A stretch of DNA of 64,000 nucleotides from Pelagibacterium sp. (GCF_048264985.1 NZ_JBLXCL010000009.1:3953-67952), one strand, 5' to 3'. Numbered from the stretch's first letter, positions 1 to 64,000 are shown. Notes: generated from the letters alone by a model not told the origin. Translations and numbers: made by a program.

Positions 1-3
1 GAA

Positions 4-411
4 ATGAAAATTCACAACGCCGTCCGCCGTTATGGATCCGACATCACAGTTGCGGAGTGGACGAAGCGGGTTGCCGAGGAGGGCGGATGCAAGCGTGTGG
101 TCGAAGGGTATTGCCGGGCCTTCGTGTTTCAGGAGTCCGTAACGTGGTGGGCCAGCCTTTCTGATGCCCAGCACAACGGGTGGCGACCGATCCTGCGCTG
201 TCTGCGGCGCCATTACGCTCTCAAGCGCGTCAATGCCTGCCCGCCCATCGAACTGGACCTGCGCAGCCTTTTGGCAACCCATGGGAGGGAGTGTCCTCTG
301 TCGAAACTGGAACGATGGGCACGCTGCCCGCAATGCGGCTCCAGTGGTGCCACCATCCAATGGGCTCTGTCTGACGATGAGGTGGCTGAGTTCCGGTTCG
401 GCGGAGCGTAG
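4..411 (+). CDS. Hypothetical Cys-rich Zn-ribbon-like protein at the end of an integrated element; probably 5'-truncated by the window edge
   Basis: C-terminal half has C..C pairs (RCLRR...NAC and RCPQCGS) around LDLRSLLATHG. The N-terminal half (AVRRYGSD...GCKR...YC) looks like the tail of a second copy of the same domain. Codon 1-3 (GAA) is in frame and open. Confidence 0.55.
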   Translation: MKIHNAVRRYGSDITVAEWTKRVAEEGGCKRVVEGYCRAFVFQESVTWWASLSDAQHNGWRPILRCLRRHYALKRVNACPPIELDLRSLLATHGRECPLSKLERWARCPQCGSSGATIQWALSDDEVAEFRFGGA

Positions 412-447
412 GGTAATGGCTTCCGATTCAAGGCCCACCACCAAGAT

Positions 448-660
448 ATGATGCGGGAAATGGTTGAGCAGGGTAACGAAGAGACGCTAGATTTGATCTG
501 GGGCGCAGCGAACATCGCGAAGTTTCTGAACCTCAATTCGACAAGGCAGGCATTCTGGTTTCTCGAAAACGGAAATATCCCGGCGCGCAAGGTTGGCAAC
601 CGATGGGTTGCCAGCCATAGGGTGCTAAAGGCCCACTTTGAAGGAATGAGCGCGAAGTAG
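448..660 (+). CDS. Small helix-turn-helix DNA-binding protein, excisionase/Xis-like
   Basis: 70 aa with DLIWGAANIAKFL...RQAFWFLENGNIPARKVGNRWVA, a pattern typical of phage/IME HTH_17-like proteins; lies 245 bp from an att-like tRNA fragment. Confidence 0.7.
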   Translation: MMREMVEQGNEETLDLIWGAANIAKFLNLNSTRQAFWFLENGNIPARKVGNRWVASHRVLKAHFEGMSAK

Positions 661-845
661 GCAACCCAGAGAAGATGGAGTTGTTTCTGGTGCGGCTCGG
701 TACGCAACTGCCGTAGTGCGGCACTTAAGAGCGAAGGCCTCGATATAGACGGGGTTAAAAATGTTCGGCTCTCTTCGGGCAGACAGTGCTCCGTGGTTCA
801 CCTGAACCACTTTGAAGGAACATATCTGGTACAAATGCGGATATT

Positions 846-902
846 TGGGGTCCGTTACCTTGAGTAACCGTAGAAAAACAGATACTTTGGCGACGGACCC
901 CA
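846..902. repeat. 10-bp perfect inverted repeat abutting the att core
   Basis: TGGGGTCCGT at 846-855 and ACGGACCCCA at 893-902. Confidence 0.7.
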
Positions 903-905
903 GTT

Positions 906-950
906 TTCACACGGCAGGGGTCACTGGTTCAATCCCAGTTACACCCACCA
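906..950 (+). mobile_element. attR-like site: 3' half of tRNA-Val(CAC), not an intact tRNA
   Basis: TTCACAC anticodon loop, GGCAG 3' anticodon stem, T-arm CACTGGTTCAATCCCAGT, and TACACCC-A-CCA end. The 5' acceptor strand and D-arm are absent upstream. Confidence 0.85.
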
Positions 951-1056
951 TTTTTCCATTACAGTTTTGGTTCGTCGGCTGATTCTCGGGCCGCGATTTT
1001 CGGTTCGGTGTCGTGTCGCAACCTGTGCACAGTACCATGGCTGTGCCAGGGCTCTG

Positions 1057-1089
1057 GTTCGGTGCCCCAACTCATGGGGGGCACCGAAC
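1057..1089. terminator. 12-bp stem-loop downstream of the methyltransferase gene
   Basis: GTTCGGTGCCCC at 1057-1068 and GGGGCACCGAAC at 1078-1089. Confidence 0.55.
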
Positions 1090-1115
1090 TGGATGAAGAT
1101 ATGGCTTGGGTGCGC

Positions 1116-1877
1116 TCAGGCGGAAGCGCGGCGGGCTTCAATCGTTATAATCTCGGTATCCCTGGTGGGCGCAATTGCGTGCTGGTAACCGCCCGATACC
1201 ACGAGGTCTGAGAAGCCGGCAGACTGGAGGGCAAGCGAGATCTCGGTGACGCCCCACCAGCGGAGTTTGAACAGGTCGAGTTCGCTCGCCACCAAATTTC
1301 CCTCCTGCCAGTGCTCATAGCGAAGATGCGACAATGTCGTTTGAGCGATGTAGTCGGTTTCCACCAGCTTGTCGGTGAGGGTCAACAGATCGCCCTCGTC
1401 AGTCGTCCAGCTTCGGACGGAGGCTGGTCCAAAAAAGCCGCCGATGGGATCGACATCAAGGATCAAACGTCCGCCAGGCCTGAGCTGCCCGTGGAACCGC
1501 TTCAAGGCTGCAAGTGCAGCGTTTGTGTCGGTTATGAGCTGGAATGAGCCTGCGGGAATGATGATGGCCGAATAGGATTTGTCGCTTTCGAAGTCCCCAA
1601 ATGTCGCGCGGGTGAGGGGGGCAGAAATGTCGCGTTGACGACACGCCTCAGCGCAATAGTCGAGCATTTGTTGAGAGGCATCGTAGCCCTCGATCTCAAA
1701 TCCGGCCTCCAGCAGTGGGACCAGGACGCGGCCGTTGCCGACAGCAGGCTCGAGGATGGGGCCTTGATCGCAAAGCTCAAGGCGTGAGCGATAATACTCT
1801 AGGTCGCCAAATGACCGCCCGATCGGCTTGTCCAGATTGTAGACCCAAGAAGCGAGTTTTGCGTAACGATTTTGCAT
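1116..1877 (-). CDS. Class I SAM-dependent methyltransferase
   Basis: ILEPAVGNGRV motif I, YDASQQML, AIIIPAGSF and LRPGGRLILD. Start placed at ATG 1877 (MQNRY); the ORF is open to 1961. Confidence 0.85.
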   Translation of the reverse strand: MQNRYAKLASWVYNLDKPIGRSFGDLEYYRSRLELCDQGPILEPAVGNGRVLVPLLEAGFEIEGYDASQQMLDYCAEACRQRDISAPLTRATFGDFESDKSYSAIIIPAGSFQLITDTNAALAALKRFHGQLRPGGRLILDVDPIGGFFGPASVRSWTTDEGDLLTLTDKLVETDYIAQTTLSHLRYEHWQEGNLVASELDLFKLRWWGVTEISLALQSAGFSDLVVSGGYQHAIAPTRDTEIITIEARRASA

Positions 1878-1995
1878 TTCAAACCTTGGAAATCGAAATG
1901 GTTTTGCGCTTGTTTCAGCGATTACACATCCGGTCGTATCATCGGTTTTATGGTCTTCCAAGGGAGATTAAATTGCGGTTCGCCCAACGCGCTAA

Positions 1996-2694
1996 TCAGG
2001 GCTTTGAAGCGAGGCCAGCGTGATTTATGCGCAACTCCATACGATCGGCAATGAATCGGGTTCGGATGGCCTGAATGGGGTAACCGGCGGCATCGACATC
2101 GATCGCGTTGCTGATCAGCACTATCGCGTCCGCAGCGCATCTGAGCAGCTCGATATCGTGCTGAGTGACGCGCTCTGCGGTGATCGCGGTCTCCAGACGC
2201 CGATAGTCAACAACGCCTTCTCGGCGCAGGGCTTGGGTTATCGATCCTGTCTCGGCATAGCCCTCGACAACCGCGGGAAACCGTTCGGCTGAAAAATACG
2301 ATGTGGACCGTGATATCGGCATGCTTTCGACGACCGACAATGTCTGAAGTTTGTGCAGTGGTGCCCCAACCCTGCACGACAATTTGTCAGCCATGATGGC
2401 ATCGGCGCGCACGTTGTCGGCCCGGATCAGGCGGCCCGACGGCTCAAGCCCTTGGGCCAGCATGTTCTCTGAGAACCGGGTGCGGGTGCCGATGGCATAG
2501 GCGACGGGGTCCGGCTGGGCGTTGATGAATGTGCCGCGTCCGCGTTCCGGCCGCAAAAGTCCCTCATCGGCGAGTGCCGCAATGGCGCGCCGGACAGTCT
2601 GGCGATTGACGCCGAAACGGGCTGCCAGATCGTGTTCGGCTGGCAGTTTGTCGCTAAAGATGCCTTCGCCAACCTGTATGCGAATGGCATCGGC
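1996..2694 (-). pseudogene. phnF: 5'-truncated PhnF (GntR/UTRA phosphonate regulator)
   Basis: Frame reads LADAIRIQVGEG...LPAEHDLAARFGVNRQTVRRAI...GRGTF...RTRFSEN (wHTH) followed by a UTRA domain. There is no start codon before the in-frame TGA near 2720, and the N-terminal WRQI-type segment is missing. Confidence 0.85.
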
Positions 2695-2760
2695 AAGGAC
2701 AACATCACAGTTCTGGTGTCACTGCATCAGGTCGAGTACGCGCGCCGCTACTGTCAGCGC
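2695..2760 (+). pseudogene. phnC: ~60-bp internal fragment of phnC (phosphonate ABC ATPase H-loop region)
   Basis: From 2701 the frame reads NITVLVSLHQVEYARRYCQR, matching the PhnC ITVxVSLHQVxYAxxYC motif. No start codon and none of the remaining gene. Confidence 0.75.
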
Positions 2761-3089
2761 CACTGATCCCGTCAGATCCGCTCGTCTGGCGCTCGGATCT
2801 GTCCGATGAGACCAAGGATGCGATTTCGATGTTCTTTCTGACCTATGGCACCGAAGAATCCGACGGTGACGTTGAGGCCGAACGCGAAATTCTTGCCGGA
2901 CTGCAGTGGGCACCCTTCCGTGCATCGAGCAACGCACAGTTGCTGCCGATCCGGATCATGGATTTGACCCGCTCCATTGCCGAGATCGAATCCGATGAGG
3001 GCCTGTCCGATGACGAGCGCACAGCTCGGATCGCAGAACTCAGCGCTCAGATCGATCAGTACGAAGCTGAAATGAGCGCCTCGAACTAA
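2761..3089 (+). pseudogene. phnD: C-terminal remnant of PhnD (phosphonate-binding protein)
   Basis: PLIPSDPLVWRSDLSDETKDAISMFFLTYG...LQWAPFRASSNAQLLPIR is the PhnD C-terminus. The signal peptide and about two thirds of the protein are missing, and the frame differs from the phnC fragment. Confidence 0.85.
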
Positions 3090-3143
3090 TCAGATCGGTG
3101 GCGGACGCGCACCGTCGGCCACCTTTCCTCATCTCAAGTTTGG

Positions 3144-3995
3144 ATGCCCGACATGATGGATGACACAGCAATCGCCTCCAACACCCGGAGCTCGGAGCAA
3201 TCGGGCATCAATGCCCAGGCTGTCTTGGCCGCTGGCGGGCAGGGACGTTTGAAACGGTTTCTGTTCCTCATCGCAATCGCATTCATCCTGGCCTGGAGCT
3301 GGGATGCTGCCGGCATGGGGCGCTGGACGTTTCTGTTCAGCGGGTCTGGAAACATGGCCGAGTATGCTTCAGGATTCATGCGACCCGATTTCAGTGACTG
3401 GGCCTATTACCTTCAGCAGATGGTGGTGACGATCCAGATCGCCATCTGGGGCACCTTCCTTGCTGTTCTGTTTGCCATCCCGCTGGGCATCATGTCAGCG
3501 CATAACATGGTGCCCTGGTGGATTCTCCAGCCTGTCCGTCGCCTGATGGACCTGTTTCGCGCGATCCACGAAATCGTCTTTGCCGTGTTGTTCGTGGTTG
3601 CTGTCGGACTGGGGCCGTTTGCCGGGGTGATGGCCCTTTTCGTTCATACCACGGGTGTCCTCGCCAAACTGTTTTCCGAAGCCGTGGAGGCCAGCGATCC
3701 GCGACCCGTAGAAGCTATTCGTACGACTGGCGCTTCGCGCATCCAGCAGATCATTTTCGGTGTGATCCCGCAGGTGCTGCCGTTGTGGATTTCCTATGCG
3801 CTCTATCGGCTGGAATCCAATGTGAGGTCGGCCACCGTGCTTGGCATCATTGGCGCTGGCGGCATCGGTCAGGTGCTGTTTGAATCCGTACGCGGATTTT
3901 ACTATCCGGAATCCGCCGCTATCCTGCTCATCGTCGTGCTGACTGTCACAATGATCGACTTCGTCTCGCAATTCCTTCGTAAGCTGGCGATCTGA
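3144..3995 (+). CDS. phnE: Phosphonate ABC transporter permease
   Basis: [28 protein letters not shown]...EAIRTTGA (EAA motif), [14 protein letters not shown]. Confidence 0.93.
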
Positions 3996-4690
3996 TGCGC
4001 GTCGCAATCTACTACACGCCAGCCAAGAACAATCCGCTAGCCCGCGCTGCCGCCCAATGGCTTGGCCGTAGCGCCTTTTCCGCTGATGACGTCGCCAAGC
4101 CCGACCCTGCGATTGCGCGATGGGTGACCGAACCGCAGCGATATGGCTTCCACGCTACGCTGCGTGCGCCGTTTCACCTGGCCGATGGTGTTTCTCTGGG
4201 TGATGTCGAACAGATGGTGATGTCGCTGGCCGCCCGGACCGAAAATGTTGCTCTTGGCCAACTTCAGTTGGGATCACTGAACGGCTTTCTGGCACTTACG
4301 GCCCCCCAGGTCGGGGCCGAACTGGTTGCCCTCGAAGCGCAAGTTCGTGAACGCTGCGAGCCGTTTCGCGCTCCGCTTAATGCAGACGAGATTGCGCGGC
4401 GCAAGCCTGAGCGCCTTTCAGCATCCCAGCGGCGCAATCTGGACGATTGGGGCTATCCAAATGTTGGAACCGATTTCCGATTTCACATGACCCTGACCAA
4501 TAGCCTTGGCCCAGATGCGCCGACAGGGGAACTGGCCCGCCGAGCCGACGCGGTTTTTGCCCAGCATTTGTCCAGGACGCATTTTCTGGACGCTCTTGCG
4601 ATCTTTGTCGAGGACGCGCCGGGCGCGCCGTTTCGCATACTTGAGCTCTATCCGCTTCAACGACCGATCAACATGGCCGCATACTTATGA
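3995..4690 (+). CDS. DUF1045 phosphonate-metabolism protein (2H phosphoesterase-like)
   Basis: RVAIYYTP, YGFHATL and FRFHMTLT (two HxT motifs); typical position upstream of phnM. Confidence 0.85.
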   Translation: MRVAIYYTPAKNNPLARAAAQWLGRSAFSADDVAKPDPAIARWVTEPQRYGFHATLRAPFHLADGVSLGDVEQMVMSLAARTENVALGQLQLGSLNGFLALTAPQVGAELVALEAQVRERCEPFRAPLNADEIARRKPERLSASQRRNLDDWGYPNVGTDFRFHMTLTNSLGPDAPTGELARRADAVFAQHLSRTHFLDALAIFVEDAPGAPFRILELYPLQRPINMAAYL

Positions 4691-5823
4691 ACGAACTTAC
4701 ATTCACCAATGGCCGCATCGTGCTTTTCGATCGGGTTGTCCATGGCTCAATAAACATACGCGACGGCGTCATTGCCGATATTTCGGAAAGTCCTTCGAGA
4801 TCGGGTCAAGATCTCGAGGGCGATACCGTTATTCCCGGGTGTGTCGAGCTTCATACCGATCACATAGAATCTCACCTTCAGCCGCGCCCTAAGGTGCGCT
4901 GGAACCTCCAGGCGGCACTACGCGCCCATGATGGACAGATTGCCACCTCAGGTATCACCACAGTCTTTGATGCATTGCGGGTCGGGATGGAGGGCGATAC
5001 CGAGTTCGGTGCGCAGGACATGTGCGACATTGCCCAGATCATTGCAGAGTCCGCCGAGCAAGACAGCCTGAGAGCGGAGCACTTCATACATTTGCGGTGT
5101 GAGGTGTCGGTCGACGATGTGGTTGAGCATTTCGACGCGCTGAGCGGCAATCCGCGCGTCCGGCTCGCGTCATTGATGGATCACGCGCCCGGACAGCGAC
5201 AGTTTGTCGATCCTGCAGCGTACCGGCTCTATTATCAGGGCAAGAAGAAGCTCTCGGACGCCGACTTCGAACGCTATTGCGCGCGACGCACTTCGGAATC
5301 TGAACGAAATTCGGATCGAAACCGAAAACTCATCGCGCAGCGCTGCCAGGCACAAGGGACAGCGATTGCATCTCATGACGATGCTCTGCCAGCACATGTC
5401 GAGGAAAGCATAGGGCTTGGGGTTGCGTTGGCCGAATTTCCCACGACCATCGAGGCAGCACGATTGTCGCATGAGGCCGGATTGCTTGTTCTCATGGGTG
5501 CTCCCAATGTGGTGAGGGGCGGCTCGCATTCGGGGAATGTATCGGCGCGCACTTTGCTAGAGCTGGGCTGCCTTGATATCCTGTCGTCCGATTATGTGCA
5601 CTTCAGCTTGATCCAGGCCGCGTTTTTTCTCGCCGATGACGGCGCGACCGATCTTGCTCATGCCGTCAGGCTGATTTTGGCCAATCCAGCCGAGGCAGCA
5701 AGGCTTGACGATCGCGGACGTATCGAGACAGGTCGTCGCGCCGATCTCGTACGGGTAAGAACTGCTTCTGGCCAACCGCCACGGGTGCATTCGGTCTGGC
5801 GGGAGGGCAATCGTGTTGCCTAG
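4687..5823 (+). CDS. phnM: Alpha-D-ribose 1-methylphosphonate 5-triphosphate diphosphatase
   Basis: ELHTDH, HLRCE, MDHAPGQRQF, ASHDD, MGAPNVVRGGSHSGN, LSSDY. Confidence 0.95.
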   Translation: MNELTFTNGRIVLFDRVVHGSINIRDGVIADISESPSRSGQDLEGDTVIPGCVELHTDHIESHLQPRPKVRWNLQAALRAHDGQIATSGITTVFDALRVGMEGDTEFGAQDMCDIAQIIAESAEQDSLRAEHFIHLRCEVSVDDVVEHFDALSGNPRVRLASLMDHAPGQRQFVDPAAYRLYYQGKKKLSDADFERYCARRTSESERNSDRNRKLIAQRCQAQGTAIASHDDALPAHVEESIGLGVALAEFPTTIEAARLSHEAGLLVLMGAPNVVRGGSHSGNVSARTLLELGCLDILSSDYVHFSLIQAAFFLADDGATDLAHAVRLILANPAEAARLDDRGRIETGRRADLVRVRTASGQPPRVHSVWREGNRVA

Positions 5824-6364
5824 AGGGCGGTTTGCAGCTGTTGTGGGGCAGAGCGGAGCGGGCAAGGACACCTTGCTGAAAGGCGCAGCGCAGGCTTTGG
5901 CAGATCGAACCGACATCTGCTTTGTGCGCCGCGTAATTACGCGTGCGCCGGACGGTGCAACTGAAGATCACGATACGCTTTCAACTCAAGCATTCGCGAC
6001 CGCGCGAGCTGCGGGAAAGTTCTGCCTGACCTGGCAAGCGCACGGACTTTGCTATGGCCCGCCGGTTGAAATCATGGCGCGGGCTGACCGTGGCACGCTA
6101 TTGATCGCAAATGTCTCCCGCGGCATTCTTGATGAGGCGTCGTCGCTTTTTCAAGAGATGACGGTTATCAATATCGAAGCCGATGAGGCGGTGCTTGCCC
6201 GGCGGATTGCGGCGCGCGGGCGCGAGAGCGCCGAGGCCGTTGCAATGCGGCTGGCGCGGCGGGTCCCGCTCAAAGTCGATGGCCGCAAGGTGCATACAAT
6301 TGATAATTCGTTTGATGTAGCGTCTGGAACCAAGGCGCTTGTCACGGTGCTGAACTCGCTCTGA
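5813..6364 (+). CDS. phnN: Ribose 1,5-bisphosphate phosphokinase
   Basis: VVGQSGAGKDTL P-loop, RRVITR, WQAHGLCYG, ANVSR, RGRES. Confidence 0.93.
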   Translation: MLPRGRFAAVVGQSGAGKDTLLKGAAQALADRTDICFVRRVITRAPDGATEDHDTLSTQAFATARAAGKFCLTWQAHGLCYGPPVEIMARADRGTLLIANVSRGILDEASSLFQEMTVINIEADEAVLARRIAARGRESAEAVAMRLARRVPLKVDGRKVHTIDNSFDVASGTKALVTVLNSL

Positions 6365-6376
6365 CCCGGTGTGGAG

Positions 6377-7141
6377 CTAAAGCGAGATTGTCAGACCGCC
6401 ATCGACATAGAGGGTGTGTCCGTTGACAAAGCTCGCGGCATCAGAGGCGAGAAAGATCGCCGCGCCTTTGAGCTCATCGAGATTGCCCCATCGTCCGGCG
6501 GGTGTGCGCGCTTCAAGCCAGGCGGTGAATTTTTCGTCGTCGATCAGCGCCTTGTTGAGCGGTGTCTTGAAATAGCCCGGTGCGATGGCGTTGACCTGTA
6601 GACCCTTGCCCGCCCAATCGGTGGCCATGCCTCGCGTCAGGTTGCGTACTGCGCCCTTTGCCGCTGTGTAAGGCGCTACCGATGCTCGGGCCAATTCGGA
6701 CGTGGCTGACGCGATATTGACAATTCGTCCATGACCGCGGGGGATCATGAAACGTGCAACTGCCTGGGCGACGTAAAAAACCGAGGTAAGATTGGTCCGC
6801 ATCAACGCATCCCATTTGTCATGGGGAAAGTCTTCGAGAGGTGCGCGGTGCTGCATGCCCGCATTGTTGATCAGGATGTCGATCGGTGCGATGCGGGCCT
6901 CAATGCTTTCAATTGCAGAACTGACGTTTTCGGGGTCTGTAACGTCGAAGGGTACAGCGTGCGCGTCGTGGCCGTCGGCTCTTAGTGCAGCGGTGGCTGC
7001 CTCAAGCTTGTCGGAGCTGCGTCCGTTCAGGATGACGCGAGCGCCGTGGGATGCCAGCCCTTCGGCGAGCGCATAACCGATCCCCTGGGAGGAGCCGGTG
7101 ATGAGCGCAGTTTTTCCTGTGAGATCGAAGAAATTGGTCAT
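6377..7141 (-). CDS. idnO: Gluconate 5-dehydrogenase-like SDR
   Basis: TGSSQGIG, NNAGMQHRAPLEDF, YTAAKG, NAIAPGYFKTPLN, LEARTPAGRWG. Confidence 0.85.
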   Translation of the reverse strand: MTNFFDLTGKTALITGSSQGIGYALAEGLASHGARVILNGRSSDKLEAATAALRADGHDAHAVPFDVTDPENVSSAIESIEARIAPIDILINNAGMQHRAPLEDFPHDKWDALMRTNLTSVFYVAQAVARFMIPRGHGRIVNIASATSELARASVAPYTAAKGAVRNLTRGMATDWAGKGLQVNAIAPGYFKTPLNKALIDDEKFTAWLEARTPAGRWGNLDELKGAAIFLASDAASFVNGHTLYVDGGLTISL

Positions 7142-7185
7142 AAGTGGGCTCCTGTGATTCTGGCGAAATGTGCGCAATCAAATCG

Positions 7186-7199
7186 AGATAGCGCTACCT
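7186..7199. promoter_or_regulatory. Candidate LacI/GntR-type operator upstream of the gluconate dehydrogenase gene
   Basis: Near-palindrome AGATAGCGCTACCT with the central GCGC typical of LacI-family operators; a similar half-site lies at 14246. Confidence 0.45.
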
Positions 7200-7250
7200 T
7201 TCGCCCCAGCCCCCGCCCCAGCAGGGGAAGGGTGACCGCAGTGGAACGGA

Positions 7251-9032
7251 TCAATGGTTATCGCGTGGCAGGCCTTTTGATTGCGCGATGCGTTGGTAGT
7301 TGACTGCTGGTTTGAGGACGGCGCCATCGCCGAGCTGGTCGACAATGCCACGCTGGATCTCCTGCCAGGGGGTCTGGTGGTCGGGGAACGGGTAGCCGCC
7401 ATTGGCTTCAAGTTCGGCGCGGCGCCGGGTGATCTCCTCGTCACTGAGCAGCATGTTTGCAGTGCCGGTCTTGAGGTCGATCCTGACCTGGTCGCCGGTC
7501 TGGATGATGGCCAGACCGCCGCCCGCTGCAGCTTCGGGGGATGCGTTGAGGATCGAGGGTGAACCCGACGTGCCCGACTGGCGGCCATCACCGATGCAGG
7601 GCAGCGAGAGGATTCCGCGCTTGATCAGGTATGAGGGCGGACGCATGTTGACCACTTCGGCAGCGCCCGGATAGCCGATGGGGCCGGCACCGCGCATAAA
7701 CAGCAGTGTAAACTCATCGATCTCAAGCGCCGGATCGTCGATCCGGTGATGGTAATCCTCCGGGCCGTCAAACACTACGGCCTTGCCCTCGAACGCTTCG
7801 GGGTCGTTCGGATTTGACAGATAGCGCTTGCGGAATTCCGGCGAGATCACCGAGGTCTTCATGATAGCGCTGTCGAACAGATTGCCCGAGAGTACGATAA
7901 AGCCGGCATCCTCGGTCAACGGGGTCTCGAACGGACGGATGACATCGGTGTCGAGAATGGGCGTTGAACGGCAGTTCTCGCCGATGGTCTTGCCGTTGAC
8001 GGTGGGGGCATCCTCATAAATCAGCCCCTTTTTCATCAGCTCGTTGACCACTGCGGGAACGCCTCCGGCGCGGTGGTAGTCTTCGCCCAGATATTCGCCT
8101 GCGGGCTGGAGATTGACCAGCAACGGGATATGGTGGCCATGAGCCTGCCAGTCCGATATTTTGAGATCGACCCCGATGTGACGGGCAATGGCGTTGATAT
8201 GGATCGGCGCGTTTGTCGAGCCGCCGATTGCGGAATTGACAGCGATGGCGTTGAAAAAGTTTTCGCGGGTGAGGATGTCGGAGGGTTTGAGATCTTTATG
8301 GACCATGTCCACAATGCGTTTGCCAGTGCGCCAGGCGGTCGCTGCGCGGTCCTTGTGGGGGGCGGGGATGGCTGCTGAACCGGGAAGCTGCATGCCCAGT
8401 GCTTCGGCCAGCGAATTCATCGTTGTGGCCGTGCCCATGGTGTTGCAATAGCCAACCGAAGGCGCCGATGAGGCGACGAGTTCGATGAACTCCTCATACC
8501 CGATTTCGCCAGCGGCCATCATTTCCCGAGCCTTCCAGACGATCGTGCCCGAGCCGGTGCGTTCGCCCTTGAACCAGCCATTGAGCATGGGGCCGACCGA
8601 GAGCGCGATGGCTGGAATATCAACTGTGGCTGCGGCCATGAGCATGGCCGGTGTGGTCTTGTCGCAACCGATGGTCAGAACCACGCCATCAAGCGGGTAG
8701 CCATAGAGAACCTCGACAAGTCCGAGATAGGCAAGGTTGCGATCAAGCCCGGCCGTCGGGCGCTTGCCGGTTTCCTGGATCGGATGAACTGGAAACTCGA
8801 AAGCGATACCGCCAGCCTCGCGGATGCCTTCGCGCACACGGTCAGCAAGCACAATATGGTGGCGATTGCAGGGGGACAAATCCGAGCCGGTCTGCGCGAT
8901 GCCGATGATCGGTTTGCCCGACTGGAGCTCTTCGCGGGTGATGCCGTAGTTCATGTAGCGCTCGAGATAGAGCGCTGTCATGTCGGGGTTGTCAGGATTG
9001 TCGAACCAGGCGCGGGAGCGCAGCTTTTTCAA
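7251..9032 (-). CDS. IlvD/Edd-family sugar-acid dehydratase (arabinonate/xylonate dehydratase-like)
   Basis: [55 protein letters not shown]; TTG start overlaps the upstream stop. Confidence 0.9.
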
Positions 9033-9958
9033 AGTGTTTCTCCAGTTCCGCTCGTGCTCGATTTGACCTTGGCGGCGCGCTTTGTGCGCTGTTCGCGAAG
9101 GTAGATGATGAAGCTCGAGGTGATGATGATGGCGGCCCCAACAAGGGTGAGGACGCGTGGAAGTTCGTCAAAGAACAGATAGCCGAAAATAATTGCCCAG
9201 GGCAGGAGCGTGTATTGCAGGGGCGCCACTGCAGCGGCGTCGGCCAGCTTGACCGCGCGGTTGACGCACATATGGGCCAGCATTGCGACGACGCCGAGCG
9301 TTCCGAGCAAGAGGAAGTCGGGCAGCGTTGGGGTGACCCAGCCAAAGGGCATCAGGATTATGCCCGCAATCAAAGCGCCTGCAATCTGGAAAAAGACGAG
9401 GGTCTTATCCGGGGTGCCGCGCAGGGTGCGCCCGGTGATGACCATAAGGGCGAAGGCGAGCGTGCCAACTACCGAAACGGCAATGGCGAGCGGATTGATT
9501 TCGCCCGACGGCGTCAAAGCGATGAGGACGCCGACAAACCCAAGGCCGATAGCTGCCCAGCGGATGGGACCGACCTTTTCCTTGAGAAGAAATGGCGACA
9601 TGGCAGCAACATAGATGGGCGCGGCCAGCCAGTAGGTCATCACGTCGGCAAGCGGCAGGAAATAGACCGCCCAGTAGAAACAGAACACCTCCGCTGTCGA
9701 AAACACGACGCGGGCGAATTGGAGCATGGGCCGTTCGGCCGACAGGATGGGCCTTAGTCCCGATTTCCAGAGGAAGGGCAGGAGAATGACCAGGGCGACG
9801 GCAGAACGCAGCAAAAGAACCTGGCCGACCGAATAGGTTGAAACAAGCCATTTGCCCATGGCGTCATTGAGCGAAAACAGGAACATGGCCAGCAGCATGA
9901 TGAGCACGCCCATGCGGGCTGGCGACATCGTCGTGGCTGTGGCCTTCACGGTGGTCAT
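9029..9958 (-). CDS. DMT/EamA-family transporter
   Basis: About 10 hydrophobic helices; [33 protein letters not shown]. Confidence 0.9.
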
Positions 9959-11170
9959 CTAGATTTCTCCATCGACGTTCGAGCGCCGATGAATGGCATC
10001 GGGACGATCAAAAAGGTGAGGCTGTAGCTGGACCCCAAGACCGGGGGTATCGGGAAGAGTAATCTGACCCTGCTTGACGATCGGCAAGGCGTCGACCACC
10101 TCGGTGTACCAGCCGGTGTAGAGCGCGCGCACGGATTCTTGGATAAGCGCATTCCGGGCGTGGAGTGAGAACTGGCAGGAAGCCATGAAAACGACGGGCC
10201 CGGTGCAATCATGGGGCGCGACAGGAATTTGTTGGGCCTCAGCGAGAGCGGCTATCTTGCGCGCTTCAGACAGACCGCCGCACCAGGAAAGATCGAGCAT
10301 GGCCACGCCGGCAACCCCGGTCGCCAGATAGTCGCGGAAAGCGTGGGGGTAGGCCAGGGTTTCGGACGCGCATATCATCGCGTCGGTGTGCGGCGCATAG
10401 GCCTTGAGGGTATCAAGGCTGTCCATGCGGACCGGATCTTCGTGCCAATAGGTATCGTAGGGTTTGAGTGCACGCGCAATACGCTGCGCGGCAGGCAGGC
10501 GCCACAGGGAATGAAACTCAACCATGATATCCATCTTGTCGCCGACCGCCTTACGGATTTTTTCGAATGGCTCGAGGGCGGTCTTGAGTTCGGCGGCGGA
10601 GATGTCGAGGCCATTGGTGCGTTCGGCTGCGATGTCAAAGGGCCAGATTTTCATGCCAGTAATCCCTTCATCGAGAAGGGATAGTGCGAGCTCGTCGGCG
10701 CGATTGAGGAAAGCATCAAGGTCCTCATAAGGACCTGCAGAGGTTTGATCGAGGCCCCAGTTTTCGACTGATTGGGCGCGATTGTCGCGAATGTAGGCGT
10801 AGCCGGCGCAGGTATTGTAGGTGCGTATGGTGTCGCGAGATTTTCCGCCCAGCGCTATGGAAACAGGGACGCCCAGCGTCTTGCCGAAAATGTCCCAGAG
10901 CGCGATATCGACAGCTGAATTGCCGCGTGTTTCCACGCCCGCGCCGCGCCATCCGAGATAACCGATCAGATCGCGGTTGATCGCTTCGATCTGCAATGGA
11001 TCGCGGCCAACGAGTTTCGGGGCAACGGTTTCATGGATATAGGCTTCGACGGCTGCGGCGCCGAGAAAGGTTTCGCCGAGCCCAGTGACGCCTTCGTCGG
11101 TTCGGATCAAAATCCAGACTACGTTTCCAAACTGGCCGAGCCGCAGGGTCTCGACGCCGGTGATCTTCAT
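9959..11170 (-). CDS. Mandelate racemase/muconate-lactonizing enzyme (enolase) superfamily protein, probable acid-sugar dehydratase
   Basis: RTDEGVTGLGE, SAVDIALWDIFGK, KIWPFD, MVEFH, WHEDP, ASETL, PHDC. Confidence 0.85.
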   Translation of the reverse strand: MKITGVETLRLGQFGNVVWILIRTDEGVTGLGETFLGAAAVEAYIHETVAPKLVGRDPLQIEAINRDLIGYLGWRGAGVETRGNSAVDIALWDIFGKTLGVPVSIALGGKSRDTIRTYNTCAGYAYIRDNRAQSVENWGLDQTSAGPYEDLDAFLNRADELALSLLDEGITGMKIWPFDIAAERTNGLDISAAELKTALEPFEKIRKAVGDKMDIMVEFHSLWRLPAAQRIARALKPYDTYWHEDPVRMDSLDTLKAYAPHTDAMICASETLAYPHAFRDYLATGVAGVAMLDLSWCGGLSEARKIAALAEAQQIPVAPHDCTGPVVFMASCQFSLHARNALIQESVRALYTGWYTEVVDALPIVKQGQITLPDTPGLGVQLQPHLFDRPDAIHRRSNVDGEI

Positions 11171-11196
11171 GGCGCTATCCGCAGGAAAGAGACGTT

Positions 11197-11223
11197 AAAA
11201 AGGGCGGAGCCCAGGCCCCGCCC
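11197..11223 (-). terminator. Intrinsic terminator/attenuator after dctP
   Basis: Minus strand GGGCGGGGCC-TG-GGCTCCGCCC followed by TTTTT. Confidence 0.65.
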
Positions 11224-11243
11224 GTACCAGATCGGTAACGAGA

Positions 11244-12251
11244 TTACTGACCGCGGATGGCGGCGAGTTCGCTGTTGACCCGTTCGATTACATCGGCACC
11301 GATGGAGTCTGCGCTGCGCTCGTAAACGCCGGCGACGGCGTCTCGAATTTCAGCCATTGCATCCTCGGCGATGTCGTTGACCTCAAGGCCGGCGTCCTTG
11401 ATACGCTGTAGTGATTCATCGGAGAGCGAACGGCTGGCTTCGCGCTGAACGGTCTGGCCCACTGCGGTGCACTCGTAGAGAATCTGCTGCTCTTCTTCGG
11501 AATAGGTGTCGAAGATCGGCTTGGAAAACAGGACCATGAACGGCGTATAGGCGTGACGGGTGTTGGAGACGTAATCCTGCACTTCATAGAAACGCGAGGT
11601 GTCGATGGTCACGTAAGGGTTTTCCTGTGCGTCGATGGCACCAGTTTCCAGCGCCGTGAACACTTCACCGAACGCCATTGGCGTGGCGTTGGTGCCAAGC
11701 GTCTGGAACGTGTCGAGGAAGATGTTGTTCTGCATAACGCGGACACGCATGCCATCGAAATCGGCAAGGCTTTCGACCGGGCGAACCGAGTTGGACAGGT
11801 TGCGGAATCCGTTTTCCCAGAACGAGAGATTGACCAGATTATGCTCGGGCATCATTTCGGCGATGTAATCACCGAAGGCGCCGTCAAGTAAAGCGTCGGC
11901 TTCCTGCTCGTTGGAGAGCAGGAATGGCAGGTCGAAAACACCGAGTGCCGGCTCGATAGCGACCAGCGGCGATGACGACGAAATGACCATTTCCAGCGTG
12001 CCCGAACGCAGCGACTGTGCAGATTGCAGATCGTCCCCAAGCGAGGACGACCAGAAGGCATTGATTGTCCATGCGCCGTCGGTCGCATCGGCGATGCACT
12101 GGGTCATAGCCGCAACGCCGTCACCAACCGGGTGATCTTCTGCAATGCCGTTGGCAATGCGGATCGTGCGGTCGGATATCTGAGCACTTGCCGGAAGCGC
12201 CACGCTCATGGCCAGCACAGCCGCCAGCGATGTTGTGATGATGGTTTTCAT
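11244..12251 (-). CDS. dctP: TRAP transporter solute-binding protein
   Basis: Signal peptide MKTIITTSLAAVLAMSVALPASA; FWENGFRN, GMRVRVM, IDAQENP. Confidence 0.93.
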   Translation of the reverse strand: MKTIITTSLAAVLAMSVALPASAQISDRTIRIANGIAEDHPVGDGVAAMTQCIADATDGAWTINAFWSSSLGDDLQSAQSLRSGTLEMVISSSSPLVAIEPALGVFDLPFLLSNEQEADALLDGAFGDYIAEMMPEHNLVNLSFWENGFRNLSNSVRPVESLADFDGMRVRVMQNNIFLDTFQTLGTNATPMAFGEVFTALETGAIDAQENPYVTIDTSRFYEVQDYVSNTRHAYTPFMVLFSKPIFDTYSEEEQQILYECTAVGQTVQREASRSLSDESLQRIKDAGLEVNDIAEDAMAEIRDAVAGVYERSADSIGADVIERVNSELAAIRGQ

Positions 12252-12289
12252 TTCGATTCCTCCATTGTCATTTTGATTGTGAAATCGGC

Positions 12290-13567
12290 TCAGCGCAGCC
12301 ACGCAAGCGGCGTGAGCACGATTTCGGGGAACAAGACGAGCAGGGCCAGCACAATGATCTGGGACAGGATGAATGGCAGCACGCCATACACTACCTTGCC
12401 CATGGGCACGCGCGACACCCCGCTGACCACGTTGAGCACAACGCCAACCGGCGGCGTGATCAGCGAGATGCAGGTGGTCATCACAAAGATGATGCCGAAA
12501 TAGATAGGATCAATATCGGCTGCCCGGATCATGGGCATAAGCACCGGGGCGAAGATCAGGATCGTTGGTGCGAGATCGAGCACCATGCCCACGACGAGCA
12601 GCAGCAGGACGATGAACAGCATCAACAGCTTCGGATTGTCGATGAAAGGCTGGACCAGTCCGACGAGCTGGTTTGGAATATTGGCTGAGGTGATCAGCCA
12701 GGATGTGACCAAAGCCGCTGCCACCAGGAACATGACGATCGATGTGGTCTTTGCGGCATTAACGAACACGCGGTAAAGGCTTGCCCAGGTCAATTCGCGG
12801 TAGACGACGCCACCGACAAAAAGTGCATAAACCGCTGCGATCACGGCGGCTTCGGTGGGGGTAAAAATACCAAAACGAATGCCGGCCAGGATAATGACCG
12901 GCATGAACAGCGCCCAGACAGCAGCGCCCGCTGCTTTGAAACGCTCCTTGCCCGAGCTCTTGGGCAGAGCCTCGACCTTTTCCTTGCGGGCAACAAAGCC
13001 CCACATGGCCGCCAGTGCCAACGCCATCATCAGGCCAGGCACGATGCCGCCAAGGAACAGGCCGGTAATCGACACGTTGGCTGCAACGCCGAAGATGATA
13101 TATGCGAGCGAGGGCGGGATGACCGGTGCAACGATGCCCCCCGAGGCCATGAGCCCGGCGGCGCGCGGTACATTGTAGCCGGCGTCGCGCATCATGGGGA
13201 CGAGAATGGCGGCCAGCGCAGCGGAGTCGGCAGCAGCCGAGCCTGACATCGAGGCCATGATGACGGCCGCCATAACGGCAACGAAGCCCAATCCGCCCCG
13301 GATATGGCCCACACAGGTGACAGCAAAATGGACGATGCGGCGCGAAAGGCCACCGGCATTCATCAGTTCGCCGGCCAGAAGGAAGAACGGGATCGCCAGA
13401 AGGGTGAAGGTATTGGCGCCGGTGATCATCTGCTGGGCAATGATCTGGGTATTGAAAATCCCCATGTAGGACATCAGCACGATGCCGGTAGTCAAAAGCG
13501 CAAACGCGACCGGCAGGCCGATGGCAAGGGTCCCGAACAGCGAGCCCAGAAAAACCAGAATGATCAT
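12290..13567 (-). CDS. dctM: TRAP transporter large permease
   Basis: LLAIPFFLLAGELMN, SGSAAAD, IPPS, FTPTEAA, ITPPVG. Confidence 0.95.
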   Translation of the reverse strand: MIILVFLGSLFGTLAIGLPVAFALLTTGIVLMSYMGIFNTQIIAQQMITGANTFTLLAIPFFLLAGELMNAGGLSRRIVHFAVTCVGHIRGGLGFVAVMAAVIMASMSGSAAADSAALAAILVPMMRDAGYNVPRAAGLMASGGIVAPVIPPSLAYIIFGVAANVSITGLFLGGIVPGLMMALALAAMWGFVARKEKVEALPKSSGKERFKAAGAAVWALFMPVIILAGIRFGIFTPTEAAVIAAVYALFVGGVVYRELTWASLYRVFVNAAKTTSIVMFLVAAALVTSWLITSANIPNQLVGLVQPFIDNPKLLMLFIVLLLLVVGMVLDLAPTILIFAPVLMPMIRAADIDPIYFGIIFVMTTCISLITPPVGVVLNVVSGVSRVPMGKVVYGVLPFILSQIIVLALLVLFPEIVLTPLAWLR

Positions 13568-14097
13568 ATGGCGCGCTCCACCGTCTGGTTCTCTTCATAC
13601 TCGCCAGCGAAGCGGGCGATATCGGCTTCGGTGACACGACCGGTCACGATTTCGAAAATTCGAAAAAGGGCAATCAGCCCAATGCCCAGCGATGTGAAAT
13701 AGCCGATGCCGTAGACCCAGATCATCGACATGCCGACGACGGCAGCGGTCATCGATGCGTTGATGGGATGCTGCACCCAGGTGCCGTGAAAGAAGACGAT
13801 GGCGGTTATCAAGATGATGATGTTGGTGATCAGCATGCAGGCGATGCGACCGCGACGGCCAAACAGCCGCACTATGGTCTCGACGCCGATATGGCCGTGA
13901 TCCTTGAACGCTAGCACTGCGCCGATAAACGTGAGCCAAACGAAGAAGTAGCGGCTCATCTCTTCGGAAAAGTTCAGCCCACTATTGAAGCCGTAACGAA
14001 GTACGACATTGGTGGCGACCATGATGACCATGCCCAGCATTAACGCTGCCAGCACAAATTCGATCGCCTTTACAACGATGTTGATGGCTTTAGTCAT
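13564..14097 (-). CDS. dctQ: TRAP transporter small permease
   Basis: NVVLRYGFN, SEEMSRYFFVWLTFIGA, HIGV; overlaps the dctM start. Confidence 0.9.
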   Translation of the reverse strand: MTKAINIVVKAIEFVLAALMLGMVIMVATNVVLRYGFNSGLNFSEEMSRYFFVWLTFIGAVLAFKDHGHIGVETIVRLFGRRGRIACMLITNIIILITAIVFFHGTWVQHPINASMTAAVVGMSMIWVYGIGYFTSLGIGLIALFRIFEIVTGRVTEADIARFAGEYEENQTVERAI

Positions 14098-14245
14098 GAA
14101 CGGGGTGTCCCGCACACGCCCAAAATGGCGCATTGCGCATGTTCTGGTCTCCTCCCAAGGCGCCGATAACGCTACGGCGCTGCGACACGGCGGCTGGGTG
14201 GCAATTGTCAGATTCCATCCTCGAGCCGACTGGACAAATGCTTAA

Positions 14246-14262
14246 ATGATAGCGTATGTCAT
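14246..14262. promoter_or_regulatory. Imperfect LacI/GntR-type operator in the dctQ-gntR divergent region
   Basis: ATGATAGCG-TA-TGTCAT; the left half resembles the site at 7186. Confidence 0.35.
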
Positions 14263-14307
14263 TGTCAACGGTGTGCCGATGTGAAATGAGCGCGCTGGAG
14301 GGGGATA

Positions 14308-15339
14308 TTGAGTAGAAAAGATAATACATACAAGGCAGTAACGCTTAAAGATGTTGCCGCAGCGGCGGATGTCAGCGTTATCACTGCGTCCCGCGCATTG
14401 CGTACGCCTGATATCGTGTCCGACAAGGTGCGCGAGCGGGTGCAGCAGGCCGTCGACGCGCTTGGATATGCTCCCAATCAAGCGGCGCGGGCCCTTGCAT
14501 CGGCCACTACATCGATCATTGGCGTTTTGATTCCGTCGGTCACCAATTTAGTGTTTTCGGATGTTATGCGCGGGATTTATGATGCTGTGGAGGGAACGCC
14601 TTATCAGGTGCAGCTGGGCAATACGCGCTATACCAATCGCAAAGAAGAGGAACTGCTCAGGGTATTTGCTGCGCAGCGGCCTGCCGGACTTGTGGTTTCT
14701 GGTATAGATCAGTCTCAGGCGGCGCGGGCGTTGCTCGAGAGTTTTGGCTGTCCGGTCGTCCAGGTGATGGATATCGGGCCCGATCCGATCGACATGATGA
14801 TCGGCTTTGATCACCGCGAGGGCGGTCGTGCGGCGGCGCGTCACCTTATCGAAAAGGGATATCGACGTATCGGCTTTATCGGCGCGCGCATGGATCCTCG
14901 CGCGCAAAGGCGGCTCGATGGGTACTGCGAGGTCATGCATGCCGAAGGGCTCTATGATGACCGTCTGATACTGACTTCGCCGCAGGCGTCGTCGGTGCCG
15001 CGCGGCAGCGAGATGTTCGTCGATTTTCTGGGGGTTGTGCCCGACGCCGACGCTGTGTTCTGCAACAATGACGACATGGCGCTGGGTGCTCTGTTCGAGT
15101 GTCAGCGGCGCCATATCAGGGTGCCGGCCCAATTCGGCATAATGGGCTATAACGATCTCGATTATTCGTCAGTGAGCAATCCCACGGTCTCATCGATCCG
15201 CACCCTTCGCTACGAAATGGGCTACCGCGCCATCGAGATGATCATTGCCGCCGCACAAGGCGAGCGCGCCGATCCCGCAGTTGTGGATGTTGGCTATGAA
15301 CTCAAGGTTCGTCAGAGCACGGACCGTAAGCAAGATTGA
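14308..15339 (+). CDS. gntR: LacI-family regulator, gluconate repressor GntR-like
   Basis: VTLKDVAAAADVSVITASRAL, LGYAPNQAA, VFCNNDDMALGALFECQRR. Confidence 0.8.
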   Translation: MSRKDNTYKAVTLKDVAAAADVSVITASRALRTPDIVSDKVRERVQQAVDALGYAPNQAARALASATTSIIGVLIPSVTNLVFSDVMRGIYDAVEGTPYQVQLGNTRYTNRKEEELLRVFAAQRPAGLVVSGIDQSQAARALLESFGCPVVQVMDIGPDPIDMMIGFDHREGGRAAARHLIEKGYRRIGFIGARMDPRAQRRLDGYCEVMHAEGLYDDRLILTSPQASSVPRGSEMFVDFLGVVPDADAVFCNNDDMALGALFECQRRHIRVPAQFGIMGYNDLDYSSVSNPTVSSIRTLRYEMGYRAIEMIIAAAQGERADPAVVDVGYELKVRQSTDRKQD

Positions 15340-15364
15340 CCTCAAGGAGGGGCAAGATCACAAC

Positions 15365-16354
15365 ATGAATATTCTGATAATCGGAGCCGCCGGTATGGTC
15401 GGCCGAAAGCTGACTGCTGCATTGGTCGCGTCGGGCACATTGTCAGGCAAGCCCATTGAGGCCATTTCGCTGGTCGATGTGATCGAGCCGGACGTGCCTG
15501 AGGCAAACGGCATCAACATAACGACGCGTGCAGTCGATATAGCAGATCCCAGCGTCGCTCGAACGCTGATCGACAATCGGCCCGACATGATTTTTCATCT
15601 TGCGGCTATTGTTTCAGGCGAGGCCGAACTCGATTTCGACAAGGGCTATGCGATCAATCTCGATGGCACCCGGTACTTGTTCGAAGCTATCAGGCACGCG
15701 GGAATGGAAAAGCCCTACTGCCCGCGCTTTGTTTTCACTTCCTCTATTGCTGTGTTTGGTGCACCGTTTCCCGACAAGATTGGCGATGAGTTTTTCCAGA
15801 CGCCGCGGACCAGCTATGGCACCCAGAAGGCCATCGGCGAATTGCTTCTCGCCGATTATTCCCGTCGGGGATTTCTTGACGGGGTGGGGATCAGGTTGCC
15901 CACTGTTTGTATTCGCCCAGGTAAACCCAACAAAGCGGCTTCAGGTTTCTTCTCGTCCATCCTGCGTGAGCCGCTTGTGGGGCAGGAAGCCGTGCTGCCT
16001 GTCCCTGAAGACTCGCGGCATTGGCACGCAAGTCCTCGCGCCGCTGTCGGTTTTTTGATCCATGCTGCGCAAATGGACACTGCAGGACTGGGGACGCGCC
16101 GCAGCCTGAACATGCCCGGGCTTTCGGCAACGGTTGGCGAGCAGATCGATGCGTTGAGGCGCGTGGCCGGTGAAGAAGCCGTTGCGCTGATCAAGCGCGA
16201 GCCGGACCCCATGGTTGCAGGAATGGTTGAAGGCTGGGCCAAGGATTTCGACGCTTCCCGAGCGGTTTCTCTGGGATTTAAGGCGGAAACCTCGTTCGAT
16301 GAGATCATCGCTATCCACATCGAAGACGAATTGGGCGGCGAGGTGCCGAAATGA
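15365..16354 (+). CDS. denD: D-erythronate dehydrogenase (DenD)-like extended SDR
   Basis: [48 protein letters not shown]. Confidence 0.7.
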
Positions 16355-17097
16355 AAATTGCAATCGTGACCGGTGGTGGAACCGGGGTTGGCAAGGCGAT
16401 CGCCAAATCGCTTTACGCTAACGGGTTCTCTGTCGCGCTATTTGGGCGGCGGTTGGACGTGCTTGAGGCAACGGCTGCGGAGATCGATGGCGCTGGCGAG
16501 CGCATGATGTCGGTTTCGGTCGACATAGGTGACCGAGAGGCTGTTGGTGCCGCGTTCGAGGCTGTTGTCGCGCGGTGGGGACGACTCGATTTGCTGGTCA
16601 ATAATGCTGGCATGAACGCGCCTTCCGTGGCGCTTGAAGAGGTTTCTGCTTTGCAGTGGGACCAGGTCGTGGCGGCAAATCTGTCAGGTGCGTTCTTTTG
16701 CACCCAATTTGCATTCGCCCAGTTCAAGGCGCAAAGCCCCCAAGGTGGCCGAATTATCAATAATGGGTCGATTTCGGCAACAACGCCACGTCCGCAATCT
16801 GCGCCCTATGCTGCGACCAAACATGCGATATCGGGCTTAACCAAAGCGTCGGCCCTTGACGGGCGGCCATTTAATATTGCCGTCGGACAAATCGACATCG
16901 GTAATGCGTCCACTGACATGACAACGCGGATGTCTTCGGGGGTCTTGCAGGCCGATGGGTCAACGGCAGTCGAACCGACCATTGATGCGGGCCTTATCGC
17001 AGATGCTGTCAGCTATATGGCAGGATTGCCGCTGGAGGCCAACACGCTCACGATGACGGTCATGGCCACGCAGATGCCGTTTGTTGGGCGCGGATAA
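16351..17097 (+). CDS. Short-chain dehydrogenase
   Basis: [27 protein letters not shown]. Confidence 0.88.
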
Positions 17098-17162
17098 AGA
17101 GTTCGCAGCCTGGAGTCGGCAAACGCTTCTAAAGCGTAAATTATCAGGAACTGGATATTGAG

Positions 17163-18290
17163 ATGAGCATATACGATCAGGGCGTGTTTGTTGGGCGCGT
17201 GATACTTGCCGAGGGCGGACACCCGCGCATTGTGACAGTGAGAGACGGCAAGGTTATCGATATAACGAGTAAAGCCGCTCCGACTGTTCGCGACATTTGC
17301 GAGATGGGTGACCCTGCGGGTTATGTAAAGAGCGCGCAGGGCCAGCCGGTCGCCTCACTCGATGCGGTGCTTGAGGGGGGCGCCGATGGCGTCACGCTTG
17401 TCTCTCCCGTCGATCTGCAGGCAGTCAAGGCGTCCGGGGTTACATTCGTTGTCAGTCTTCTTGAGCGGGTGATCGAAGAGCAGGCCAAAGGTGACGCGGG
17501 TCGTGCCGACGCGCTGCGTGGCGAAATTCTCGAATTGATCGGTGAGGATCTTTCAAAACTGGTGCCGGGTTCGGATGCGGCAATGGCCGTAAAGGCCAAG
17601 CTGATCGAAAAGGGCGTATGGAGCCAGTATCTCGAAGTCGGGATCGGGCCCGACGCTGAAATTTTCACCAAGTGCCAACCCATGGCCAGCGTGGGACACG
17701 GCGCCGATGTGGGATTGCATCCTATCTCGACGTGGAACAATCCCGAGCCGGAAGTCGCTTTGATCGTGTCTTCAAAAGGAGAGATTCTGGGGGCTACGCT
17801 AGGCAATGACGTCAATCTGCGTGACGTCGAGGGGCGTTCTGCTTTGCTGCTGGGCAAGGCCAAGGACAACAACGCATCGGCGGCTCTGGGGCCCTTTATC
17901 AGGCTGTTTGACGGCGACTTCACGCTCGATAGCGTAAAAGCGATGGAGGTGGGACTTGAGGTCAAGGGTGAGGACGGATTTGTGCTCACCGGCAATTCGT
18001 CAATGAGCCAGATCTCACGCACACCGGAATCGCTGGTGGCTGCGGCTATCGGAGATCATCACCAATACCCCGACGGGTTGGCGCTCTATCTGGGAACGAT
18101 GTTTGCCCCTGTTCAGGATCGCGATGGCGCGGGGAAAGGATTTACCCACAAGTTGGGCGATGTGGTGACGATTTCGACGCCTGCGCTGGGAGCGCTTGTC
18201 AATACAGTCCGGCTATCGACCGAATGCGATCGGTGGCGCTACGGTTCGAGGGCATTGATGGGCGATCTCGCCAAGGCGGGCCTGCTTTAA
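17163..18290 (+). CDS. Fumarylacetoacetate-hydrolase-family protein (2-keto-3-deoxy-pentonate dehydratase-like)
   Basis: QAVKASGVTF, EVGIGPDAEIFTK, WNNPEPEV, GNDVNLRDVEGRSALLL, YPDGLALYLGTMFAP. Confidence 0.85.
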   Translation: MSIYDQGVFVGRVILAEGGHPRIVTVRDGKVIDITSKAAPTVRDICEMGDPAGYVKSAQGQPVASLDAVLEGGADGVTLVSPVDLQAVKASGVTFVVSLLERVIEEQAKGDAGRADALRGEILELIGEDLSKLVPGSDAAMAVKAKLIEKGVWSQYLEVGIGPDAEIFTKCQPMASVGHGADVGLHPISTWNNPEPEVALIVSSKGEILGATLGNDVNLRDVEGRSALLLGKAKDNNASAALGPFIRLFDGDFTLDSVKAMEVGLEVKGEDGFVLTGNSSMSQISRTPESLVAAAIGDHHQYPDGLALYLGTMFAPVQDRDGAGKGFTHKLGDVVTISTPALGALVNTVRLSTECDRWRYGSRALMGDLAKAGLL

Positions 18291-18408
18291 ACTGACCTGT
18301 TTGGAGGCCTCATGAGGGCGAGTGGAGGCAGGCACCCCTTGATTACCAAATACTCGTTTGCCCTTGCTGTGCCGGTTGTCTTTTGCTGTCGCACTTGTCA
18401 TCTTTGCG

Positions 18409-18422
18409 TTAGATCGATCTAA
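18409..18422. promoter_or_regulatory. Perfect palindromic LacI-type operator (autoregulatory)
   Basis: TTAGATCGATCTAA about 20 bp upstream of the LacI gene; the same core recurs at 19509. Confidence 0.75.
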
Positions 18423-18442
18423 GAGGGGGAGGTCGAGGGAGG

Positions 18443-19468
18443 ATGATGGACGGGAAACCGACGCGCAAGACGCGCCCAACGCTTATGGACGTAGCCCAAA
18501 AAGCTGGCGTTTCGCGCGCCACGGCATCTCTTGTCGTGCGCAAAAGCCCACTCGTGGGCGCCGAAACGCGGGCCAGTGTCGAAGCGGCCATGGCCGAGAT
18601 CGGCTATGTCTATAATCTTGGCGCTGCGGGCATGCGCGCGGCGCGCAGTCGCACGATCGGGGTTATCATCCCCAACCTCTCAAATCCGTTCTTCGGCGTG
18701 CTTCTCGCGGGGATCGACCAGGTGGTCGACGATGCGGGGTTGGCGACTTTTATTGCACATTCGGCAGAGTCGGCAGCCAAACAGGACGGCTTTGTAACCC
18801 GTATGCGAGAACATGGCGTGGACGGGCTTATCGTTTGTCCAGCAGCGGGTACACCGCCGCAATTTATTGAACGATTAAACGATTGGGGGATGCCCGTCGT
18901 GGAGGCGTTGCGTACGGTGGGGGGCGGCGCCGTCGATTACGTTGGGATGGATCAGCATAGCGGCATGGAAGCGGCCGTGGCGCGTCTCGCGGCACTGGGG
19001 CATTCCAGAATCGGGTTTGTCACTGCAAACCTCGACCATTCAGCCCATGACGAACGGTTGGCGGCATTCCGCGCTGCCGCGGGCCGTCACGGGATCGTGT
19101 TTGCCGAGGAAATCGAGATCGACCCAACGCACGCCGATGCGATGGCGTTGGCGCGGCAGATGGCAAAGCGCGTCGACGCCCCTACAGCATGGATCTGCCA
19201 CAACGACGTCATCGGGTTGGGCATGCATCGCGGTTTTTGCGATAGCGATGTGACGCCGGGCCGGGATGTCTCGCTCATCGGGTTCGACAACGTGGCTGAA
19301 ACCGATCTTGTCCGCCCAGGTCTGGCATCTGTCGCCACCGAGCCAGTCGAAATCGGATTGAAAGCAGCAAATTTGTTGTTGCGACGGATCGAAAACCCGC
19401 AAGCCGAGGCCGAGGCGCTGACGGTGCCGACCCATTTTGTCGAGCGGGGCTCGATCGGTCCGGTTTAA
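18443..19468 (+). CDS. LacI-family transcriptional regulator
   Basis: PTLMDVAQKAGVSRATASLV, IGYVYN, ICHNDVIGLG, LIGFDN. Confidence 0.92.
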   Translation: MMDGKPTRKTRPTLMDVAQKAGVSRATASLVVRKSPLVGAETRASVEAAMAEIGYVYNLGAAGMRAARSRTIGVIIPNLSNPFFGVLLAGIDQVVDDAGLATFIAHSAESAAKQDGFVTRMREHGVDGLIVCPAAGTPPQFIERLNDWGMPVVEALRTVGGGAVDYVGMDQHSGMEAAVARLAALGHSRIGFVTANLDHSAHDERLAAFRAAAGRHGIVFAEEIEIDPTHADAMALARQMAKRVDAPTAWICHNDVIGLGMHRGFCDSDVTPGRDVSLIGFDNVAETDLVRPGLASVATEPVEIGLKAANLLLRRIENPQAEAEALTVPTHFVERGSIGPV

Positions 19469-19508
19469 CCGCAACTGACGGTGGGGTTGACTCCGGATCG
19501 GTTAGGCA

Positions 19509-19524
19509 TTTAGATCGATCTAAA
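19509..19524. promoter_or_regulatory. Perfect palindromic LacI-type operator upstream of the ABC operon
   Basis: TTTAGATCGATCTAAA, a 16-bp perfect palindrome sharing its core with 18409. Confidence 0.75.
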
Positions 19525-19646
19525 TTGAGGAGTACGAGGCTTCTGAGAAACCGCGCAGTCGGATGAAGTTTCGAGAAAACGGCTGTTCGCTTTTAAACCC
19601 GCAAGGGGCCATTGCGGCAAAGCGGTTCAGCGGGAGGAGTGAGCGT

Positions 19647-20318
19647 TTGGGCTATCAGTTCAATTTCGCGCCTGTGATCAACAATTTCGATCAGTTGATC
19701 TATGGGGCGCTCATTACCGTGCAGCTCAGCTTTGGCGCCATCCTGATCGGGACGCTGATTGCCATTCCATGTGCCGCCGCCAAGACAGCAGGCATCAAGC
19801 CGTTGGCATGGCTGGTCAACGTCTATATCGAGGTGATCCGCAACACCCCGTTCCTCATCCAGATATTCTTTATCTATTTTTCTCTGCCGGCCCTGGGCAT
19901 CCGGTTCGATCCCAATACTGCAGCGCTTGTGGCACTATCGGTTAATGTTGGTGCATACGCCACAGAGATCGTGCGGGCGGGGATTGAGTCGATTAATAGA
20001 GGGCAGGTCGAGGCCGGCAAGGCGCTGGGTTTGAAGGGCCACCAGATATTTCGCTATATTATTCTCAAGCCTGCGCTTCGGACGATCTATCCCGCTCTGA
20101 CAAGTCAGTTCATCTATTTGATGTTGACCTCATCGGTGGTCTCGGCGATCTCGGCAACCGATCTCGCCGCAGCAGGTAACAACATTCAGGCAGCGACGTT
20201 CGCGGCGTTCGAAGTATATCTCGTGATCACGGTCATGTATTTCGTGCTTTCGCTGGGCTTTTCCGGGCTGTTCTCAGCCATCGGGCGGACAGCGTTCCGC
20301 TATCCTTTGGCACGATAG
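19647..20318 (+). CDS. Polar amino acid-type ABC permease
   Basis: YIEVIRNTPFLIQ, AYATEIVRAGIESI...GQVEAGKALG; TTG start after GGGAGGAG. Confidence 0.9.
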   Translation: MGYQFNFAPVINNFDQLIYGALITVQLSFGAILIGTLIAIPCAAAKTAGIKPLAWLVNVYIEVIRNTPFLIQIFFIYFSLPALGIRFDPNTAALVALSVNVGAYATEIVRAGIESINRGQVEAGKALGLKGHQIFRYIILKPALRTIYPALTSQFIYLMLTSSVVSAISATDLAAAGNNIQAATFAAFEVYLVITVMYFVLSLGFSGLFSAIGRTAFRYPLAR

Positions 20319-20327
20319 GGGTCGATC

Positions 20328-20984
20328 ATGTTTCGCACATTCGGACCCAACGAGTTCTGGTACATCGTGATGGCGGCGCAGTGGACGCTGGCCTTATCGG
20401 CTGTGGCTTTTGCCGGTGGCGCAGTGGGTGGCGTCGCGATCGCGCTCGGGCGGGTCTCGGCAATCAAGCCTATCCGGCTCGGAGCGCTCGCCTTCATTCG
20501 TGTTTTTCAAGGCACGCCGCTGCTCATGCAACTCTTTCTGGTATTTTTCGGCCTGAATATTTTTGGCGTGGGCATCAATCCCTGGGTGGCTGCTGCCGTC
20601 GCGCTGACATTGCATGCCAGCGCCTATCTGGGTGAAATTTGGCGCGGCTGCATTGAGGCCGTGCCGCAGGGGCAAACCGAGGCCAGTTGGGCGCTCGGTC
20701 TGGGGTACCGCCACCGGATGAGCTATGTGGTTCTGCCCCAGGCCGCCAAGATTTCTGTGGCGCCGACGGTCGGGTTTCTTGTGCAGCTCATCAAAGGCAC
20801 ATCGCTGGCATCGATCATCGGGTTTGTGGAGCTCACGCGAGCGGGGCAAATCATCAACAACGCAACATTCCAGCCGCTGACCGTGTTTTCTCTGGTCGCA
20901 GCTCTCTATTTCATCCTGTGCTGGCCACTCTCGATGTGGGCGCGGCACTTGGAAGGCCGATTCGCTGTGGCAACGAGCCGCTAA
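20328..20984 (+). CDS. Polar amino acid-type ABC permease
   Basis: VFQGTPLLMQL, EIWRGCIEAVPQGQTEAS, LIKGTSLAS. Confidence 0.92.
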   Translation: MFRTFGPNEFWYIVMAAQWTLALSAVAFAGGAVGGVAIALGRVSAIKPIRLGALAFIRVFQGTPLLMQLFLVFFGLNIFGVGINPWVAAAVALTLHASAYLGEIWRGCIEAVPQGQTEASWALGLGYRHRMSYVVLPQAAKISVAPTVGFLVQLIKGTSLASIIGFVELTRAGQIINNATFQPLTVFSLVAALYFILCWPLSMWARHLEGRFAVATSR

Positions 20985-21017
20985 AGACCAAAAAGTTCAA
21001 CCCAAGGGAGAGAGTAA

Positions 21018-21818
21018 ATGAAACTGAACAAGACGTTGATCGGGCTAGGCGCAGCAGCTGCGCTGGCCGCAGGACTAGTGGCTGGCCCCGCGTCGGCCCA
21101 AACGCCTGAAGAAATCCAGGCGCGCGGTACCGTTAATATCGGGCTGCTTGTCGACTTTCCGCCCTTCGGTATTCTCGATGAAGCGGGCAATCCAGACGGT
21201 TACGACGCCGATGTGGCACGTTTGCTGGCTGAAGATATGGGCGTTGAACTCAACCTTGTTCCCGTGACTGGCCCGAACCGCATCCCTTATCTGGTCTCAA
21301 ACCAGGTCGACATTCTCGTCGCTTCTCTGGGCATTACACCCGAGCGGGCAGAGCAGGTCGATTTCTCCGATCCTTACGCGGGTATTGAAATTTTCGTTTT
21401 TGGTGACGCGAGCGTAGAGGTAAGCGGACCGGAGGGACTTTCGGGTCAAAATATCGCCGTGGCCCGAGCGTCGACCCAGGATACTTCGATCACCGAGATC
21501 GCACCGGCGGACGCCAATATCCAGCGCTTCGATGATGATGCGACCGCGGTTCAGGCTCTGCTTTCCGGCCAGACGCCACTGATGGGTGCATCGAACGTCG
21601 TGATCAGCCAGATCGAGGCGATGGCACCTGACCGGTTCGACACCAAGTTCTCGCTGCGTCAACAAAGCCAGGCGATTGCCGTGCGTCCGGGCAGCGAAGA
21701 AATGCTGTCCTATATCAACGATTTCCTTGCTCGCGTGAAAGAGGACGGAAGCATCAACGCCCTGCATGAAGAATGGGTCGGCGGTCCGCTGCCTGAATTC
21801 GTCATCTCCGGGCAATAA
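21018..21818 (+). CDS. Polar amino acid-type ABC solute-binding protein (SBP_bac_3)
   Basis: Signal peptide; [31 protein letters not shown]. Confidence 0.92.
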
Positions 21819-21841
21819 CAGAACGCGCGAAAGGACACGCC

Positions 21842-22603
21842 ATGGTCACGAACGCTAAAGGCAACGCTGGCAATGCCGCCGTCGAGATGGCTGGCGTCGA
21901 GAAATGGTATGGCTCCTTTCATGCGCTCAGATCCATTGATCTCACGGTCGCGCGCGGCGAAAAAATCGTCGTGTGCGGCCCGTCAGGGTCGGGGAAATCT
22001 ACGCTGATCCGCTGCATAAACCAGCTAGAAAGCGTGCACGAAGGCAAGATTACAGTCGATGGAATCGAGCTGACCGCTGGACCAAAGAACGTTGAGACAG
22101 TGCGCCGCGACGTTGGAATGGTGTTCCAGCAGTTCAACCTCTTCCCGCATATGACAGTGCTGGAAAACTGCATGCTTGCACCCATGAAGGTGCGCGGCAC
22201 GAGCAGAGCCGAAGCAGACGCTACGGCACGCAGATATCTCGAACGCGTTCGCATTCCCGAACAGGCGGACAAGTATCCTGCTCAGCTTTCGGGCGGTCAG
22301 CAGCAGCGTGTGGCCATCGCGCGCGCGCTGTGCATGAATCCCAAAATCATGCTCTTCGATGAGCCGACATCGGCGCTCGATCCCGAAATGGTCAATGAAG
22401 TTCTCGACACGATGATCGATTTGGCGCGGGAGGGCATGACAATGCTCGTCGTGACCCACGAGATGGGGTTCGCCCGTAAGGTTGCAGATCGCGTCATCTT
22501 CATGGACAAGGGTGAGATAGTGGAAATCGGAGAGCCCGAGAGCTTTTTTTCCAATCCGCAGAACGAGCGGACAAAGACATTTTTGGGGCAGATCGCTCAT
22601 TAG
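21842..22603 (+). CDS. Amino acid ABC ATP-binding protein
   Basis: [35 protein letters not shown]. Confidence 0.95.
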
Positions 22604-22655
22604 AGTCGACCGGTTTTTGGATCGGGCACCCCGGACAACACGCAGAGAGACACTC

Positions 22656-23597
22656 ATGGCCGAGCCCATCCTGACATTTGATACCCTACTTGAGCCGATC
22701 GGCTCCGAACTTGCAGCGCACTATGAGTTGATTTCCGCTGACGACCCTCGGGTACAGGACCGACTGGCCGATTTTCGCATCGCCATGACCAATGGTGGGC
22801 TGGGGATGGAAAGTGCGTGGATCGAGAAACTTCCGAATCTTGAATTGATAGCGGTCAACGGCGTGGGCACCGACAGGATCGACCTCGATCTGTGCGCCTC
22901 GCGGTCGATCCACGTGGCCACCACACTCGGCGTGCTGACTGACGATGTCGCCGACATGGCGATGGGACTGGTGATCGCTGCGTTGCGCGAACTCGGCCAA
23001 GGACAGGATTTCGTGCGATCGGGGCAATGGGCGCAAGGCAAGAAAATGAAGCTGGCGCGGAGTTTGAAAGGGCGAAAGTTCGGCATAGTTGGACTGGGCG
23101 CCATCGGGCAGGCGATCGGGCAACGCGCCGAAGCTTTCAAATTCGATATCGGTTTCTGGAACCGCTCGGAAAAGTCTGTTGCAGGGTGGACGGCGTTTGG
23201 TTCACCAGCGGCACTTGCCACGTGGGCAGACGTCATCGTTGTTGCGGTGGCAGCCACACCGCAGACGCAAGGGATTATCGACAGGGATGTCATTGCCGCA
23301 TTGGGCAGCGATGGGTTTGTCGTCAACATCGCGCGCGGCAGTGTGATTGATGAAGCCGCTTTGCTCGACGCTCTTGAAGCAAAGGCGATTGCTGGGGCCG
23401 GGCTCGATGTTTTTCTCAATGAGCCTGTAATTGATAAGCGCTTCCTCAACCTCGACAACGTTTTTGTCGTCCCTCACCAGGGTAGCGCCACGATTGAGAC
23501 CCGGACGCGTATGGCGCAAACGGTCAAGGACAATATCGACGCCTATTGCGCAGGCGAAGTGCCACCCACTTCCGTTACGGCAAAACACTTCAGCTAA
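22656..23597 (+). CDS. D-isomer-specific 2-hydroxyacid dehydrogenase (2-ketogluconate/hydroxypyruvate reductase-like)
   Basis: NGVGTD, GIVGLGAIG, NIARGSV, GLDVFLNEP, PHQGSAT. Confidence 0.9.
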   Translation: MAEPILTFDTLLEPIGSELAAHYELISADDPRVQDRLADFRIAMTNGGLGMESAWIEKLPNLELIAVNGVGTDRIDLDLCASRSIHVATTLGVLTDDVADMAMGLVIAALRELGQGQDFVRSGQWAQGKKMKLARSLKGRKFGIVGLGAIGQAIGQRAEAFKFDIGFWNRSEKSVAGWTAFGSPAALATWADVIVVAVAATPQTQGIIDRDVIAALGSDGFVVNIARGSVIDEAALLDALEAKAIAGAGLDVFLNEPVIDKRFLNLDNVFVVPHQGSATIETRTRMAQTVKDNIDAYCAGEVPPTSVTAKHFS

Positions 23598-23658
23598 GCG
23601 CCCATGAGCTTATTGGCCGTACAGTGAGGCTGTCCGGGTAGCTCGGCGGAGGCTGGGG

Positions 23659-23890
23659 ATGAGCAATCACTTCGGATCGTTAGCGGGCAAACGCGTACTC
23701 TATACGGTCCCTGCCGGCGGCCTGGGGTTGCCGACGACGTTGGGGGCCCACGAACAACGCATCATGGGCAGTCAAGCGATCAAGCGCCGTGGCCGTCCGG
23801 GTGACATTGCCAATGCCATAATGTTTCTGGCATCGGATTCCGCCGAGTTCATTACCGGTCAGACCATCAATGTCGATGGTGGCTGGACAA
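23659..23890 (+). pseudogene. Internally deleted SDR remnant
   Basis: Degenerate N-terminus (LAGKRVLYTVPAGGLG) is joined directly to the SDR C-terminus (IKRRGRPGDIANAIMFLASDSAEFITGQTINVDGGW). The NNAG and YxxxK core is missing and the frame runs on antisense into glmS. Confidence 0.8.
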
Positions 23891-23907
23891 TGGAATTGGC
23901 AGCGAGG

Positions 23908-25734
23908 TCATTCCACAGTTACCGATTTTGCCAGGTTGCGGGGGCGATCGACGTCGAAATTTCGCGCCACAGCGGTGTGATAGGCCAGCAATTGCATGGG
24001 TATTGCCGAAACAATTGGTGCGATTGCGGGATCGACTTGGGGCAATACGATGAGATCGTCGACATCATTGCCTGCAGTGGCAGCGCCTTGTGGATCAGTG
24101 ATCAGAATGACATGTGCTCCCCGCGCGGCAACTTCCTTGAGATTGGAGAGTGTCTTTTCAAACAACTCATCGGTTGGCGCGAGAACGATTATGGGCGTGC
24201 CCTTTTCAACAAGGGCGATAGGGCCGTGCTTTAGCTCACCCGCTGCATAGCCTTCGGCATGAATGTAAGAGATTTCCTTGAGCTTGAGCGCCCCTTCTAA
24301 AGCCAACGGATAAAACGTGCCGCGTCCGAGATAAAGAACGTCACGGGCACCGGCCAGTCGTTTAGCAATCTCGCTCAGGTGCGGTTCGATCTTTAAAGCT
24401 TCGAAAAGCGCCGTTGGAAGCATCATGAGCGCCGCGATGCGCTTGCGCAGAGTGTCAGGGTCGAGCGTACCCCGCAATTGGGCGGCCCTGAGCGCAAGGC
24501 ACAAGAGGATAGCGAGTTGGGATGTGAAGGCCTTGGTGGAGGCAACGCCGATTTCGGCACCGCACAACAGCGGAAAAATAGCTCCGGATTCCCTTGCCAT
24601 TGTCGACTCTTCGACATTGACGACCGAGACAATGTGCTGGCCGTTTTCTGCACAGTGTCGCAGCGCAGCAAGACTGTCGGCAGTCTCGCCCGATTGAGAA
24701 ATCATTAGGGCAAGTCCGCCTTCTATCAAGCGAGGGTGGCGGTAGCGGAACTCGGAGGCGATGTCGATATCGAAGGGCAATGCCGCATAGTGCTCAAACC
24801 AGTATTTGGCTGTGGCGCCAGCATAATAGGCGGATCCGCAAGCCGCTGCAGTAATGCGCGGCAGGGCCGCGAAATCGAATTCGAGTGCAGGCAGGTCACG
24901 CAATGTGCCGGTGGTGGCGTCCACGAACTGGTTGATGGCGCGCGAAATCGTTTCGGGCTGTTCGTGTATTTCCTTGGCCATAAAATGAGGATAGGGAAAT
25001 TTGTCGGCCAGCTCTGCATAGGCGCCGAGCGCGCGTGCGGGGCGCTCGACGCGCAGACCAAGATCGTTAAATATCTCGGCACCCTCAGGCGTGACAACTG
25101 CCCAATCGCCATCCTCAAAATAGGTGATGGTCCGCGATAATGGTGCAAGGGCCAGTGCGTCAGAGCCTATGTACATTTCATTGTCACCATACCCCATGGC
25201 CAATGGCGACCCGCGCCGCGCCGCGATCAGTTCGCGACCATTGCCCTTGAACAGAAACAACAATGCATATGAGCCGCGCAACTGGGCCAATGTCGTCTGC
25301 ACAGCCTCGCGCCCGGTGGCACCATTGTCCATTTCCCGTGTCGCCAAAAGTGCGACAACCTCGGTGTCCGTCTCGGTTACTGTGCGATAGCCTGCCGCTG
25401 CCAGATCGGCGCGCAACTGCATGTAGTTTTCAATGATGCCGTTGTGAACCACGGCAACGTGCTGTGTGCTGTGAGGATGGGCATTGTCCTCTGTCGCTGC
25501 GCCGTGCGTGGCCCATCGTGTGTGCCCGATGCCAATCTTTCCCTCCTGGGGCGTCAGATCGAGCTTGGCTGCCAGATTTTCGAGCTTGCCTTGAGCGCGA
25601 CACCTTACGATCGAACCGGCAACCTGTGTTGCGATACCGGCACTGTCATAGCCGCGATATTCAAGTCGTGTCAGTGCGCTCACCAGTCGATCCGCTACTG
25701 GCCGATTGCCTGCTATCCCGACGATTCCGCACAT
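23908..25734 (-). CDS. glmS: Glutamine--fructose-6-phosphate aminotransferase
   Basis: MCGIVG (catalytic Cys1), RLEYRGYDSAG, GHTRWATHG, SQSGET, VASTKAF, ELKHGPIAL, RNLAKSVTVE. Confidence 0.97.
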   Translation of the reverse strand: MCGIVGIAGNRPVADRLVSALTRLEYRGYDSAGIATQVAGSIVRCRAQGKLENLAAKLDLTPQEGKIGIGHTRWATHGAATEDNAHPHSTQHVAVVHNGIIENYMQLRADLAAAGYRTVTETDTEVVALLATREMDNGATGREAVQTTLAQLRGSYALLFLFKGNGRELIAARRGSPLAMGYGDNEMYIGSDALALAPLSRTITYFEDGDWAVVTPEGAEIFNDLGLRVERPARALGAYAELADKFPYPHFMAKEIHEQPETISRAINQFVDATTGTLRDLPALEFDFAALPRITAAACGSAYYAGATAKYWFEHYAALPFDIDIASEFRYRHPRLIEGGLALMISQSGETADSLAALRHCAENGQHIVSVVNVEESTMARESGAIFPLLCGAEIGVASTKAFTSQLAILLCLALRAAQLRGTLDPDTLRKRIAALMMLPTALFEALKIEPHLSEIAKRLAGARDVLYLGRGTFYPLALEGALKLKEISYIHAEGYAAGELKHGPIALVEKGTPIIVLAPTDELFEKTLSNLKEVAARGAHVILITDPQGAATAGNDVDDLIVLPQVDPAIAPIVSAIPMQLLAYHTAVARNFDVDRPRNLAKSVTVE

Positions 25735-25800
25735 GATCAGCTCCGAGGTGAGGATTGATGGGTTCAATTGCCTTGGTAAGCGAGGCAGGCTGGCCAATTA

Positions 25801-25814
25801 TTGACAATCGTCAA
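25801..25814. promoter_or_regulatory. FixK/FNR-type box in the glmS / T1SS divergent region
   Basis: TTGAC-AATC-GTCAA, with perfectly palindromic arms and 14-bp geometry. Confidence 0.7.
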
Positions 25815-25875
25815 GGTCACAGCAGCGCTGTGTGGGAAAACCGATTTCACGCGCGTGTTTTCTGGAACCAAGATC

Positions 25876-27594
25876 ATGGCATCAAACGATAATCACGGAC
25901 GCAAACTCCGCAAACCTTCCGGGCGCGGTTCTATCCTGGGACTCGGACTTTTAAGCATTATCTCGAACCTGCTGTTGTTGACCGGACCGCTGTTCATGCT
26001 GCAGGTCTACGACAGGGTGCTCGCCAGCAAGTCAGTGCCCACATTGGCAGCGCTGACGGGGCTGGTGGTGGGGCTTTATGGCTTTTACAGCGTCGTCGAA
26101 ATTGTTCGAAGTCGCATGGCCACACGCTATTCGGTGCTTGCAGCTGCGCGTCTGACTCGCCCGGTCTTTGCAAAAGTTGTTGCCACAAGCGCGTCGTCGC
26201 GAAGGGCGATCGATGGAGATCCGATCCGCGACGTGGAGACGCTTCGTCAGTTCCTGGCGGGGGCCGGACCGATTGCCTTACTCGATTTGCCCTGGGTGCC
26301 GGTTTATCTTGCCATCATCTTTGCATTCCATCCCATGCTTGGGTGGCTGGCGGTGGCTGGGGCAGGGGTCGTCACCATTCTCATGGTCCTCAATGAATGG
26401 TCCTCGCGGGCACCCTCGCGCGATGCCAACGCTGCAGCAAATGCGCGCCAGAGCCAGCAGGCCGATATCGCTGCCAATGCCGAAGCGGTGCTGGCCATGG
26501 GAATGCGCGAAACCCTCGCCAAACGCTGGGAGGCGGCCAACACAAAGATGCTGATGACGCAGGCTCATGCCGCCGATCGCGCAACGGCTTTTTCAGCACT
26601 CACCAAAGGTTTTCGGCTGTTGTTACAATCGGCTGTACTAGCCCTGGGCGCTTATCTCGCCATTGGTGGAGACATCTCTGCCGGGCTGATGATCGCTGCC
26701 TCGATCGTCACGGCGCGGGCGCTCTCTCCGGTCGAGCAGGCGGTTTCGAACTGGCGCGGCTTTATTGCTGCGCGGCAGGCAAAGGCCAGGCTCAGGTCTA
26801 TACTTGCCGATGACAAAGGCAGCATCGATCGGGTTGCCTTGCCTTTGCCTCAGACAAGTCTTGCAGTGTCCGAGCTTGCCATATCGCCAATGCCGGATGG
26901 GCCTCCGCTGGTCACAGGGATCAGCTTTGGGCTTAAACCCGGCGAGGCTCTTGGAATTCTGGGCACCTCGGGGTGCGGAAAGTCGTCTTTGATCCGTACA
27001 TTGATGGGAATCTGGCCGGCCCGCGCCGGTGTCGTTCGGCTGGACGGGTCCGAGCTTGACCATTTCGATCCAGACCGGCTGGGCATGGCAATCGGCTATT
27101 TGCCACAGACTGTCGAATTGTTTGCTGGCACCGTTGCGCAGAACATTGCCCGATTTCGCCTTGAGGCGGAGTTTGACGATGTGCTGAAAGCAGCTCAGGC
27201 TGCCGGTGCCCACGACCTTATTGCGTCGCTGCCGCACGGTTACGACACTCCCATCGGTGTCCAGGGCGCCCTGCTTTCAGCGGGGCAGCGCCAACGCATC
27301 GGTCTGGCGCGTGCGCTTTTTGGCGACCCATTTCTTATCGTGCTCGATGAACCCAATTCAAATCTCGATGCAGCTGGCGACGCTGCGTGCAACGCGGCGA
27401 TAGCCGACGCCAAGGCGCGAGGCGCTATCGTCATTGTCGTTGCTCACCGCCCGACCGCCATCGCTGCTGTCGATACCATCCTGTTTCTTCAAGATGGCCG
27501 GCAGGCGGCCTTCGGCCCCAAGGATGCTGTCCTTGCCTCGATAACGGCGCAGCCGGCTTCACTTGAAATTGCCAGGAAAGCGAGGGTGAAATGA
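25876..27594 (+). CDS. Type I secretion ABC transporter, PrtD/AprD family
   Basis: LFMLQVYDRVL, DLPWVPVY, Walker A GTSGCGKS, LSAGQRQR, VLDEPNSNLD; no C39 peptidase domain. Confidence 0.93.
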   Translation: MASNDNHGRKLRKPSGRGSILGLGLLSIISNLLLLTGPLFMLQVYDRVLASKSVPTLAALTGLVVGLYGFYSVVEIVRSRMATRYSVLAAARLTRPVFAKVVATSASSRRAIDGDPIRDVETLRQFLAGAGPIALLDLPWVPVYLAIIFAFHPMLGWLAVAGAGVVTILMVLNEWSSRAPSRDANAAANARQSQQADIAANAEAVLAMGMRETLAKRWEAANTKMLMTQAHAADRATAFSALTKGFRLLLQSAVLALGAYLAIGGDISAGLMIAASIVTARALSPVEQAVSNWRGFIAARQAKARLRSILADDKGSIDRVALPLPQTSLAVSELAISPMPDGPPLVTGISFGLKPGEALGILGTSGCGKSSLIRTLMGIWPARAGVVRLDGSELDHFDPDRLGMAIGYLPQTVELFAGTVAQNIARFRLEAEFDDVLKAAQAAGAHDLIASLPHGYDTPIGVQGALLSAGQRQRIGLARALFGDPFLIVLDEPNSNLDAAGDAACNAAIADAKARGAIVIVVAHRPTAIAAVDTILFLQDGRQAAFGPKDAVLASITAQPASLEIARKARVK

Positions 27595-28907
27595 GCGCCA
27601 TCGACATTGAATATGTAGCTGCACGGAGCCTTGGTCGGCACGCATTGCTCGGCTCGGTTGCCATGATCTCGCTGGTCGGGCGCCTTACGTTCTGGGCGGC
27701 GGTCACTCCAATCGCGGGCGCCGTTGTTGCTGGCGGCAGCGTCGTGGTCGATGGCGGCGTGAGGCGTGTGCAGCATCAAGAAGGCGGCATCGTCAAGGAA
27801 ATCCTTGTGCACAATGATGCCGAAGTCTTGGCCGGCGAAACGCTCGTCGTGCTCGATGGTACACCGGTTGTGGCCAATATGGCTGTGATCGAGGCCCAAT
27901 TGGGCGAGGCCTATATCCGGCAGGCTCGGCTCATGGCAGAGGCCGCGGACTCGACAATCATGGCATGGCCGACCCAACTCGACACCATGCCCGAAATCGA
28001 GCGAAACCGTTTGCTGTTTGCTGCCGAAGATCGCTTAAGAGCCTCGCGGGCAGCAGCGCTTTCGACCCAGGTTGCTCAATTGGGGGAACAGATCGTCCAG
28101 CTCGAGAACCAGGTTGCCGGCTTGGACGCTCAACGCAGCGCGGTGATTGCCCAGACCGAAATCTTGGACGAGCAGCTTGAACGGCTCTCTGCACTTCTGG
28201 CTCAAGGGTTGATCGAGGCGAGCAGGGTCAGCGATTTGCGGCGACAAGTCGCGCAGCTTGACGGAGAAGGCGCCCGTATCACAACCGAGATCGCGCGCGG
28301 AAACGCAGCAACGGCTGAGCGCCGGCTGCAGATATCCCAGGTGCAAGAATCCTATCAAAGTGAAGTACTTGGGCAGTTGCAAGAAACCGGACAGCAGATT
28401 TCCGAGCTGGAGCAGCAAAGGGTAGCAGCTCAGGACCGGCTCGACAGGCTGATCATACGCGCGCCGATCTCAGGCGTCGTGCATCAGATGCAGGTGGCAA
28501 CGCTCGGCGGTATCGCGGGTGCGGGCGAAACGCTGATGCAGATCGTGCCGCTCGACGATGAAATCATGGTCGATGTGCGTATCAATCCACTCGACATCGA
28601 CAAACTCGCCACAGAACAGACGGTGACTTTGCGGCTCTCAAGCTTCAATTCCCGCTCGACGCCGGAACTTGACGGGTTGGTGGACAGGATATCGCCCGAC
28701 CTCACCCGCGACTCAGCTTCCGGCACGCAGTTTTACGTTGTCCGGGTCCGCCTGCCCGCAGAGGAACTGGACAAACTGCCGGAGACGGCGCGGCTCATCC
28801 CCGGTATGCCAGTCGAAGCGTTTTTCGCAACCGGCGAGAAGACAGTGCTAAGTTATCTCGCCAGTCCCGTAGTGGACCAGCTGGCGTTGGCGTTCCGAGA
28901 GGATTGA
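27591..28907 (+). CDS. Type I secretion membrane fusion protein, HlyD/PrtE family
   Basis: VQHQEGGIVKEILV, long coiled coil, IRAPISGVV, LIPGMPVEAF, TVLSYL. Confidence 0.93.
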   Translation: MSAIDIEYVAARSLGRHALLGSVAMISLVGRLTFWAAVTPIAGAVVAGGSVVVDGGVRRVQHQEGGIVKEILVHNDAEVLAGETLVVLDGTPVVANMAVIEAQLGEAYIRQARLMAEAADSTIMAWPTQLDTMPEIERNRLLFAAEDRLRASRAAALSTQVAQLGEQIVQLENQVAGLDAQRSAVIAQTEILDEQLERLSALLAQGLIEASRVSDLRRQVAQLDGEGARITTEIARGNAATAERRLQISQVQESYQSEVLGQLQETGQQISELEQQRVAAQDRLDRLIIRAPISGVVHQMQVATLGGIAGAGETLMQIVPLDDEIMVDVRINPLDIDKLATEQTVTLRLSSFNSRSTPELDGLVDRISPDLTRDSASGTQFYVVRVRLPAEELDKLPETARLIPGMPVEAFFATGEKTVLSYLASPVVDQLALAFRED

Positions 28908-28937
28908 CCTCGCCGTCGAGAGGCGACCTCTCAAGAG

Positions 28938-28962
28938 AAAAGGGGCCTTTGTGGCCCCTTTT
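28938..28962. terminator. Bidirectional intrinsic terminator between the convergent T1SS and RTX genes
   Basis: AAAAGGGGCC-TTTGT-GGCCCCTTTT. Confidence 0.85.
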
Positions 28963-29006
28963 CTATGTTTGGCGTTATGTATTTGCGCCCCCGAAGGGGC
29001 GACTGT

Positions 29007-32000
29007 CTAAAGGATGAAGTCGACTGCGGTCAGATCGATCAGGCCGGACAGCTCGATGCTGAAGTCTGCGATCTGGTCGCCATTGACGTCGGCGGTGACG
29101 ATCGTCTTGTCACCTTCAGTGCCATCAATATCTTCAAACATGAAGCTCAGTTGTCCACGGACGCCGGTAAATGCAGCTCCAGCTCCTGCCAGGAATATGA
29201 AGGCCTGATTGCCTCCCACACCAGCGGCGGCATCGATTATCGAGAGGTCGATAACGTCTTCGCCCTGGGTAAAGTCTGTGATCACGTCGCGACCCAGACT
29301 GTCTGGTCTTGAATGGGCGATATTGCGAAACACAAAGACATCGGAGCCTTCCCCGCCGACCAAGACGTCCTTGCCGCCTCTGCCGTCAAGGACATCATTG
29401 CCCCTGCCGCCTGAAATCATGTTTGCTGCCCCTGAACCAATGATTGTGTCGTTGCCAGAGCCACCGATGATGTTTTCGATCGATCTCAGGCTATCGGTTC
29501 CAGTCTGTGTGCTGGTGGCCGAGTTTGCATTGACTGTAACATCGGCCGAGATGCGTGAGAGATCCAGCACGTCGCTGCCGCTTCCACCGATATAGGTGTC
29601 ATTGCCGTCATCGAGTGTCGCCACGAATATATCGTCGCCGGCATTGCCATAGACCGTGTCATCGCCAGCGTCGCCAAACATGATGTCGTCTCCGCCGCCG
29701 CCCTGGATCGTGTCGTTTCCTGCACCCCCGTGATAGAGATCGGAGGACGAGCCTTTGGGTAGTGTGTCGGCTGAATCGGAACCCACAACATCATTCATGC
29801 CCACAAGATCGAGCGTCGCGCTGGCGAGATCGGTCCTGTCCGCTGTTGCAATCGAATAGGTGAACGTGACATCGGTATCGTCATTGAGAGCTGGAATGAA
29901 CAGCCACGTTCCATCGCCATTGTCGGTCAGTTTGCCCGATGAAGCGACAAGACCAACCACGGCAAAGGCCATGCCGGTGTAGGCCGTGCCGGCCAGGTCA
30001 CGTGAAGTGATGGTGCGCGTCATGTCTTCGTTGAGCGGTGTCAGCGCTACCGGCGGCAAGACATCGGTCACTGCTGCCGTTGCCGATGAGGCTACGCTCT
30101 CCAGCGTACCTCCGACATCGGTGTAGCTCACGATAACCCGGACGAGGGCAAGTGCGTCTTCGTCTGTCAATTTATAGGTGGCGTCGGTGGCGCCGTTGAT
30201 GTTGACGAACCCTGTACCGGTGTCTCGCTGCCATTGATAATTGAGTGTTCCCAAGCCATCGGGATCGGCCAGAGAAGCTACATTGGCACTCAGGGTCTGG
30301 TTTTCGACGGCATTGCCTACGATAGTCACGTCGCCAGTTGGTGCATCGTTACTGTTTGACACGACCACAGAGATTTCCTTGGCAAACACCAGTTCTCCAT
30401 CGGTTGCGGTGATCGTCAAAGCGACCGATGGTTCGGTCTCGAAATCGAACGCGACGCCGGCCTTGCGGTAAAGTGCGCCATCATTGGGATCGATTTCAAA
30501 CCTGTCGTCGGAGACCGTGAGAATGTTCTGGCGCTGGCTGTCGTCGAAATTTGGATCAATGACAAGAAGATCAGCCACTTTAACCCTGTCGAGCAACAGT
30601 TCGGGCACAGCGGCCAAATTGGAGAGCACGATATCGGTCGGTGCAAGGTTTTGGGCCTCCATCCGCACTAGGCTCACACTGTGATCGCCCAGCCCGACAA
30701 GCCGGAGCGTCATGATGCCATCGACAAGGCTGACGATTTCGGCGCCCGAGACGAGGAACTGACTATTGGCCATATCGGCCAGATCGATCGACACCAGGCC
30801 CTCGCCGTTCATCGTGAAAGCAAGGTTGACGCCGTCACCTTCCAGCGTGATCAGCTGCATGCGGGCGCCGATCGAGGTGATGTGGGTGACGTCGGCCTGG
30901 GCGAGACCAAGCTTAATCTCGTAGGTGCCACCATTTGCATCAAGAAAGACTGAATTGCCATCATAGGCATACCAATTGGTAACTGCCGAAATGGTCTGCG
31001 ATCCCAAGGAGTCGAGATTGACGGCAAACGTGCCCAGCGTGCCCGACTGCGGCGTTGCGGTGACGGTAATCGTGTCGCCGTTGACCGCGTAGGTTAGTTC
31101 CGTCTTCTCGAAAGTCGCTATCCGGGCGGCGAGGTCTGCGAGCGTTACAAACTCGGAGCCTGCGGCATGGGCTGCACCGAGCAATTCGGTGAACATGGCG
31201 AGGGTATAGGGCGATGAGCCCGTGCCCTCTATATCCCAGGATGTGACACCGTAATCATGCCAAGGCCAGACCACGATCGGCAGGTCGGAATTGATCGTCA
31301 GGTCGTTGAATTCGGCAATCCATTTCGCGGCCGCTTGTTCAGCGGTCAGCCCCAACCAACCAAGAAGCGTGAAATCGAAGCTCATATTGGGCGCTATGTA
31401 GACTTTATCGGTATCGGTGGGCGAGAGGTAGCCCAGAGCACCGGGATAACCCGCGCCGACCATGGACGCGCCGCCGGTCAGATAATCGTAATACTGAATA
31501 ATCTGGCGCGCCGTCTCCAGCGATTCGGGCATGCCGGGCACCGCCGCGCCGCCCACCACAATCCCAAGATTATCTTCTATGACGTGACGCGACGTCTCGA
31601 ACTGGAACTTGAACGATGCCTCCAGAATGGCCTTCGATACGGGATCGAGAGCCATCGGGTCGGGCGCTAACAGGGCCGATTGCAGTGTCGCGTTGATCTG
31701 GGCGACGCTCATCTGGGCCAGCGCGTCGATGACCGACTGATCGGCGTCGTCGCGCATGCAGTACGGACAGAAACATGCCGAGGGATTATCGAGCATAGCC
31801 GCATAGCCCGCGATGCGCTGATCGAGGATATCCTGGGTCACTTCGTCGGGCAGCAATAAGTTGGTATCGAACGGGTGCGAATAGGAGTGCGACCCGATTT
31901 CGTTGCCCATTGCCAGAAGCTGTTGGTAATAGGAGGACGAAATGAACCAGTTTGTATCCTGATCGGGGCTATAGAGCCCGACATTGACGTAGTAGGAGCC

Positions 32001-35000
32001 GACAAAATTGTAGTCGGTTTTCCACTGATCGAGAATTGGCATCATGGCGTCGTAGATACCGTTATCGACGTCGTACGTCTCCTGGGACTGGTCCATATCG
32101 TTGCGCGAGGCAACAATAGCGTTATCTCTGCTCATGGACAGCGAGACCTTCGGCCCGTCAATTGACTGGGTGACCCAGTCGATCGACTGCCCGAGCAGAT
32201 TGTTATCGGCCAGCATGCCCTCGGTGGCGAAATGAACGTTGCGTCCGCCGGTAGTGGTCGAGATTACAGCGTCGTGGCTCGTGCCGTTGACGACCTGCTG
32301 AGCGATGACAGTGCCGGTGCCCGCAGCGACAGTCGAGAAGTACGAAGTCGCAGCGCCTGTATAGGTATGAATCGCGCCTCCGCCGTATCCGGCGGTGATC
32401 TCGTGGTTACCTGTCGCGACAAGATTGACGTCGACACCGTTTTCTCCGCCCGTGCGCGTCAAACCCAGGAGAGTCTGCATGCGTTCATAGGGGTTCGCCG
32501 ACAACGCATCGCCATCGGCAGCATTGGTCATGAAATCGCCAGCCGTGATTATCGGCACGTCGTAGTCATAAACAAGTTGGTTGAGCGTAGCGGCGATATC
32601 GGCGTAATTTTCCGGGGCGTTTCTGAAAGAAGGGAACACGAGGGCCTTGTACTGCGCCATGAGCTCAAGATCGGTAAGATCGGCTTCCCCGATCAAATCG
32701 AAGGGAATACCCGCGCTCATTGCCTGGCTTTGTGCAGCCATGACCAGCTGTGAATAGGCCATCTCCGAGAAATAGGCGCTGGCGGTTGTTTGCGAATAGA
32801 CGATGGCGATCTTGTAGTTTGCCGACGCCAGTGGCGGCAGGCTGGCGGGGTCCGTAATGGTGTATGCCGGCTGGGTATAGTCGGCTGGCAGATGCACGAC
32901 GTCATTGACGTCCGCCATAAGCCCGATCTTGTTGAGCTCGGTCCCAAGCAGCGATTTGGGAATGGCAAGCTCGATCGACTTGCCGTCGGGCCCAAGTGCA
33001 AAGTCGATTTCGGCCACCAGCGTTTCCCCGGCGTTTCCGGTATAGAGGCGTGCGCGGCCGTCATTGTCGATATTGACGTTGAATTCCGCACCAACGGCCC
33101 ATCCCCAGACCAGATGGCCAGTTGACGTATTGCCGTCAGTGTTGATCCAGAATGTCGTGTTCGGACCGATCTCGACTGCGCTTTTAAGAGCGACGACAAA
33201 CGCGTCATTGGCGACCGTACCGAACAGCTCATAACCCTCAATAAGCGTGGTTGGCGTTTCAATGCGCTGGCTTTGCGTCCATTCGCTTAGGATGCCATCA
33301 AATGCGCTTACCGGCGGCAGGCCAATGGTGTAACCTCCATAGCCGTAGTTGTTGGGGAGGAAAACCGTGTCGTTGACATCGCTAAGTACCGCAATTTCTT
33401 CGATGCCCGTGCCCAGAAGGTCTTTTGGAAGCGCGAATTCGAGCGTGGTCCCGTCAGCGCCAAAAGCATGGTCCAGATCGGCTACAAATATTTCCCCAGC
33501 AGCGCCTGAATAGAGCCGGGCTATGCCATCCGCGCCGATGTTAACGTTGAATTCTGCACCACCTGCCCAGCCCCAAATCTGATGACCCGTGCCCGAGCTG
33601 CCATCAGTGTTGATCCAGAATGTTGTGTTCGGGCCAATTGGTTGGGCGCTCTTGAGTGCAACGACGAATTGTTCGGAATCGACGCGGCCGTAAAGCTCAT
33701 AGCCCGCGATGCCGGTGCCTTCCCCTTCGAGCCGCTGGTCGGGCGTCCATTCGGTCAGCAGGCCGTCAAAGCTCGAACTGGGCGTTTCAATCAACAGGTA
33801 ACCACCGGTGCCGTAGTTGGCGGGGAGGAATACTGAATCGTTGATATCGGCCAAAATCTGTACTGATTGCTCGAAGCCGAGAGTCTGCTTGGGAACTGAA
33901 AACTCGATGCTCAATCCATCAGCTGAGATTGCAAAATCAATGTCGGAGACGAAGGTTTCGCCAGCGGCACCGGAGTAAAGCCGGGCAATGCCGTTGCTGT
34001 CGATATTGACGTTGAACTCGGCTCCGGCTGCCCAGCCGAACACCTGATGTCCCGTTGCGGTATTGCCGTCGGTATTGAGCCAGAACGTGGAACCCGGTCC
34101 TATCGGCTGGGCACTGGAAAGTGCAAAAACGACCTGGTCTGGGTCGACACGGCCATACATAGCGTAGCCATCGACACCGCCCAATTGGGTGTCGAGCCTT
34201 TCGTCTTCGGTCCATTCCGACAGCACGCCGTCAAAAGAGGAAGCCGGTTCTTCGACCAACGTGTAACCGCCGGTGCCGTAGTTGGCGGGGAGGAATACTG
34301 AATCGTTGATATCGGCGAGAATTTGGACTGATTGATCGAATCCAAGCGTTTGTTTGGACACTGAAAACTCGATGCTCATTCCGTTTGGAGCAAGCGCGAA
34401 GTCGACGTCGGAAACAAAAATTTCACCGGCGGCACCAGAATAGAGGCGGGCGATCCCGTCGCCGTCGATGTTGACGTTGAATTCGGCACCCGCTGCCCAT
34501 CCGAATATCTGGTGTCCGGTTGCGGTATTGCCGTCGGTGTTGAGCCAGAACGTCGAACCTGGCCCGATTGGCTGGGCGCTCGACAATGCGAAAACGACCT
34601 CGTCGGATTCGACGCGCCCGTACATTGCATAGCCATCGACGACGCCCAACTGGGTGTCGAGCCGCTGTTCTTCAGTCCACTCGGCCAACAGACCGTCAAA
34701 TGAGCTGGATGAAGGCTGGGTGACGAGGTAGCCACCTTCCGCGTAAGACGAGGGCAGAAATACCGAATTGTTGATATCGGCATAGACCGTGAGTGAGGTT
34801 ACGGCCAAGCCGACCAGAGCCTGCGGCAATTTCATTTCCAGGATCGTCCCCCCGGCGCCGAGCAGGTACTCGATTTCCGCGACAAGGGTCGCACCTTCCG
34901 AACCGGAATAGAGTCTGGCGATCCCATCGGTGCCGAAATTGATGTTAAACTCCGCGCCAACGGCCCAATCCCAGACTTTGTGCCCAGTTTCGCTATCGGC

Positions 35001-35180
35001 ATCGGTGTTGAGCCAGAACGTCGTGTTGGGACCAATGGGCTCGGCACTTTCCAGTGCGATCAGGTAAGCCCCATCCTCGTACCGGCCGAACAGCGCATAG
35101 CCGTCGACGAGGGTTTCGGGCCGCTCGAGACGATCGTCCGGGGACCAGTCAGTGAGAGTTCCGTCAAGGATGATGGTCAT
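29007..35180 (-). CDS. 2057-aa T1SS-secreted RTX protein: five ~155-aa repeats, GATase-like/DUF2194-like domain, CE4/NodB-like polysaccharide deacetylase, cadherin/Ig-like domains, Ca-binding GGxGxD repeats and a serralysin-type C-terminal domain
   Basis: No signal peptide. Deacetylase motifs SRNDMDQ (~32089-32108), GNEIGSHSYSHP (~31873-31905) and PWHDY (~31251-31268). Cadherin-like APTDI...FDFETEPS...ITATDG. Multiple GGAGND/GGSGND/GGRGND nonapeptides and a C-terminal ADFSIELSG...DFIL. Confidence 0.85.
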   Translation of the reverse strand: MTIILDGTLTDWSPDDRLERPETLVDGYALFGRYEDGAYLIALESAEPIGPNTTFWLNTDADSETGHKVWDWAVGAEFNINFGTDGIARLYSGSEGATLVAEIEYLLGAGGTILEMKLPQALVGLAVTSLTVYADINNSVFLPSSYAEGGYLVTQPSSSSFDGLLAEWTEEQRLDTQLGVVDGYAMYGRVESDEVVFALSSAQPIGPGSTFWLNTDGNTATGHQIFGWAAGAEFNVNIDGDGIARLYSGAAGEIFVSDVDFALAPNGMSIEFSVSKQTLGFDQSVQILADINDSVFLPANYGTGGYTLVEEPASSFDGVLSEWTEDERLDTQLGGVDGYAMYGRVDPDQVVFALSSAQPIGPGSTFWLNTDGNTATGHQVFGWAAGAEFNVNIDSNGIARLYSGAAGETFVSDIDFAISADGLSIEFSVPKQTLGFEQSVQILADINDSVFLPANYGTGGYLLIETPSSSFDGLLTEWTPDQRLEGEGTGIAGYELYGRVDSEQFVVALKSAQPIGPNTTFWINTDGSSGTGHQIWGWAGGAEFNVNIGADGIARLYSGAAGEIFVADLDHAFGADGTTLEFALPKDLLGTGIEEIAVLSDVNDTVFLPNNYGYGGYTIGLPPVSAFDGILSEWTQSQRIETPTTLIEGYELFGTVANDAFVVALKSAVEIGPNTTFWINTDGNTSTGHLVWGWAVGAEFNVNIDNDGRARLYTGNAGETLVAEIDFALGPDGKSIELAIPKSLLGTELNKIGLMADVNDVVHLPADYTQPAYTITDPASLPPLASANYKIAIVYSQTTASAYFSEMAYSQLVMAAQSQAMSAGIPFDLIGEADLTDLELMAQYKALVFPSFRNAPENYADIAATLNQLVYDYDVPIITAGDFMTNAADGDALSANPYERMQTLLGLTRTGGENGVDVNLVATGNHEITAGYGGGAIHTYTGAATSYFSTVAAGTGTVIAQQVVNGTSHDAVISTTTGGRNVHFATEGMLADNNLLGQSIDWVTQSIDGPKVSLSMSRDNAIVASRNDMDQSQETYDVDNGIYDAMMPILDQWKTDYNFVGSYYVNVGLYSPDQDTNWFISSSYYQQLLAMGNEIGSHSYSHPFDTNLLLPDEVTQDILDQRIAGYAAMLDNPSACFCPYCMRDDADQSVIDALAQMSVAQINATLQSALLAPDPMALDPVSKAILEASFKFQFETSRHVIEDNLGIVVGGAAVPGMPESLETARQIIQYYDYLTGGASMVGAGYPGALGYLSPTDTDKVYIAPNMSFDFTLLGWLGLTAEQAAAKWIAEFNDLTINSDLPIVVWPWHDYGVTSWDIEGTGSSPYTLAMFTELLGAAHAAGSEFVTLADLAARIATFEKTELTYAVNGDTITVTATPQSGTLGTFAVNLDSLGSQTISAVTNWYAYDGNSVFLDANGGTYEIKLGLAQADVTHITSIGARMQLITLEGDGVNLAFTMNGEGLVSIDLADMANSQFLVSGAEIVSLVDGIMTLRLVGLGDHSVSLVRMEAQNLAPTDIVLSNLAAVPELLLDRVKVADLLVIDPNFDDSQRQNILTVSDDRFEIDPNDGALYRKAGVAFDFETEPSVALTITATDGELVFAKEISVVVSNSNDAPTGDVTIVGNAVENQTLSANVASLADPDGLGTLNYQWQRDTGTGFVNINGATDATYKLTDEDALALVRVIVSYTDVGGTLESVASSATAAVTDVLPPVALTPLNEDMTRTITSRDLAGTAYTGMAFAVVGLVASSGKLTDNGDGTWLFIPALNDDTDVTFTYSIATADRTDLASATLDLVGMNDVVGSDSADTLPKGSSSDLYHGGAGNDTIQGGGGDDIMFGDAGDDTVYGNAGDDIFVATLDDGNDTYIGGSGSDVLDLSRISADVTVNANSATSTQTGTDSLRSIENIIGGSGNDTIIGSGAANMISGGRGNDVLDGRGGKDVLVGGEGSDVFVFRNIAHSRPDSLGRDVITDFTQGEDVIDLSIIDAAAGVGGNQAFIFLAGAGAAFTGVRGQLSFMFEDIDGTEGDKTIVTADVNGDQIADFSIELSGLIDLTAVDFIL
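32840..35180 (-). repeat. Five tandem intragenic repeats of about 465 bp (155-156 aa)
   Basis: FDG motifs start at 34700, 34235, 33770 and 33302. An identical 47-bp stretch occurs at 34270-34316 and 33805-33851. Shared motifs are DGxLxEW, FWxNTDG..TG, GAEFNVN and ARLYSG. Confidence 0.92.
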
Positions 35181-35854
35181 AGGAGTGTCTCCTGTGCAAA
35201 GGGGGCCGGGGCCCTTTCAGATGACCGCCACTCAGCGGTTTCATCCATTGCTATTGGTGATTTTAGGCGATTGAGGCGTTCCAAATCGTGTTGACTGGCC
35301 AGCCCGTATGCTCTGCCCAACTCGATAGTGGCGCGCTCACCGGTGCGGTCGCCCTCAAGTCGATACAGTCCGATCAAACGGCGGTAGGCTGGAATGGAGG
35401 GTTCCCTTGCAAAGATCTGGGCAAGGATGCGAGCTTCGTTGCCATAAGCGTTATCGCCCCGGTAGAGATCAACAAGCATGGGCCGCGCCCAGTCGCTTTG
35501 AGGGCGAGTTGCGATCTCGTCTTCAAGCAGGCGAGTAAGAAGGCTTGTCTCTGCCTGGGTCTGATAGAGCCCGGCGAGAGAATATGCTTCGAAGGGGTTG
35601 AGGCGTGTCGTTTCGCGCTTTGTCTCATAGAGTTGTACAGCTTCGCCGATCCGACCCTGTGAAAGCAGAACCTGAGCCTTCTCTTCGGTGTTGGGCAGCA
35701 TTGCGAAGGCAGCAATGGTGGTCATTGCCACAATGATCGCAACGAAGATTTGCGTGCGGTCGGGGGAGTCTATGCGCGACATGAAGCCCAAAGGCGCGAA
35801 GCCGGTACGTTGGAACGGCCGGTATGTGGACTTGTGGTCAACGAGAGTGTGCAT
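35177..35854 (-). CDS. Membrane-anchored TPR-like protein (PelB-TPR-like, no beta-barrel); alternative start 35782
   Basis: One hydrophobic helix (IFVAIIVAMTTIAAFAML) followed by helical repeats (LLSQGRIGEAVQLYE; LVDLYR; YRRLIGLYR). Its stop overlaps the RTX ATG (ATGA coupling). Confidence 0.6.
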   Translation of the reverse strand: MHTLVDHKSTYRPFQRTGFAPLGFMSRIDSPDRTQIFVAIIVAMTTIAAFAMLPNTEEKAQVLLSQGRIGEAVQLYETKRETTRLNPFEAYSLAGLYQTQAETSLLTRLLEDEIATRPQSDWARPMLVDLYRGDNAYGNEARILAQIFAREPSIPAYRRLIGLYRLEGDRTGERATIELGRAYGLASQHDLERLNRLKSPIAMDETAEWRSSERAPAPFAQETLL

Positions 35855-36749
35855 TGTCGAGCTCCCTATCGCCGATGAATAGCAATACTCCCAGGGTTGC
35901 CGCGTCTTCGCGGGCCTGGGCGACATCTGAGGATGCGCTTAGATATTCGGAGACAAATACAGGCTTGCCCTCGGCTGTCAGACGACTGAGAAGCTCCAGG
36001 GAAGCGCGTACTGTGCCCAGTCTGTTTCGCTGATTGTCATGTTCGGCGCCAAACAGAAGATCTTCCTTGGCCAGTCCGTCGATTGTTCGGCGATATGAGG
36101 GGGTTGCCAGCAGCTCTTCGCCGTTCTGTGGCATTATGATGAAGTCGGGATCCTTGGCGCGTGCGTAGATGGCGAGGGCGGTGACGAAATTCACCATCTC
36201 GCTTTCGCGTTGCGCCCTTTTGAGTTGGGGGTCGGGGCGTTCGAACGCGTCGACGCGATCGAGATATACTCCGTCGAAGCCTGCTGCCATGATCTGGTCG
36301 AGATAACTGGTGGGCTCGCCAAAGATGATTGCCTGCCAATCGGGATCCCAAAAGCGGACGTCATAATTGCCTTCCCATTCGGGGTTGGCTGCGAACAGCC
36401 ATGTCGGCCTGTCTTGCGCCCAATCGTCTTGCCAATAGAAGCGGTAGTCTTCCGCTTCGCCGATCGAAAGATAGGATAGGACGATCCGTCGCGACCCGTC
36501 AGGCTTTGTCCTAAGGTTGGCGATCTCGGTGGCTGAAAAGGTCTGGGCCGCAGTTCCGTTGCGTGAATAGTCGATCACCACCAGGTCATAGTTGCTGGCG
36601 GCAAGGACATGCAGATCAATGCCCTGAAGTTGGTAGGTCCATGATCCAACTCCAGCCAGTGCCGAAACTGCCGCGTTACTCGCCTGTGGCGAGAGCATAA
36701 GCGGAAATGCTGCCAGGACGGCAGCCAGTCCAGCAATGCGTATACCCAT
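35838..36749 (-). CDS. GH114-like / TM1410-MJ1477 family endo-alpha-1,4-polygalactosaminidase (PelA hydrolase analogue) with Sec signal peptide
   Basis: WTYQLQ, YDLVVID, SYLSIGEAEDYRFYW, VRFWDPDWQ, GFDGVYLDRVD (putative catalytic Asp), QNGEEL, FVSEY (putative catalytic Glu). Confidence 0.85.
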   Translation of the reverse strand: MGIRIAGLAAVLAAFPLMLSPQASNAAVSALAGVGSWTYQLQGIDLHVLAASNYDLVVIDYSRNGTAAQTFSATEIANLRTKPDGSRRIVLSYLSIGEAEDYRFYWQDDWAQDRPTWLFAANPEWEGNYDVRFWDPDWQAIIFGEPTSYLDQIMAAGFDGVYLDRVDAFERPDPQLKRAQRESEMVNFVTALAIYARAKDPDFIIMPQNGEELLATPSYRRTIDGLAKEDLLFGAEHDNQRNRLGTVRASLELLSRLTAEGKPVFVSEYLSASSDVAQAREDAATLGVLLFIGDRELDNAHSR

Positions 36750-36823
36750 GTCGCAACTCTCCCATTCGCCCGGTCAATCGCTCGGGCCGTATCGAACACT
36801 ATGGGCGGCATGCGCGCACAATA

Positions 36824-36837
36824 TTGACATTCATCAA
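36824..36837. promoter_or_regulatory. FixK/FNR-type box in the GH114 / pelE divergent region
   Basis: TTGAC-ATTC-ATCAA. If centred at -41.5, the -10 positions read CATTAT (36860-36865, +) and TAGTGT (36801-36796, -). Confidence 0.75.
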
Positions 36838-36924
36838 CTCGGAGACTTCTGGGACCCGACATTATTGGCGCCGGTTCACAAAAAACGTTCGGGAAGCCGA
36901 ACTCAGAACAACAGGGTGACTAAG

Positions 36925-37626
36925 ATGGTACTGTCCCTCAATTCCTCGCTCGGGGCGCAACCTGCCCCTTTTACCGCCAAGCCGGCCATCAAGGCGCTGT
37001 TTGCCGGTCTGAAAACCGTGGTGTTTGCCACCGAGGCTGTCGGCATCGTCTTTTTGGCGCTCGGCCATATCGACCTGGCGATGGCCATGTTCTTGCATCT
37101 TGGTCTTTGTCTCGTGATGCTTGGCGTTATCCTTTTTGTCGAACGCAAGAATATCTATTCGGGCGACCTGCAAGCATTTGCCCTGCAGGTGATGGTTGCC
37201 GGCCCGTTCGGCGCGGCTTCCGCGATGATCGATGAACAGCTTTCGTCCCGCGTGCGCGCCGAACGCCTTGAGCGTTGGTACAACACGATCGCGCCGGTGC
37301 CAGTGCCCGCCGTGACCCTCGCCGACCGCATTCTTGACGATCAGGTGGTCCGGCCAGCGGCACGGCTACCAAAATCTGTCGACCGGCTGATCATGTCAGG
37401 GTCCATGCGGGAGAAGCAGGCGCTTTTTGCTTCGATCGTTGCCGACGGGCCGGTAGACGGCGGTAATCTCATCGAAAAAGCACTGCGCAGCCGCGATCAG
37501 CGGGTCCGGGTGCAAGCGGCGGCCGTTTCAGCGCTGTTCCGCTCCAAGGTGCGCACCAGCGCCGGACACCGTCATCAGGCGAGCATCGTGGTGCCCGCCA
37601 ACGATGCAACAACACCTGCAGCATAG
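36925..37626 (+). CDS. PelE-like inner-membrane protein
   Basis: Two or three TM helices, then a HEAT-like segment (GSMREKQALF...IEKALRSRDQRVRVQAAA); directly upstream of pelF. Confidence 0.6.
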   Translation: MVLSLNSSLGAQPAPFTAKPAIKALFAGLKTVVFATEAVGIVFLALGHIDLAMAMFLHLGLCLVMLGVILFVERKNIYSGDLQAFALQVMVAGPFGAASAMIDEQLSSRVRAERLERWYNTIAPVPVPAVTLADRILDDQVVRPAARLPKSVDRLIMSGSMREKQALFASIVADGPVDGGNLIEKALRSRDQRVRVQAAAVSALFRSKVRTSAGHRHQASIVVPANDATTPAA

Positions 37627-37638
37627 GGGCTCACGACG

Positions 37639-39168
37639 ATGGAAGTGCCCAATTGGTTTGCGCCCGCGGGACGCCGTTTCGAGCCTGAAGCCGATGTGTG
37701 TCTGATCGCTGAAGGGTGCTACCCCTATGTTTCAGGTGGCGTATCCAACTGGATCGACTGGCTGATCAGGACGCATCCTGAACTGACGTTCTCTGTGCTG
37801 GCGATTCTGCCCAGCGCTCCTCAGACCGAGCCGCGCTATGAACGGCCCGACAACCTCAAGGCAATTCATCACCTGTTGCTCGACGACAAGGGAAAGGGAC
37901 AGCGTCGGGCCTGGCCGGCGATGACGCCGCAATGGTACGCCGATACGCTGACTGCCATCCTCGACCGCGGTGATGCGCAAGGCTTTCAGGCGCTTCTTGA
38001 AAAGCTTGGCCCGGAAAGCAGGCGGCCTTCGGTTTCGACATTGCTCGATTCCCGCCAAGCCTGGCAGGCCCTGTCTTCCGGTTATGCCCGCATGCCGCAA
38101 ACAGCTTTCATCTCATATTTCTGGGCTTGGCGGGCACTGGCTGGCGGACTGCTGCGCACTCTGGTCAGCCCACTTCCCAGCGCGCGGCTCTATCATTCGG
38201 TTTCCACCGGCTATGCGGGCCTGGTTGCTGCGCGGGCGGCACATGATACCGGCCGACCCGTCATGATCACCGAGCATGGTATTTATTCCAATGAACGGCG
38301 TGTCGAGATCCTGATGGCCGACTGGATCAAAAACAGCATCGATACCGGGCTCGATTTTGCCGATGAGCGTCACGATGTGCGCGACTTCTGGGCCGACGCT
38401 TTCGAGAGTTTTGCGCGGATCGCTTATAGCGCCGCAGATGATGTGATCGCGCTTTACGGCGATAACAACGCATTTCAGCAAGCGTTGGGCGCCGACAGCC
38501 GAAAGCTCACCGTTGTGCCCAATGGCGTTGACGTCGACAGGTTCGAGACGTTGCCCATGCGCCAGTCGACGCGGCCCACTCTGGCATTTATCGGGCGCGT
38601 TACGCCCATCAAGGACGTTCAGACGTTCATCGATGTGGCCGAACGGGCAGCATCAAAAGTTCCCGGTCTGCGGGCGCTTATCATCGGGCCCATGGATGAA
38701 GATCCGGATTACGCACAGAGCTGCGTCGACGCCGTCAAAGAGCGTGGGCTTGGAGATATCATCACGTTTACCGGTCCCGTCGATGTCCGCGACTATATGG
38801 CTGAAATCGATGTTCTCATGCTGACTTCGATTTCCGAGGCCCTGCCGTTGGTCATACTGGAGGCTGGCGCTTCGGGCGTGCCGTGTATTGCAACCGATGT
38901 TGGCGCGTGTCGCGAAATCCTCGGTTGTCCTGGCAGCCCTGGGCAAGCGGCGGTGGCTGGTGTTGGCGGCATTGTCGCTCCGGTGGGTGATGTCGGTTCT
39001 CTGGTTTCCGCCGCCGTGCATATTCTCACCAACCCCATGGCGCGGGAACGGATGGGATCATCGCTGCGCGAAAAGGTGCGGACCCAATACCGGTCTGACA
39101 CCATAGCATCGGCCTATACGAGACTTTACGGTCGTCATCTTTCCCAAATTGCCAAGAGTGAGGTCTAA
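37639..39168 (+). CDS. pelF: GT4 glycosyltransferase PelF (DUF3492 N-terminus)
   Basis: DVCLIAEGCYPYVSGGVSNW, YHSVSTGYAG, ITEHGIY..ER, FIGRVTPIKDV, SISEALPLVILEA (EX7E). Confidence 0.9.
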   Translation: MEVPNWFAPAGRRFEPEADVCLIAEGCYPYVSGGVSNWIDWLIRTHPELTFSVLAILPSAPQTEPRYERPDNLKAIHHLLLDDKGKGQRRAWPAMTPQWYADTLTAILDRGDAQGFQALLEKLGPESRRPSVSTLLDSRQAWQALSSGYARMPQTAFISYFWAWRALAGGLLRTLVSPLPSARLYHSVSTGYAGLVAARAAHDTGRPVMITEHGIYSNERRVEILMADWIKNSIDTGLDFADERHDVRDFWADAFESFARIAYSAADDVIALYGDNNAFQQALGADSRKLTVVPNGVDVDRFETLPMRQSTRPTLAFIGRVTPIKDVQTFIDVAERAASKVPGLRALIIGPMDEDPDYAQSCVDAVKERGLGDIITFTGPVDVRDYMAEIDVLMLTSISEALPLVILEAGASGVPCIATDVGACREILGCPGSPGQAAVAGVGGIVAPVGDVGSLVSAAVHILTNPMARERMGSSLREKVRTQYRSDTIASAYTRLYGRHLSQIAKSEV

Positions 39169-39171
39169 AAA

Positions 39172-40566
39172 ATGGCCGGCATCGGATTTGCTCTCACCAA
39201 ACTGCGCAGCCAGAACAATCTGGCCGGACATTCCATGGCAACTGGCCATGCCATCATGGTCACTGCGGGACCGTGGATCGTGATAATGATCGGGCTGGCA
39301 CTGATCTCCTGGCTTGGCGCTCCATTGGTCGGGCTCGAGATGACCACGACGTTCAGGGTGCTGGTGATCTATTGTTTTGCCCTTTCCCTTGTCGTTACAG
39401 CGCCGATTGCGCTCGAGCTTAATCTGCGGGTTTCTGCTGAACTTTATGAGCGCCATTTCGACCGTGTTCATGGGATCTATATGGGCGCGCTCGGCGTAGC
39501 TGCCCTGATTACCGTCTTTCTTGCCTGGCTTCTGTTTTCCGTGATCATCGGGCTTGATATGCAAACGGCGACTGCCGCAACGTTCTGCGTATTGCAGGTT
39601 TCCTTGCTGTGGCTGACCATGTCGATGGTCGCTGCGATCCGGCAATATACGATCGTCACAACCGGCTTTACCATGGGGTTGAGCGTTTCGGTGGTGCTGG
39701 GACTATCTTTGGCCAGCCTTGGATATGGCGTTGCGGGTTTGCTGGCCGGATTTGGCGCAGGCCTGTTTCTGGCCTTCGCCATTTTGCATGGATTGATCGT
39801 GCAGACCTTTCCGGGACGGATCAAACCGCTGACCGAAAGCATTCGCGGGCTGATCGCGCACCCGATGCGTTCACGCACTTTCGTGATTGCCGGCCTGACC
39901 AGTGCGCTCGCCGTATGGATCGACAAGCTGGTGGTCTGGCAGTCATATGAAGGCACCGCCATTGCGCACGGCCTTATCCACGCGCCGCGATACGACGTTC
40001 CAATGTTTATCGCCTATCTTTCGATAGTGCCCCTGATGAGCATCGTTTCGATCTGGCTGGAAACTGACTTTTTCACTGCCTATCGGAAGTATCGCGACAT
40101 CGTTCATTCGGGCGGAACGCTGCGCCACATCGATGCCCAGCGCACTGCAATCACCTGGCAAACGACCAATACGATATTTTCGGCATTTGTCATCCAGATC
40201 ACAATCAGCCTTGTGCTCGCCCTCGCCGGACCGTGGATTGTGAGCCTGCTTGGGCTGGGCCTGGAAACCTTGCAGGTCTTGCGGCTCGCTTTGATCGGAG
40301 CCGCGTTTCACTTTCTCTTTCTCGCCTGTATCGGCGTCATCTTGTTCATGCAGTACGGCCGCGCCTACTTCCTGCTCCAGATCGTGTTTCTCGTCCTCAA
40401 TGGCGGGCTGACCTATCTGCTGCTTTCCAACCCGGACGCCTTGGGGTTGGGCTACGTGATCGCGACCGGGGCAGCCGCCATCCTCGCTTACGGGGTGATG
40501 GTCAATACGCTCAAGGTGATGAACCGCCTCACATTTGTCGACAACAATCCGGCGGTTGCAGGCTAA
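39172..40566 (+). CDS. pelG: Pel exopolysaccharide transporter PelG
   Basis: MAGIGFALTKL N-terminus, TAGPW, WIDKLVVW, PRYDVPMFIAYLS, LETDFF; about 12 TM helices. Confidence 0.9.
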   Translation: MAGIGFALTKLRSQNNLAGHSMATGHAIMVTAGPWIVIMIGLALISWLGAPLVGLEMTTTFRVLVIYCFALSLVVTAPIALELNLRVSAELYERHFDRVHGIYMGALGVAALITVFLAWLLFSVIIGLDMQTATAATFCVLQVSLLWLTMSMVAAIRQYTIVTTGFTMGLSVSVVLGLSLASLGYGVAGLLAGFGAGLFLAFAILHGLIVQTFPGRIKPLTESIRGLIAHPMRSRTFVIAGLTSALAVWIDKLVVWQSYEGTAIAHGLIHAPRYDVPMFIAYLSIVPLMSIVSIWLETDFFTAYRKYRDIVHSGGTLRHIDAQRTAITWQTTNTIFSAFVIQITISLVLALAGPWIVSLLGLGLETLQVLRLALIGAAFHFLFLACIGVILFMQYGRAYFLLQIVFLVLNGGLTYLLLSNPDALGLGYVIATGAAAILAYGVMVNTLKVMNRLTFVDNNPAVAG

Positions 40567-40603
40567 CCCCCCGCAGCCGTCACCATAACTGAGGAAAATT
40601 GCA

Positions 40604-41140
40604 GTGAACGTACATGCTCAAAATACCGCCAGTCCAAGAATGCTGCTGGGGGAAACCGGCAGCGGTCCTTCCAATCACTGGGTCGGCGTGGTTGAAGGCG
40701 CGGTTATGATTGGGGGTTTGTTTGCAGTTGAACGCTTGGGGTTGCTCGACCTCCAGATGCTGCCCATCCACCCATTGGTCCTTGCCGTTGCTCTTATCGC
40801 TGCCCAGTACGGAGCATCAGGCGGCATCATGGCTGCAGCGATGGCCACGGCTCTTGCTCTATTGGGTGGCACCTTGCCTCAAAGAGTGATTGGCGAGGGA
40901 TATTTCGAATATCTCGCTGCTGTCTGGACCACGCCATTGGCCTGGTTGGTCATTGCGGTAACGGTGGGAATAATTTCGGACGGGCACAGGCGCTTGCTGC
41001 AGCGGTCCGAGCTGGCTCTGTTTGAAGTCAAGAAAGAGCGCGATCTGATTGCGGCGCAATACGAGGCTTTGGCCGCCCGTGCCAAGCGGCTTGAACGCCG
41101 TGTGGCGGGGATTGAAGGCCCGGCTTCTGCACTCAAGTGA
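40604..41140 (+). CDS. PelD-like membrane protein consisting only of the N-terminal TM domain and coiled coil (no GAF/GGDEF)
   Basis: HPLVLAVALIAAQYGASGG, four TM helices, and a coiled coil ending ERDLIAAQYEALAARAKRLERRV; 178 aa. Confidence 0.55.
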   Translation: MNVHAQNTASPRMLLGETGSGPSNHWVGVVEGAVMIGGLFAVERLGLLDLQMLPIHPLVLAVALIAAQYGASGGIMAAAMATALALLGGTLPQRVIGEGYFEYLAAVWTTPLAWLVIAVTVGIISDGHRRLLQRSELALFEVKKERDLIAAQYEALAARAKRLERRVAGIEGPASALK

Positions 41141-41243
41141 AAACGGCGCAGCGTCAATATCGTAGAATCACTAGTGGAAGAACCGGAATTTATTAACAAA
41201 TGTTTAACGCCCATACTCCTGGCAACAGGGAAGGGACAAGCAA

Positions 41244-41891
41244 ATGTTGATGCATAAGGAGTTCTCCAATCCTACGACCATTGTCGGAGCCGCCGGGTAT
41301 CTGGGCCTTATTGGCAGTACCAAACTCGGCGGTACGACCCGGCATCGGGAAAAGGAACTGATCTATGCACAGGGGGATGAAGCCGGAGACATCTATATCG
41401 TCGAATATGGCTGTGTGCGCGTTTCGCGGATAACGCCAGAGGGGCGGCGCCTCGTGACCGGCTTTTACTTCGCCGGTCAAGTTTTCGGTTTCGAGACGGG
41501 TGGCGAGCGGCAATGCTATGCGGAAACGCTTGAATATTCCGGCACGCGCAGATTGCAACTGGATGACAGGGATCTGGCCAACCCCCTGATTGCCGAAATG
41601 CTGTTTGGCTATCTCGAGAGCATACACCAGCATCTTCTGGTTCTCGGTACACAGAATTCAATTGAACGGGTCGCTGCGTTTCTTGTGGGGATCGCCGACA
41701 GGCGCGAAGATGGTAGCAACAAGGCTCGATTGCCGATGTCGCGCTGCGATATCGCAGATCATCTTGGACTGACACTGGAAACAGTGTCGCGGGCAATTCA
41801 CCGCCTACAGGTCCTCAAGCTGATAACGCTCGTCGGCGCACGTGAAGTCATATTGCTCGATAGAACCGCCCTGATTGAACTGGGCGCATAA
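41244..41891 (+). CDS. fixK: Crp/Fnr-family regulator, FixK type
   Basis: IYAQGDEA, GRRLVTGFYFAGQVFG, ERVAAFL, and recognition helix LPMSRCDIADHLGLTLETVSR (FNR-type E..SR); no N-terminal Fe-S cysteine cluster. Confidence 0.88.
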   Translation: MLMHKEFSNPTTIVGAAGYLGLIGSTKLGGTTRHREKELIYAQGDEAGDIYIVEYGCVRVSRITPEGRRLVTGFYFAGQVFGFETGGERQCYAETLEYSGTRRLQLDDRDLANPLIAEMLFGYLESIHQHLLVLGTQNSIERVAAFLVGIADRREDGSNKARLPMSRCDIADHLGLTLETVSRAIHRLQVLKLITLVGAREVILLDRTALIELGA

Positions 41892-41920
41892 GCTGGCTCG
41901 GGCTTGGTGTCGCCCGGGTA

Positions 41921-41960
41921 GCGTGCTGAGATAAATCGACCTCTGCCTATCTCAGCACGC
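41921..41960. terminator. 13-bp perfect hairpin between the convergent fixK and fixJ genes
   Basis: GCGTGCTGAGATA at 41921-41933 and TATCTCAGCACGC at 41948-41960. Confidence 0.65.
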
Positions 41961-42013
41961 CCTGCCTCTGTTGGCTGTTTGATTAAATCAACATCGTCAC
42001 ATCTTTGCGCATT

Positions 42014-42646
42014 TCAATCTCCGCCCTGATACTGGTCGGAACCTTGAACCGCAGTCCTGACCAGCTCGGCAAGACTGTGGGCGTGCATCTTGGTCATGAT
42101 CGTTGCGCGATAAACTTCGACTGTGCGTGGGCTAAGACCCAGATCTCTGGCGATTTCCTTGTTCGCCAACCCGTCAACTACGCCGTCAAGAACCTGTCGT
42201 TCGCGCGCGCTGAGGGAGTCCAGTTTCGCCCGCGCTGCCTGCCGAAGGCTGCGAACGTGGTTTTCTTCCTGTGCTGCAGCGCATACCCGGGCGAGTGTGG
42301 CGAGTATCGTTGCTTCGCTGAACGGCTTTTCGATGAAATCGCTTGCCCCCGCCTTCATCGCATCGACGGCTGCAAGCACATCGCCATGACCAGTGACCAC
42401 GACAACCGGCAGCGCGTGTCCTTCGGCCCGCAGGTGATGCAGCAGCTCTATCCCACTCATTCCGGGCATGCGCAGGTCGGTAATCAAGCAAGCATCATCG
42501 AGATTGTCCACGGCGTCGAGAAACTCGCCGGCTGAAGCATATTTGCGCGAGCGCCAGCCAGAGGCCGCGAGCATGAACGAAAGCGACTGACGCACCGGTT
42601 CTTCATCGTCGACGATGTGGATCAGGAAGTCACTGGGCATGGGCAT
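42014..42646 (-). CDS. fixJ: FixJ-type response regulator (REC + LuxR HTH); alternative start 42640
   Basis: IHIVDDEEPVRQSL, ITDLRMPGMSG, AVDAMKAGASDFIEKPF, LSARERQVL...NKEIARDLGLSPRTVEVYRA. Confidence 0.9.
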   Translation of the reverse strand: MPMPSDFLIHIVDDEEPVRQSLSFMLAASGWRSRKYASAGEFLDAVDNLDDACLITDLRMPGMSGIELLHHLRAEGHALPVVVVTGHGDVLAAVDAMKAGASDFIEKPFSEATILATLARVCAAAQEENHVRSLRQAARAKLDSLSARERQVLDGVVDGLANKEIARDLGLSPRTVEVYRATIMTKMHAHSLAELVRTAVQGSDQYQGGD

Positions 42647-44093
42647 CAATCTCTCGGTCAACCAAGGGAAGGGTGAATGTAAAAACTGTTTCCTTGCCCG
42701 TTATCGAGCGGGCCTCTATCGCACCTCCATGTGCTTCGATAATGCGTTTTGAAATCGAGAGGCCAACCCCCATGCCTCTTCGTTTCGTCGATACGAATGC
42801 CTTGAATATTTCCTCGCCGAATTCTGGTGGAATGCCATGCCCGGTGTCGCTGAGTTCGATGCGGGCAAACCTGTCGTTCTGGCGCGTCCGTATAGTGATG
42901 ATCTTGCGTTCGCTGGCCTGCACCGCATCGGCAGCATTGCGCAAGAGATTGACGATTACCTGCTGGATCTGGGTGGGGTTACCTAAAGCCTCTAATGGCC
43001 CGGGCGAGAGGTTCAGCTCGATGAGGATGCCATCTTCTCTGGTGCCGGCCAGCGCCAGCGCCATTGCACCTTCGATCAGTGTGTTGACGTCGACGATCTC
43101 TTTGTCGATTTCGCCCTGTGCCATGAAAATTCGCAGGTGATGGATAATGTCGCCCGCACGCAGGGCCTGGGTTGCGGCAGCGGCAAGAGATTCGCGTAGC
43201 GCTGGAAGCATGGCGGGGTCAAAGAGCTCAAGCATGCGCTTGGCGCCTTGTACATAATTGCTGATCGCCGAAAGCGGTTGGTTGATTTCATGGGCAAGCG
43301 CTGAAGCCATTTCGCCCATTTCGCTCATTCTGGAGAGCCGAGCCAGTTCTGCCTCGGTCTGCTCGAGCCGCGTTGCTGCCCGTTCTCGCTCAGTCATGTC
43401 GCGCGCAAAAGCAATGAAAAGAAGGCCCTCACCGGTGGTGATCCTGACGACGTCGATGCTCATGGGAAACGTGGTGCCATCGCTACGCTTGCCGCGCAGC
43501 AGGCGGTTGCGTCCGATGAAGCGGGCAAAGCCCGTTGATGGGTATTCGGCCGTGCTGTTGCGGTCAGGCAAATGAGGCGATGCCATAAGGATATGCACGT
43601 TGCGAGTCATGACGACTTTCTCGCGATACCCAAACAGCCGTTCTGCAGCGGCGTTGAAAGACACGATCTCGCCGCTCGGCTTGCTCGCTATCGTTGCATC
43701 AGAAATGGTGTCCAGGATGGCCTGCAGATAGCTTTCTCGTCGTAGTAGCAGCCGGGTGGCCATTAGCGCCTTTATGCGCTCTTCCCGCAGCACGCCTCCC
43801 AGCCAGGCAATCCCAAAACCCACACCGGCAAAAAGGACAAGGTCAGGTCCCTGGGACGTACTCTCATCTACTGTGAAGAAATAGACCAGCGGCAGAGCGA
43901 GGACCATCGTGAACACGCCGGGCGCCATTCCGCCCATGCCGGCAGCAAGCAATATTGCCAGAGCGAAGAACAGTCCGCTAAACGAGGATGTGAAAACCGG
44001 GGTAATAGCAAGCTTTATGGTACTAACAAGGATTAGTCCTGCCAGCCCGACCAAGTATGCGAATATAATGTCCTTCGGCAGCCCCATAACCAC
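42630..44093 (-). CDS. fixL: FixL-like membrane PAS sensor histidine kinase
   Basis: N-terminal TM domain, PAS (FNAAAERLFGY...GKRSDGTTFPM), H-box LAHEINQPL, NLLRNA, DTGHGI, GMGVGLSIS. The heme-proximal His position is not conserved. Confidence 0.78.
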   Translation of the reverse strand: MVMGLPKDIIFAYLVGLAGLILVSTIKLAITPVFTSSFSGLFFALAILLAAGMGGMAPGVFTMVLALPLVYFFTVDESTSQGPDLVLFAGVGFGIAWLGGVLREERIKALMATRLLLRRESYLQAILDTISDATIASKPSGEIVSFNAAAERLFGYREKVVMTRNVHILMASPHLPDRNSTAEYPSTGFARFIGRNRLLRGKRSDGTTFPMSIDVVRITTGEGLLFIAFARDMTERERAATRLEQTEAELARLSRMSEMGEMASALAHEINQPLSAISNYVQGAKRMLELFDPAMLPALRESLAAAATQALRAGDIIHHLRIFMAQGEIDKEIVDVNTLIEGAMALALAGTREDGILIELNLSPGPLEALGNPTQIQQVIVNLLRNAADAVQASERKIITIRTRQNDRFARIELSDTGHGIPPEFGEEIFKAFVSTKRRGMGVGLSISKRIIEAHGGAIEARSITGKETVFTFTLPLVDREIDAHAQ

Positions 44094-44291
44094 AGCAGCA
44101 TCCGGTTTCGAGATGCAAATTAAAATTTTGTCAGAAAGGCAGCAAGTAAAATTAAAATGAGAGGAGTGATCTCGAACCAGCAGCGAGAACTATCAAATGG
44201 CCGGCTGAGCGTCGAACCTGCGAGACAGCCAGACGCGGGCCCCAGTTTTGAACTCTAGGTGGGGCAGTGCGTACGCCTGGCTCGAGCCGAT

Positions 44292-44699
44292 CTAGTTGCT
44301 GCCGCTAAACAGGCGAGTGGCAAAATAGCCTGCAGTTGCTGCGGTGCCGGTCAGGGCGGCACCCCAGATGATATCGATGATTGTGACGCTGACAGACCAG
44401 TTCTTTATCGTTGCTAGGTTTGTCATATCATAGGTGCCATAGGCGACAAGGCCGAGGATGGCGCCGGCGAGCAGCGCCTGGGTCCAGTTGCCCGACTGCA
44501 TGGCTGGCGCAACGGCGAAATAGACAATCCCGCCGATATAGAAGAGGTAGAACGCTCCGGCTGCCGCAAGGTTGGGCTGGTCGAGCAGGACATGGCCGAT
44601 CTGCTCACGATAAAAGCCAAAGGCGACGCGCGAGAGCCAAATATAGTCAATTGCGAAAAAGACAATGGCTGTGCCGATATAGGCGACAACGTAAGGCAT
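44292..44699 (-). CDS. DUF2177 family membrane protein
   Basis: IDYIWL, FYLFYIGGIVYFAV, GLVAYGTYDMTNLATIKNWS...DIIWG. Confidence 0.85.
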   Translation of the reverse strand: MPYVVAYIGTAIVFFAIDYIWLSRVAFGFYREQIGHVLLDQPNLAAAGAFYLFYIGGIVYFAVAPAMQSGNWTQALLAGAILGLVAYGTYDMTNLATIKNWSVSVTIIDIIWGAALTGTAATAGYFATRLFSGSN

Positions 44700-44707
44700 G
44701 TGATCCC

Positions 44708-45364
44708 TCATATCCCCAGCACAGGCTGGAACAAGCGTACGATCCAACTCTTGAACTTGAGCGGTGCTTCGGTGACGGCAAGGCAGATGCAATCGGCATC
44801 CGTGGTGGCTATCGGCTGATGGGTAAGATCGCCGCCGGCAATTTCGATGTCGCCACGTGTGAAGGTTCCGTCCGCGTCGCTGAAGGCGCCGGAGAGAACC
44901 AGCGTCATCTCCATGCCGCTATGGGTATGCTCGGGAACTGGCTGACCGGCAGGAATGCGCAACAGGCGCGCTACAGAACGGCCATCGCGTGTAGGAATAA
45001 CAAACTGAGCAGCGCCCGGCATTGCTTTCCACCGAATGACGTCGACATCCGAACCTACGTATGAGCGTAACGGCTCGGGCAGGATCGGAGCTGAACCCGG
45101 TTTGCCCCGACGTACCGGCTTTGCCTTGGGCAATGGAGCGCTAGCAATGCGCGTGCTGAGCGCCTGCCAACTGGCGTCCACATCTGGAGAGGGCTCAATA
45201 GTATCGAGCAGTGCGCCCCCGGCGCCTTCCATCATGGCATAACGCTCACGGCAGTCCGGGCAGACTGCAAGATGGGTGGCGACGGCCAGCGAAAAACCTT
45301 CCGATAGGGTGCCGGCGGCATGCGCGAGCAGAATATCGTCGTCAAGATGGTGGACGATGCTCAT
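44708..45364 (-). CDS. chrR: Anti-sigma factor ChrR (ZAS + cupin)
   Basis: HHLDDDILLAHAAG, THLAVCPDCR (HxxxCxxC), PEHTHSGMEMTLVLSG, DIEIA...HQP...CICL. Confidence 0.92.
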   Translation of the reverse strand: MSIVHHLDDDILLAHAAGTLSEGFSLAVATHLAVCPDCRERYAMMEGAGGALLDTIEPSPDVDASWQALSTRIASAPLPKAKPVRRGKPGSAPILPEPLRSYVGSDVDVIRWKAMPGAAQFVIPTRDGRSVARLLRIPAGQPVPEHTHSGMEMTLVLSGAFSDADGTFTRGDIEIAGGDLTHQPIATTDADCICLAVTEAPLKFKSWIVRLFQPVLGI

Positions 45365-46050
45365 GAGCGGTCCTCCAGCGCCGTACGCAGTTTGGAAAAA
45401 GCAAGCCTGATGCGAGATTTAACCGTGCCGAGCGGGAGGCCCAGCTTTTCCGAAATGGATCCGTGCGATGCCTCCTCAAAGAACGAGAGCTTTAAAAGCT
45501 CAAGTTGTTCGGGGGGAAGTTTTTCCATCGCTCGGTGCAGCCTGTCGGCGTCTTCGTTCATGTCAAAGGCAGCGTCAGCCGGTTTGATCTCTGTCGGTAT
45601 GAAAGCGGGATCGTTGGGATCAAAATCTGGACGATTTGACTTGCGCCAATGGTCGATGCGCTGGTTGCGCGCGATGGTAAAAATCCACGTGGAGACATTG
45701 CCCTTGTCCGGGCTGTATTGCGCGGCCTTGTTCCAGACCGCCACCATGGTTTCCTGCATCAATTCCTCGGCAAGCTGCCCGTCGCGCGAGAGTTTGGCCA
45801 TGTAGGCGCGTACCCGCGGGCCATAATAGCGGAACAGCTCTTCAAATGCGGCCACATCACGGGAGGTGGCGACGGCGAAAAGCTTCTGGCGCATCAAGAT
45901 GTTGAGCGCCTTTTTGTCATTGGGATCGACGGCCATCTTGTCGGTACGCGCAACTCCTCTGGGGGCCGGGCGCACAGCAATATTGTGCTGCGCCGCCAAG
46001 GGCCCGCGAGTTTGGCACGGGGCCGCATCGATGGAAAGGACTGTCGTCAT
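45361..46050 (-). CDS. rpoE: ECF sigma factor RpoE (ChrR-paired, group ECF11)
   Basis: AFEELFRYY, AEELMQETMVAVWNKA, TWIFTIARNQRID, LPLGTVKSRIR. Start placed at ATG 46050 because a sigmaE-type promoter lies at 46060-46085. Confidence 0.85.
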   Translation of the reverse strand: MTTVLSIDAAPCQTRGPLAAQHNIAVRPAPRGVARTDKMAVDPNDKKALNILMRQKLFAVATSRDVAAFEELFRYYGPRVRAYMAKLSRDGQLAEELMQETMVAVWNKAAQYSPDKGNVSTWIFTIARNQRIDHWRKSNRPDFDPNDPAFIPTEIKPADAAFDMNEDADRLHRAMEKLPPEQLELLKLSFFEEASHGSISEKLGLPLGTVKSRIRLAFSKLRTALEDRS

Positions 46051-46059
46051 GCCTCGATC

Positions 46060-46085
46060 TACGGCGGCTCGAACCGGGCAGATCA
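46060..46085 (-). promoter_or_regulatory. Autoregulatory sigmaE(ECF11)-type promoter of rpoE-chrR
   Basis: Minus strand TGATCT-N15-CCGTA, resembling the Rhodobacter sigmaE TGATCC...CGTA motif. Confidence 0.65.
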
Positions 46086-46116
46086 CCTAGCAGAAAAGAA
46101 AAATCTCGTTTTGAGT

Positions 46117-46142
46117 GCATCCGATTGGGAGTCTGGCACGTA
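46117..46142 (+). promoter_or_regulatory. Divergent sigmaE-type promoter of the FAD oxidoreductase-DUF1365 operon
   Basis: GCATCC-N15-ACGTA, same spacing as the divergent site. Confidence 0.55.
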
Positions 46143-46176
46143 CCTTACTGGAACTCAAACAAGGACAAGCCGACCC

Positions 46177-47532
46177 ATGTATCTCGACGCAGGCCCCAAG
46201 GGTCCGAAAGGCTCACGGCGCATCGCCGTTATCGGAAGCGGAATTTCAGGGCTTTCTGCTGCCTGGCTGATGAGCCAGAGCCATGATGTGACGCTATACG
46301 AGGTCGAATCCCGGATCGGTGGCCACTCCAATACAGTCGATGTCGATTACAATGGCAAAACAATCGCAGTCGATACCGGCTTCATCGTCTATAACGAGGC
46401 CAATTATCCCAATCTCGTGGCAATGTTCGAGCATCTGGGTGTGCCGACGGATCTATCATGGATGTCGTTCGGCGCGTCTATCGATGGCGGAGCGTTTGAA
46501 TATTGCTCGGACCCGCTGGGGCTTATCGGGCAAAAGTCAAATGTTGTGCGTCCACGGTTCTGGCGCATGCTATCGGATGTTGTGAAATTTTCACGGTCTC
46601 ATCGCGAAATCCTCGCGGACGGTAGTCTTGCCCATGTGGGACTAGCCGATTACCTGGCCCAGAACGGGTATTCGGAGAGCTACATTCAAGACCATATCCT
46701 GCCCATGGCTGCAGCAATATGGTCATCTTCCGCCAACGATATCCGCAATTATCCGGTGCAGGCGTTTGTGCGGTTTTTTCTCAATCATGGCTTGCTCGAT
46801 CTCTACAACAGGCCGATGTGGCGGACGGTCAAAGGCGGCAGCCGGGAGTATGTTTCCCGATTGGTAGCCGGGTTCAAGGGAACAGTGCGACTTTCGACCG
46901 GCGTGAGTGCGATCGAACGGCATTCGGGCGTTGTGACGGTGACGGATGTGCGCGGTCACAAGGACGTCTTTACGGATGTTTTGATTGCCACTCACGCTGA
47001 TCAGGCCTTGGAGATGCTTAGCGATGCCGATGCTGAAGAACAGAGGCTTTTGGGAGCGTTTTCCTATACGCACAACAGGGCCGTGCTGCATACAGACCGG
47101 CGACTGATGCCTAAACGCAAATCGGTATGGTCGAGCTGGAACTACATCGGGGAACGTGAGTGGGATGGCGACAGTCCGCTTTGCGTGACCTACTGGATGA
47201 ACAAGCTCCAGAATATCGACAAGAAATACCCGTTGTTCGTAACACTCAATCCCAGCCGGGAGATCGATCCAGCAACTGTCTTTGAAACTTTCGATTACAC
47301 CCACCCGCTTTTTGACCAGATGGCGATGGCAGCACAGAAAGACCTCTGGCGGCTGCAAGGACGCGGTGGCGTCTGGTTTGCAGGGGCGCATTTCGGGTCA
47401 GGTTTTCACGAGGATGGTTTACAGTCCGGACTTGCGGCGGCGGAAGACATGGCCGGGGTGCAGCGGCCCTGGGCAGTGGAAAATCCCTCGGGCCGTATCC
47501 ATATTGATGCCGAAAGGGTGGCCGCTGAATGA
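46177..47532 (+). CDS. FAD-dependent oxidoreductase (RSP_1091/UfaD-like fatty-acid desaturase)
   Basis: IAVIGSGISGLSAAW, RIGGHSNT, VDTGFIVYNEANYP, SDMS-like SWMSF, GAHFGSGFHEDG; synteny with rpoE-chrR. Confidence 0.8.
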   Translation: MYLDAGPKGPKGSRRIAVIGSGISGLSAAWLMSQSHDVTLYEVESRIGGHSNTVDVDYNGKTIAVDTGFIVYNEANYPNLVAMFEHLGVPTDLSWMSFGASIDGGAFEYCSDPLGLIGQKSNVVRPRFWRMLSDVVKFSRSHREILADGSLAHVGLADYLAQNGYSESYIQDHILPMAAAIWSSSANDIRNYPVQAFVRFFLNHGLLDLYNRPMWRTVKGGSREYVSRLVAGFKGTVRLSTGVSAIERHSGVVTVTDVRGHKDVFTDVLIATHADQALEMLSDADAEEQRLLGAFSYTHNRAVLHTDRRLMPKRKSVWSSWNYIGEREWDGDSPLCVTYWMNKLQNIDKKYPLFVTLNPSREIDPATVFETFDYTHPLFDQMAMAAQKDLWRLQGRGGVWFAGAHFGSGFHEDGLQSGLAAAEDMAGVQRPWAVENPSGRIHIDAERVAAE

Positions 47533-48311
47533 AAGATGGCGCGATATATGGCGGAGAAGTCGTGCATGTGCGGCACAGGCCGCGCGCGCACACGCTGCGC
47601 TATCGCGTCTTTTCACTACTGCTTGATCTCGATCGGCTCGAAGCTCTGGATACGAGGCTCAAGCTCTTTTCCTACAATCGTTTTGGTGTGTTCAGCTTTC
47701 GCGAGACCGACCATGGGGACGGCGTGAGTGGCGGGCTTCGCGCTTGGGCGGAACGGCTGTTGGGCGAAGCTGGGATCGAGGGCAGGGACCTCAAGATTGA
47801 AATGCTCTGCTACCCGCGCATGTTCGGGTATGTGTTTAACCCTATCACTGTCTATTTTTGCTCGGACCCGCAGGGCATCCGGGCTGTCCTTTATGAAGTT
47901 TGCAATACTTTTTATGAGCGACACACCTATGTGATGCCGATGGCCGGACACACGGAGGGCCCGTTCCGTCAGTCATGTAACAAGGAACTTTACGTTTCCC
48001 CGTTCGTGCCCATGCAGGCGCTCTACGATTTCAAGATTACCCCACCAAGTGACAAAGTTCAGATCGCCATCAATGAAAGCGACCCGGATGGGGCGTTGCT
48101 CTATGCTGCGTTCACCGGCACCCGCCAGGAATTGAGCGACAAGAACCTTGCACGGGCGCTGGTGCGCTACCCGCTGATGACGTTGAAAATTATGGGTAGC
48201 ATTCACTGGGAAGCGCTCAAGCTATGGCTCAAGGGCAACCCCGTGTTCATGCACAAAAAGGCGGAAGCCAAGATCTCCCATTCGGTGATCGCGGCAGTTC
48301 CGGCCGAATAG
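47529..48311 (+). CDS. DUF1365 protein (RSP_1090/UfaO-like)
   Basis: VHVRHRP, YPRMFGYVFNPITVYFC, YEVCNTF, KELYVSPF, IHWEALKLWLKG. Confidence 0.88.
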   Translation: MKDGAIYGGEVVHVRHRPRAHTLRYRVFSLLLDLDRLEALDTRLKLFSYNRFGVFSFRETDHGDGVSGGLRAWAERLLGEAGIEGRDLKIEMLCYPRMFGYVFNPITVYFCSDPQGIRAVLYEVCNTFYERHTYVMPMAGHTEGPFRQSCNKELYVSPFVPMQALYDFKITPPSDKVQIAINESDPDGALLYAAFTGTRQELSDKNLARALVRYPLMTLKIMGSIHWEALKLWLKGNPVFMHKKAEAKISHSVIAAVPAE

Positions 48312-48431
48312 GCATAAGCGCCGGTCATCGATCCATCACCAATCGGCGTTTTGCGCCGCGGCCAGCTTCCTTTAGGGTTCAGTGTAATTGGCCCACGAAG
48401 GTCAAAGTCACAACATCAAGAGGAAACATTC

Positions 48432-49925
48432 ATGTCCCATGCCGACATTCTTTCAGCCGCAAAGCTGGCGGCCGCCGATCTGACAGGCGGTGCGCTGGAA
48501 GTGCATTCTCCTATCGATGGCGCACTGATCGGAGAGGTCGCTACTCACTCGGGCGGAGATGTCGAAAAGATGATTGCTGCCGCCAAAGCGGCATTCTCTG
48601 AATGGAAGTTGGTTCCAGCGCCGCGAAGGGGGGAGCTCATCCGACTGTTTGGCGAAGAACTGCGCGACGCAAAAAATGAACTGGGCGCGCTCGTGGCACT
48701 GGAGGCGGGCAAGATCTTTCAGGAGGGACTCGGCGAAGTCCAGGAGATGATCGATATCTGCGATCTGGCGGTGGGGCAGTCGCGGCAGTTGTTTGGACTG
48801 ACCATTGCTTCGGAGCGTCAGGGCCATGCAATGCGCGAGACATGGCACCCACTCGGCGTGGTGGGGGTGATCTCGGCCTTCAATTTCCCTGTAGCTGTTT
48901 TTGCCTGGAACTTCGCTTTGGCGGCAGTGGCCGGCAATTCGACAGTCTGGAAGCCATCTGAAAAGACGCCATTGACTGCGCTTGCAGTGCAAAAGATTTT
49001 CAAAAAGGCTGCCGAGCGTTTCGGTGAGGCGCCCGAGGGCTTGTTGCATGTGGCAATTGGTGGCGCGGATGTTGGTGAAGCGCTCACCACCTCCAAAGAC
49101 GTTCCGTTGGTTTCCGCGACTGGTTCAACGCGCATGGGGCGGATTGTCGGGCCCAAGGTTGCCGAGCGCTTTGGCAAGACAATTCTGGAATTGGGCGGCA
49201 ACAATGCGATGATTGTTGCGCCATCGGCCGATATGGACAATGCGGTCCGGGCCATAGTCTTTTCGGCGGTCGGCACGTGCGGACAACGGTGCACAAGTTT
49301 GCGGCGGTTGATTGTCCATGAAGACGTGCGCGATGAGCTCGTGGAAAAGCTCAAGAGTGTTTATGGCAATTTGCCGATCGGTAGCCCCTTGGAGGACGGC
49401 GTTCTCGTCGGCCCATTGATCGACAAACAAGCCTTTGACGCAATGCAGGCGGCGCTGGAGAAGGCCAAGTCCGAAGGTGGCAAGGTCACTGGCGGCGAGC
49501 GGGTCGAAGCTGTCGATGGCGGCCATTACGTCCGCCCGGCGATCGTCGAGATGGTCGAGCAGAGCGAAATCGTCAAGCATGAGACGTTTGCGCCAATCCT
49601 GTATGTACTGACCTACAAGACGCTCGATGAGGCGATTGCTTTGCAGAACGACGTGCCGCAGGGACTGTCGAGCTGCATTTTCTCGACGGATCTGCGTGAA
49701 GCCGAAACTTTTCTCTCTGCTGCCGGGTCCGATTGCGGCATTGCTAACGTCAATATAGGACCATCGGGGGCTGAGATCGGCGGGGCGTTCGGCGGTGAAA
49801 AGGAAACGGGCGGGGGGCGCGAAAGCGGCTCAGATGCATGGAAGGCTTACATGCGGCGTCAGACCAATACCGTCAATTATTCCCGTGAGCTGCCGCTGGC
49901 GCAGGGCATCAAGTTCGACATTTAG
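48432..49925 (+). CDS. ALDH7-family aldehyde dehydrogenase (piperideine-6-carboxylate / aminoadipate-semialdehyde dehydrogenase-like)
   Basis: PAPRRGELIR, GEVQEMIDICD, AFNFP, LELGGNNA, GQRCT, ETFAPILY, GAFGGEKETGGGRESGSDAWKAY. Confidence 0.9.
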   Translation: MSHADILSAAKLAAADLTGGALEVHSPIDGALIGEVATHSGGDVEKMIAAAKAAFSEWKLVPAPRRGELIRLFGEELRDAKNELGALVALEAGKIFQEGLGEVQEMIDICDLAVGQSRQLFGLTIASERQGHAMRETWHPLGVVGVISAFNFPVAVFAWNFALAAVAGNSTVWKPSEKTPLTALAVQKIFKKAAERFGEAPEGLLHVAIGGADVGEALTTSKDVPLVSATGSTRMGRIVGPKVAERFGKTILELGGNNAMIVAPSADMDNAVRAIVFSAVGTCGQRCTSLRRLIVHEDVRDELVEKLKSVYGNLPIGSPLEDGVLVGPLIDKQAFDAMQAALEKAKSEGGKVTGGERVEAVDGGHYVRPAIVEMVEQSEIVKHETFAPILYVLTYKTLDEAIALQNDVPQGLSSCIFSTDLREAETFLSAAGSDCGIANVNIGPSGAEIGGAFGGEKETGGGRESGSDAWKAYMRRQTNTVNYSRELPLAQGIKFDI

Positions 49926-49946
49926 ACTTTGTCGATTGTTTAGGTA

Positions 49947-49983
49947 AAAAGTTGGACCCGATCAGAGGTCGGGCCCAACTTTT
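49947..49983. terminator. Bidirectional terminator between the ALDH and MerR genes
   Basis: AAAAGTTGGACCCGA ... TCGGGCCCAACTTTT. Confidence 0.75.
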
Positions 49984-50005
49984 GACTGCCGTATTTCAGC
50001 CCGTC

Positions 50006-50413
50006 CTAGCCTTCGGATGATGCGTTATGCAGCCGATCGTCGGCCAATTGGCGAATTTCCGTCAATTCGGTTATCGTGGTTTCGAGATCTGCCAATTGCG
50101 CGTGCAGCAGTTCGAGCCGTTCATCTACCTTGCCGATCAACAGTTTGACCTGCGCTGTGCGCGTGTTGTCGGCATCGTAAAGGCTCAGATATTCCGAGAT
50201 ATCGCGCAATGTGAAGCCGAGCCTTTTGCCGCGCAGGATCAGGATGAGCCGTGCCCGGTCCCGCCTCCTGAACACTCGCGTTGAGCCCAGGCGGTCGGGT
50301 TTCAGCAAGCCCTTGGTCTCGTAGAACCGTATGGCGCGCGTTGAAATGCCGAACTCGTTCGCCAAGTCGGTGATGGCGAACAGATCGCGCTTGTCGGCAT
50401 CGTGCTTATTCAA
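50006..50413 (-). CDS. MerR-family regulator, LiuR-like
   Basis: FAITDLANEFGISTRAIRFYETKGLL, RARLILILRGKRLGFTL; TTG start just after the ligase stop, with an AGAGGA Shine-Dalgarno. Confidence 0.85.
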   Translation of the reverse strand: MNKHDADKRDLFAITDLANEFGISTRAIRFYETKGLLKPDRLGSTRVFRRRDRARLILILRGKRLGFTLRDISEYLSLYDADNTRTAQVKLLIGKVDERLELLHAQLADLETTITELTEIRQLADDRLHNASSEG

Positions 50414-50417
50414 GATG

Positions 50418-52130
50418 CTATCCTCTGGATTTGGCGTTCTTTTCATAGTCATCGCGCAGATCATTTTTGGACAGCTTGCCAATCATGGTTTTTGGCAGCT
50501 CATCGCGAAAGATGATCTCGCGGGGCATTTCGAGTTTGTTGAGGCGATCCTTGATGAAGGATTTGAGTTCGCTCTCACTGATGGATTGTCCATCCTTGAG
50601 TTTGACATAGGCGATCGGGGCTTCGCCGCGATACTCGTCTTTGACCCCGATCACGTTCGTCTCGTCGACGGATGGGTGCTGGTAGATCGCATCCTCTATG
50701 GCGCGTGGATAGACATTGAAGCCTGAGCAGATAATGAGATCCTTGATGCGATCGACAAGGAACACGTAGCCGTCCTCGTCAAAATAACCCACGTCCGCAG
50801 TGCGGAGGTAGCCGTTTGACGTGAAGACGTCCCGGGTAGCCTGATCATCTTTGAAATAACCCAGCATTACCTGCGGTCCTTTGAGAACAAGTTCGCCGCG
50901 TTCACCGGGTGCGACTTCTTTTTCGGGATCCTCAAGATCGACGAAGCGGACATCGGTGGCGGGAATGGGCAACCCGATCGATCCAGGTTTGGATGGTACG
51001 CGCAGCGCGGCGCAGGTCACCACGGGCGATGCTTCAGTCAGCCCATATCCTTCTGCGAGAATAGCGTCTGATTTTTTGGCGAACGCTTCGCGCGTTTCGC
51101 CGGGGAGGCCGGCGCCACCCGAGATCGCCACTTCGATCGGGGCAAGGATTTCAGCTGTTGCAGTGTCCTTGGTGGCAAGCGCATGGAGCAGCGTGGGCAC
51201 AGCAGGAAGAACGTTGGGTTTAGTGCGCTTCATAAGCGCAAGAAAATCCTTGAGCTCGAAGCGGGGAAGCATGATGACCTGGGCGCCTGAGCAGAGTGGT
51301 ACGTTCATGCATACCGTCATCGCAAAGATATGAAAGAAAGGCAGAACTGCGACGACCTTGGAGGGGGCATAGAACAATCCGCACCCCCATTTGTCGATCT
51401 GGCTCATATTTGCAGCGATGTTGGCATGGCTGAGCATCGCACCCTTGGGGGTGCCTGTCGTGCCGCCCGTATACTGCTGGACGGCGACATCCGTTTGCCG
51501 ATCGATCTGTACTGACGTTGGCGTCTTGCCCTTCGTGAGAAGGGATTCGAACGTCACTATGGAACGAGCGGCAGGGGAGTCGGCCGTTTTGACGATGTCC
51601 TTGACCTTGAACAGCGAGAACAGGATTTTTTTCAAACCAGGCAACGCGTTGGGGAAATGGGCAACGACGAGTTTTTTGACATGTCCTTGCCCGACCAGTT
51701 TCTCCGCCTTGGGAAATGTGGCCTTGAGATCGAGCGTAATGAGAACATTGGCGCCCGAATTGGAAACGATGTGGCTGAGCTCATGGAGCGAATAGAGCGG
51801 ATTGCAATTTACCACTGTGGCACCGATGCGCAGCACGGCGAAATAGGAAATCACGTAAAAGGGAGTGTTTGGCATCAAAAGCGCGACGCGATCCCCCTTC
51901 TTTATCCCCAGTTCGGACTGCAGCGCGCCAGCCAGGGCGTTGACCTGTTCGCCAAGCCGACGAAAGGATGTGGTCGCGCCGAGGAAGTCGAGCGCTGTCG
52001 CGTCACCCATCTTGGCACAGGATGCCAAGAGCTGTTCATGGACAGGCGTGGTGTCGATGGGGCTATCCCATTCGATGCCCTCCGGATAGGCGGTGATCCA
52101 GGGATGGGGGGCGCTGACTGGCTTGTTCAC
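50418..52130 (-). CDS. Long-chain fatty-acid--CoA ligase (FadD-like)
   Basis: QYTGGTTGTPKG, EGYGLTEASP, GYLRTADVG, DRIKDLII, ELPKTMIGK. Confidence 0.92.
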   Translation of the reverse strand: MNKPVSAPHPWITAYPEGIEWDSPIDTTPVHEQLLASCAKMGDATALDFLGATTSFRRLGEQVNALAGALQSELGIKKGDRVALLMPNTPFYVISYFAVLRIGATVVNCNPLYSLHELSHIVSNSGANVLITLDLKATFPKAEKLVGQGHVKKLVVAHFPNALPGLKKILFSLFKVKDIVKTADSPAARSIVTFESLLTKGKTPTSVQIDRQTDVAVQQYTGGTTGTPKGAMLSHANIAANMSQIDKWGCGLFYAPSKVVAVLPFFHIFAMTVCMNVPLCSGAQVIMLPRFELKDFLALMKRTKPNVLPAVPTLLHALATKDTATAEILAPIEVAISGGAGLPGETREAFAKKSDAILAEGYGLTEASPVVTCAALRVPSKPGSIGLPIPATDVRFVDLEDPEKEVAPGERGELVLKGPQVMLGYFKDDQATRDVFTSNGYLRTADVGYFDEDGYVFLVDRIKDLIICSGFNVYPRAIEDAIYQHPSVDETNVIGVKDEYRGEAPIAYVKLKDGQSISESELKSFIKDRLNKLEMPREIIFRDELPKTMIGKLSKNDLRDDYEKNAKSRG

Positions 52131-52188
52131 TGTTCTCTCCTCCAGCGGATCTTGTGTCCGAGCTTGGTGGCAAAAATTATGTCACGGC

Positions 52189-52204
52189 ATGACGTTAGCG
52201 TCAA
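52189..52204. promoter_or_regulatory. Candidate LiuR-type operator upstream of the CoA ligase
   Basis: ATGACGTTAGCGTCAA, with palindromic TGACG-N4-CGTCA. Confidence 0.5.
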
Positions 52205-52399
52205 ACGATGCACGCCAGGCTAAGTTCCTTACCTGCTCTGGGCGAAAGCTATGCGATTTCAAGGGGCTGCGCGTTAGAATTGCCCGAGTATCAGGTGGGT
52301 TGAAACGAATCTGCAGTAAATACGTTTTATTTCTCATGCGTGTCGTGGGGCGAGAATGTCGAGTTTCCAGAGTGAATATATGCCCTAATAGGCATTTGG

Positions 52400-52427
52400 T
52401 TGACGTTTACGTCCACAGGTGTATGCT
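52400..52427 (+). promoter_or_regulatory. Candidate LiuR-type operator overlapping a sigma70 promoter of fadE
   Basis: TTGACGTTTACGTCCA at 52400-52415 resembles TTtACGTwwACGTaAA; -35 TTGACG, then N16, then -10 TATGCT. Confidence 0.55.
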
Positions 52428-52570
52428 TTGCTTAATTTGACGCGCGCTGCAACTCTGCGCGCGGCCGAGGCTCGGGGCTGGACGAGGACTCCGGACTTTG
52501 AGGTTTCGGCATCGATATTCCGAAGCGCATGGCTGTGGATTATGCGCTCCAGGTCAGGGGAGGCCGGCTT

Positions 52571-55054
52571 ATGGTTTTGGCACTTATCGTCCTTTGCATC
52601 GTAGCATTTTTGGTTCTGGCGATCCGTCAGTCGCCTCTATGGCAATGGGCTGTCGCCGCGGCCGCTATCGGCATTCTTGCGATGGTCAGGCCCGATGACG
52701 GTCTCGCATTGTCGACAAGCCTGCTCGGTTGGATATTTGCGCTGTTGCCGGCCATTATCCTTGGGTTGCTCTCCATACCGGCCGTGCGTCAGATGGTTCT
52801 CACGGGGCCGGCCTATGCAATGGTTAAATCCATCCTGCCGCGCATTTCGCGCACCGAGCAGGAAGCGCTCGACGCAGGCACGGTGGGCTGGGATGCGGAA
52901 ATTTTTTCCGGTCGCCCCGACTGGGATAAGCTTTTCGACATACGCAAACCTGACCTGACCGATGAAGAGCAAGCGTTCCTGGATGGGCCGTGCGAGCAAG
53001 TGTGCGCAATGATTGACGATTGGGACACACGCAACAACCGCATGGATATGCCGCCGGCAGTTTGGCAGTTCCTGAAAGACAAGGGCTTCCTGGGCATGCT
53101 CATTGGCAAGGAGCATGGCGGCCTGGGGTTTTCGGCGCAGGCGCAGAGCCAGGTGGTTTCAAAGATCGCTTCTCGCTCGGTGGCTGCCGGAATTACCGTG
53201 ATGGTCCCCAACTCGCTGGGGCCGGGTGAACTGCTGGAAAAGTATGGGACCCCGGAACAACAGGGTAAATATCTGCAACGCCTGGCCAGCGGCCAGGAAG
53301 TGCCCTGCTTTGCATTGACCGGTGCCCACGCGGGTTCGGATGCGGCAGGGATGCGCGACGTCGGTGTGGTGACCTATGGCGACTATGAAGGCAAGCAAGT
53401 GCTCGGGGTGCGTCTATCCTGGGACAAGCGCTACATAACACTCGCCCCCGTCGCCACGCTGCTTGGTGTTGCGTTCAATCTTTATGATCCCGATAACCAC
53501 CTGGGCAAAGGTGAAGATGTCGGCATAACGCTCGCATTGGTTCCAGCCGACTATCCGGGCGTTATCATCGGTCGCCGGCATCTGCCGGCGCGCTCGGCGT
53601 TTATGAACGGGCCGACCTCGGGCAAGGATGTTTTCGTGCCCATGGAATTTCTGATCGGTGGCACAGAATACGCCGGGCAGGGATGGCGTATGCTCATGGA
53701 ATGCCTTGCGACGGGGCGTGCAATTTCTCTGCCGGCCATCGGGACGGTTTCGATCAAGGCCGCGCTGCGCACAACGTCCGCCTATGCCCGAATCCGGCGC
53801 CAGTTCGGCATTTCGATCGGCATGATGGAGGGCGTGGGCGAAGGCATGGCACGCCTGGTAAAATCGGCCTATCAGTTCGAAGCCTCACGGGCCATGACGG
53901 CCGCCATCGTCGATGATGGGCAAAAGCCGGCTGTCATTTCGGCGGCGCTCAAGTATCGTACAACTGAAGAGATGCGCGGCCGCGTGGACGACGCCATGGA
54001 TATTCATGGCGGTCGTGCCGTGCAGGATGGCCCGTCCAACTATTTGTTCGCTGGATATCAGACAATTCCTGTCGCCATCACTGTGGAAGGCGCCAATATC
54101 CTAACGCGTACACTGATCACTTTTGCCCAGGGCGCGCTTCGTGCACACCCCTATTTGCTCAAGGAAGTGCAGTCGGCTCAGAACCCGGACAAGCGTCAGG
54201 GGCTGAGAGATTTCGATGCTGCTTTTTCGGGGCATATCGGGTTCATGCTACGCAACATGACGGCTTCGTGGTGGCACAATCTGACTTTTGGGCGTTTTGC
54301 GTCGACCCCTGTCGAACATGATCTCAAGCGCTGGTATCGGGCATTCCATCGCTATGCACAGAGTTTTGCCCTGGCTGGCGACTGGACAGTTGCTTTCCTT
54401 GGCGGCGATCTGAAGCGCAAGCAGATGCTGTCTGGCCGGATGGCGGACGTATTTTCGGATCTTTACCTGCTTTCGACAGCGCTCAAGCGCTACGAAGACG
54501 ACGGGCGCATGCCCGAAGATCTCGCTGTCATCAATGCTGTCGCACGTGACAGGATCGCATCAATTGAAAAGGGACTGGGCGAAGTCATCGACAATTTCCC
54601 AAATCCATTTCTCAAGTTTGCTCTTGGCGCCCTTATCTTCCCGCTTGGGCGACGCGCACGGCCTTCCACTGACAAGGAAAATTACCGGTTGGCGCGCTCG
54701 GTGTTGGGGCAGTCGAGTTTCCGCGACAGGCTGACACGCGGCGTCTATGTGACTTTCGATCCTGCTGACCGCACAGGTATGCTCGAGGATGCTCTGGTTA
54801 AGGTGGAAGCGGCTGCGGAGATCGAGAAGAAATTCTTCCGTGCCATCAAGAAGGGCCAAATCGATCGACGCCTTGATCGCGATGCCATCGCCGACGCTGT
54901 TTCCAAGGGCATACTGACTGCTGACGAGGCCCAGATCATGCAGGTTGCCGACGACGCGACGGATAGGGTCATCAAGGTTGACGACTTTGCGCCTCATGAA
55001 CTGGCGCGTCCTGCGCAGAAATCGGAAGACGAGTATACAGCGGCCGCAGAATAA
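52571..55054 (+). CDS. fadE: Acyl-CoA dehydrogenase (FadE type, DUF1974 C-terminus)
   Basis: N-terminal TM helices, ISRTEQEALDAG, VMVPNSLGPGELL, CFALTG..AGSDA, ITVEGANILTR. Confidence 0.92.
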   Translation: MVLALIVLCIVAFLVLAIRQSPLWQWAVAAAAIGILAMVRPDDGLALSTSLLGWIFALLPAIILGLLSIPAVRQMVLTGPAYAMVKSILPRISRTEQEALDAGTVGWDAEIFSGRPDWDKLFDIRKPDLTDEEQAFLDGPCEQVCAMIDDWDTRNNRMDMPPAVWQFLKDKGFLGMLIGKEHGGLGFSAQAQSQVVSKIASRSVAAGITVMVPNSLGPGELLEKYGTPEQQGKYLQRLASGQEVPCFALTGAHAGSDAAGMRDVGVVTYGDYEGKQVLGVRLSWDKRYITLAPVATLLGVAFNLYDPDNHLGKGEDVGITLALVPADYPGVIIGRRHLPARSAFMNGPTSGKDVFVPMEFLIGGTEYAGQGWRMLMECLATGRAISLPAIGTVSIKAALRTTSAYARIRRQFGISIGMMEGVGEGMARLVKSAYQFEASRAMTAAIVDDGQKPAVISAALKYRTTEEMRGRVDDAMDIHGGRAVQDGPSNYLFAGYQTIPVAITVEGANILTRTLITFAQGALRAHPYLLKEVQSAQNPDKRQGLRDFDAAFSGHIGFMLRNMTASWWHNLTFGRFASTPVEHDLKRWYRAFHRYAQSFALAGDWTVAFLGGDLKRKQMLSGRMADVFSDLYLLSTALKRYEDDGRMPEDLAVINAVARDRIASIEKGLGEVIDNFPNPFLKFALGALIFPLGRRARPSTDKENYRLARSVLGQSSFRDRLTRGVYVTFDPADRTGMLEDALVKVEAAAEIEKKFFRAIKKGQIDRRLDRDAIADAVSKGILTADEAQIMQVADDATDRVIKVDDFAPHELARPAQKSEDEYTAAAE

Positions 55055-55122
55055 ACGGTTGTGGAACTTCAAGAGCTGTTTCACCCTTGTTCCGACCGAG
55101 AGAAGACGAGAGGAGCTAAGCC

Positions 55123-57090
55123 TTGGCGCAAGCTGATACGCCGCAGACCCGACACTGGGACTTTTCAATCGATGTCGAGCAGATCGGCTGGCTGACGCTG
55201 GACGTTCAGGACAATTCGGTTAACGTACTTAGTCGAGACGTGATTGCCGAGCTCGAAACAATGATTGGCCATATCGAGCGACTTGGCCAGGCGGGCAGTC
55301 TGGTGGGCGTCGTGCTGCTCTCGGGAAAACCGGGCTTTATTGCCGGTGCAGATATCTCTGAATTCGATCAGATGAGCGACCCGGCGATCTTACCCGAGGC
55401 GCTCGGGCGTACTCACGCTGTGTTTCAGAGAATCGAAGATCTGCAAATTCCGTTCGTTTGCGGCATTTCCGGGTTTTGCGTGGGGGGCGGCCTTGAGCTC
55501 GCATTGGCCTGCCATTATCGGATTGCTGTCAATGACGAGGGGACAAAACTGGGTTTCCCCGAAGTCAATCTGGGCATTTTTCCCGGTTTTGCAGGGACGG
55601 GACGCTCGATCCGGCAGGCGGGACCGGTCGATGCCATGCAGCTCATGCTGACGGGCAAGATCGTGCGCGCCACTCAGGCGCGAAAGCTCAATCTTGTCGA
55701 CAAACTGGTGCGTCATCGTGACATGCTGGCTTGGGAGGGGCGCAGAGCCGTTCTTTCAAAACGTAAATCCGAACCCGCCCTGTTTACAAAGCGCGCCATG
55801 GCCCTGGGCCCGATCCGTTCGCGCGTTGCCGACAAAATGCGTGAGGAGGCGGGAAAGAAAGCGCCGAAAAATCACTATCCGGCACCTTACGCGCTCATCG
55901 ATCTGTTCGAGAAATATGGAGACGATCCCAAGCAGATGATCGCCCATGAGACGGCTGCTTTTGTTCCGTTGATGGCTTCGCCCACTGCGCAAAACCTTCG
56001 TCGCGTGTTCTTTCTCTCTGAAAGCTTGAAACGGTTGGGCGTCAAAGGGAAAGACAAGCCGAAATTCACCCGCGTTCATGTCGTCGGTGCGGGCGTGATG
56101 GGGGGCGATATCGCAGCCTGGTGCGCCTATCGTGGGATGGCGGTAACGCTGCAGGACATGGACATGGACCGGATCAAGCCCGCGCTGGGCCGGGCCAAGA
56201 AGCTGTTCAAAAAGCGTCTCAAGACCAAACAGGCAGTCGACGCGGCCATGGCGAGGCTCGAAGCCGATGTCGAGGGTAAGGGCATCGCGCGCTGTGATGT
56301 GCTGATCGAGGCGGTCGTTGAAAAGCTTGAGATCAAACAGCAGATTTTTTCAAACGCAGAAAAGCAATTGAAGCCCAACGCGATCATGGCGACCAATACC
56401 TCGTCGATCGAACTTGAGCGGATCGCTGAAGCGCTGCAAAATCCCAACAGGCTGATTGGGCTGCATTTCTTCAATCCCGTGGCGCAATTGCCGCTGGTCG
56501 AGGTGATCCGTTCGACGCTGAATGACGACGAGGCGATTCGGGTTGGCGCGTCGTTCGTGCTGGCCATTGGTAAAAGTCCGGTCGTCGTCAAATCGGCACC
56601 GGGCTTTCTCGTAAACCGGGCCCTTATGCCCTACATGCTCGAGGCCATAGATCGTGTGGAAAAGGGCGAAAGTCCCGAACAGCTCGATGCAGCGGCTGTC
56701 GCTTTTGGCATGCCCATGGGGCCGATCGAGTTGATGGACACTGTCGGGCTCGACGTTGGGGCATTCGTGGCCAAAGAGTTGGGCCAGAAGGTGCCAGAGG
56801 ACAGCAAATTCGCGCGACTGGTGGCGTCGGGCAAGCTGGGACGGAAGACCGGACAGGGCTTTTATGCCTGGGTGGATGGCAAGGCGCAGAAAGAGAAGGC
56901 GCCTGCTCACGCCAATCTTGAAGGATTGGGGCGTGATTTGGTTCAGCCGCTGGTCGACACAGCAGAAGTTATCGTTTCCGAGGGCGTGGTTGAAAGCGCT
57001 GACATGGCCGATATCGGCATGATCCTGGGAACCGGCTTTGCGCCGTTTCTGGGCGGACCGCTCAAGGCACGCGAGGACGGAAGGGCTTAA
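55123..57090 (+). CDS. fadJ: Enoyl-CoA hydratase / 3-hydroxyacyl-CoA dehydrogenase (FadJ/FadB-like)
   Basis: FIAGADI, GGGLELALACHYR, GFPEVNLGIFPG, VGAGVMGGDI, ATNTSSI, GLHFFNPV, GFLVNR. Confidence 0.8.
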   Translation: MAQADTPQTRHWDFSIDVEQIGWLTLDVQDNSVNVLSRDVIAELETMIGHIERLGQAGSLVGVVLLSGKPGFIAGADISEFDQMSDPAILPEALGRTHAVFQRIEDLQIPFVCGISGFCVGGGLELALACHYRIAVNDEGTKLGFPEVNLGIFPGFAGTGRSIRQAGPVDAMQLMLTGKIVRATQARKLNLVDKLVRHRDMLAWEGRRAVLSKRKSEPALFTKRAMALGPIRSRVADKMREEAGKKAPKNHYPAPYALIDLFEKYGDDPKQMIAHETAAFVPLMASPTAQNLRRVFFLSESLKRLGVKGKDKPKFTRVHVVGAGVMGGDIAAWCAYRGMAVTLQDMDMDRIKPALGRAKKLFKKRLKTKQAVDAAMARLEADVEGKGIARCDVLIEAVVEKLEIKQQIFSNAEKQLKPNAIMATNTSSIELERIAEALQNPNRLIGLHFFNPVAQLPLVEVIRSTLNDDEAIRVGASFVLAIGKSPVVVKSAPGFLVNRALMPYMLEAIDRVEKGESPEQLDAAAVAFGMPMGPIELMDTVGLDVGAFVAKELGQKVPEDSKFARLVASGKLGRKTGQGFYAWVDGKAQKEKAPAHANLEGLGRDLVQPLVDTAEVIVSEGVVESADMADIGMILGTGFAPFLGGPLKAREDGRA

Positions 57091-57093
57091 ATC

Positions 57094-58380
57094 ATGACAC
57101 AGACATTGCGCAAAGTCGCCATCGTAGGATCGGCGCGCATCCCGTTCTGCCGTGCATACACGGGATATGAAAACGAAACGAACCTTTCGATGCTTTCGTC
57201 CGCGATTGGCGGGCTGGCCGACAAGTATGGTCTGAAGGGACAAAAAGTCGGGGAAGTCATGGCCGGCTCGGTCATTTCCCATTCGAAGGACTTCAATCTG
57301 GCGCGCGAAGCTCTGCTCGATGCGGGCTTGTCGCCGCATACGCCGGGTACGACGATCCAGATTGCCTGTGGAACGTCTCTGCAAGCTGCGCTGACCTTGG
57401 GAGCAAAGATCGCCACCGGTGAGATCGACAGCGGTATCGCTGCGGGGTCTGATACAGTCTCCGACAGTCCGGTGGTTTTGGGCCCGAAGATGCAGAAGCG
57501 CATGATCGCGCTATCGCGTTCGCGGACCACGGGGGAGAAATTTTCGGCCTTCAAGGGATTCAACTTCGGTGAAATTACACCCGTTGCGCCATCGACGCAG
57601 GAGCCGCGCACAGGGCTTTCCATGGGCGAACACTGCGAATTGATGGCGAAGCAATGGGGCATTTCGCGCGAAGCGCAGGACCTTCTGGCACTACGCAGTC
57701 ATCAGAACGCTGCTGCCGCCTATGATTCCGGTTTCCATGACGATCTGATCGTTCCCTGTGCGGGCATCTACAAGGACAACAATATCCGTCCCGATACCAG
57801 CCTCGAGAAAATGTCCACGATGAAGCCTGCGTTCGACAAGAAATCGGGGAAGGGCACTTTGACGGCAGCCAATTCAACGCCACTGACCGATGGCGCCTCG
57901 TCGGTTCTATTGGCAAGCGAAGAGTGGGCGCGGGAACGCGGACTACCCATTCTGGGCTATCTGACTATGGGTGCCGTATCAGCCAATGATTTCGCACATG
58001 GCGACGGGCTCTTGATGGCGCCGACCATCGCCGTTTCAGATCTGCTGCGTCGCAGCGGATTAGGCTTTGCCGATATCGATCTGTTCGAGCTGCACGAGGC
58101 TTTTGCAGCGCAGGTTCTGTGCACGCTGGCCGCATGGGAAGATCCTGACTACAATCGGGCCGTTTTGGGGCGAGATGATCCGCTTGGAGCCGTTCCTGTG
58201 GATAAAATTAACGTGTTTGGCTCTTCTCTCGCATACGGTCACCCTTTTGCGGCAACTGGGGCCAGAATATTGGGTATGACAGCCAAGATGTTGAATACAC
58301 TAGAGAAAAGTCGCGCATTGATTTCCGTCTGTACTGCAGGCGGCATGGGTGTGGCCGCAATTGTGGAGAAAGCGTCTTAA
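57094..58380 (+). CDS. fadI: Acetyl-CoA C-acyltransferase (thiolase, FadI-like)
   Basis: ARIPF, IACGTSLQA (catalytic Cys), LTDGASSVLL, ELHEAFAAQVL, YGHPFAATG, VCTAGGMG. Confidence 0.82.
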   Translation: MTQTLRKVAIVGSARIPFCRAYTGYENETNLSMLSSAIGGLADKYGLKGQKVGEVMAGSVISHSKDFNLAREALLDAGLSPHTPGTTIQIACGTSLQAALTLGAKIATGEIDSGIAAGSDTVSDSPVVLGPKMQKRMIALSRSRTTGEKFSAFKGFNFGEITPVAPSTQEPRTGLSMGEHCELMAKQWGISREAQDLLALRSHQNAAAAYDSGFHDDLIVPCAGIYKDNNIRPDTSLEKMSTMKPAFDKKSGKGTLTAANSTPLTDGASSVLLASEEWARERGLPILGYLTMGAVSANDFAHGDGLLMAPTIAVSDLLRRSGLGFADIDLFELHEAFAAQVLCTLAAWEDPDYNRAVLGRDDPLGAVPVDKINVFGSSLAYGHPFAATGARILGMTAKMLNTLEKSRALISVCTAGGMGVAAIVEKAS

Positions 58381-58541
58381 ACAGTGCTTGTCAAAGCTGA
58401 TTGAGCAAGGATAGGCTCCATGTCGAGATCAACGGGGAATGATTTTCCCCGTTGATCTTTATTTGAGCTGCTCCGTTTCAAAAAGAGGGCAGCCATGGGC
58501 TGGAAGCATCACAGACGTCCACTACAAAGGAGACGACCATT

Positions 58542-60161
58542 ATGACACGTACTACAAAGCTTTTGGCGGCACTTGCCGCGACGACATTCCTCGTCGCGCC
58601 CGCCATGGCCGCAAATGTTCCGGACGGCGTTACGCTGGCCGATGACCAGAGCTTCACTTATCGCGTTCTCGACGAGCACAGCTCGGTCGATCCCCAGATC
58701 GTTGAAGATGTGTCGGGCTCGGAAATCGTGCGCGACCTGTTCGAAGGCTTGTTGACTCAGAACGCTGACGGCGAACTTGTTGGCGGCGTTGCCAGCGACT
58801 GGAGCGCCAATGAGGACAACACCGAATGGACGTTCACCCTGCGTGACAACGCCATGTGGTCCGACGAAACGCCTGTCACGGCCGGCGATTTCGTTTACGC
58901 TTGGCAGCGTCTGGTCAATCCTGAACTGGCATCGCCCTACGCATGGTTCGGTGAGCTGATGTCGATCGAGAATGCCGGCGCCATTATCGCTGGCGAGATG
59001 GACATCTCCGAACTCGGTGTAGAAGCTGTCGACGATCATACCCTCGTTGTCCGCTTGAGCGATCCGCTTCCCTATTTCGCCGCGATGACCACACACGCAT
59101 CGACCTTCCCCTCGCCCAGCTGGGTGATTGAAGAGCATGGCGATCAGTGGACACGTCCGGAGAACATTGTCACCAACGGTGCCTACATTCTCTCCGAACA
59201 CGTTCCGCAAGAGCGCTCGGTTCGGGTCAAGTCAGACACGTACTGGGATTCGGAAAATACCGTTCTTGAGACCGTGACGGCTCTTGTCATCAATGACGAA
59301 AACCAGGCTCTGACACGCTTCATGGCCGGTGAACTCGACCGTACGGAAATCCCGACTGGCGAATATCCGCGCCTGGCCGAGGAATACCCCGATACAGCGA
59401 TCTCGTTCCCGCGCCTGTGCACCTATTATTACAATATCAACCTGCGTGAAAATGGCCCCGAAGCCCTCAAGGACGTCAAAGTTCGCCAGGCTCTCGCATA
59501 TGCCGTCGACCGCAACGTGATCACCGATCAGATCCTACAGGGCGGCCAGATTCCGGCTTACACATTTACGCCGGGTTCGACAGCCAACTTTGAAGTGCCT
59601 TCGGTTGCGTTTGGTGAAATGAGCCAGGCAGAGCGTGACGAAATGGCCGTGCAGCTTCTCGAAGAAGCTGGCTATGGTTCGGATAATCCGCTCGAACTCT
59701 CGATCCTGTACAACACTGACGAAGCTCACCGCGAACTTGCTACCGTTATCTCGCAGATGTGGCAGCAGAAGCTCGGTGTGCAGACCACACTCGACAACAT
59801 GGAATGGAATACGTTCCTTGATGCACGCGGCAATGGCGATTTCGAAATTGCCCGTGCCGGTTGGTGCGGTGACTACAACGAAGCCTCCACGTTCCTTGAC
59901 CTGATGGACACCAACTCCGGCTACAACGACTCCGCTTACAGCAATGCGGAAGTCGATGATCTGCTTGCCGAAGCCAAGACGATGTCCGATCCGAGCGCCA
60001 ACTACACGGCAATCGAGGAAATCATCGCTGAAGAAATGCCTGTTCTTCCGCTCTACCACTACGCTGGCGTGTACATGCTGAATCCGCAGATTCAGGAATG
60101 GCCCGTCAACAATGTTGAGCAGAACTGGTACTCCAAGGACCTTTACAAGGTCGCAGAGTAA
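58542..60161 (+). CDS. oppA: Oligopeptide ABC solute-binding protein
   Basis: Signal peptide, DLFEGLL, WSDETPVTAGDFVYAWQRL, NGAY, RAGWCGDY; very acidic. Confidence 0.92.
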   Translation: MTRTTKLLAALAATTFLVAPAMAANVPDGVTLADDQSFTYRVLDEHSSVDPQIVEDVSGSEIVRDLFEGLLTQNADGELVGGVASDWSANEDNTEWTFTLRDNAMWSDETPVTAGDFVYAWQRLVNPELASPYAWFGELMSIENAGAIIAGEMDISELGVEAVDDHTLVVRLSDPLPYFAAMTTHASTFPSPSWVIEEHGDQWTRPENIVTNGAYILSEHVPQERSVRVKSDTYWDSENTVLETVTALVINDENQALTRFMAGELDRTEIPTGEYPRLAEEYPDTAISFPRLCTYYYNINLRENGPEALKDVKVRQALAYAVDRNVITDQILQGGQIPAYTFTPGSTANFEVPSVAFGEMSQAERDEMAVQLLEEAGYGSDNPLELSILYNTDEAHRELATVISQMWQQKLGVQTTLDNMEWNTFLDARGNGDFEIARAGWCGDYNEASTFLDLMDTNSGYNDSAYSNAEVDDLLAEAKTMSDPSANYTAIEEIIAEEMPVLPLYHYAGVYMLNPQIQEWPVNNVEQNWYSKDLYKVAE

Positions 60162-60175
60162 TCAGGGCAATCCTA

Positions 60176-60211
60176 GGCGTCTCGCACCTCGCGTGCGGGA
60201 CGCCCCCTTTT
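60176..60211 (+). terminator. Stem-loop after oppA
   Basis: GGCGTCTCGCAC-CTCGC-GTGCGGGACGCC followed by CCCTTTT. Confidence 0.6.
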
Positions 60212-60327
60212 CGGGGTAAAGAAATGACAGGGCGCCGCCTCACACGCGCCTTTGCACCAATATTGCAAAGCGCTGTTTTCCGCTTCGTCGGATCCTCGGC
60301 TGCGTCGTGCGCGCACGGACTTTCGAC

Positions 60328-61251
60328 ATGTTGAAATACATCCTCAAGCGTCTCGGGGTCGCCATCCCGACGCTTTTGCTTTTGATTATCTTTTCGTTCG
60401 TTCTGATGCGGCTGGCGCCTGGTGGGCCATTCAATTCCGAACGTCCTCTGCCGCCGCAAGTGCTGGCAAACATCGAAGCCAAATATGGTCTCGATCAGCC
60501 TTGGCACATGCAGCTCTGGGAATACATGGTGGGTATCATTACCCGCTTTGATTTCGGACCGTCCTTTGCCTATACGGATCGCTCGGTCAACGACATCATC
60601 GCTCAAGGCTTTCCGGTTACTCTTACCTACGGCACATGGGCATTTGTGCTCGCTGTACTGCTCGGGTGTTCGCTGGGTGTCGCTGCCGCCGTCCGGCACA
60701 ATTCATGGCTCGACTATTTCGCTGTCGGCACATCCATCGGTGCGCAGGTCCTGCCGAACTTCGTTATGGCTCCGATCCTGGTTATCATCCTTACCCTCTG
60801 GCTAGGCTGGCTGCCCGGTGGCGGGTGGTATGGCGGACAATGGAATTATGTTGTCATGCCGGTGATCGCGCTGGGTACTTCATACATGGCGTCTATTGCC
60901 CGTATTACGCGCTCTTCGATGCTTGAAGTCCTCAATTCGAACTTCATCCGAACGGCGCGCGCCAAGGGGATGCCGGCTAGCCATGTCATCGTGCGGCATG
61001 CGCTCAAGCCTGCGCTTATGCCCCTGTTGTCCTATCTCGGACCAGCTTTCGTCGGTATGGTCACCGGCTCGGTGATTATCGACGTGTACTTCTCCACTGG
61101 CGGCATCGGGCAGCTGTTCACAAATTCGGCCTTTAACCGGGATTATTCGGTCATCATGGGCATCACGATTCTGCTGGGCACGTTGACCATCATGTTCAAC
61201 CTGATCGTGGACATTCTCTATGCGTGGATCGATCCACGTATCCGCTACTAG
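60328..61251 (+). CDS. oppB: Oligopeptide ABC permease
   Basis: MRLAPGGPF, DFGPSF, FIRTARAKG, NRDYSVIMG, AWIDPRIRY. Confidence 0.93.
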   Translation: MLKYILKRLGVAIPTLLLLIIFSFVLMRLAPGGPFNSERPLPPQVLANIEAKYGLDQPWHMQLWEYMVGIITRFDFGPSFAYTDRSVNDIIAQGFPVTLTYGTWAFVLAVLLGCSLGVAAAVRHNSWLDYFAVGTSIGAQVLPNFVMAPILVIILTLWLGWLPGGGWYGGQWNYVVMPVIALGTSYMASIARITRSSMLEVLNSNFIRTARAKGMPASHVIVRHALKPALMPLLSYLGPAFVGMVTGSVIIDVYFSTGGIGQLFTNSAFNRDYSVIMGITILLGTLTIMFNLIVDILYAWIDPRIRY

Positions 61252-61262
61252 GAGGCCGACCA

Positions 61263-62207
61263 ATGGTATTAAGGCCAGTACGGGTTGAGGCTTCAGCCGA
61301 TCCCATCGATGTCGATGACGCCAATTACGAGATCGCCTCCAAGGGGCGGTCATTGTGGGCGGATGCCGCAGGGCGGTTTTTCAAGCACGCACCTTCTGTT
61401 GTCAGTTTGATCGTGCTCATTTTGGTGGCGCTGTTTGCGTTCACCGGACATTTCTTTGCAGTGTGGTCCAATTCGGAAATCGATTGGTCGGTTCTGGGCA
61501 ATGTCCGCGTGGCTGGGGCGCCATCCCTTGAATCGGGTCACTTTTTCGGTACCGATGATCTGGGGCGTGACCTATTTTCGCGGGTGGTTCAAGGCAGCCA
61601 GATATCACTTATGGTCGGGTTCGTTGGTGCGGGCATCGCTGTAGTCGTTGGTACCTTCTATGGAGCGGTCGCCGGTTATTTTGGCGGTCGCGTCGACTCC
61701 ATCATGATGCGGATCGTCGATATACTGCTTTCGATTCCCTACATGTTCGTACTCATCCTGCTGCTCGTTGTTTTTGGGCGCTCGATTACGATGCTCTATG
61801 TGGGCATCGGGCTGCTGTCTTGGCTGGACATGTCGCGCATCGTGCGTGGGCAGACGCTATCGCTCAAAGAAAAGGAATTCGTTGAAGCTGCGCGAGCCGG
61901 CGGCGCCGGGCACTTTACGATCATCTTCCGCCATATCGTGCCCAATCTGATGGGTATCGTCGTAGTCTATGCGACGCTTCTTGTGCCCCAGATGATCCTG
62001 ACCGAGAGCTTTATTTCCTTCCTCGGCCTGGGTGTTCAGGAACCGCTCACCTCATGGGGCGCGCTGATTTCCCAGGGTGCGGGCACCGTGATGTATGGAA
62101 CGCTTTGGCAATTGTTGTTCCCGCTGTTCTTCTTCGTCGTCACTCTGTTCAGCTTCTACTTCATCGGCGACGGGCTGCGCGACGCGCTTGACCCGCGTGA
62201 CAGATGA
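61263..62207 (+). CDS. oppC: Oligopeptide ABC permease
   Basis: HFFGTDDLGRDLF, EFVEAARAGG, ESFISFLGLG, GDGLRDALDPR. Confidence 0.93.
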   Translation: MVLRPVRVEASADPIDVDDANYEIASKGRSLWADAAGRFFKHAPSVVSLIVLILVALFAFTGHFFAVWSNSEIDWSVLGNVRVAGAPSLESGHFFGTDDLGRDLFSRVVQGSQISLMVGFVGAGIAVVVGTFYGAVAGYFGGRVDSIMMRIVDILLSIPYMFVLILLLVVFGRSITMLYVGIGLLSWLDMSRIVRGQTLSLKEKEFVEAARAGGAGHFTIIFRHIVPNLMGIVVVYATLLVPQMILTESFISFLGLGVQEPLTSWGALISQGAGTVMYGTLWQLLFPLFFFVVTLFSFYFIGDGLRDALDPRDR

Positions 62208-62220
62208 GGAAAGGACGATC

Positions 62221-63219
62221 ATGACTATGCTGGAAGTCACCGACCTTTCGGTGTCGTTCAAAACCCCCGACGGCACAGTGCGAGCCGTCAACAAGATGAA
62301 CTTCTCAATCTCGCCGGGCGAAACCCTCGCGATCGTGGGGGAATCTGGATCAGGCAAGAGTCAGACGGTCATGGCCGCCATGGGCCTGCTAGCTGGAAAC
62401 GGCGAGGTCGAAGGTTCGGTCAAGCTCGATGGCCAAGAGCTCATTGGCATGAAGTCCAAGGATCTTAACAAGATCCGTGGGCGCGACATGGCGATGATCT
62501 TTCAAGACCCGATGACCTCGCTCAATCCCTATCTGTCCATAGCGGATCAGATGACCGAAGTGCTCATGTTCCACAAGCGGATGAAGCGCTCCGATGCAAT
62601 GGCCAAGTCTGAGGAGATGCTCAAGACTGTGCATCTCCCGGATCCGGGACGGATTCTGCGTCGCTATCCGCATGAGCTTTCAGGAGGACAACGCCAGCGT
62701 GTGATGATCGCCATGGCGCTGTTGTGCGATCCAAAGGTACTGATTGCCGACGAACCGACGACTGCGCTCGATGTGACAGTGCAGGCGCAAATGCTCAAGC
62801 TTTTTGCCGAGCTGACCGACAAGTTCAACACGGCGCTGGTCATCATTACCCATGATCTGGGGGTAGTGGCGGGCCTCGCCGACGAAATGATGGTCATGTA
62901 TGCTGGACGTGTCGTCGAGCGGGGCGCTGTTGAAGACCTGTTCTACGACCCGCGGCATCCCTATACTTTTGGGCTTCTTCACTCCACGCCGCACGTCAAA
63001 GAGGGTAAGGATCGTCTGGCGCCCATCAAGGGGCTGCCGCCCAACCTCACAAACCTTCCGCCAGGATGTGCATTCAACCCGCGTTGCCCGTTCCGGTTTG
63101 ACCGGTGCGTCAAGGAGCGTCCTGAGCTCGTCGTGAGAGAGCATGACAGGCTAAGTGCATGCTTTTACGAAGGCGAGATGACCGAAGCGGATATGGAAAA
63201 GGAATTGGCGGTCAAATGA
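62221..63219 (+). CDS. oppD: Oligopeptide ABC ATP-binding protein
   Basis: [55 protein letters not shown]. Confidence 0.94.
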
Positions 63220-64000
63220 ACGATCAAACGCCAATATTGCTGAACGTCCAAAACCTCACAAAGCGATTTGCGATCGCCAATGGGCTGTTCAATAAGCCTT
63301 TGATGTTGACGGCCGTCGACGATGTCAGTTTTGCCGTTAAGCGCGGGGAAACCGTCGGCATCGTCGGTGAGTCGGGGTGCGGCAAATCCACACTGGGCCG
63401 CTGCATTCTCCAGCTCATCGCTCCCGACGACGGCAAGGTGGTCTGGCTGGGCAAAGACCTCACCGAGTTTTCCAAGGACGAGATGCGCAGGGCCCGTCAG
63501 GACCTACAGATCATCTTCCAGGATCCACTGGCTTCGCTCAATCCACGCATGACGGTCGGCGAAATTATCGCCGACCCGCTGCGTACTCTAAAGCCAGAGA
63601 TGAGCGGCGAGCAACGCCGCAAACGTGTGCGGGAGATGATGGATGCCGTCGGGCTGTTGCCTGAAATGGTCAACCGCTATCCGCACGAATTTTCAGGTGG
63701 GCAAGCCCAGCGTATTGGTATCGCACGGGCATTGGTTACGGGTCCAAAGCTGATCTTGTGTGACGAGCCGGTGTCTGCCTTGGACGTTTCGATCCAGGCT
63801 CAGATTCTCAACCTGCTTGCCGATCTCAAGGACGAGTTTGGCCTGACTTTGATCTTTATCAGCCACGACCTCTCGGTCGTACGGCATGTGTCTGATCGTA
63901 TTCTCGTGCTTTATCTGGGGCGCGTAGCGGAGCTTGCGGAGAGCGAAACGCTCTATACCGATCCGCGACACCCCTATAGTCGCGCCTTGCTAACGGCAGT
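63216..64000 (+). CDS. oppF: Oligopeptide ABC ATP-binding protein, partial (runs off the window)
   Basis: GESGCGKS, IFQDPLASLNPR, YPHEFSGGQAQR, CDEPVSALD, ISHDLSVV, HPYSRALL. Confidence 0.93.
   Translation, partial: MNDQTPILLNVQNLTKRFAIANGLFNKPLMLTAVDDVSFAVKRGETVGIVGESGCGKSTLGRCILQLIAPDDGKVVWLGKDLTEFSKDEMRRARQDLQIIFQDPLASLNPRMTVGEIIADPLRTLKPEMSGEQRRKRVREMMDAVGLLPEMVNRYPHEFSGGQAQRIGIARALVTGPKLILCDEPVSALDVSIQAQILNLLADLKDEFGLTLIFISHDLSVVRHVSDRILVLYLGRVAELAESETLYTDPRHPYSRALLTA

What the first reader, a model, noticed from the sequence alone, without database searches (positions are those of the whole stretch)
25801..36837. FixK/FNR boxes in both divergent promoters tie the four transcription units together
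Seen: TTGAC-AATC-GTCAA (25801-25814) between glmS and prtD, and TTGAC-ATTC-ATCAA (36824-36837) between GH114 and pelE. For the second box, -41.5 geometry puts CATTAT and TAGTGT at the -10 positions in the two directions. The local FixK has the ETVSR helix that reads TTGAT-N4-ATCAA-type sites. At uniform base composition TTGAY-N4-RTCAA occurs about once per 262 kb, so two hits in these short intergenic regions are unlikely by chance; I did not scan the window exhaustively. Inference: FixK co-activates precursor supply, secretion, modification and synthesis.
Basis: partly seen in the sequence, partly recalled or inferred. Interest (0 to 1): 0.78.

Follow-up and report, generated by a model that had tools for sequence, protein, structure and literature searches.

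The report
Conserved FixK boxes controlling a biofilm-matrix locus
Two perfect FNR/FixK-type operator sites sit in the two divergent promoter regions of a Pelagibacterium gene cluster for a Pel-like polysaccharide and a secreted giant adhesin. They are conserved in every relative that has the cluster, so the cluster's own FixK-like regulator very probably switches all its operons on together, although its partner kinase seems to have lost the haem that would sense oxygen.

Summary
TTGACAATCGTCAA (25801-25814) and TTGACATTCATCAA (36824-36837) lie in the glmS<>ABC-exporter and GH114<>pelE-like intergenic regions. The window holds 3 perfect sites against 0.34 expected. The genome holds 18, against about 7 expected, and 11 of them lie in the 13% that is non-coding.

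Both boxes are perfect in all 7 Pelagibacterium genomes that carry the locus. Box 2 is also perfect in 4 more distant metagenome contigs. The surrounding DNA diverges, and -10-like hexamers stay exactly 22 nt from each box edge.

The locus always carries a FixK2-like regulator with the recognition helix LTLETVSRA, plus a FixJ/FixL-like pair. Three locus-bearing species have lost the paralogous Fe-S regulator FnrN yet keep both boxes.

- glmS is a second copy and is absent next to box 1 in 2 of 7 species.
- The FixL-like kinase lacks the haem-ligating histidine in every pel-linked ortholog, so oxygen control through it is doubtful.
- FnrN could also bind these boxes in this genome.

No binding, transcription-start or expression data could be obtained. 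This is a well-supported new regulon of a known regulator type.

The parts
25801..25814 (.). Box 1, TTGACAATCGTCAA. FNR/FixK-type operator shared by the divergent glmS2 and prtD-like promoters. Its centre is 73.5 nt from the glmS ATG and 68.5 nt from the prtD ATG.
   Evidence: Identical in 6 genomes; TTGACGGCCATCAA in G006.
36824..36837 (.). Box 2, TTGACATTCATCAA. FNR/FixK-type operator shared by the divergent GH114 and pelE-like promoters. Its centre is 81.5 nt and 94.5 nt from the two ATGs.
   Evidence: Perfect in 7 genomes and 4 metagenome contigs.
36860..36865 (+). Predicted -10 hexamer CATTAT of the pelE-like operon promoter, 22 nt from the box edge. Predicted transcription start near 36872.
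   Evidence: GACATTAT is invariant in the 6 close genomes; CATGAA/CATGAG sits at the same spacing in G006 and L059.
36796..36801 (-). Predicted -10 hexamer TAGTGT of the GH114-TPR-RTX operon promoter, 22 nt from the box edge. Predicted transcription start near 36789.
   Evidence: GACACTA is conserved in 6 genomes and in L054 and L056.
25773..25778 (-). Candidate -10 hexamer TACCAA for glmS2, 22 nt from the box 1 edge. Predicted transcription start near 25766.
   Evidence: TTGGTA is conserved in the genomes that keep glmS here.
25831..25843 (+). Invariant block TGTGGGAAAACCG at the place where the prtD-side -10 is expected. It is not a canonical -10 and its role is unexplained.
   Evidence: It is also one arm of an imperfect inverted repeat flagged.
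23908..25734 (-). glmS2, a second copy of glutamine-fructose-6-phosphate aminotransferase (62% identical to the copy on contig C1).
   Evidence: Absent or a remnant at this position in G015 and G016.
25876..28907 (+). Type I secretion operon: an ABC exporter (PrtD-like, 572 aa) and a HlyD-family adaptor (438 aa) with overlapping stop and start codons.
29007..36749 (-). Operon of GH114 glycoside hydrolase (35838-36749), a 225-aa membrane-anchored TPR-like protein (35177-35854) and a 2057-aa RTX/cadherin-domain protein (29007-35180). The genes overlap at their junctions.
36925..41140 (+). Pel-like synthesis operon: a 233-aa membrane protein (pelE-like, no family hit), PelF (DUF3492 + GT4), PelG, and a 166-178-aa membrane/coiled-coil protein.
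41153..41216 (+). Almost invariant block of about 65 nt upstream of fixK. It includes CGGAATTT (41184-41191), which matches the CSNAATWT motif reported for FixJ-dependent promoters. This is the candidate FixJ-dependent fixK promoter.
   Evidence: Motif quoted from PMC4999443. Chance probability is about 0.05, so this is only suggestive.
41244..41891 (+). Locus-encoded FixK-like CRP/FNR regulator. It has no N-terminal Cys cluster, and its recognition helix LTLETVSRA is identical to that of FixK2.
42014..44087 (-). fixL-like (42630-44087) and fixJ (42014-42646) operon. FixJ passes the NCBIfam equivalog cut-off. The FixL-like PAS domain lacks the haem-proximal His.

Best explanation
Each box is an operator for a dimeric CRP/FNR-family activator of the FNR/FixK specificity class (E--SR recognition helix, TTGA-N6-TCAA).

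A single dimer bound at each box lies about 41.5 bp upstream of two back-to-back promoters that have no -35 element. It would recruit RNA polymerase in both directions (class II activation). Box 2 would drive GH114-TPR-RTX adhesin to the left and pelE-like-pelF-pelG-p166 to the right. Box 1 would drive the type I secretion operon prtD-hlyD to the right and, where present, the extra glmS copy to the left.

fixK itself is probably transcribed from its own strongly conserved promoter under the adjacent FixJ, with a haem-less FixL-like kinase above it. The whole matrix module (polysaccharide synthesis, processing, adhesin and its exporter) would then be one regulon switched by one two-component input.

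Shown here: the sites, their statistics, their conservation and geometry, the regulator's helix, and the co-inheritance. Inferred: binding, the direction of the effect, the cascade, and the signal.
For: 1. The motif is real in this genome. There are 18 perfect sites against about 7 expected, and 11 of 18 are intergenic. Other intergenic sites sit at classical targets: cydDC<>cydAB, usp, hemF and nqrA-like.
2. Phylogenetic footprint. Both boxes are perfect in 7 of 7 Pelagibacterium genomes that have the locus, while the flanking intergenic DNA diverges. Box 2 is also perfect in contigs whose FixK is only 72, 60, 58 and 48% identical.
3. Geometry. -10-like hexamers sit exactly 22 nt from both edges of box 2 and are conserved. 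No full sigma-70 promoter is found in either intergenic region.
4. Regulator. Its best solved relative is FixK2 (4I2O, E = 9e-28), with an identical LTLETVSRA helix. It has no Cys cluster. Orthologs of at least 78% identity occur only in the 6 close locus-bearing genomes, always after p166, and homologs of 48-72% identity sit in the same architecture.
5. Discrimination from FnrN. G003, G015 and G016 lack an FnrN ortholog; it is cleanly deleted in G003 and G016. The other CRP/FNR proteins that were read in these genomes have HVNR helices (two weaker G016 matches were not read). Both boxes are nevertheless intact.
6. The classical FixK target fixNOQP is absent from this 99.99%-complete genome, so this FixK needs other targets.
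Against: - There is no binding, transcription-start or expression evidence of any kind.
- This genome also encodes an FnrN/FnrL-type regulator with the same ETVSR helix. FnrN and FixK sites are reported to be indistinguishable (PMC4999443).
- G006 keeps both boxes although it has lost fixK and fixLJ. It retains a different CRP/FNR protein (ETISR helix) at the same place, and FnrN, so FixK is not indispensable for keeping the boxes.
- The prtD side of box 1 has no recognisable -10.
- The local protein scores 132 bits against a 300-bit cut-off for the NCBIfam FixK equivalog.
Confidence: 0.68

Rival explanations
1. The boxes are read mainly by the housekeeping oxygen-labile Fe-S regulator FnrN/FnrL (contig C8, next to cydDC-cydAB). 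The matrix locus would then be a branch of the general low-oxygen regulon, and the local FixK-like protein would have another or only an auxiliary role.
For: - The C8 protein has the N-terminal CxxCx7C motif and the ETVSR helix, and its best NCBIfam hit is FnrL.
- Its cydAB box is conserved in 14 genomes, including those without the locus.
- FnrN and FixK share one consensus (PMC4999443).
- G006 lacks fixK, keeps FnrN, and keeps both boxes.
Against: - G003, G015 and G016 have no FnrN ortholog, yet both boxes are perfect there.
- A CRP/FNR regulator is physically part of the locus in all 11 genomes or contigs examined.
Confidence: 0.15
2. The boxes are true FixK/FNR operators, but the bound protein represses or acts as a roadblock rather than activating. 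The matrix genes would then be shut off when the regulator is active.
For: - The box overlaps the -35 region of both promoters, a position from which CRP/FNR proteins can also repress (general knowledge).
- The left half-site TTGACA equals the sigma-70 -35 consensus.
Against: - No -10-like hexamer lies 16-18 nt from TTGACA in either orientation (read directly; one search finds no sigma-70 promoter there).
- The conserved -10s lie 22 nt from the box edges, which is the class II activation arrangement.
Confidence: 0.1
3. The two matches are chance occurrences or fossil sites with no present function.
For: - The third perfect site in the window (22845) and the perfect ybaK-upstream site (C2:239472) are not conserved and look like chance.
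Against: - Perfect conservation in 7 to 11 independent genomes, within otherwise diverged or barely alignable intergenic DNA.
- The chance of a perfect site in a ~180-bp spacer is below 1e-3 per genome.
Confidence: 0.02

Closest known systems
FixLJ-FixK2 cascade and FixK2 box of Bradyrhizobium diazoefficiens (structure 4I2O)
   Same: - CRP/FNR regulator without an Fe-S cluster.
- Identical recognition helix LTLETVSRA.
- TTGA-N6-TCAA palindromes.
- Genetic linkage to a FixJ equivalog and a FixL-like kinase.
   Different: - The targets are a Pel-like polysaccharide and T1SS/RTX adhesin locus, not fixNOQP or haem/respiration genes. fixNOQP is absent from the genome.
- The kinase lacks the haem-ligating His.
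- The module is embedded in, and inherited with, its target locus.
- It scores below the NCBIfam FixK equivalog cut-off.
FnrN -> SinR control of biofilm maturation in Agrobacterium tumefaciens (Ramey et al. 2004, as reviewed in PMC4018554)
   Same: - An FNR-family member without an oxygen-sensing cluster that controls biofilm.
- It coexists with an Fe-S FnrN that recognises the same type of box.
   Different: - In Agrobacterium the biofilm-relevant target genes are unknown and sinR is itself the box-bearing gene.
- Here the boxes lie directly in the promoters of the matrix structural genes.
- The regulator appears to be driven by FixJ, not by an FNR box.
One CRP dimer activating two divergent class II promoters in E. 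coli (malX/malI; El-Robh and Busby 2002; from my own knowledge, not checked here)
   Same: - A single palindromic site centred about 41.5 bp from two back-to-back transcription starts about 83 bp apart.
- No -35 elements.
   Different: - A different regulator subfamily and signal.
- Here the arrangement occurs twice in one locus, and the starts are predicted rather than mapped.
FixK taking over FnrN sites after loss of fnrN in Caulobacterales (PMC4999443)
   Same: - In G003 and G016 fnrN is deleted, but the cydAB box is retained and the only E--SR regulator found is the locus FixK.
   Different: - This happens within one genus and recently.
- The FixK concerned is attached to a polysaccharide locus rather than to fixNOQP.
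Pel regulation in Pseudomonas aeruginosa (FleQ and c-di-GMP at the promoter, PelD as c-di-GMP receptor; own knowledge)
   Same: - PelF and PelG synthesis core, and a GH114-type hydrolase.
   Different: - No GAF/GGDEF PelD, no PelB and no PelC detected by Pfam.
- The transcriptional input is predicted to be a CRP/FNR-type activator.

Membership tests
FNR/FixK-type operator at a class II promoter | Palindrome matching TTGAT-N4-ATCAA (TTGA-N6-TCAA core) | tested here: met
   Both sites match TTGAY-N4-RTCAA perfectly.
FNR/FixK-type operator at a class II promoter | Non-random occurrence in regulatory DNA of the genome | tested here: met
   18 sites against about 7 expected, and 11 of 18 intergenic, p = 2.7e-6.
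FNR/FixK-type operator at a class II promoter | Conservation in orthologous promoters | tested here: met
   7 of 7 genomes for both boxes, plus 4 contigs for box 2.
FNR/FixK-type operator at a class II promoter | Centre near -41.5 relative to a mapped transcription start | tested here: inconclusive
   Conserved -10-like hexamers lie 22 nt from both edges of box 2 and from the glmS side of box 1. There is none on the prtD side. No transcription-start data exist.
FNR/FixK-type operator at a class II promoter | Bound by the regulator | not testable with these tools
   Needs EMSA, footprinting or ChIP.
FixK subgroup of CRP/FNR regulators | cNMP-binding-like domain plus Crp-type HTH | tested here: met
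   PF00027, PF13545 and PF00325.
FixK subgroup of CRP/FNR regulators | E--SR recognition helix | tested here: met
   LTLETVSRA, identical to FixK2 in 4I2O.
FixK subgroup of CRP/FNR regulators | No N-terminal Cys cluster for an Fe-S centre | tested here: met
   The sequence has none. The C8 paralog has CRNCEVRHRGLC.
FixK subgroup of CRP/FNR regulators | Passes the curated NCBIfam FixK equivalog cut-off | tested here: not met
   NF050806 scores 132 bits against a 300-bit cut-off. A 46%-identical homolog sits in a canonical fixNOQP-fixGHIS-fixLJ-fixK cluster.
FixK subgroup of CRP/FNR regulators | Linked to and controlled by FixLJ | tested here: inconclusive
   The adjacent FixJ passes its equivalog cut-off (272 against 255 bits). 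A conserved upstream block carries a CSNAATWT match. Control itself was not tested.
FixL haem-based oxygen sensor kinase | PAS-HisKA-HATPase architecture with closest similarity to FixL | tested here: met
   (best NCBIfam hit is FixL at 352 bits, below the 850-bit cut-off).
FixL haem-based oxygen sensor kinase | Proximal haem-ligating histidine in the F-alpha helix | tested here: not met
   It aligns to Arg. No His is conserved in 10 pel-linked orthologs and the segment is hypervariable. The canonical-context FixL in L058 keeps RREHDGY.
Pel polysaccharide system | PelF glycosyltransferase and PelG | tested here: met
   PF11997 + GT1, and PF16933 at E = 1e-111.
Pel polysaccharide system | PelD c-di-GMP receptor (GAF + degenerate GGDEF), PelB, PelC | tested here: not met
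   No Pfam or NCBIfam hit for the 233-aa, 225-aa and 166-aa proteins, and no such domains anywhere in the locus.

The most novel reading that the evidence does not exclude
A FixLJ-FixK cascade has been detached from oxygen and respiration and rebuilt as the private switch of a biofilm-matrix island. A FixL derivative that has lost its haem ligand, and so senses something other than O2, would phosphorylate FixJ. FixJ would turn on fixK. FixK bound at two bidirectional operators would then fire all four operons for a Pel-like polysaccharide, its hydrolase, a giant RTX adhesin and its exporter. This would replace the c-di-GMP/PelD control of classical Pel systems.
Probability: 0.35. Interest if true: 0.7.

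Novelty: new member of a known kind. Interest (0 to 1): 0.5.

Why it matters
FNR/FixK regulons reconstructed in Alphaproteobacteria are essentially respiratory and nitrogen-fixation regulons (PMC4999443). Where FNR-type or FixLJ systems affect biofilm (Agrobacterium SinR/FnrN, Burkholderia FixLJ), the direct matrix targets are unknown (PMC4018554, PMC5234846).

This locus offers a clean and directly testable case. It has two perfect operators, predicted transcription starts, a dedicated regulator, and natural fnrN-minus and fixK-minus species.

It also shows how a Pel-like system that lacks the c-di-GMP receptor PelD may be controlled. Finally, it provides a FixL homolog that has evidently changed its sensory chemistry.

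Tried and rejected
1. TTGACA read as an ordinary sigma-70 -35 element. Rejected: no -10-like hexamer lies 16-18 nt away in either direction, and the consensus scan finds no promoter in either spacer.
2. Splitting sites into TTGAT-type (FnrN) and TTGAC-type (FixK) classes. Rejected: cydAB boxes in FixK-less genomes also carry TTGAC halves.
3. Co-evolution of the central N4 with the replaced regulator in G006. Weakened: contig L059 has the same N4 (AGCC) yet still encodes FixK with the unchanged helix.
4. The perfect site upstream of ybaK (C2:239472) as a further regulon member. It is present only in this genome.
5. One-mismatch sites. They show no intergenic enrichment, so they were not used.
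6. Rfam search of 22000-46000. Nothing credible was found.
8. The search for related loci in genome contigs returned only three loci that were already held, but it named the genus.
9. A literature search for the phrase 'FixJ box' found nothing. The FixJ motifs were taken from PMC4999443 instead.

Full report
**What is there**

The window is contig C9:3953-67952 of a 3.82-Mb, 58% G+C genome. Related loci place it in the genus Pelagibacterium.

Around the finding, Pfam and NCBIfam give the following genes:
- glmS (23908-25734, minus strand).
- Divergent from it, a type I secretion pair: an ABC exporter (25876-27594) and a HlyD adaptor (27591-28907).
- A convergent minus-strand operon: GH114 hydrolase (35838-36749), a 225-aa anchored TPR-like protein (35177-35854) and a 2057-aa RTX/cadherin protein (29007-35180).
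- Divergent from GH114, a 233-aa membrane protein, then PelF, PelG and a 166-178-aa membrane/coiled-coil protein (36925-41140).
- A 215-aa CRP/FNR regulator (41244-41891).
- Convergent to the regulator, a fixL-like and fixJ operon (42014-44087, minus strand).

The local glmS is a second copy, 62% identical to one on contig C1.

An exhaustive scan of the window gives three perfect TTGAYN4RTCAA sites against 0.34 expected, and none of 100 shuffles reaches three. The third site (22845) is inside a dehydrogenase gene and is not conserved.

In the whole genome there are 18 perfect sites against 6.9 expected from composition (Poisson p = 3e-4). With a rough gene caller that I wrote (87% coding) and the corrected prtD start, 11 of 18 are intergenic (binomial p = 2.7e-6). 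One-mismatch variants are not enriched (62 of 435 intergenic).

Other intergenic perfect sites sit at textbook FNR/FixK targets: between cydDC and cydAB, and upstream of a universal stress protein, hemF and an nqrA-like gene. The motif is therefore a live regulon signal in this organism.

**Phylogenetic footprint**

Six other species of the genus carry the same locus, at 41-92% protein identity and fully syntenic.
- Box 1 is TTGACAATCGTCAA in six genomes and TTGACGGCCATCAA in the most distant one, G006 (P. sediminicola).
- Box 2 is TTGACATTCATCAA in five, TTGACATTGATCAA in one and TTGACAGCCGTCAA in G006.

The surrounding spacer is variable, and against G006 it is barely alignable.

Homologs of the local regulator at 72, 60, 58 and 48% identity, found on metagenome contigs, all lie in the same architecture: RTX, TPR and GH114 on one strand; pelE-like, pelF, pelG, a small protein and fixK on the other; then fixJ and fixL. 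Each contig again has a perfect box 2.

A perfect site by chance in a ~180-bp spacer is expected in fewer than 1 in 1000 genomes, so chance is excluded.

**Geometry**

At box 2, CATTAT (36860-36865) and, on the other strand, TAGTGT (36796-36801) each lie exactly 22 nt from a box edge. This places the box centre at -41.5 of starts predicted at 36872 and 36789, which are 83 bp apart. Both hexamers are conserved in the six close genomes and recognisably in the distant ones.

TTGACA cannot be a conventional -35 because nothing -10-like lies 16-18 nt away, and a sigma-70 consensus scan finds no promoter in either spacer.

At box 1, the glmS side has TACCAA at 22 nt, conserved wherever glmS is present. 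The prtD side has only an invariant block, TGTGGGAAAACCG (25831-25843), and no canonical -10. That promoter is the least well explained.

**Which protein reads the boxes**

The genome has two regulators with the ETVSR helix.

The first is the local protein. Its best solved relative is FixK2 (4I2O, E = 9e-28), with an identical LTLETVSRA helix. It has no N-terminal Cys cluster. Its best NCBIfam hit is the FixK equivalog, though at 132 bits it is below the 300-bit cut-off. A 46%-identical homolog sits in a canonical fixNOQP-fixGHIS-fixLJ-fixK cluster.

The second, on contig C8 next to cydDC-cydAB, has CRNCEVRHRGLC at its N-terminus and hits FnrL best. It is an FnrN/FnrL-type Fe-S oxygen sensor. 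Its cydAB box is conserved in 14 genomes of the genus, including those without the matrix locus.

Published work states that FnrN and FixK sites cannot be told apart by sequence (PMC4999443). My attempt to split TTGAT from TTGAC classes also failed.

Three facts favour the local FixK:
1. Orthologs of at least 78% identity occur in exactly the six close locus-bearing genomes and always directly after the small protein. More distant homologs keep that linkage.
2. G003, G015 and G016 have no FnrN ortholog. In G003 and G016 the gene is cleanly excised, leaving 228 bp between its neighbours. The other CRP/FNR proteins that I read in these genomes carry HVNR helices; two weaker G016 matches were not read. 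Both boxes remain perfect.
3. The classical FixK target, the cbb3 oxidase operon, is absent from this 99.99%-complete genome.

Against exclusivity, G006 has lost fixK and fixLJ but keeps both boxes, FnrN, and a different 300-aa CRP/FNR protein (ETISR helix) at the same position. Contig L059 has both regulators in tandem, and the extra one has its own perfect box, TTGACAATAGTCAA.

The boxes are therefore best described as FNR/FixK-class operators served primarily by the locus regulator, with cross-talk from FnrN possible in this genome.

**Corrections to the interpretation**

- The 'precursor supply' arm is facultative. In G015 glmS is absent, and in G016 only a 37-residue remnant is left beside box 1. 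The neighbouring genes there run in the same direction as prtD, yet the box is unchanged. Box 1 is therefore maintained for the exporter operon.
- Oxygen control through FixL is doubtful. The PAS domain is clearly FixL-like (E = 3e-26 to the Sinorhizobium meliloti haem domain, PDB 1D06), but the proximal His aligns to Arg. Across ten pel-linked orthologs that helix is hypervariable, has indels and contains no conserved His. The canonical-context FixL of L058 keeps RREHDGY.
- fixK has no FixK box of its own. It is preceded by a ~65-nt block (41153-41216) that is nearly invariant across species. This block contains CGGAATTT, a match to the CSNAATWT element reported for FixJ-dependent promoters (PMC4999443). 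By chance this has p of about 0.05, so it is only suggestive.

**Mechanism proposed**

An unknown signal acts on the haem-less FixL-like kinase. The kinase phosphorylates FixJ, and FixJ activates fixK transcription. A FixK dimer at box 1 and at box 2 then activates back-to-back class II promoters. This co-expresses the polysaccharide synthase genes, the GH114/TPR/RTX adhesin operon, its type I exporter and, in most species, an extra GlmS.

Only the sequence anatomy, statistics, conservation and gene linkage are shown. Binding, the sign of regulation, the cascade and the signal are inferred.

**Comparison with what is known**

The operator, the regulator class and bidirectional class II activation are all known kinds. 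The FixLJ-FixK2 cascade is the closest family. Agrobacterium FnrN/SinR (PMC4018554) and Burkholderia FixLJ (PMC5234846) are the closest functional precedents for a link to biofilm, but their direct matrix targets are not defined.

A full-text search found no report of FixK/FNR boxes at pel-like or T1SS-adhesin promoters.

I therefore file this as a new member of a known kind. The more novel reading, a haem-less FixLJ-FixK module repurposed as the private switch of a matrix island, is kept as a possibility at about 0.35.

**Limits**

Gene calls outside the locus come from my own rough caller. Only selected regulon members were checked for conservation.

Noticed in passing
window 42630-44087 (FixL-like; PAS residues about 165-190): The haem-proximal His of FixL aligns to Arg. 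In all 10 pel-linked orthologs this helix is hypervariable, has indels and has no conserved His. A FixL in a canonical fixNOQP context (L058) keeps RREHDGY. The kinase is probably not a haem oxygen sensor.
   Followed up: yes
window 41153-41216: A block of about 65 nt upstream of fixK is nearly invariant across species, more conserved than the flanking genes. It contains CGGAATTT (41184-41191), matching the CSNAATWT element of FixJ-dependent promoters, and a TTAAC-N6-TTAAC repeat. It is a candidate FixJ site and fixK promoter.
   Followed up: partly
G003:C1:679500-687000 (L052) and G016:C1:1078500-1086000 (L053), compared with G000 C8:39778-40530: fnrN is cleanly deleted in two species, leaving a 228-bp gap between its neighbours, and is absent from a third (G015). 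The cydAB box is unchanged in G003 and G016. This suggests the locus FixK has taken over FnrN sites, as proposed for Caulobacterales.
   Followed up: partly
window 23908-25734; L009:2221-2331; L011: The glmS next to box 1 is a second genomic copy, 62% identical to C1:1640365-1642188. It has been lost from this position in two species, one of which retains a short N-terminal remnant.
   Followed up: yes
window 25831-25862: The invariant block TGTGGGAAAACCG and the downstream CGCGTGTTTTC(C/T)GGAACC form an imperfect inverted repeat (GGAAAAC / GTTTTCC) between box 1 and the prtD start codon. It could be a second operator or a leader hairpin. No covariation is available to decide.
   Followed up: partly
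window 36887-36902: A conserved hairpin, GTTCG-N6-CGAAC, lies in the predicted 5' leader of the pelE-like operon. The stem is kept while the loop varies among species, and one G-U change occurs in G016. On the minus strand it is followed by a T run.
   Followed up: no
L059:6887-7894 and G006 (L013, reverse-complement coordinates 17350 onward): A sub-lineage carries an extra CRP/FNR regulator of about 300 aa (ETISR helix, no Cys cluster) between the small membrane protein and fixK, with its own perfect box TTGACAATAGTCAA. G006 keeps only this regulator (its box has degenerated to TTGACAATAGTTAA) and has lost fixK and fixLJ.
   Followed up: partly
window 22845-22858: A third perfect box, TTGATAGCGGTCAA, lies inside a D-2-hydroxyacid dehydrogenase gene. 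It is not conserved in G016, so it is probably chance.
   Followed up: yes
whole genome G000: No FixO (cbb3 oxidase) gene is present in a 99.99%-complete assembly. The only box-bearing high-affinity oxidase is cydAB.
   Followed up: yes
window 45636-45649: A one-mismatch site, TTGACTTGCGCCAA, lies in the spacer between the ChrR-like anti-sigma operon and an amine-oxidase/DUF1365 operon.
   Followed up: no
window 35177-35926: The 249-aa ORF is really 225 aa. The upstream 24 codons are not open in relatives (there is a stop in G003). The protein is a single-pass anchor plus TPR-like helices with faint TPR hits in a homolog, and it overlaps both neighbouring genes.
   Followed up: partly

Follow-up and report, generated by a model that had tools for sequence, protein, structure and literature searches.

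The window analysed here, a stretch of 64,000 nucleotides of Pelagibacterium sp. DNA, carries a compact group of pel-like genes bordered on one side by a divergent glycoside hydrolase gene and on the other by regulatory genes of the Fix type. The hydrolase belongs to the GH114 family and resembles the hydrolase of PelA (35838..36749, minus strand; PF03537, E 1.8e-28; TIGR01370, 253.7 bits). On the plus strand follow the genes for a pelE-like membrane protein of 233 amino acids (36925..37626; the start is placed as in the relatives, the longest ORF beginning at 36736), for the glycosyltransferase pelF (37639..39168; 509 aa; NF038011 with 370.9 bits against a cut-off of 100, DUF3492 and GT4 domains) and for pelG (39172..40566; 464 aa; PF16933, E 9.8e-112, 375 bits). 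Next comes the subject of this study, a short pelD (40604..41140, plus strand), identified by its ORF, phmmer searches, a profile of long PelDs and dN/dS, which encodes 178 aa of PelD-family membrane module and coiled coil without GAF or GGDEF domain. The gene order on the plus strand is completed by a FixK-like Crp/FNR regulator (41244..41891; cNMP_binding and HTH_Crp_2), which starts 103 nt 3′ of the short pelD stop and scores 132 bits against the NCBIfam FixK model, below its cut-off of 300. Beyond it, on the minus strand, lie a fixJ-like response regulator (42014-42661; Response_reg and GerE in Pfam) and a fixL-like PAS histidine kinase (42630-44093; PAS, HisKA and HATPase_c in Pfam). The position of pelD is permuted, 3′ of pelG and not 5′ of pelE. 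The pelE-like protein has no match in Pfam and is homologous to the proteins in the pelE position of two other loci of the order (L013 and L015); no gene for PelB or PelC is found in the locus. The GH114 gene is a conserved partner in all short-PelD loci, with a gene for a small TPR-like protein behind it. Further upstream in the window lies a gene for a 2057-aa RTX/cadherin-like protein (29007-35180, minus strand), in which a Pfam scan detects only RTX, Peptidase_M10_C and Cadherin_5, together with the ABC and HlyD type I secretion genes that belong with it (25801-28907, plus strand); in the relatives, too, these genes are conserved beside the pel-like genes.

The short pelD comprises 178 codons, opens with GTG and closes with TGA. 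A Shine-Dalgarno-like GAGGA (40591..40595, plus strand) lies 8 nt 5′ of the GTG, inside the spacer that separates the start from the pelG stop by 37 nt. This spacer measures 22-39 nt in all seven loci compared. No terminator-like site was found between pelG, short pelD and fixK, and read-through from pelG via short pelD into fixK is possible, as judged from the nucleotide sequence.

Hydropathy and the AF2 model of the protein (mean pLDDT 73.8) place helices at residues 22-44, 57-87 (kinked at GASGG) and 100-167, behind 21 disordered residues N-terminal to TM1; together they describe four membrane spans, the last of which continues into a cytoplasmic helix of about 40 residues. The four-helix membrane domain covers residues ~22-127 (40667..40984, plus strand), delimited by hydropathy, the AF2 model and the residues shared with longer PelDs. 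It is followed by the cytoplasmic coiled-coil helix at residues ~128-170 (40985..41113, plus strand), which belongs to the AF2 helix 100-167 (pLDDT 86-94) and displays a heptad pattern with a/d positions 139/142/146/149/153/156/160/163/167/170; I149, Y153, L156, A160, L163, V167 and I170 are kept across the relatives. The coiled coil ends in a conserved R-x-K/R-R/K-L-E-R-R-x-A-G, and the protein terminates nine residues past the L-E-R-R-x-A-G motif, which in the long forms is directly followed by the GAF domain. A Foldseek search of the AF2 model against the PDB yielded nothing at E below 0.4, and to our knowledge no structure of a PelD membrane domain has been solved. The short PelD has no match in Pfam or NCBIfam. 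The PelD membrane domain has been described as DUF4118 (PMC7890745), and weak matches to this family (PF13493) occur in 5 of 15 members of the short family, the best at a sub-threshold E of 0.0012, with none in the target itself. The homologue from P. halotolerans, the species of locus L001, is titled 'Histidine kinase' in UniRef; unlike the KdpD-type sensor kinases with a DUF4118 domain, however, the short PelD is devoid of kinase domains.

PelD, a subunit of the synthase of a biofilm sugar, is the standard case of a degenerate GGDEF protein serving as a c-di-GMP receptor, and in P. aeruginosa and B. cereus the binding of c-di-GMP by its GAF and degenerate GGDEF domains licenses polymerisation. 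The P. aeruginosa protein (PA3061), a member of class I with structures of its cytoplasmic part (4DMZ/4DN0 and 4EUV), is among the closest known counterparts of the short form. An exhaustive phmmer search of 1.84 billion representative proteins with the 178-aa sequence returned 523 matches at E<=1e-3. Close homologues of 174-180 aa with 77-84% identity and the same synteny are present in other Pelagibacterium genomes and in metagenomes; together with the 523 matches they place the ORF far beyond chance. The nearest matches are short proteins of 158-233 aa. Several hundred longer ones (340-610 aa) form the next tier, and the query matches them over its full length within their first ~180 residues (E 1e-15 to 1e-9). 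These longer relatives carry GAF_3 and, in one case, a recognisable GGDEF remnant. Searches of the PDB sequences with the short PelD, or with one long homologue alone, returned nothing; only a profile built from 26 long forms of ~450 aa (A3) reached PelD, with the P. aeruginosa protein as its best match (4EUV, 4EU0, 4DMZ/4DN0; E 2.4e-6) and the GAF and GGDEF parts aligned. Run against the six-frame translation of the organism's own genome, the same profile recovers the short pelD ORF at E 3.6e-33 over profile positions 26-166 of 459. Its other matches there are three canonical GGDEF-domain genes on contig C1, which align with only the GGDEF part, and no second PelD was found in this six-frame search.

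The short pelD product is a real PelD relative on the strength of these sequence comparisons. Among the hallmarks of the family it has the four-helix membrane domain, the juxtamembrane coiled coil and an operon shared with pelE-like, pelF and pelG genes, and it has neither the central GAF domain nor the degenerate GGDEF domain with its RxxD I-site. The residues common to the short, mid (TM+GAF) and long (TM+GAF+GGDEF) clades are E31, H56-P57, Q68-Y69-G70, G74, P92, P111, W114, G122, L163-E164 and A168. Peculiar to the short clade are two invariant residues, P54 and R159, as well as a cluster of basic residues (161-162/165-166) that is absent from the long forms, and at the cytoplasmic exit of TM4 the short clade reads G-I-I-T/S-D where other PelDs read G-E-L-R. 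An earlier note on this DNA had described a PelD-like protein of 178 aa, with a TM domain and a coiled coil, ending in a clean stop and placed after pelG. The ORF, the hydropathy and the AF2 model confirm the description, and the assignment to PelD, formerly a matter of resemblance, is right and now backed by phmmer and profile statistics.

A gene of this size invites the suspicion that it is a recent truncation, or a pseudogene, left behind when a full-length pelD lost its 3′ half upon insertion of fixK-fixJ-fixL. The stop codon of short pelD is only 103 nt away from the start of fixK, and the canonical PelDs of other Alphaproteobacteria measure at least 454 aa, as one would expect if the 3′ half had been lost; against this, the length of 174-180 aa is kept across seven species. 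More distant short forms (P0012, P0013 and P0014; 35-42% identity) reside in loci (L017, L019 and L020) with the same order, in which the TPR and GH114 genes diverge from pelE-like, pelF, pelG and short pelD, while the genes that follow 3′ are HSP20, an opposite-strand Crp-family gene, or a 40-aa ORF and then TctA, and not fixK. Because these distant loci share the arrangement and differ in their downstream genes, the short form predates the fixK junction of this window. A maximum-likelihood tree built on the module common to 161 proteins groups the 19 genuine short forms in one deep clade (SH-aLRT 99), apart from the mid and long clades. It is also telling that the protein stops nine residues past the A-G that precedes the GAF domain in the long forms, and that the long-PelD profile detects no GAF or GGDEF remnant at the locus.

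The substitution pattern points in the same direction. Pairwise dN/dS values for short pelD range from 0.085 to 0.127, with dS between the window and its relatives near saturation (1.4-1.6) and the L001-L004 pair (dS 0.91, omega 0.127) being more reliable; for comparison, the values are 0.04-0.13 for pelF and pelG, 0.15-0.20 for the pelE-like gene and 0.08-0.10 for fixK. Selection on short pelD is as strong as on pelF, and a dN/dS of about 0.1 is at odds with a decaying gene. In a survey of 18 species genomes of the genus, short pelD occurs in seven, exactly the seven that possess pelG and always adjacent to it, and is absent from all 11 genomes without pelG. The earlier note had asked whether homologous loci keep the short form under purifying selection, and they do, with dN/dS of 0.09-0.13. 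Its suggestion that the gene was truncated when the fix cassette arrived is refuted by the monophyletic clade, the differing downstream genes, the dN/dS values and the lack of a remnant; the close homologues are short as well, and full-length forms broken at the fixK junction are not seen among them. Recent truncation is thus a highly improbable origin for this gene.

Outside the genus, short forms are rare. Among 301 evenly drawn genomes of the order, five contain any homologue, the organism's own included; in three of the five the homologue sits in a frame of 373-398 aa, all within the TM+GAF clade and with the GAF domain recognised by Pfam in the two that were checked (L013), and the fifth genome (L015) encodes a TM-only PelD of at most 260 aa that falls into the mid clade. 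Among 401 genomes of the class, the short form is confined to the organism's own genome, and 11 others carry the module in frames of 463-896 aa; the gene checked in one of these 11 encodes a 454-aa TM+GAF protein. The long and mid-length relatives are found in pel-type surroundings: in L007 the gene stands last in a series of GH114 and TPR genes, in L013 it lies directly 5′ of pelE-like, pelF and pelG, in L025 it comes after two PelB-like TPR genes and is followed by an MCP gene, a 384-aa gene and pelF, and in L026 pelG lies downstream of it on the same strand.

In none of the published PelD classes (I-IV) is the membrane or the GAF domain missing, and the GGDEF-less class IV has been described as exclusive to streptococci (PMC7890745, PMC12345266, PMC7112168). 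A membrane-only PelD is not described in the literature on PelD and DUF4118 or on Pelagibacterium and pel genes; such a form adds a new architecture to a known family without constituting a new kind of system. Like the P. aeruginosa protein, the short PelD consists of a four-helix membrane domain followed by a coiled-coil helix and is encoded together with pelE, pelF and pelG, and by analogy a role in an inner-membrane PelDEFG complex would be expected for it. Unlike that protein, it has 178 aa instead of roughly 455, has neither GAF nor the degenerate GGDEF domain that bears the RxxD I-site, and thus no known c-di-GMP site, and is encoded after pelG. The loss of GGDEF is shared with class IV PelD of streptococci such as S. 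intermedius, whose pel operon still makes polymer under regulation that is presumed to be independent of c-di-GMP (PMC7890745, PMC12345266). Class IV PelD, however, is composed of a degenerate SDR, DUF4118 and GAF domains, and the short PelD has neither SDR nor GAF; moreover, streptococci with class IV PelD have no c-di-GMP, whereas the host here is a Gram-negative with 21 GGDEF genes. A shortened PelD is also known from S. thermophilus JIM8232, where a transposon has left TM+GAF only and the biofilm still depends on the pel locus (PMC7112168). That truncation is specific to one strain and removed the N-terminal SDR part while retaining GAF, in contrast to the short PelD, which is conserved, selected and clade-wide. 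Closer to home, the mid PelDs of Hyphomicrobiales (L013, L014, L016) and the TM-only form of L015 have the same membrane module in loci with pelF and pelG, but belong to another clade, mostly include GAF and, where checked (L013 and L015), are encoded 5′ of the pelE-like gene and not after pelG.

The absence of the receptor domains extends beyond the gene itself. Pfam detects no GAF, GGDEF or PilZ domain in the proteins of the locus, and no GGDEF or PilZ domain on the whole 86.9-kb contig C9, which agrees with the earlier observation that the locus is devoid of an RxxD-bearing domain. Elsewhere in the genome there are 21 GGDEF and 3 PilZ matches, so that c-di-GMP signalling does exist in this organism. 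PF16963 (PelD_GGDEF) has no match in the genome, a result to be read alongside the control genomes, which also gave none. A split PelD, with its GAF-GGDEF half encoded elsewhere, was considered and rejected, as the other profile matches are the three canonical GGDEF genes, aligned in the GGDEF part only and without GAF.

With c-di-GMP signalling present in the cell, the synthase could still be gated by the nucleotide through another receptor. Such a receptor could be a site that has escaped recognition, on PelF, the pelE-like protein or the short PelD's arginine-rich C-terminal helix, or else a protein encoded elsewhere that acts in trans. We give this reading a modest chance. The genome, unlike those of the streptococci, has retained its 21 GGDEF and 3 PilZ genes, and the invariant R159 and the basic 161-162/165-166 cluster of the short clade are without counterpart in the long forms. 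Three observations weigh against it: neither the locus nor the 86.9-kb contig encodes a known c-di-GMP-binding domain, no GAF, GGDEF or PilZ protein is among the conserved neighbours in L017, L019 and L020, and a stand-alone PelD-like GAF-GGDEF half was not found in the genome. c-di-GMP could also act through transcription. The Pelagibacterium synthase itself is probably not directly switchable by c-di-GMP.

The divergent region between the GH114 and pelE-like genes, 175 nt in length, may provide an alternative point of control. It contains a box of the FNR/FixK type, TTGACATTCATCAA (36824..36837, no strand assigned), a perfect TTGA-N6-TCAA whose centre is located 94.5 nt 5′ of the pelE-like start. 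The 64 kb hold three perfect boxes against 1.0 expected, and the same region holds a box also in the other Pelagibacterium loci L001-L004 and in L017, L019 and L020. By an estimate from the shuffle rate, the chance that a region of this length holds a box is about 0.002-0.007 for each lineage, and four independent lineages have it. The feature that would mark the pel operon as a member of an FNR/FixK-type regulon, a TTGA-N6-TCAA at promoter distance that is conserved in orthologous promoters, is present in the form of a predicted site. The two further perfect boxes of the window lie at 25801-25814 and 22845-22858, and one of them stands at the head of the type I secretion ABC-transporter ORF, beside the giant RTX protein.

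Candidate regulators are close at hand. Genes of the Crp/FNR family are encoded 3′ of short pelD in the window, in L001-L004, L005 and L006, and on the opposite strand in L019. The spacer between short pelD and fixK (41141..41243, plus strand) contains the blocks GTCAATAYCGTAG..TCACTA and CGGAATTTATTAACAAA, which are invariant in a four-locus alignment (window 41141-41243; L001 8526-8635; L004 8544-8646; L005 1175-1268). As the blocks are unchanged even in L005, where the short PelD is only 52% identical, they probably represent fixK's own promoter or operator, or a FixJ-type site. A direct pairing of the short PelD with the FixL-like kinase through homologous DUF4118-type membrane domains was also considered and rejected (hhalign probability 0.6%). 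L019, the most distant short-PelD locus with a long contig, has a different sensory set where FixLJK sits in the window: short pelD is followed there by two Crp-family genes, a receiver protein and a PAS-HWE histidine kinase (9703-14363).

In P. aeruginosa, PelF is recruited by an inner-membrane complex of PelD, PelE and PelG, whose assembly is not affected by c-di-GMP binding, and the linker between the TM and GAF domains of PelD is predicted to be a dimerising coiled coil (PMC8461298, reviewing Whitfield 2020 and Whitney 2012). Precisely these structural parts are present in the short PelD, namely the inner-membrane part of four DUF4118-like helices and the juxtamembrane coiled coil through which PelD presumably dimerises, and for this reason we propose that it is a scaffold subunit without the allosteric gate. 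By analogy with P. aeruginosa, it would assemble with the pelE-like protein and PelG into a PelD′E′FG complex and help to bring the soluble glycosyltransferase PelF to the membrane. Lacking an I-site, such a complex would have no direct c-di-GMP gate and would be active whenever it is made; the decision to produce polymer would therefore fall at transcription, where the FixK-like regulator, fed by the adjoining FixLJ-like pair, is predicted to act on the TTGA-N6-TCAA box between the GH114 and pelE-like genes. We consider it reasonably probable that the ORF encodes a functional, scaffold-only PelD of this kind, with no direct c-di-GMP gate and with transcriptional control of the FixK type, and this marine Pelagibacterium seems to control its Pel-like synthase at the promoter through an FNR/FixK-type regulator. 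The earlier note had offered a c-di-GMP-independent complex under Fix-type control as one of two possibilities; we infer that this is the better of the two and the best-supported reading overall, because no receptor domain is found in the locus or on the contig, the box is conserved and Crp/FNR genes are neighbours.

It is important to point out that a PelD without GAF is not automatically functional in other lineages, since aggregation was abolished in S. intermedius by a pelD stop codon that takes away the GAF domain (PMC12345266). Compensating changes may have arisen in the short clade, with P54, R159, the basic cluster and the TM4 exit as the candidates by sequence comparison. The same divergence can be read differently, namely as a sign that the PelD-derived membrane module has taken on another role, either as a small regulator linking the membrane complex to different partners or as an accessory that synthesis can do without. 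The move of the gene from before pelE to after pelG, the change of the cytoplasmic end of TM4 from G-E-L-R to G-I-I-T/S-D and the possibility, raised by Whitfield et al., that PelD is dispensable in streptococci (PMC7112168) fit such a role. It is hard to reconcile, however, with the perfect co-inheritance with pelG, to which the gene is translationally close-coupled, or with selection as strong as that on pelF, and no similarity to the membrane domain of the FixL-like kinase exists that would suggest a pairing. We regard another role as quite unlikely.

A bolder version of the scaffold reading would make the short form a fifth class of PelD, in which the synthase has been cut off from c-di-GMP and rewired to a switch of the FixLJ-FixK type, and in which the clade's own features constitute a new docking or ligand site. 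The site would comprise R159, K/R161, R/K162, R165 and R166 together with the altered TM4 exit and would replace the GAF-GGDEF gate; it might keep PelF active or recognise some signal that differs from the canonical I-site ligand. This is speculative and, in our judgement, unlikely.

For those who work on Pel and on c-di-GMP, the interest of the locus lies in a natural minimal PelD. A conserved and selected PelD reduced to membrane domain and coiled coil, in a Gram-negative that uses c-di-GMP, would amount to a separation-of-function allele supplied by nature. It delimits the smallest portion of PelD that the synthase would need and predicts that the synthase is 'on' by default. Combined with the conserved box, the short PelD suggests a Pel-like matrix that responds to oxygen, redox or another FixLJ-type input rather than to c-di-GMP.

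The wider family holds further variations. Gram-negative genomes of the same order encode a large clade of PelDs of 340-410 aa with membrane and GAF domains and without GGDEF, in loci that also hold pelF and pelG (L013 9640-10824; L014 9863-10969; L016 9240-10316), and Pel systems blind to c-di-GMP may accordingly be commoner than the literature states. A second, independent membrane-only PelD is encoded directly 5′ of pelE-like, pelF and pelG in L015 (9742-10524, minus strand), in an 88% complete genome from another family of the order. Lastly, in an alphaproteobacterial pel cluster (L025), a methyl-accepting chemotaxis protein with sCache_2-HAMP-MCPsignal architecture is encoded directly 3′ of a full-length pelD (14530-16362).
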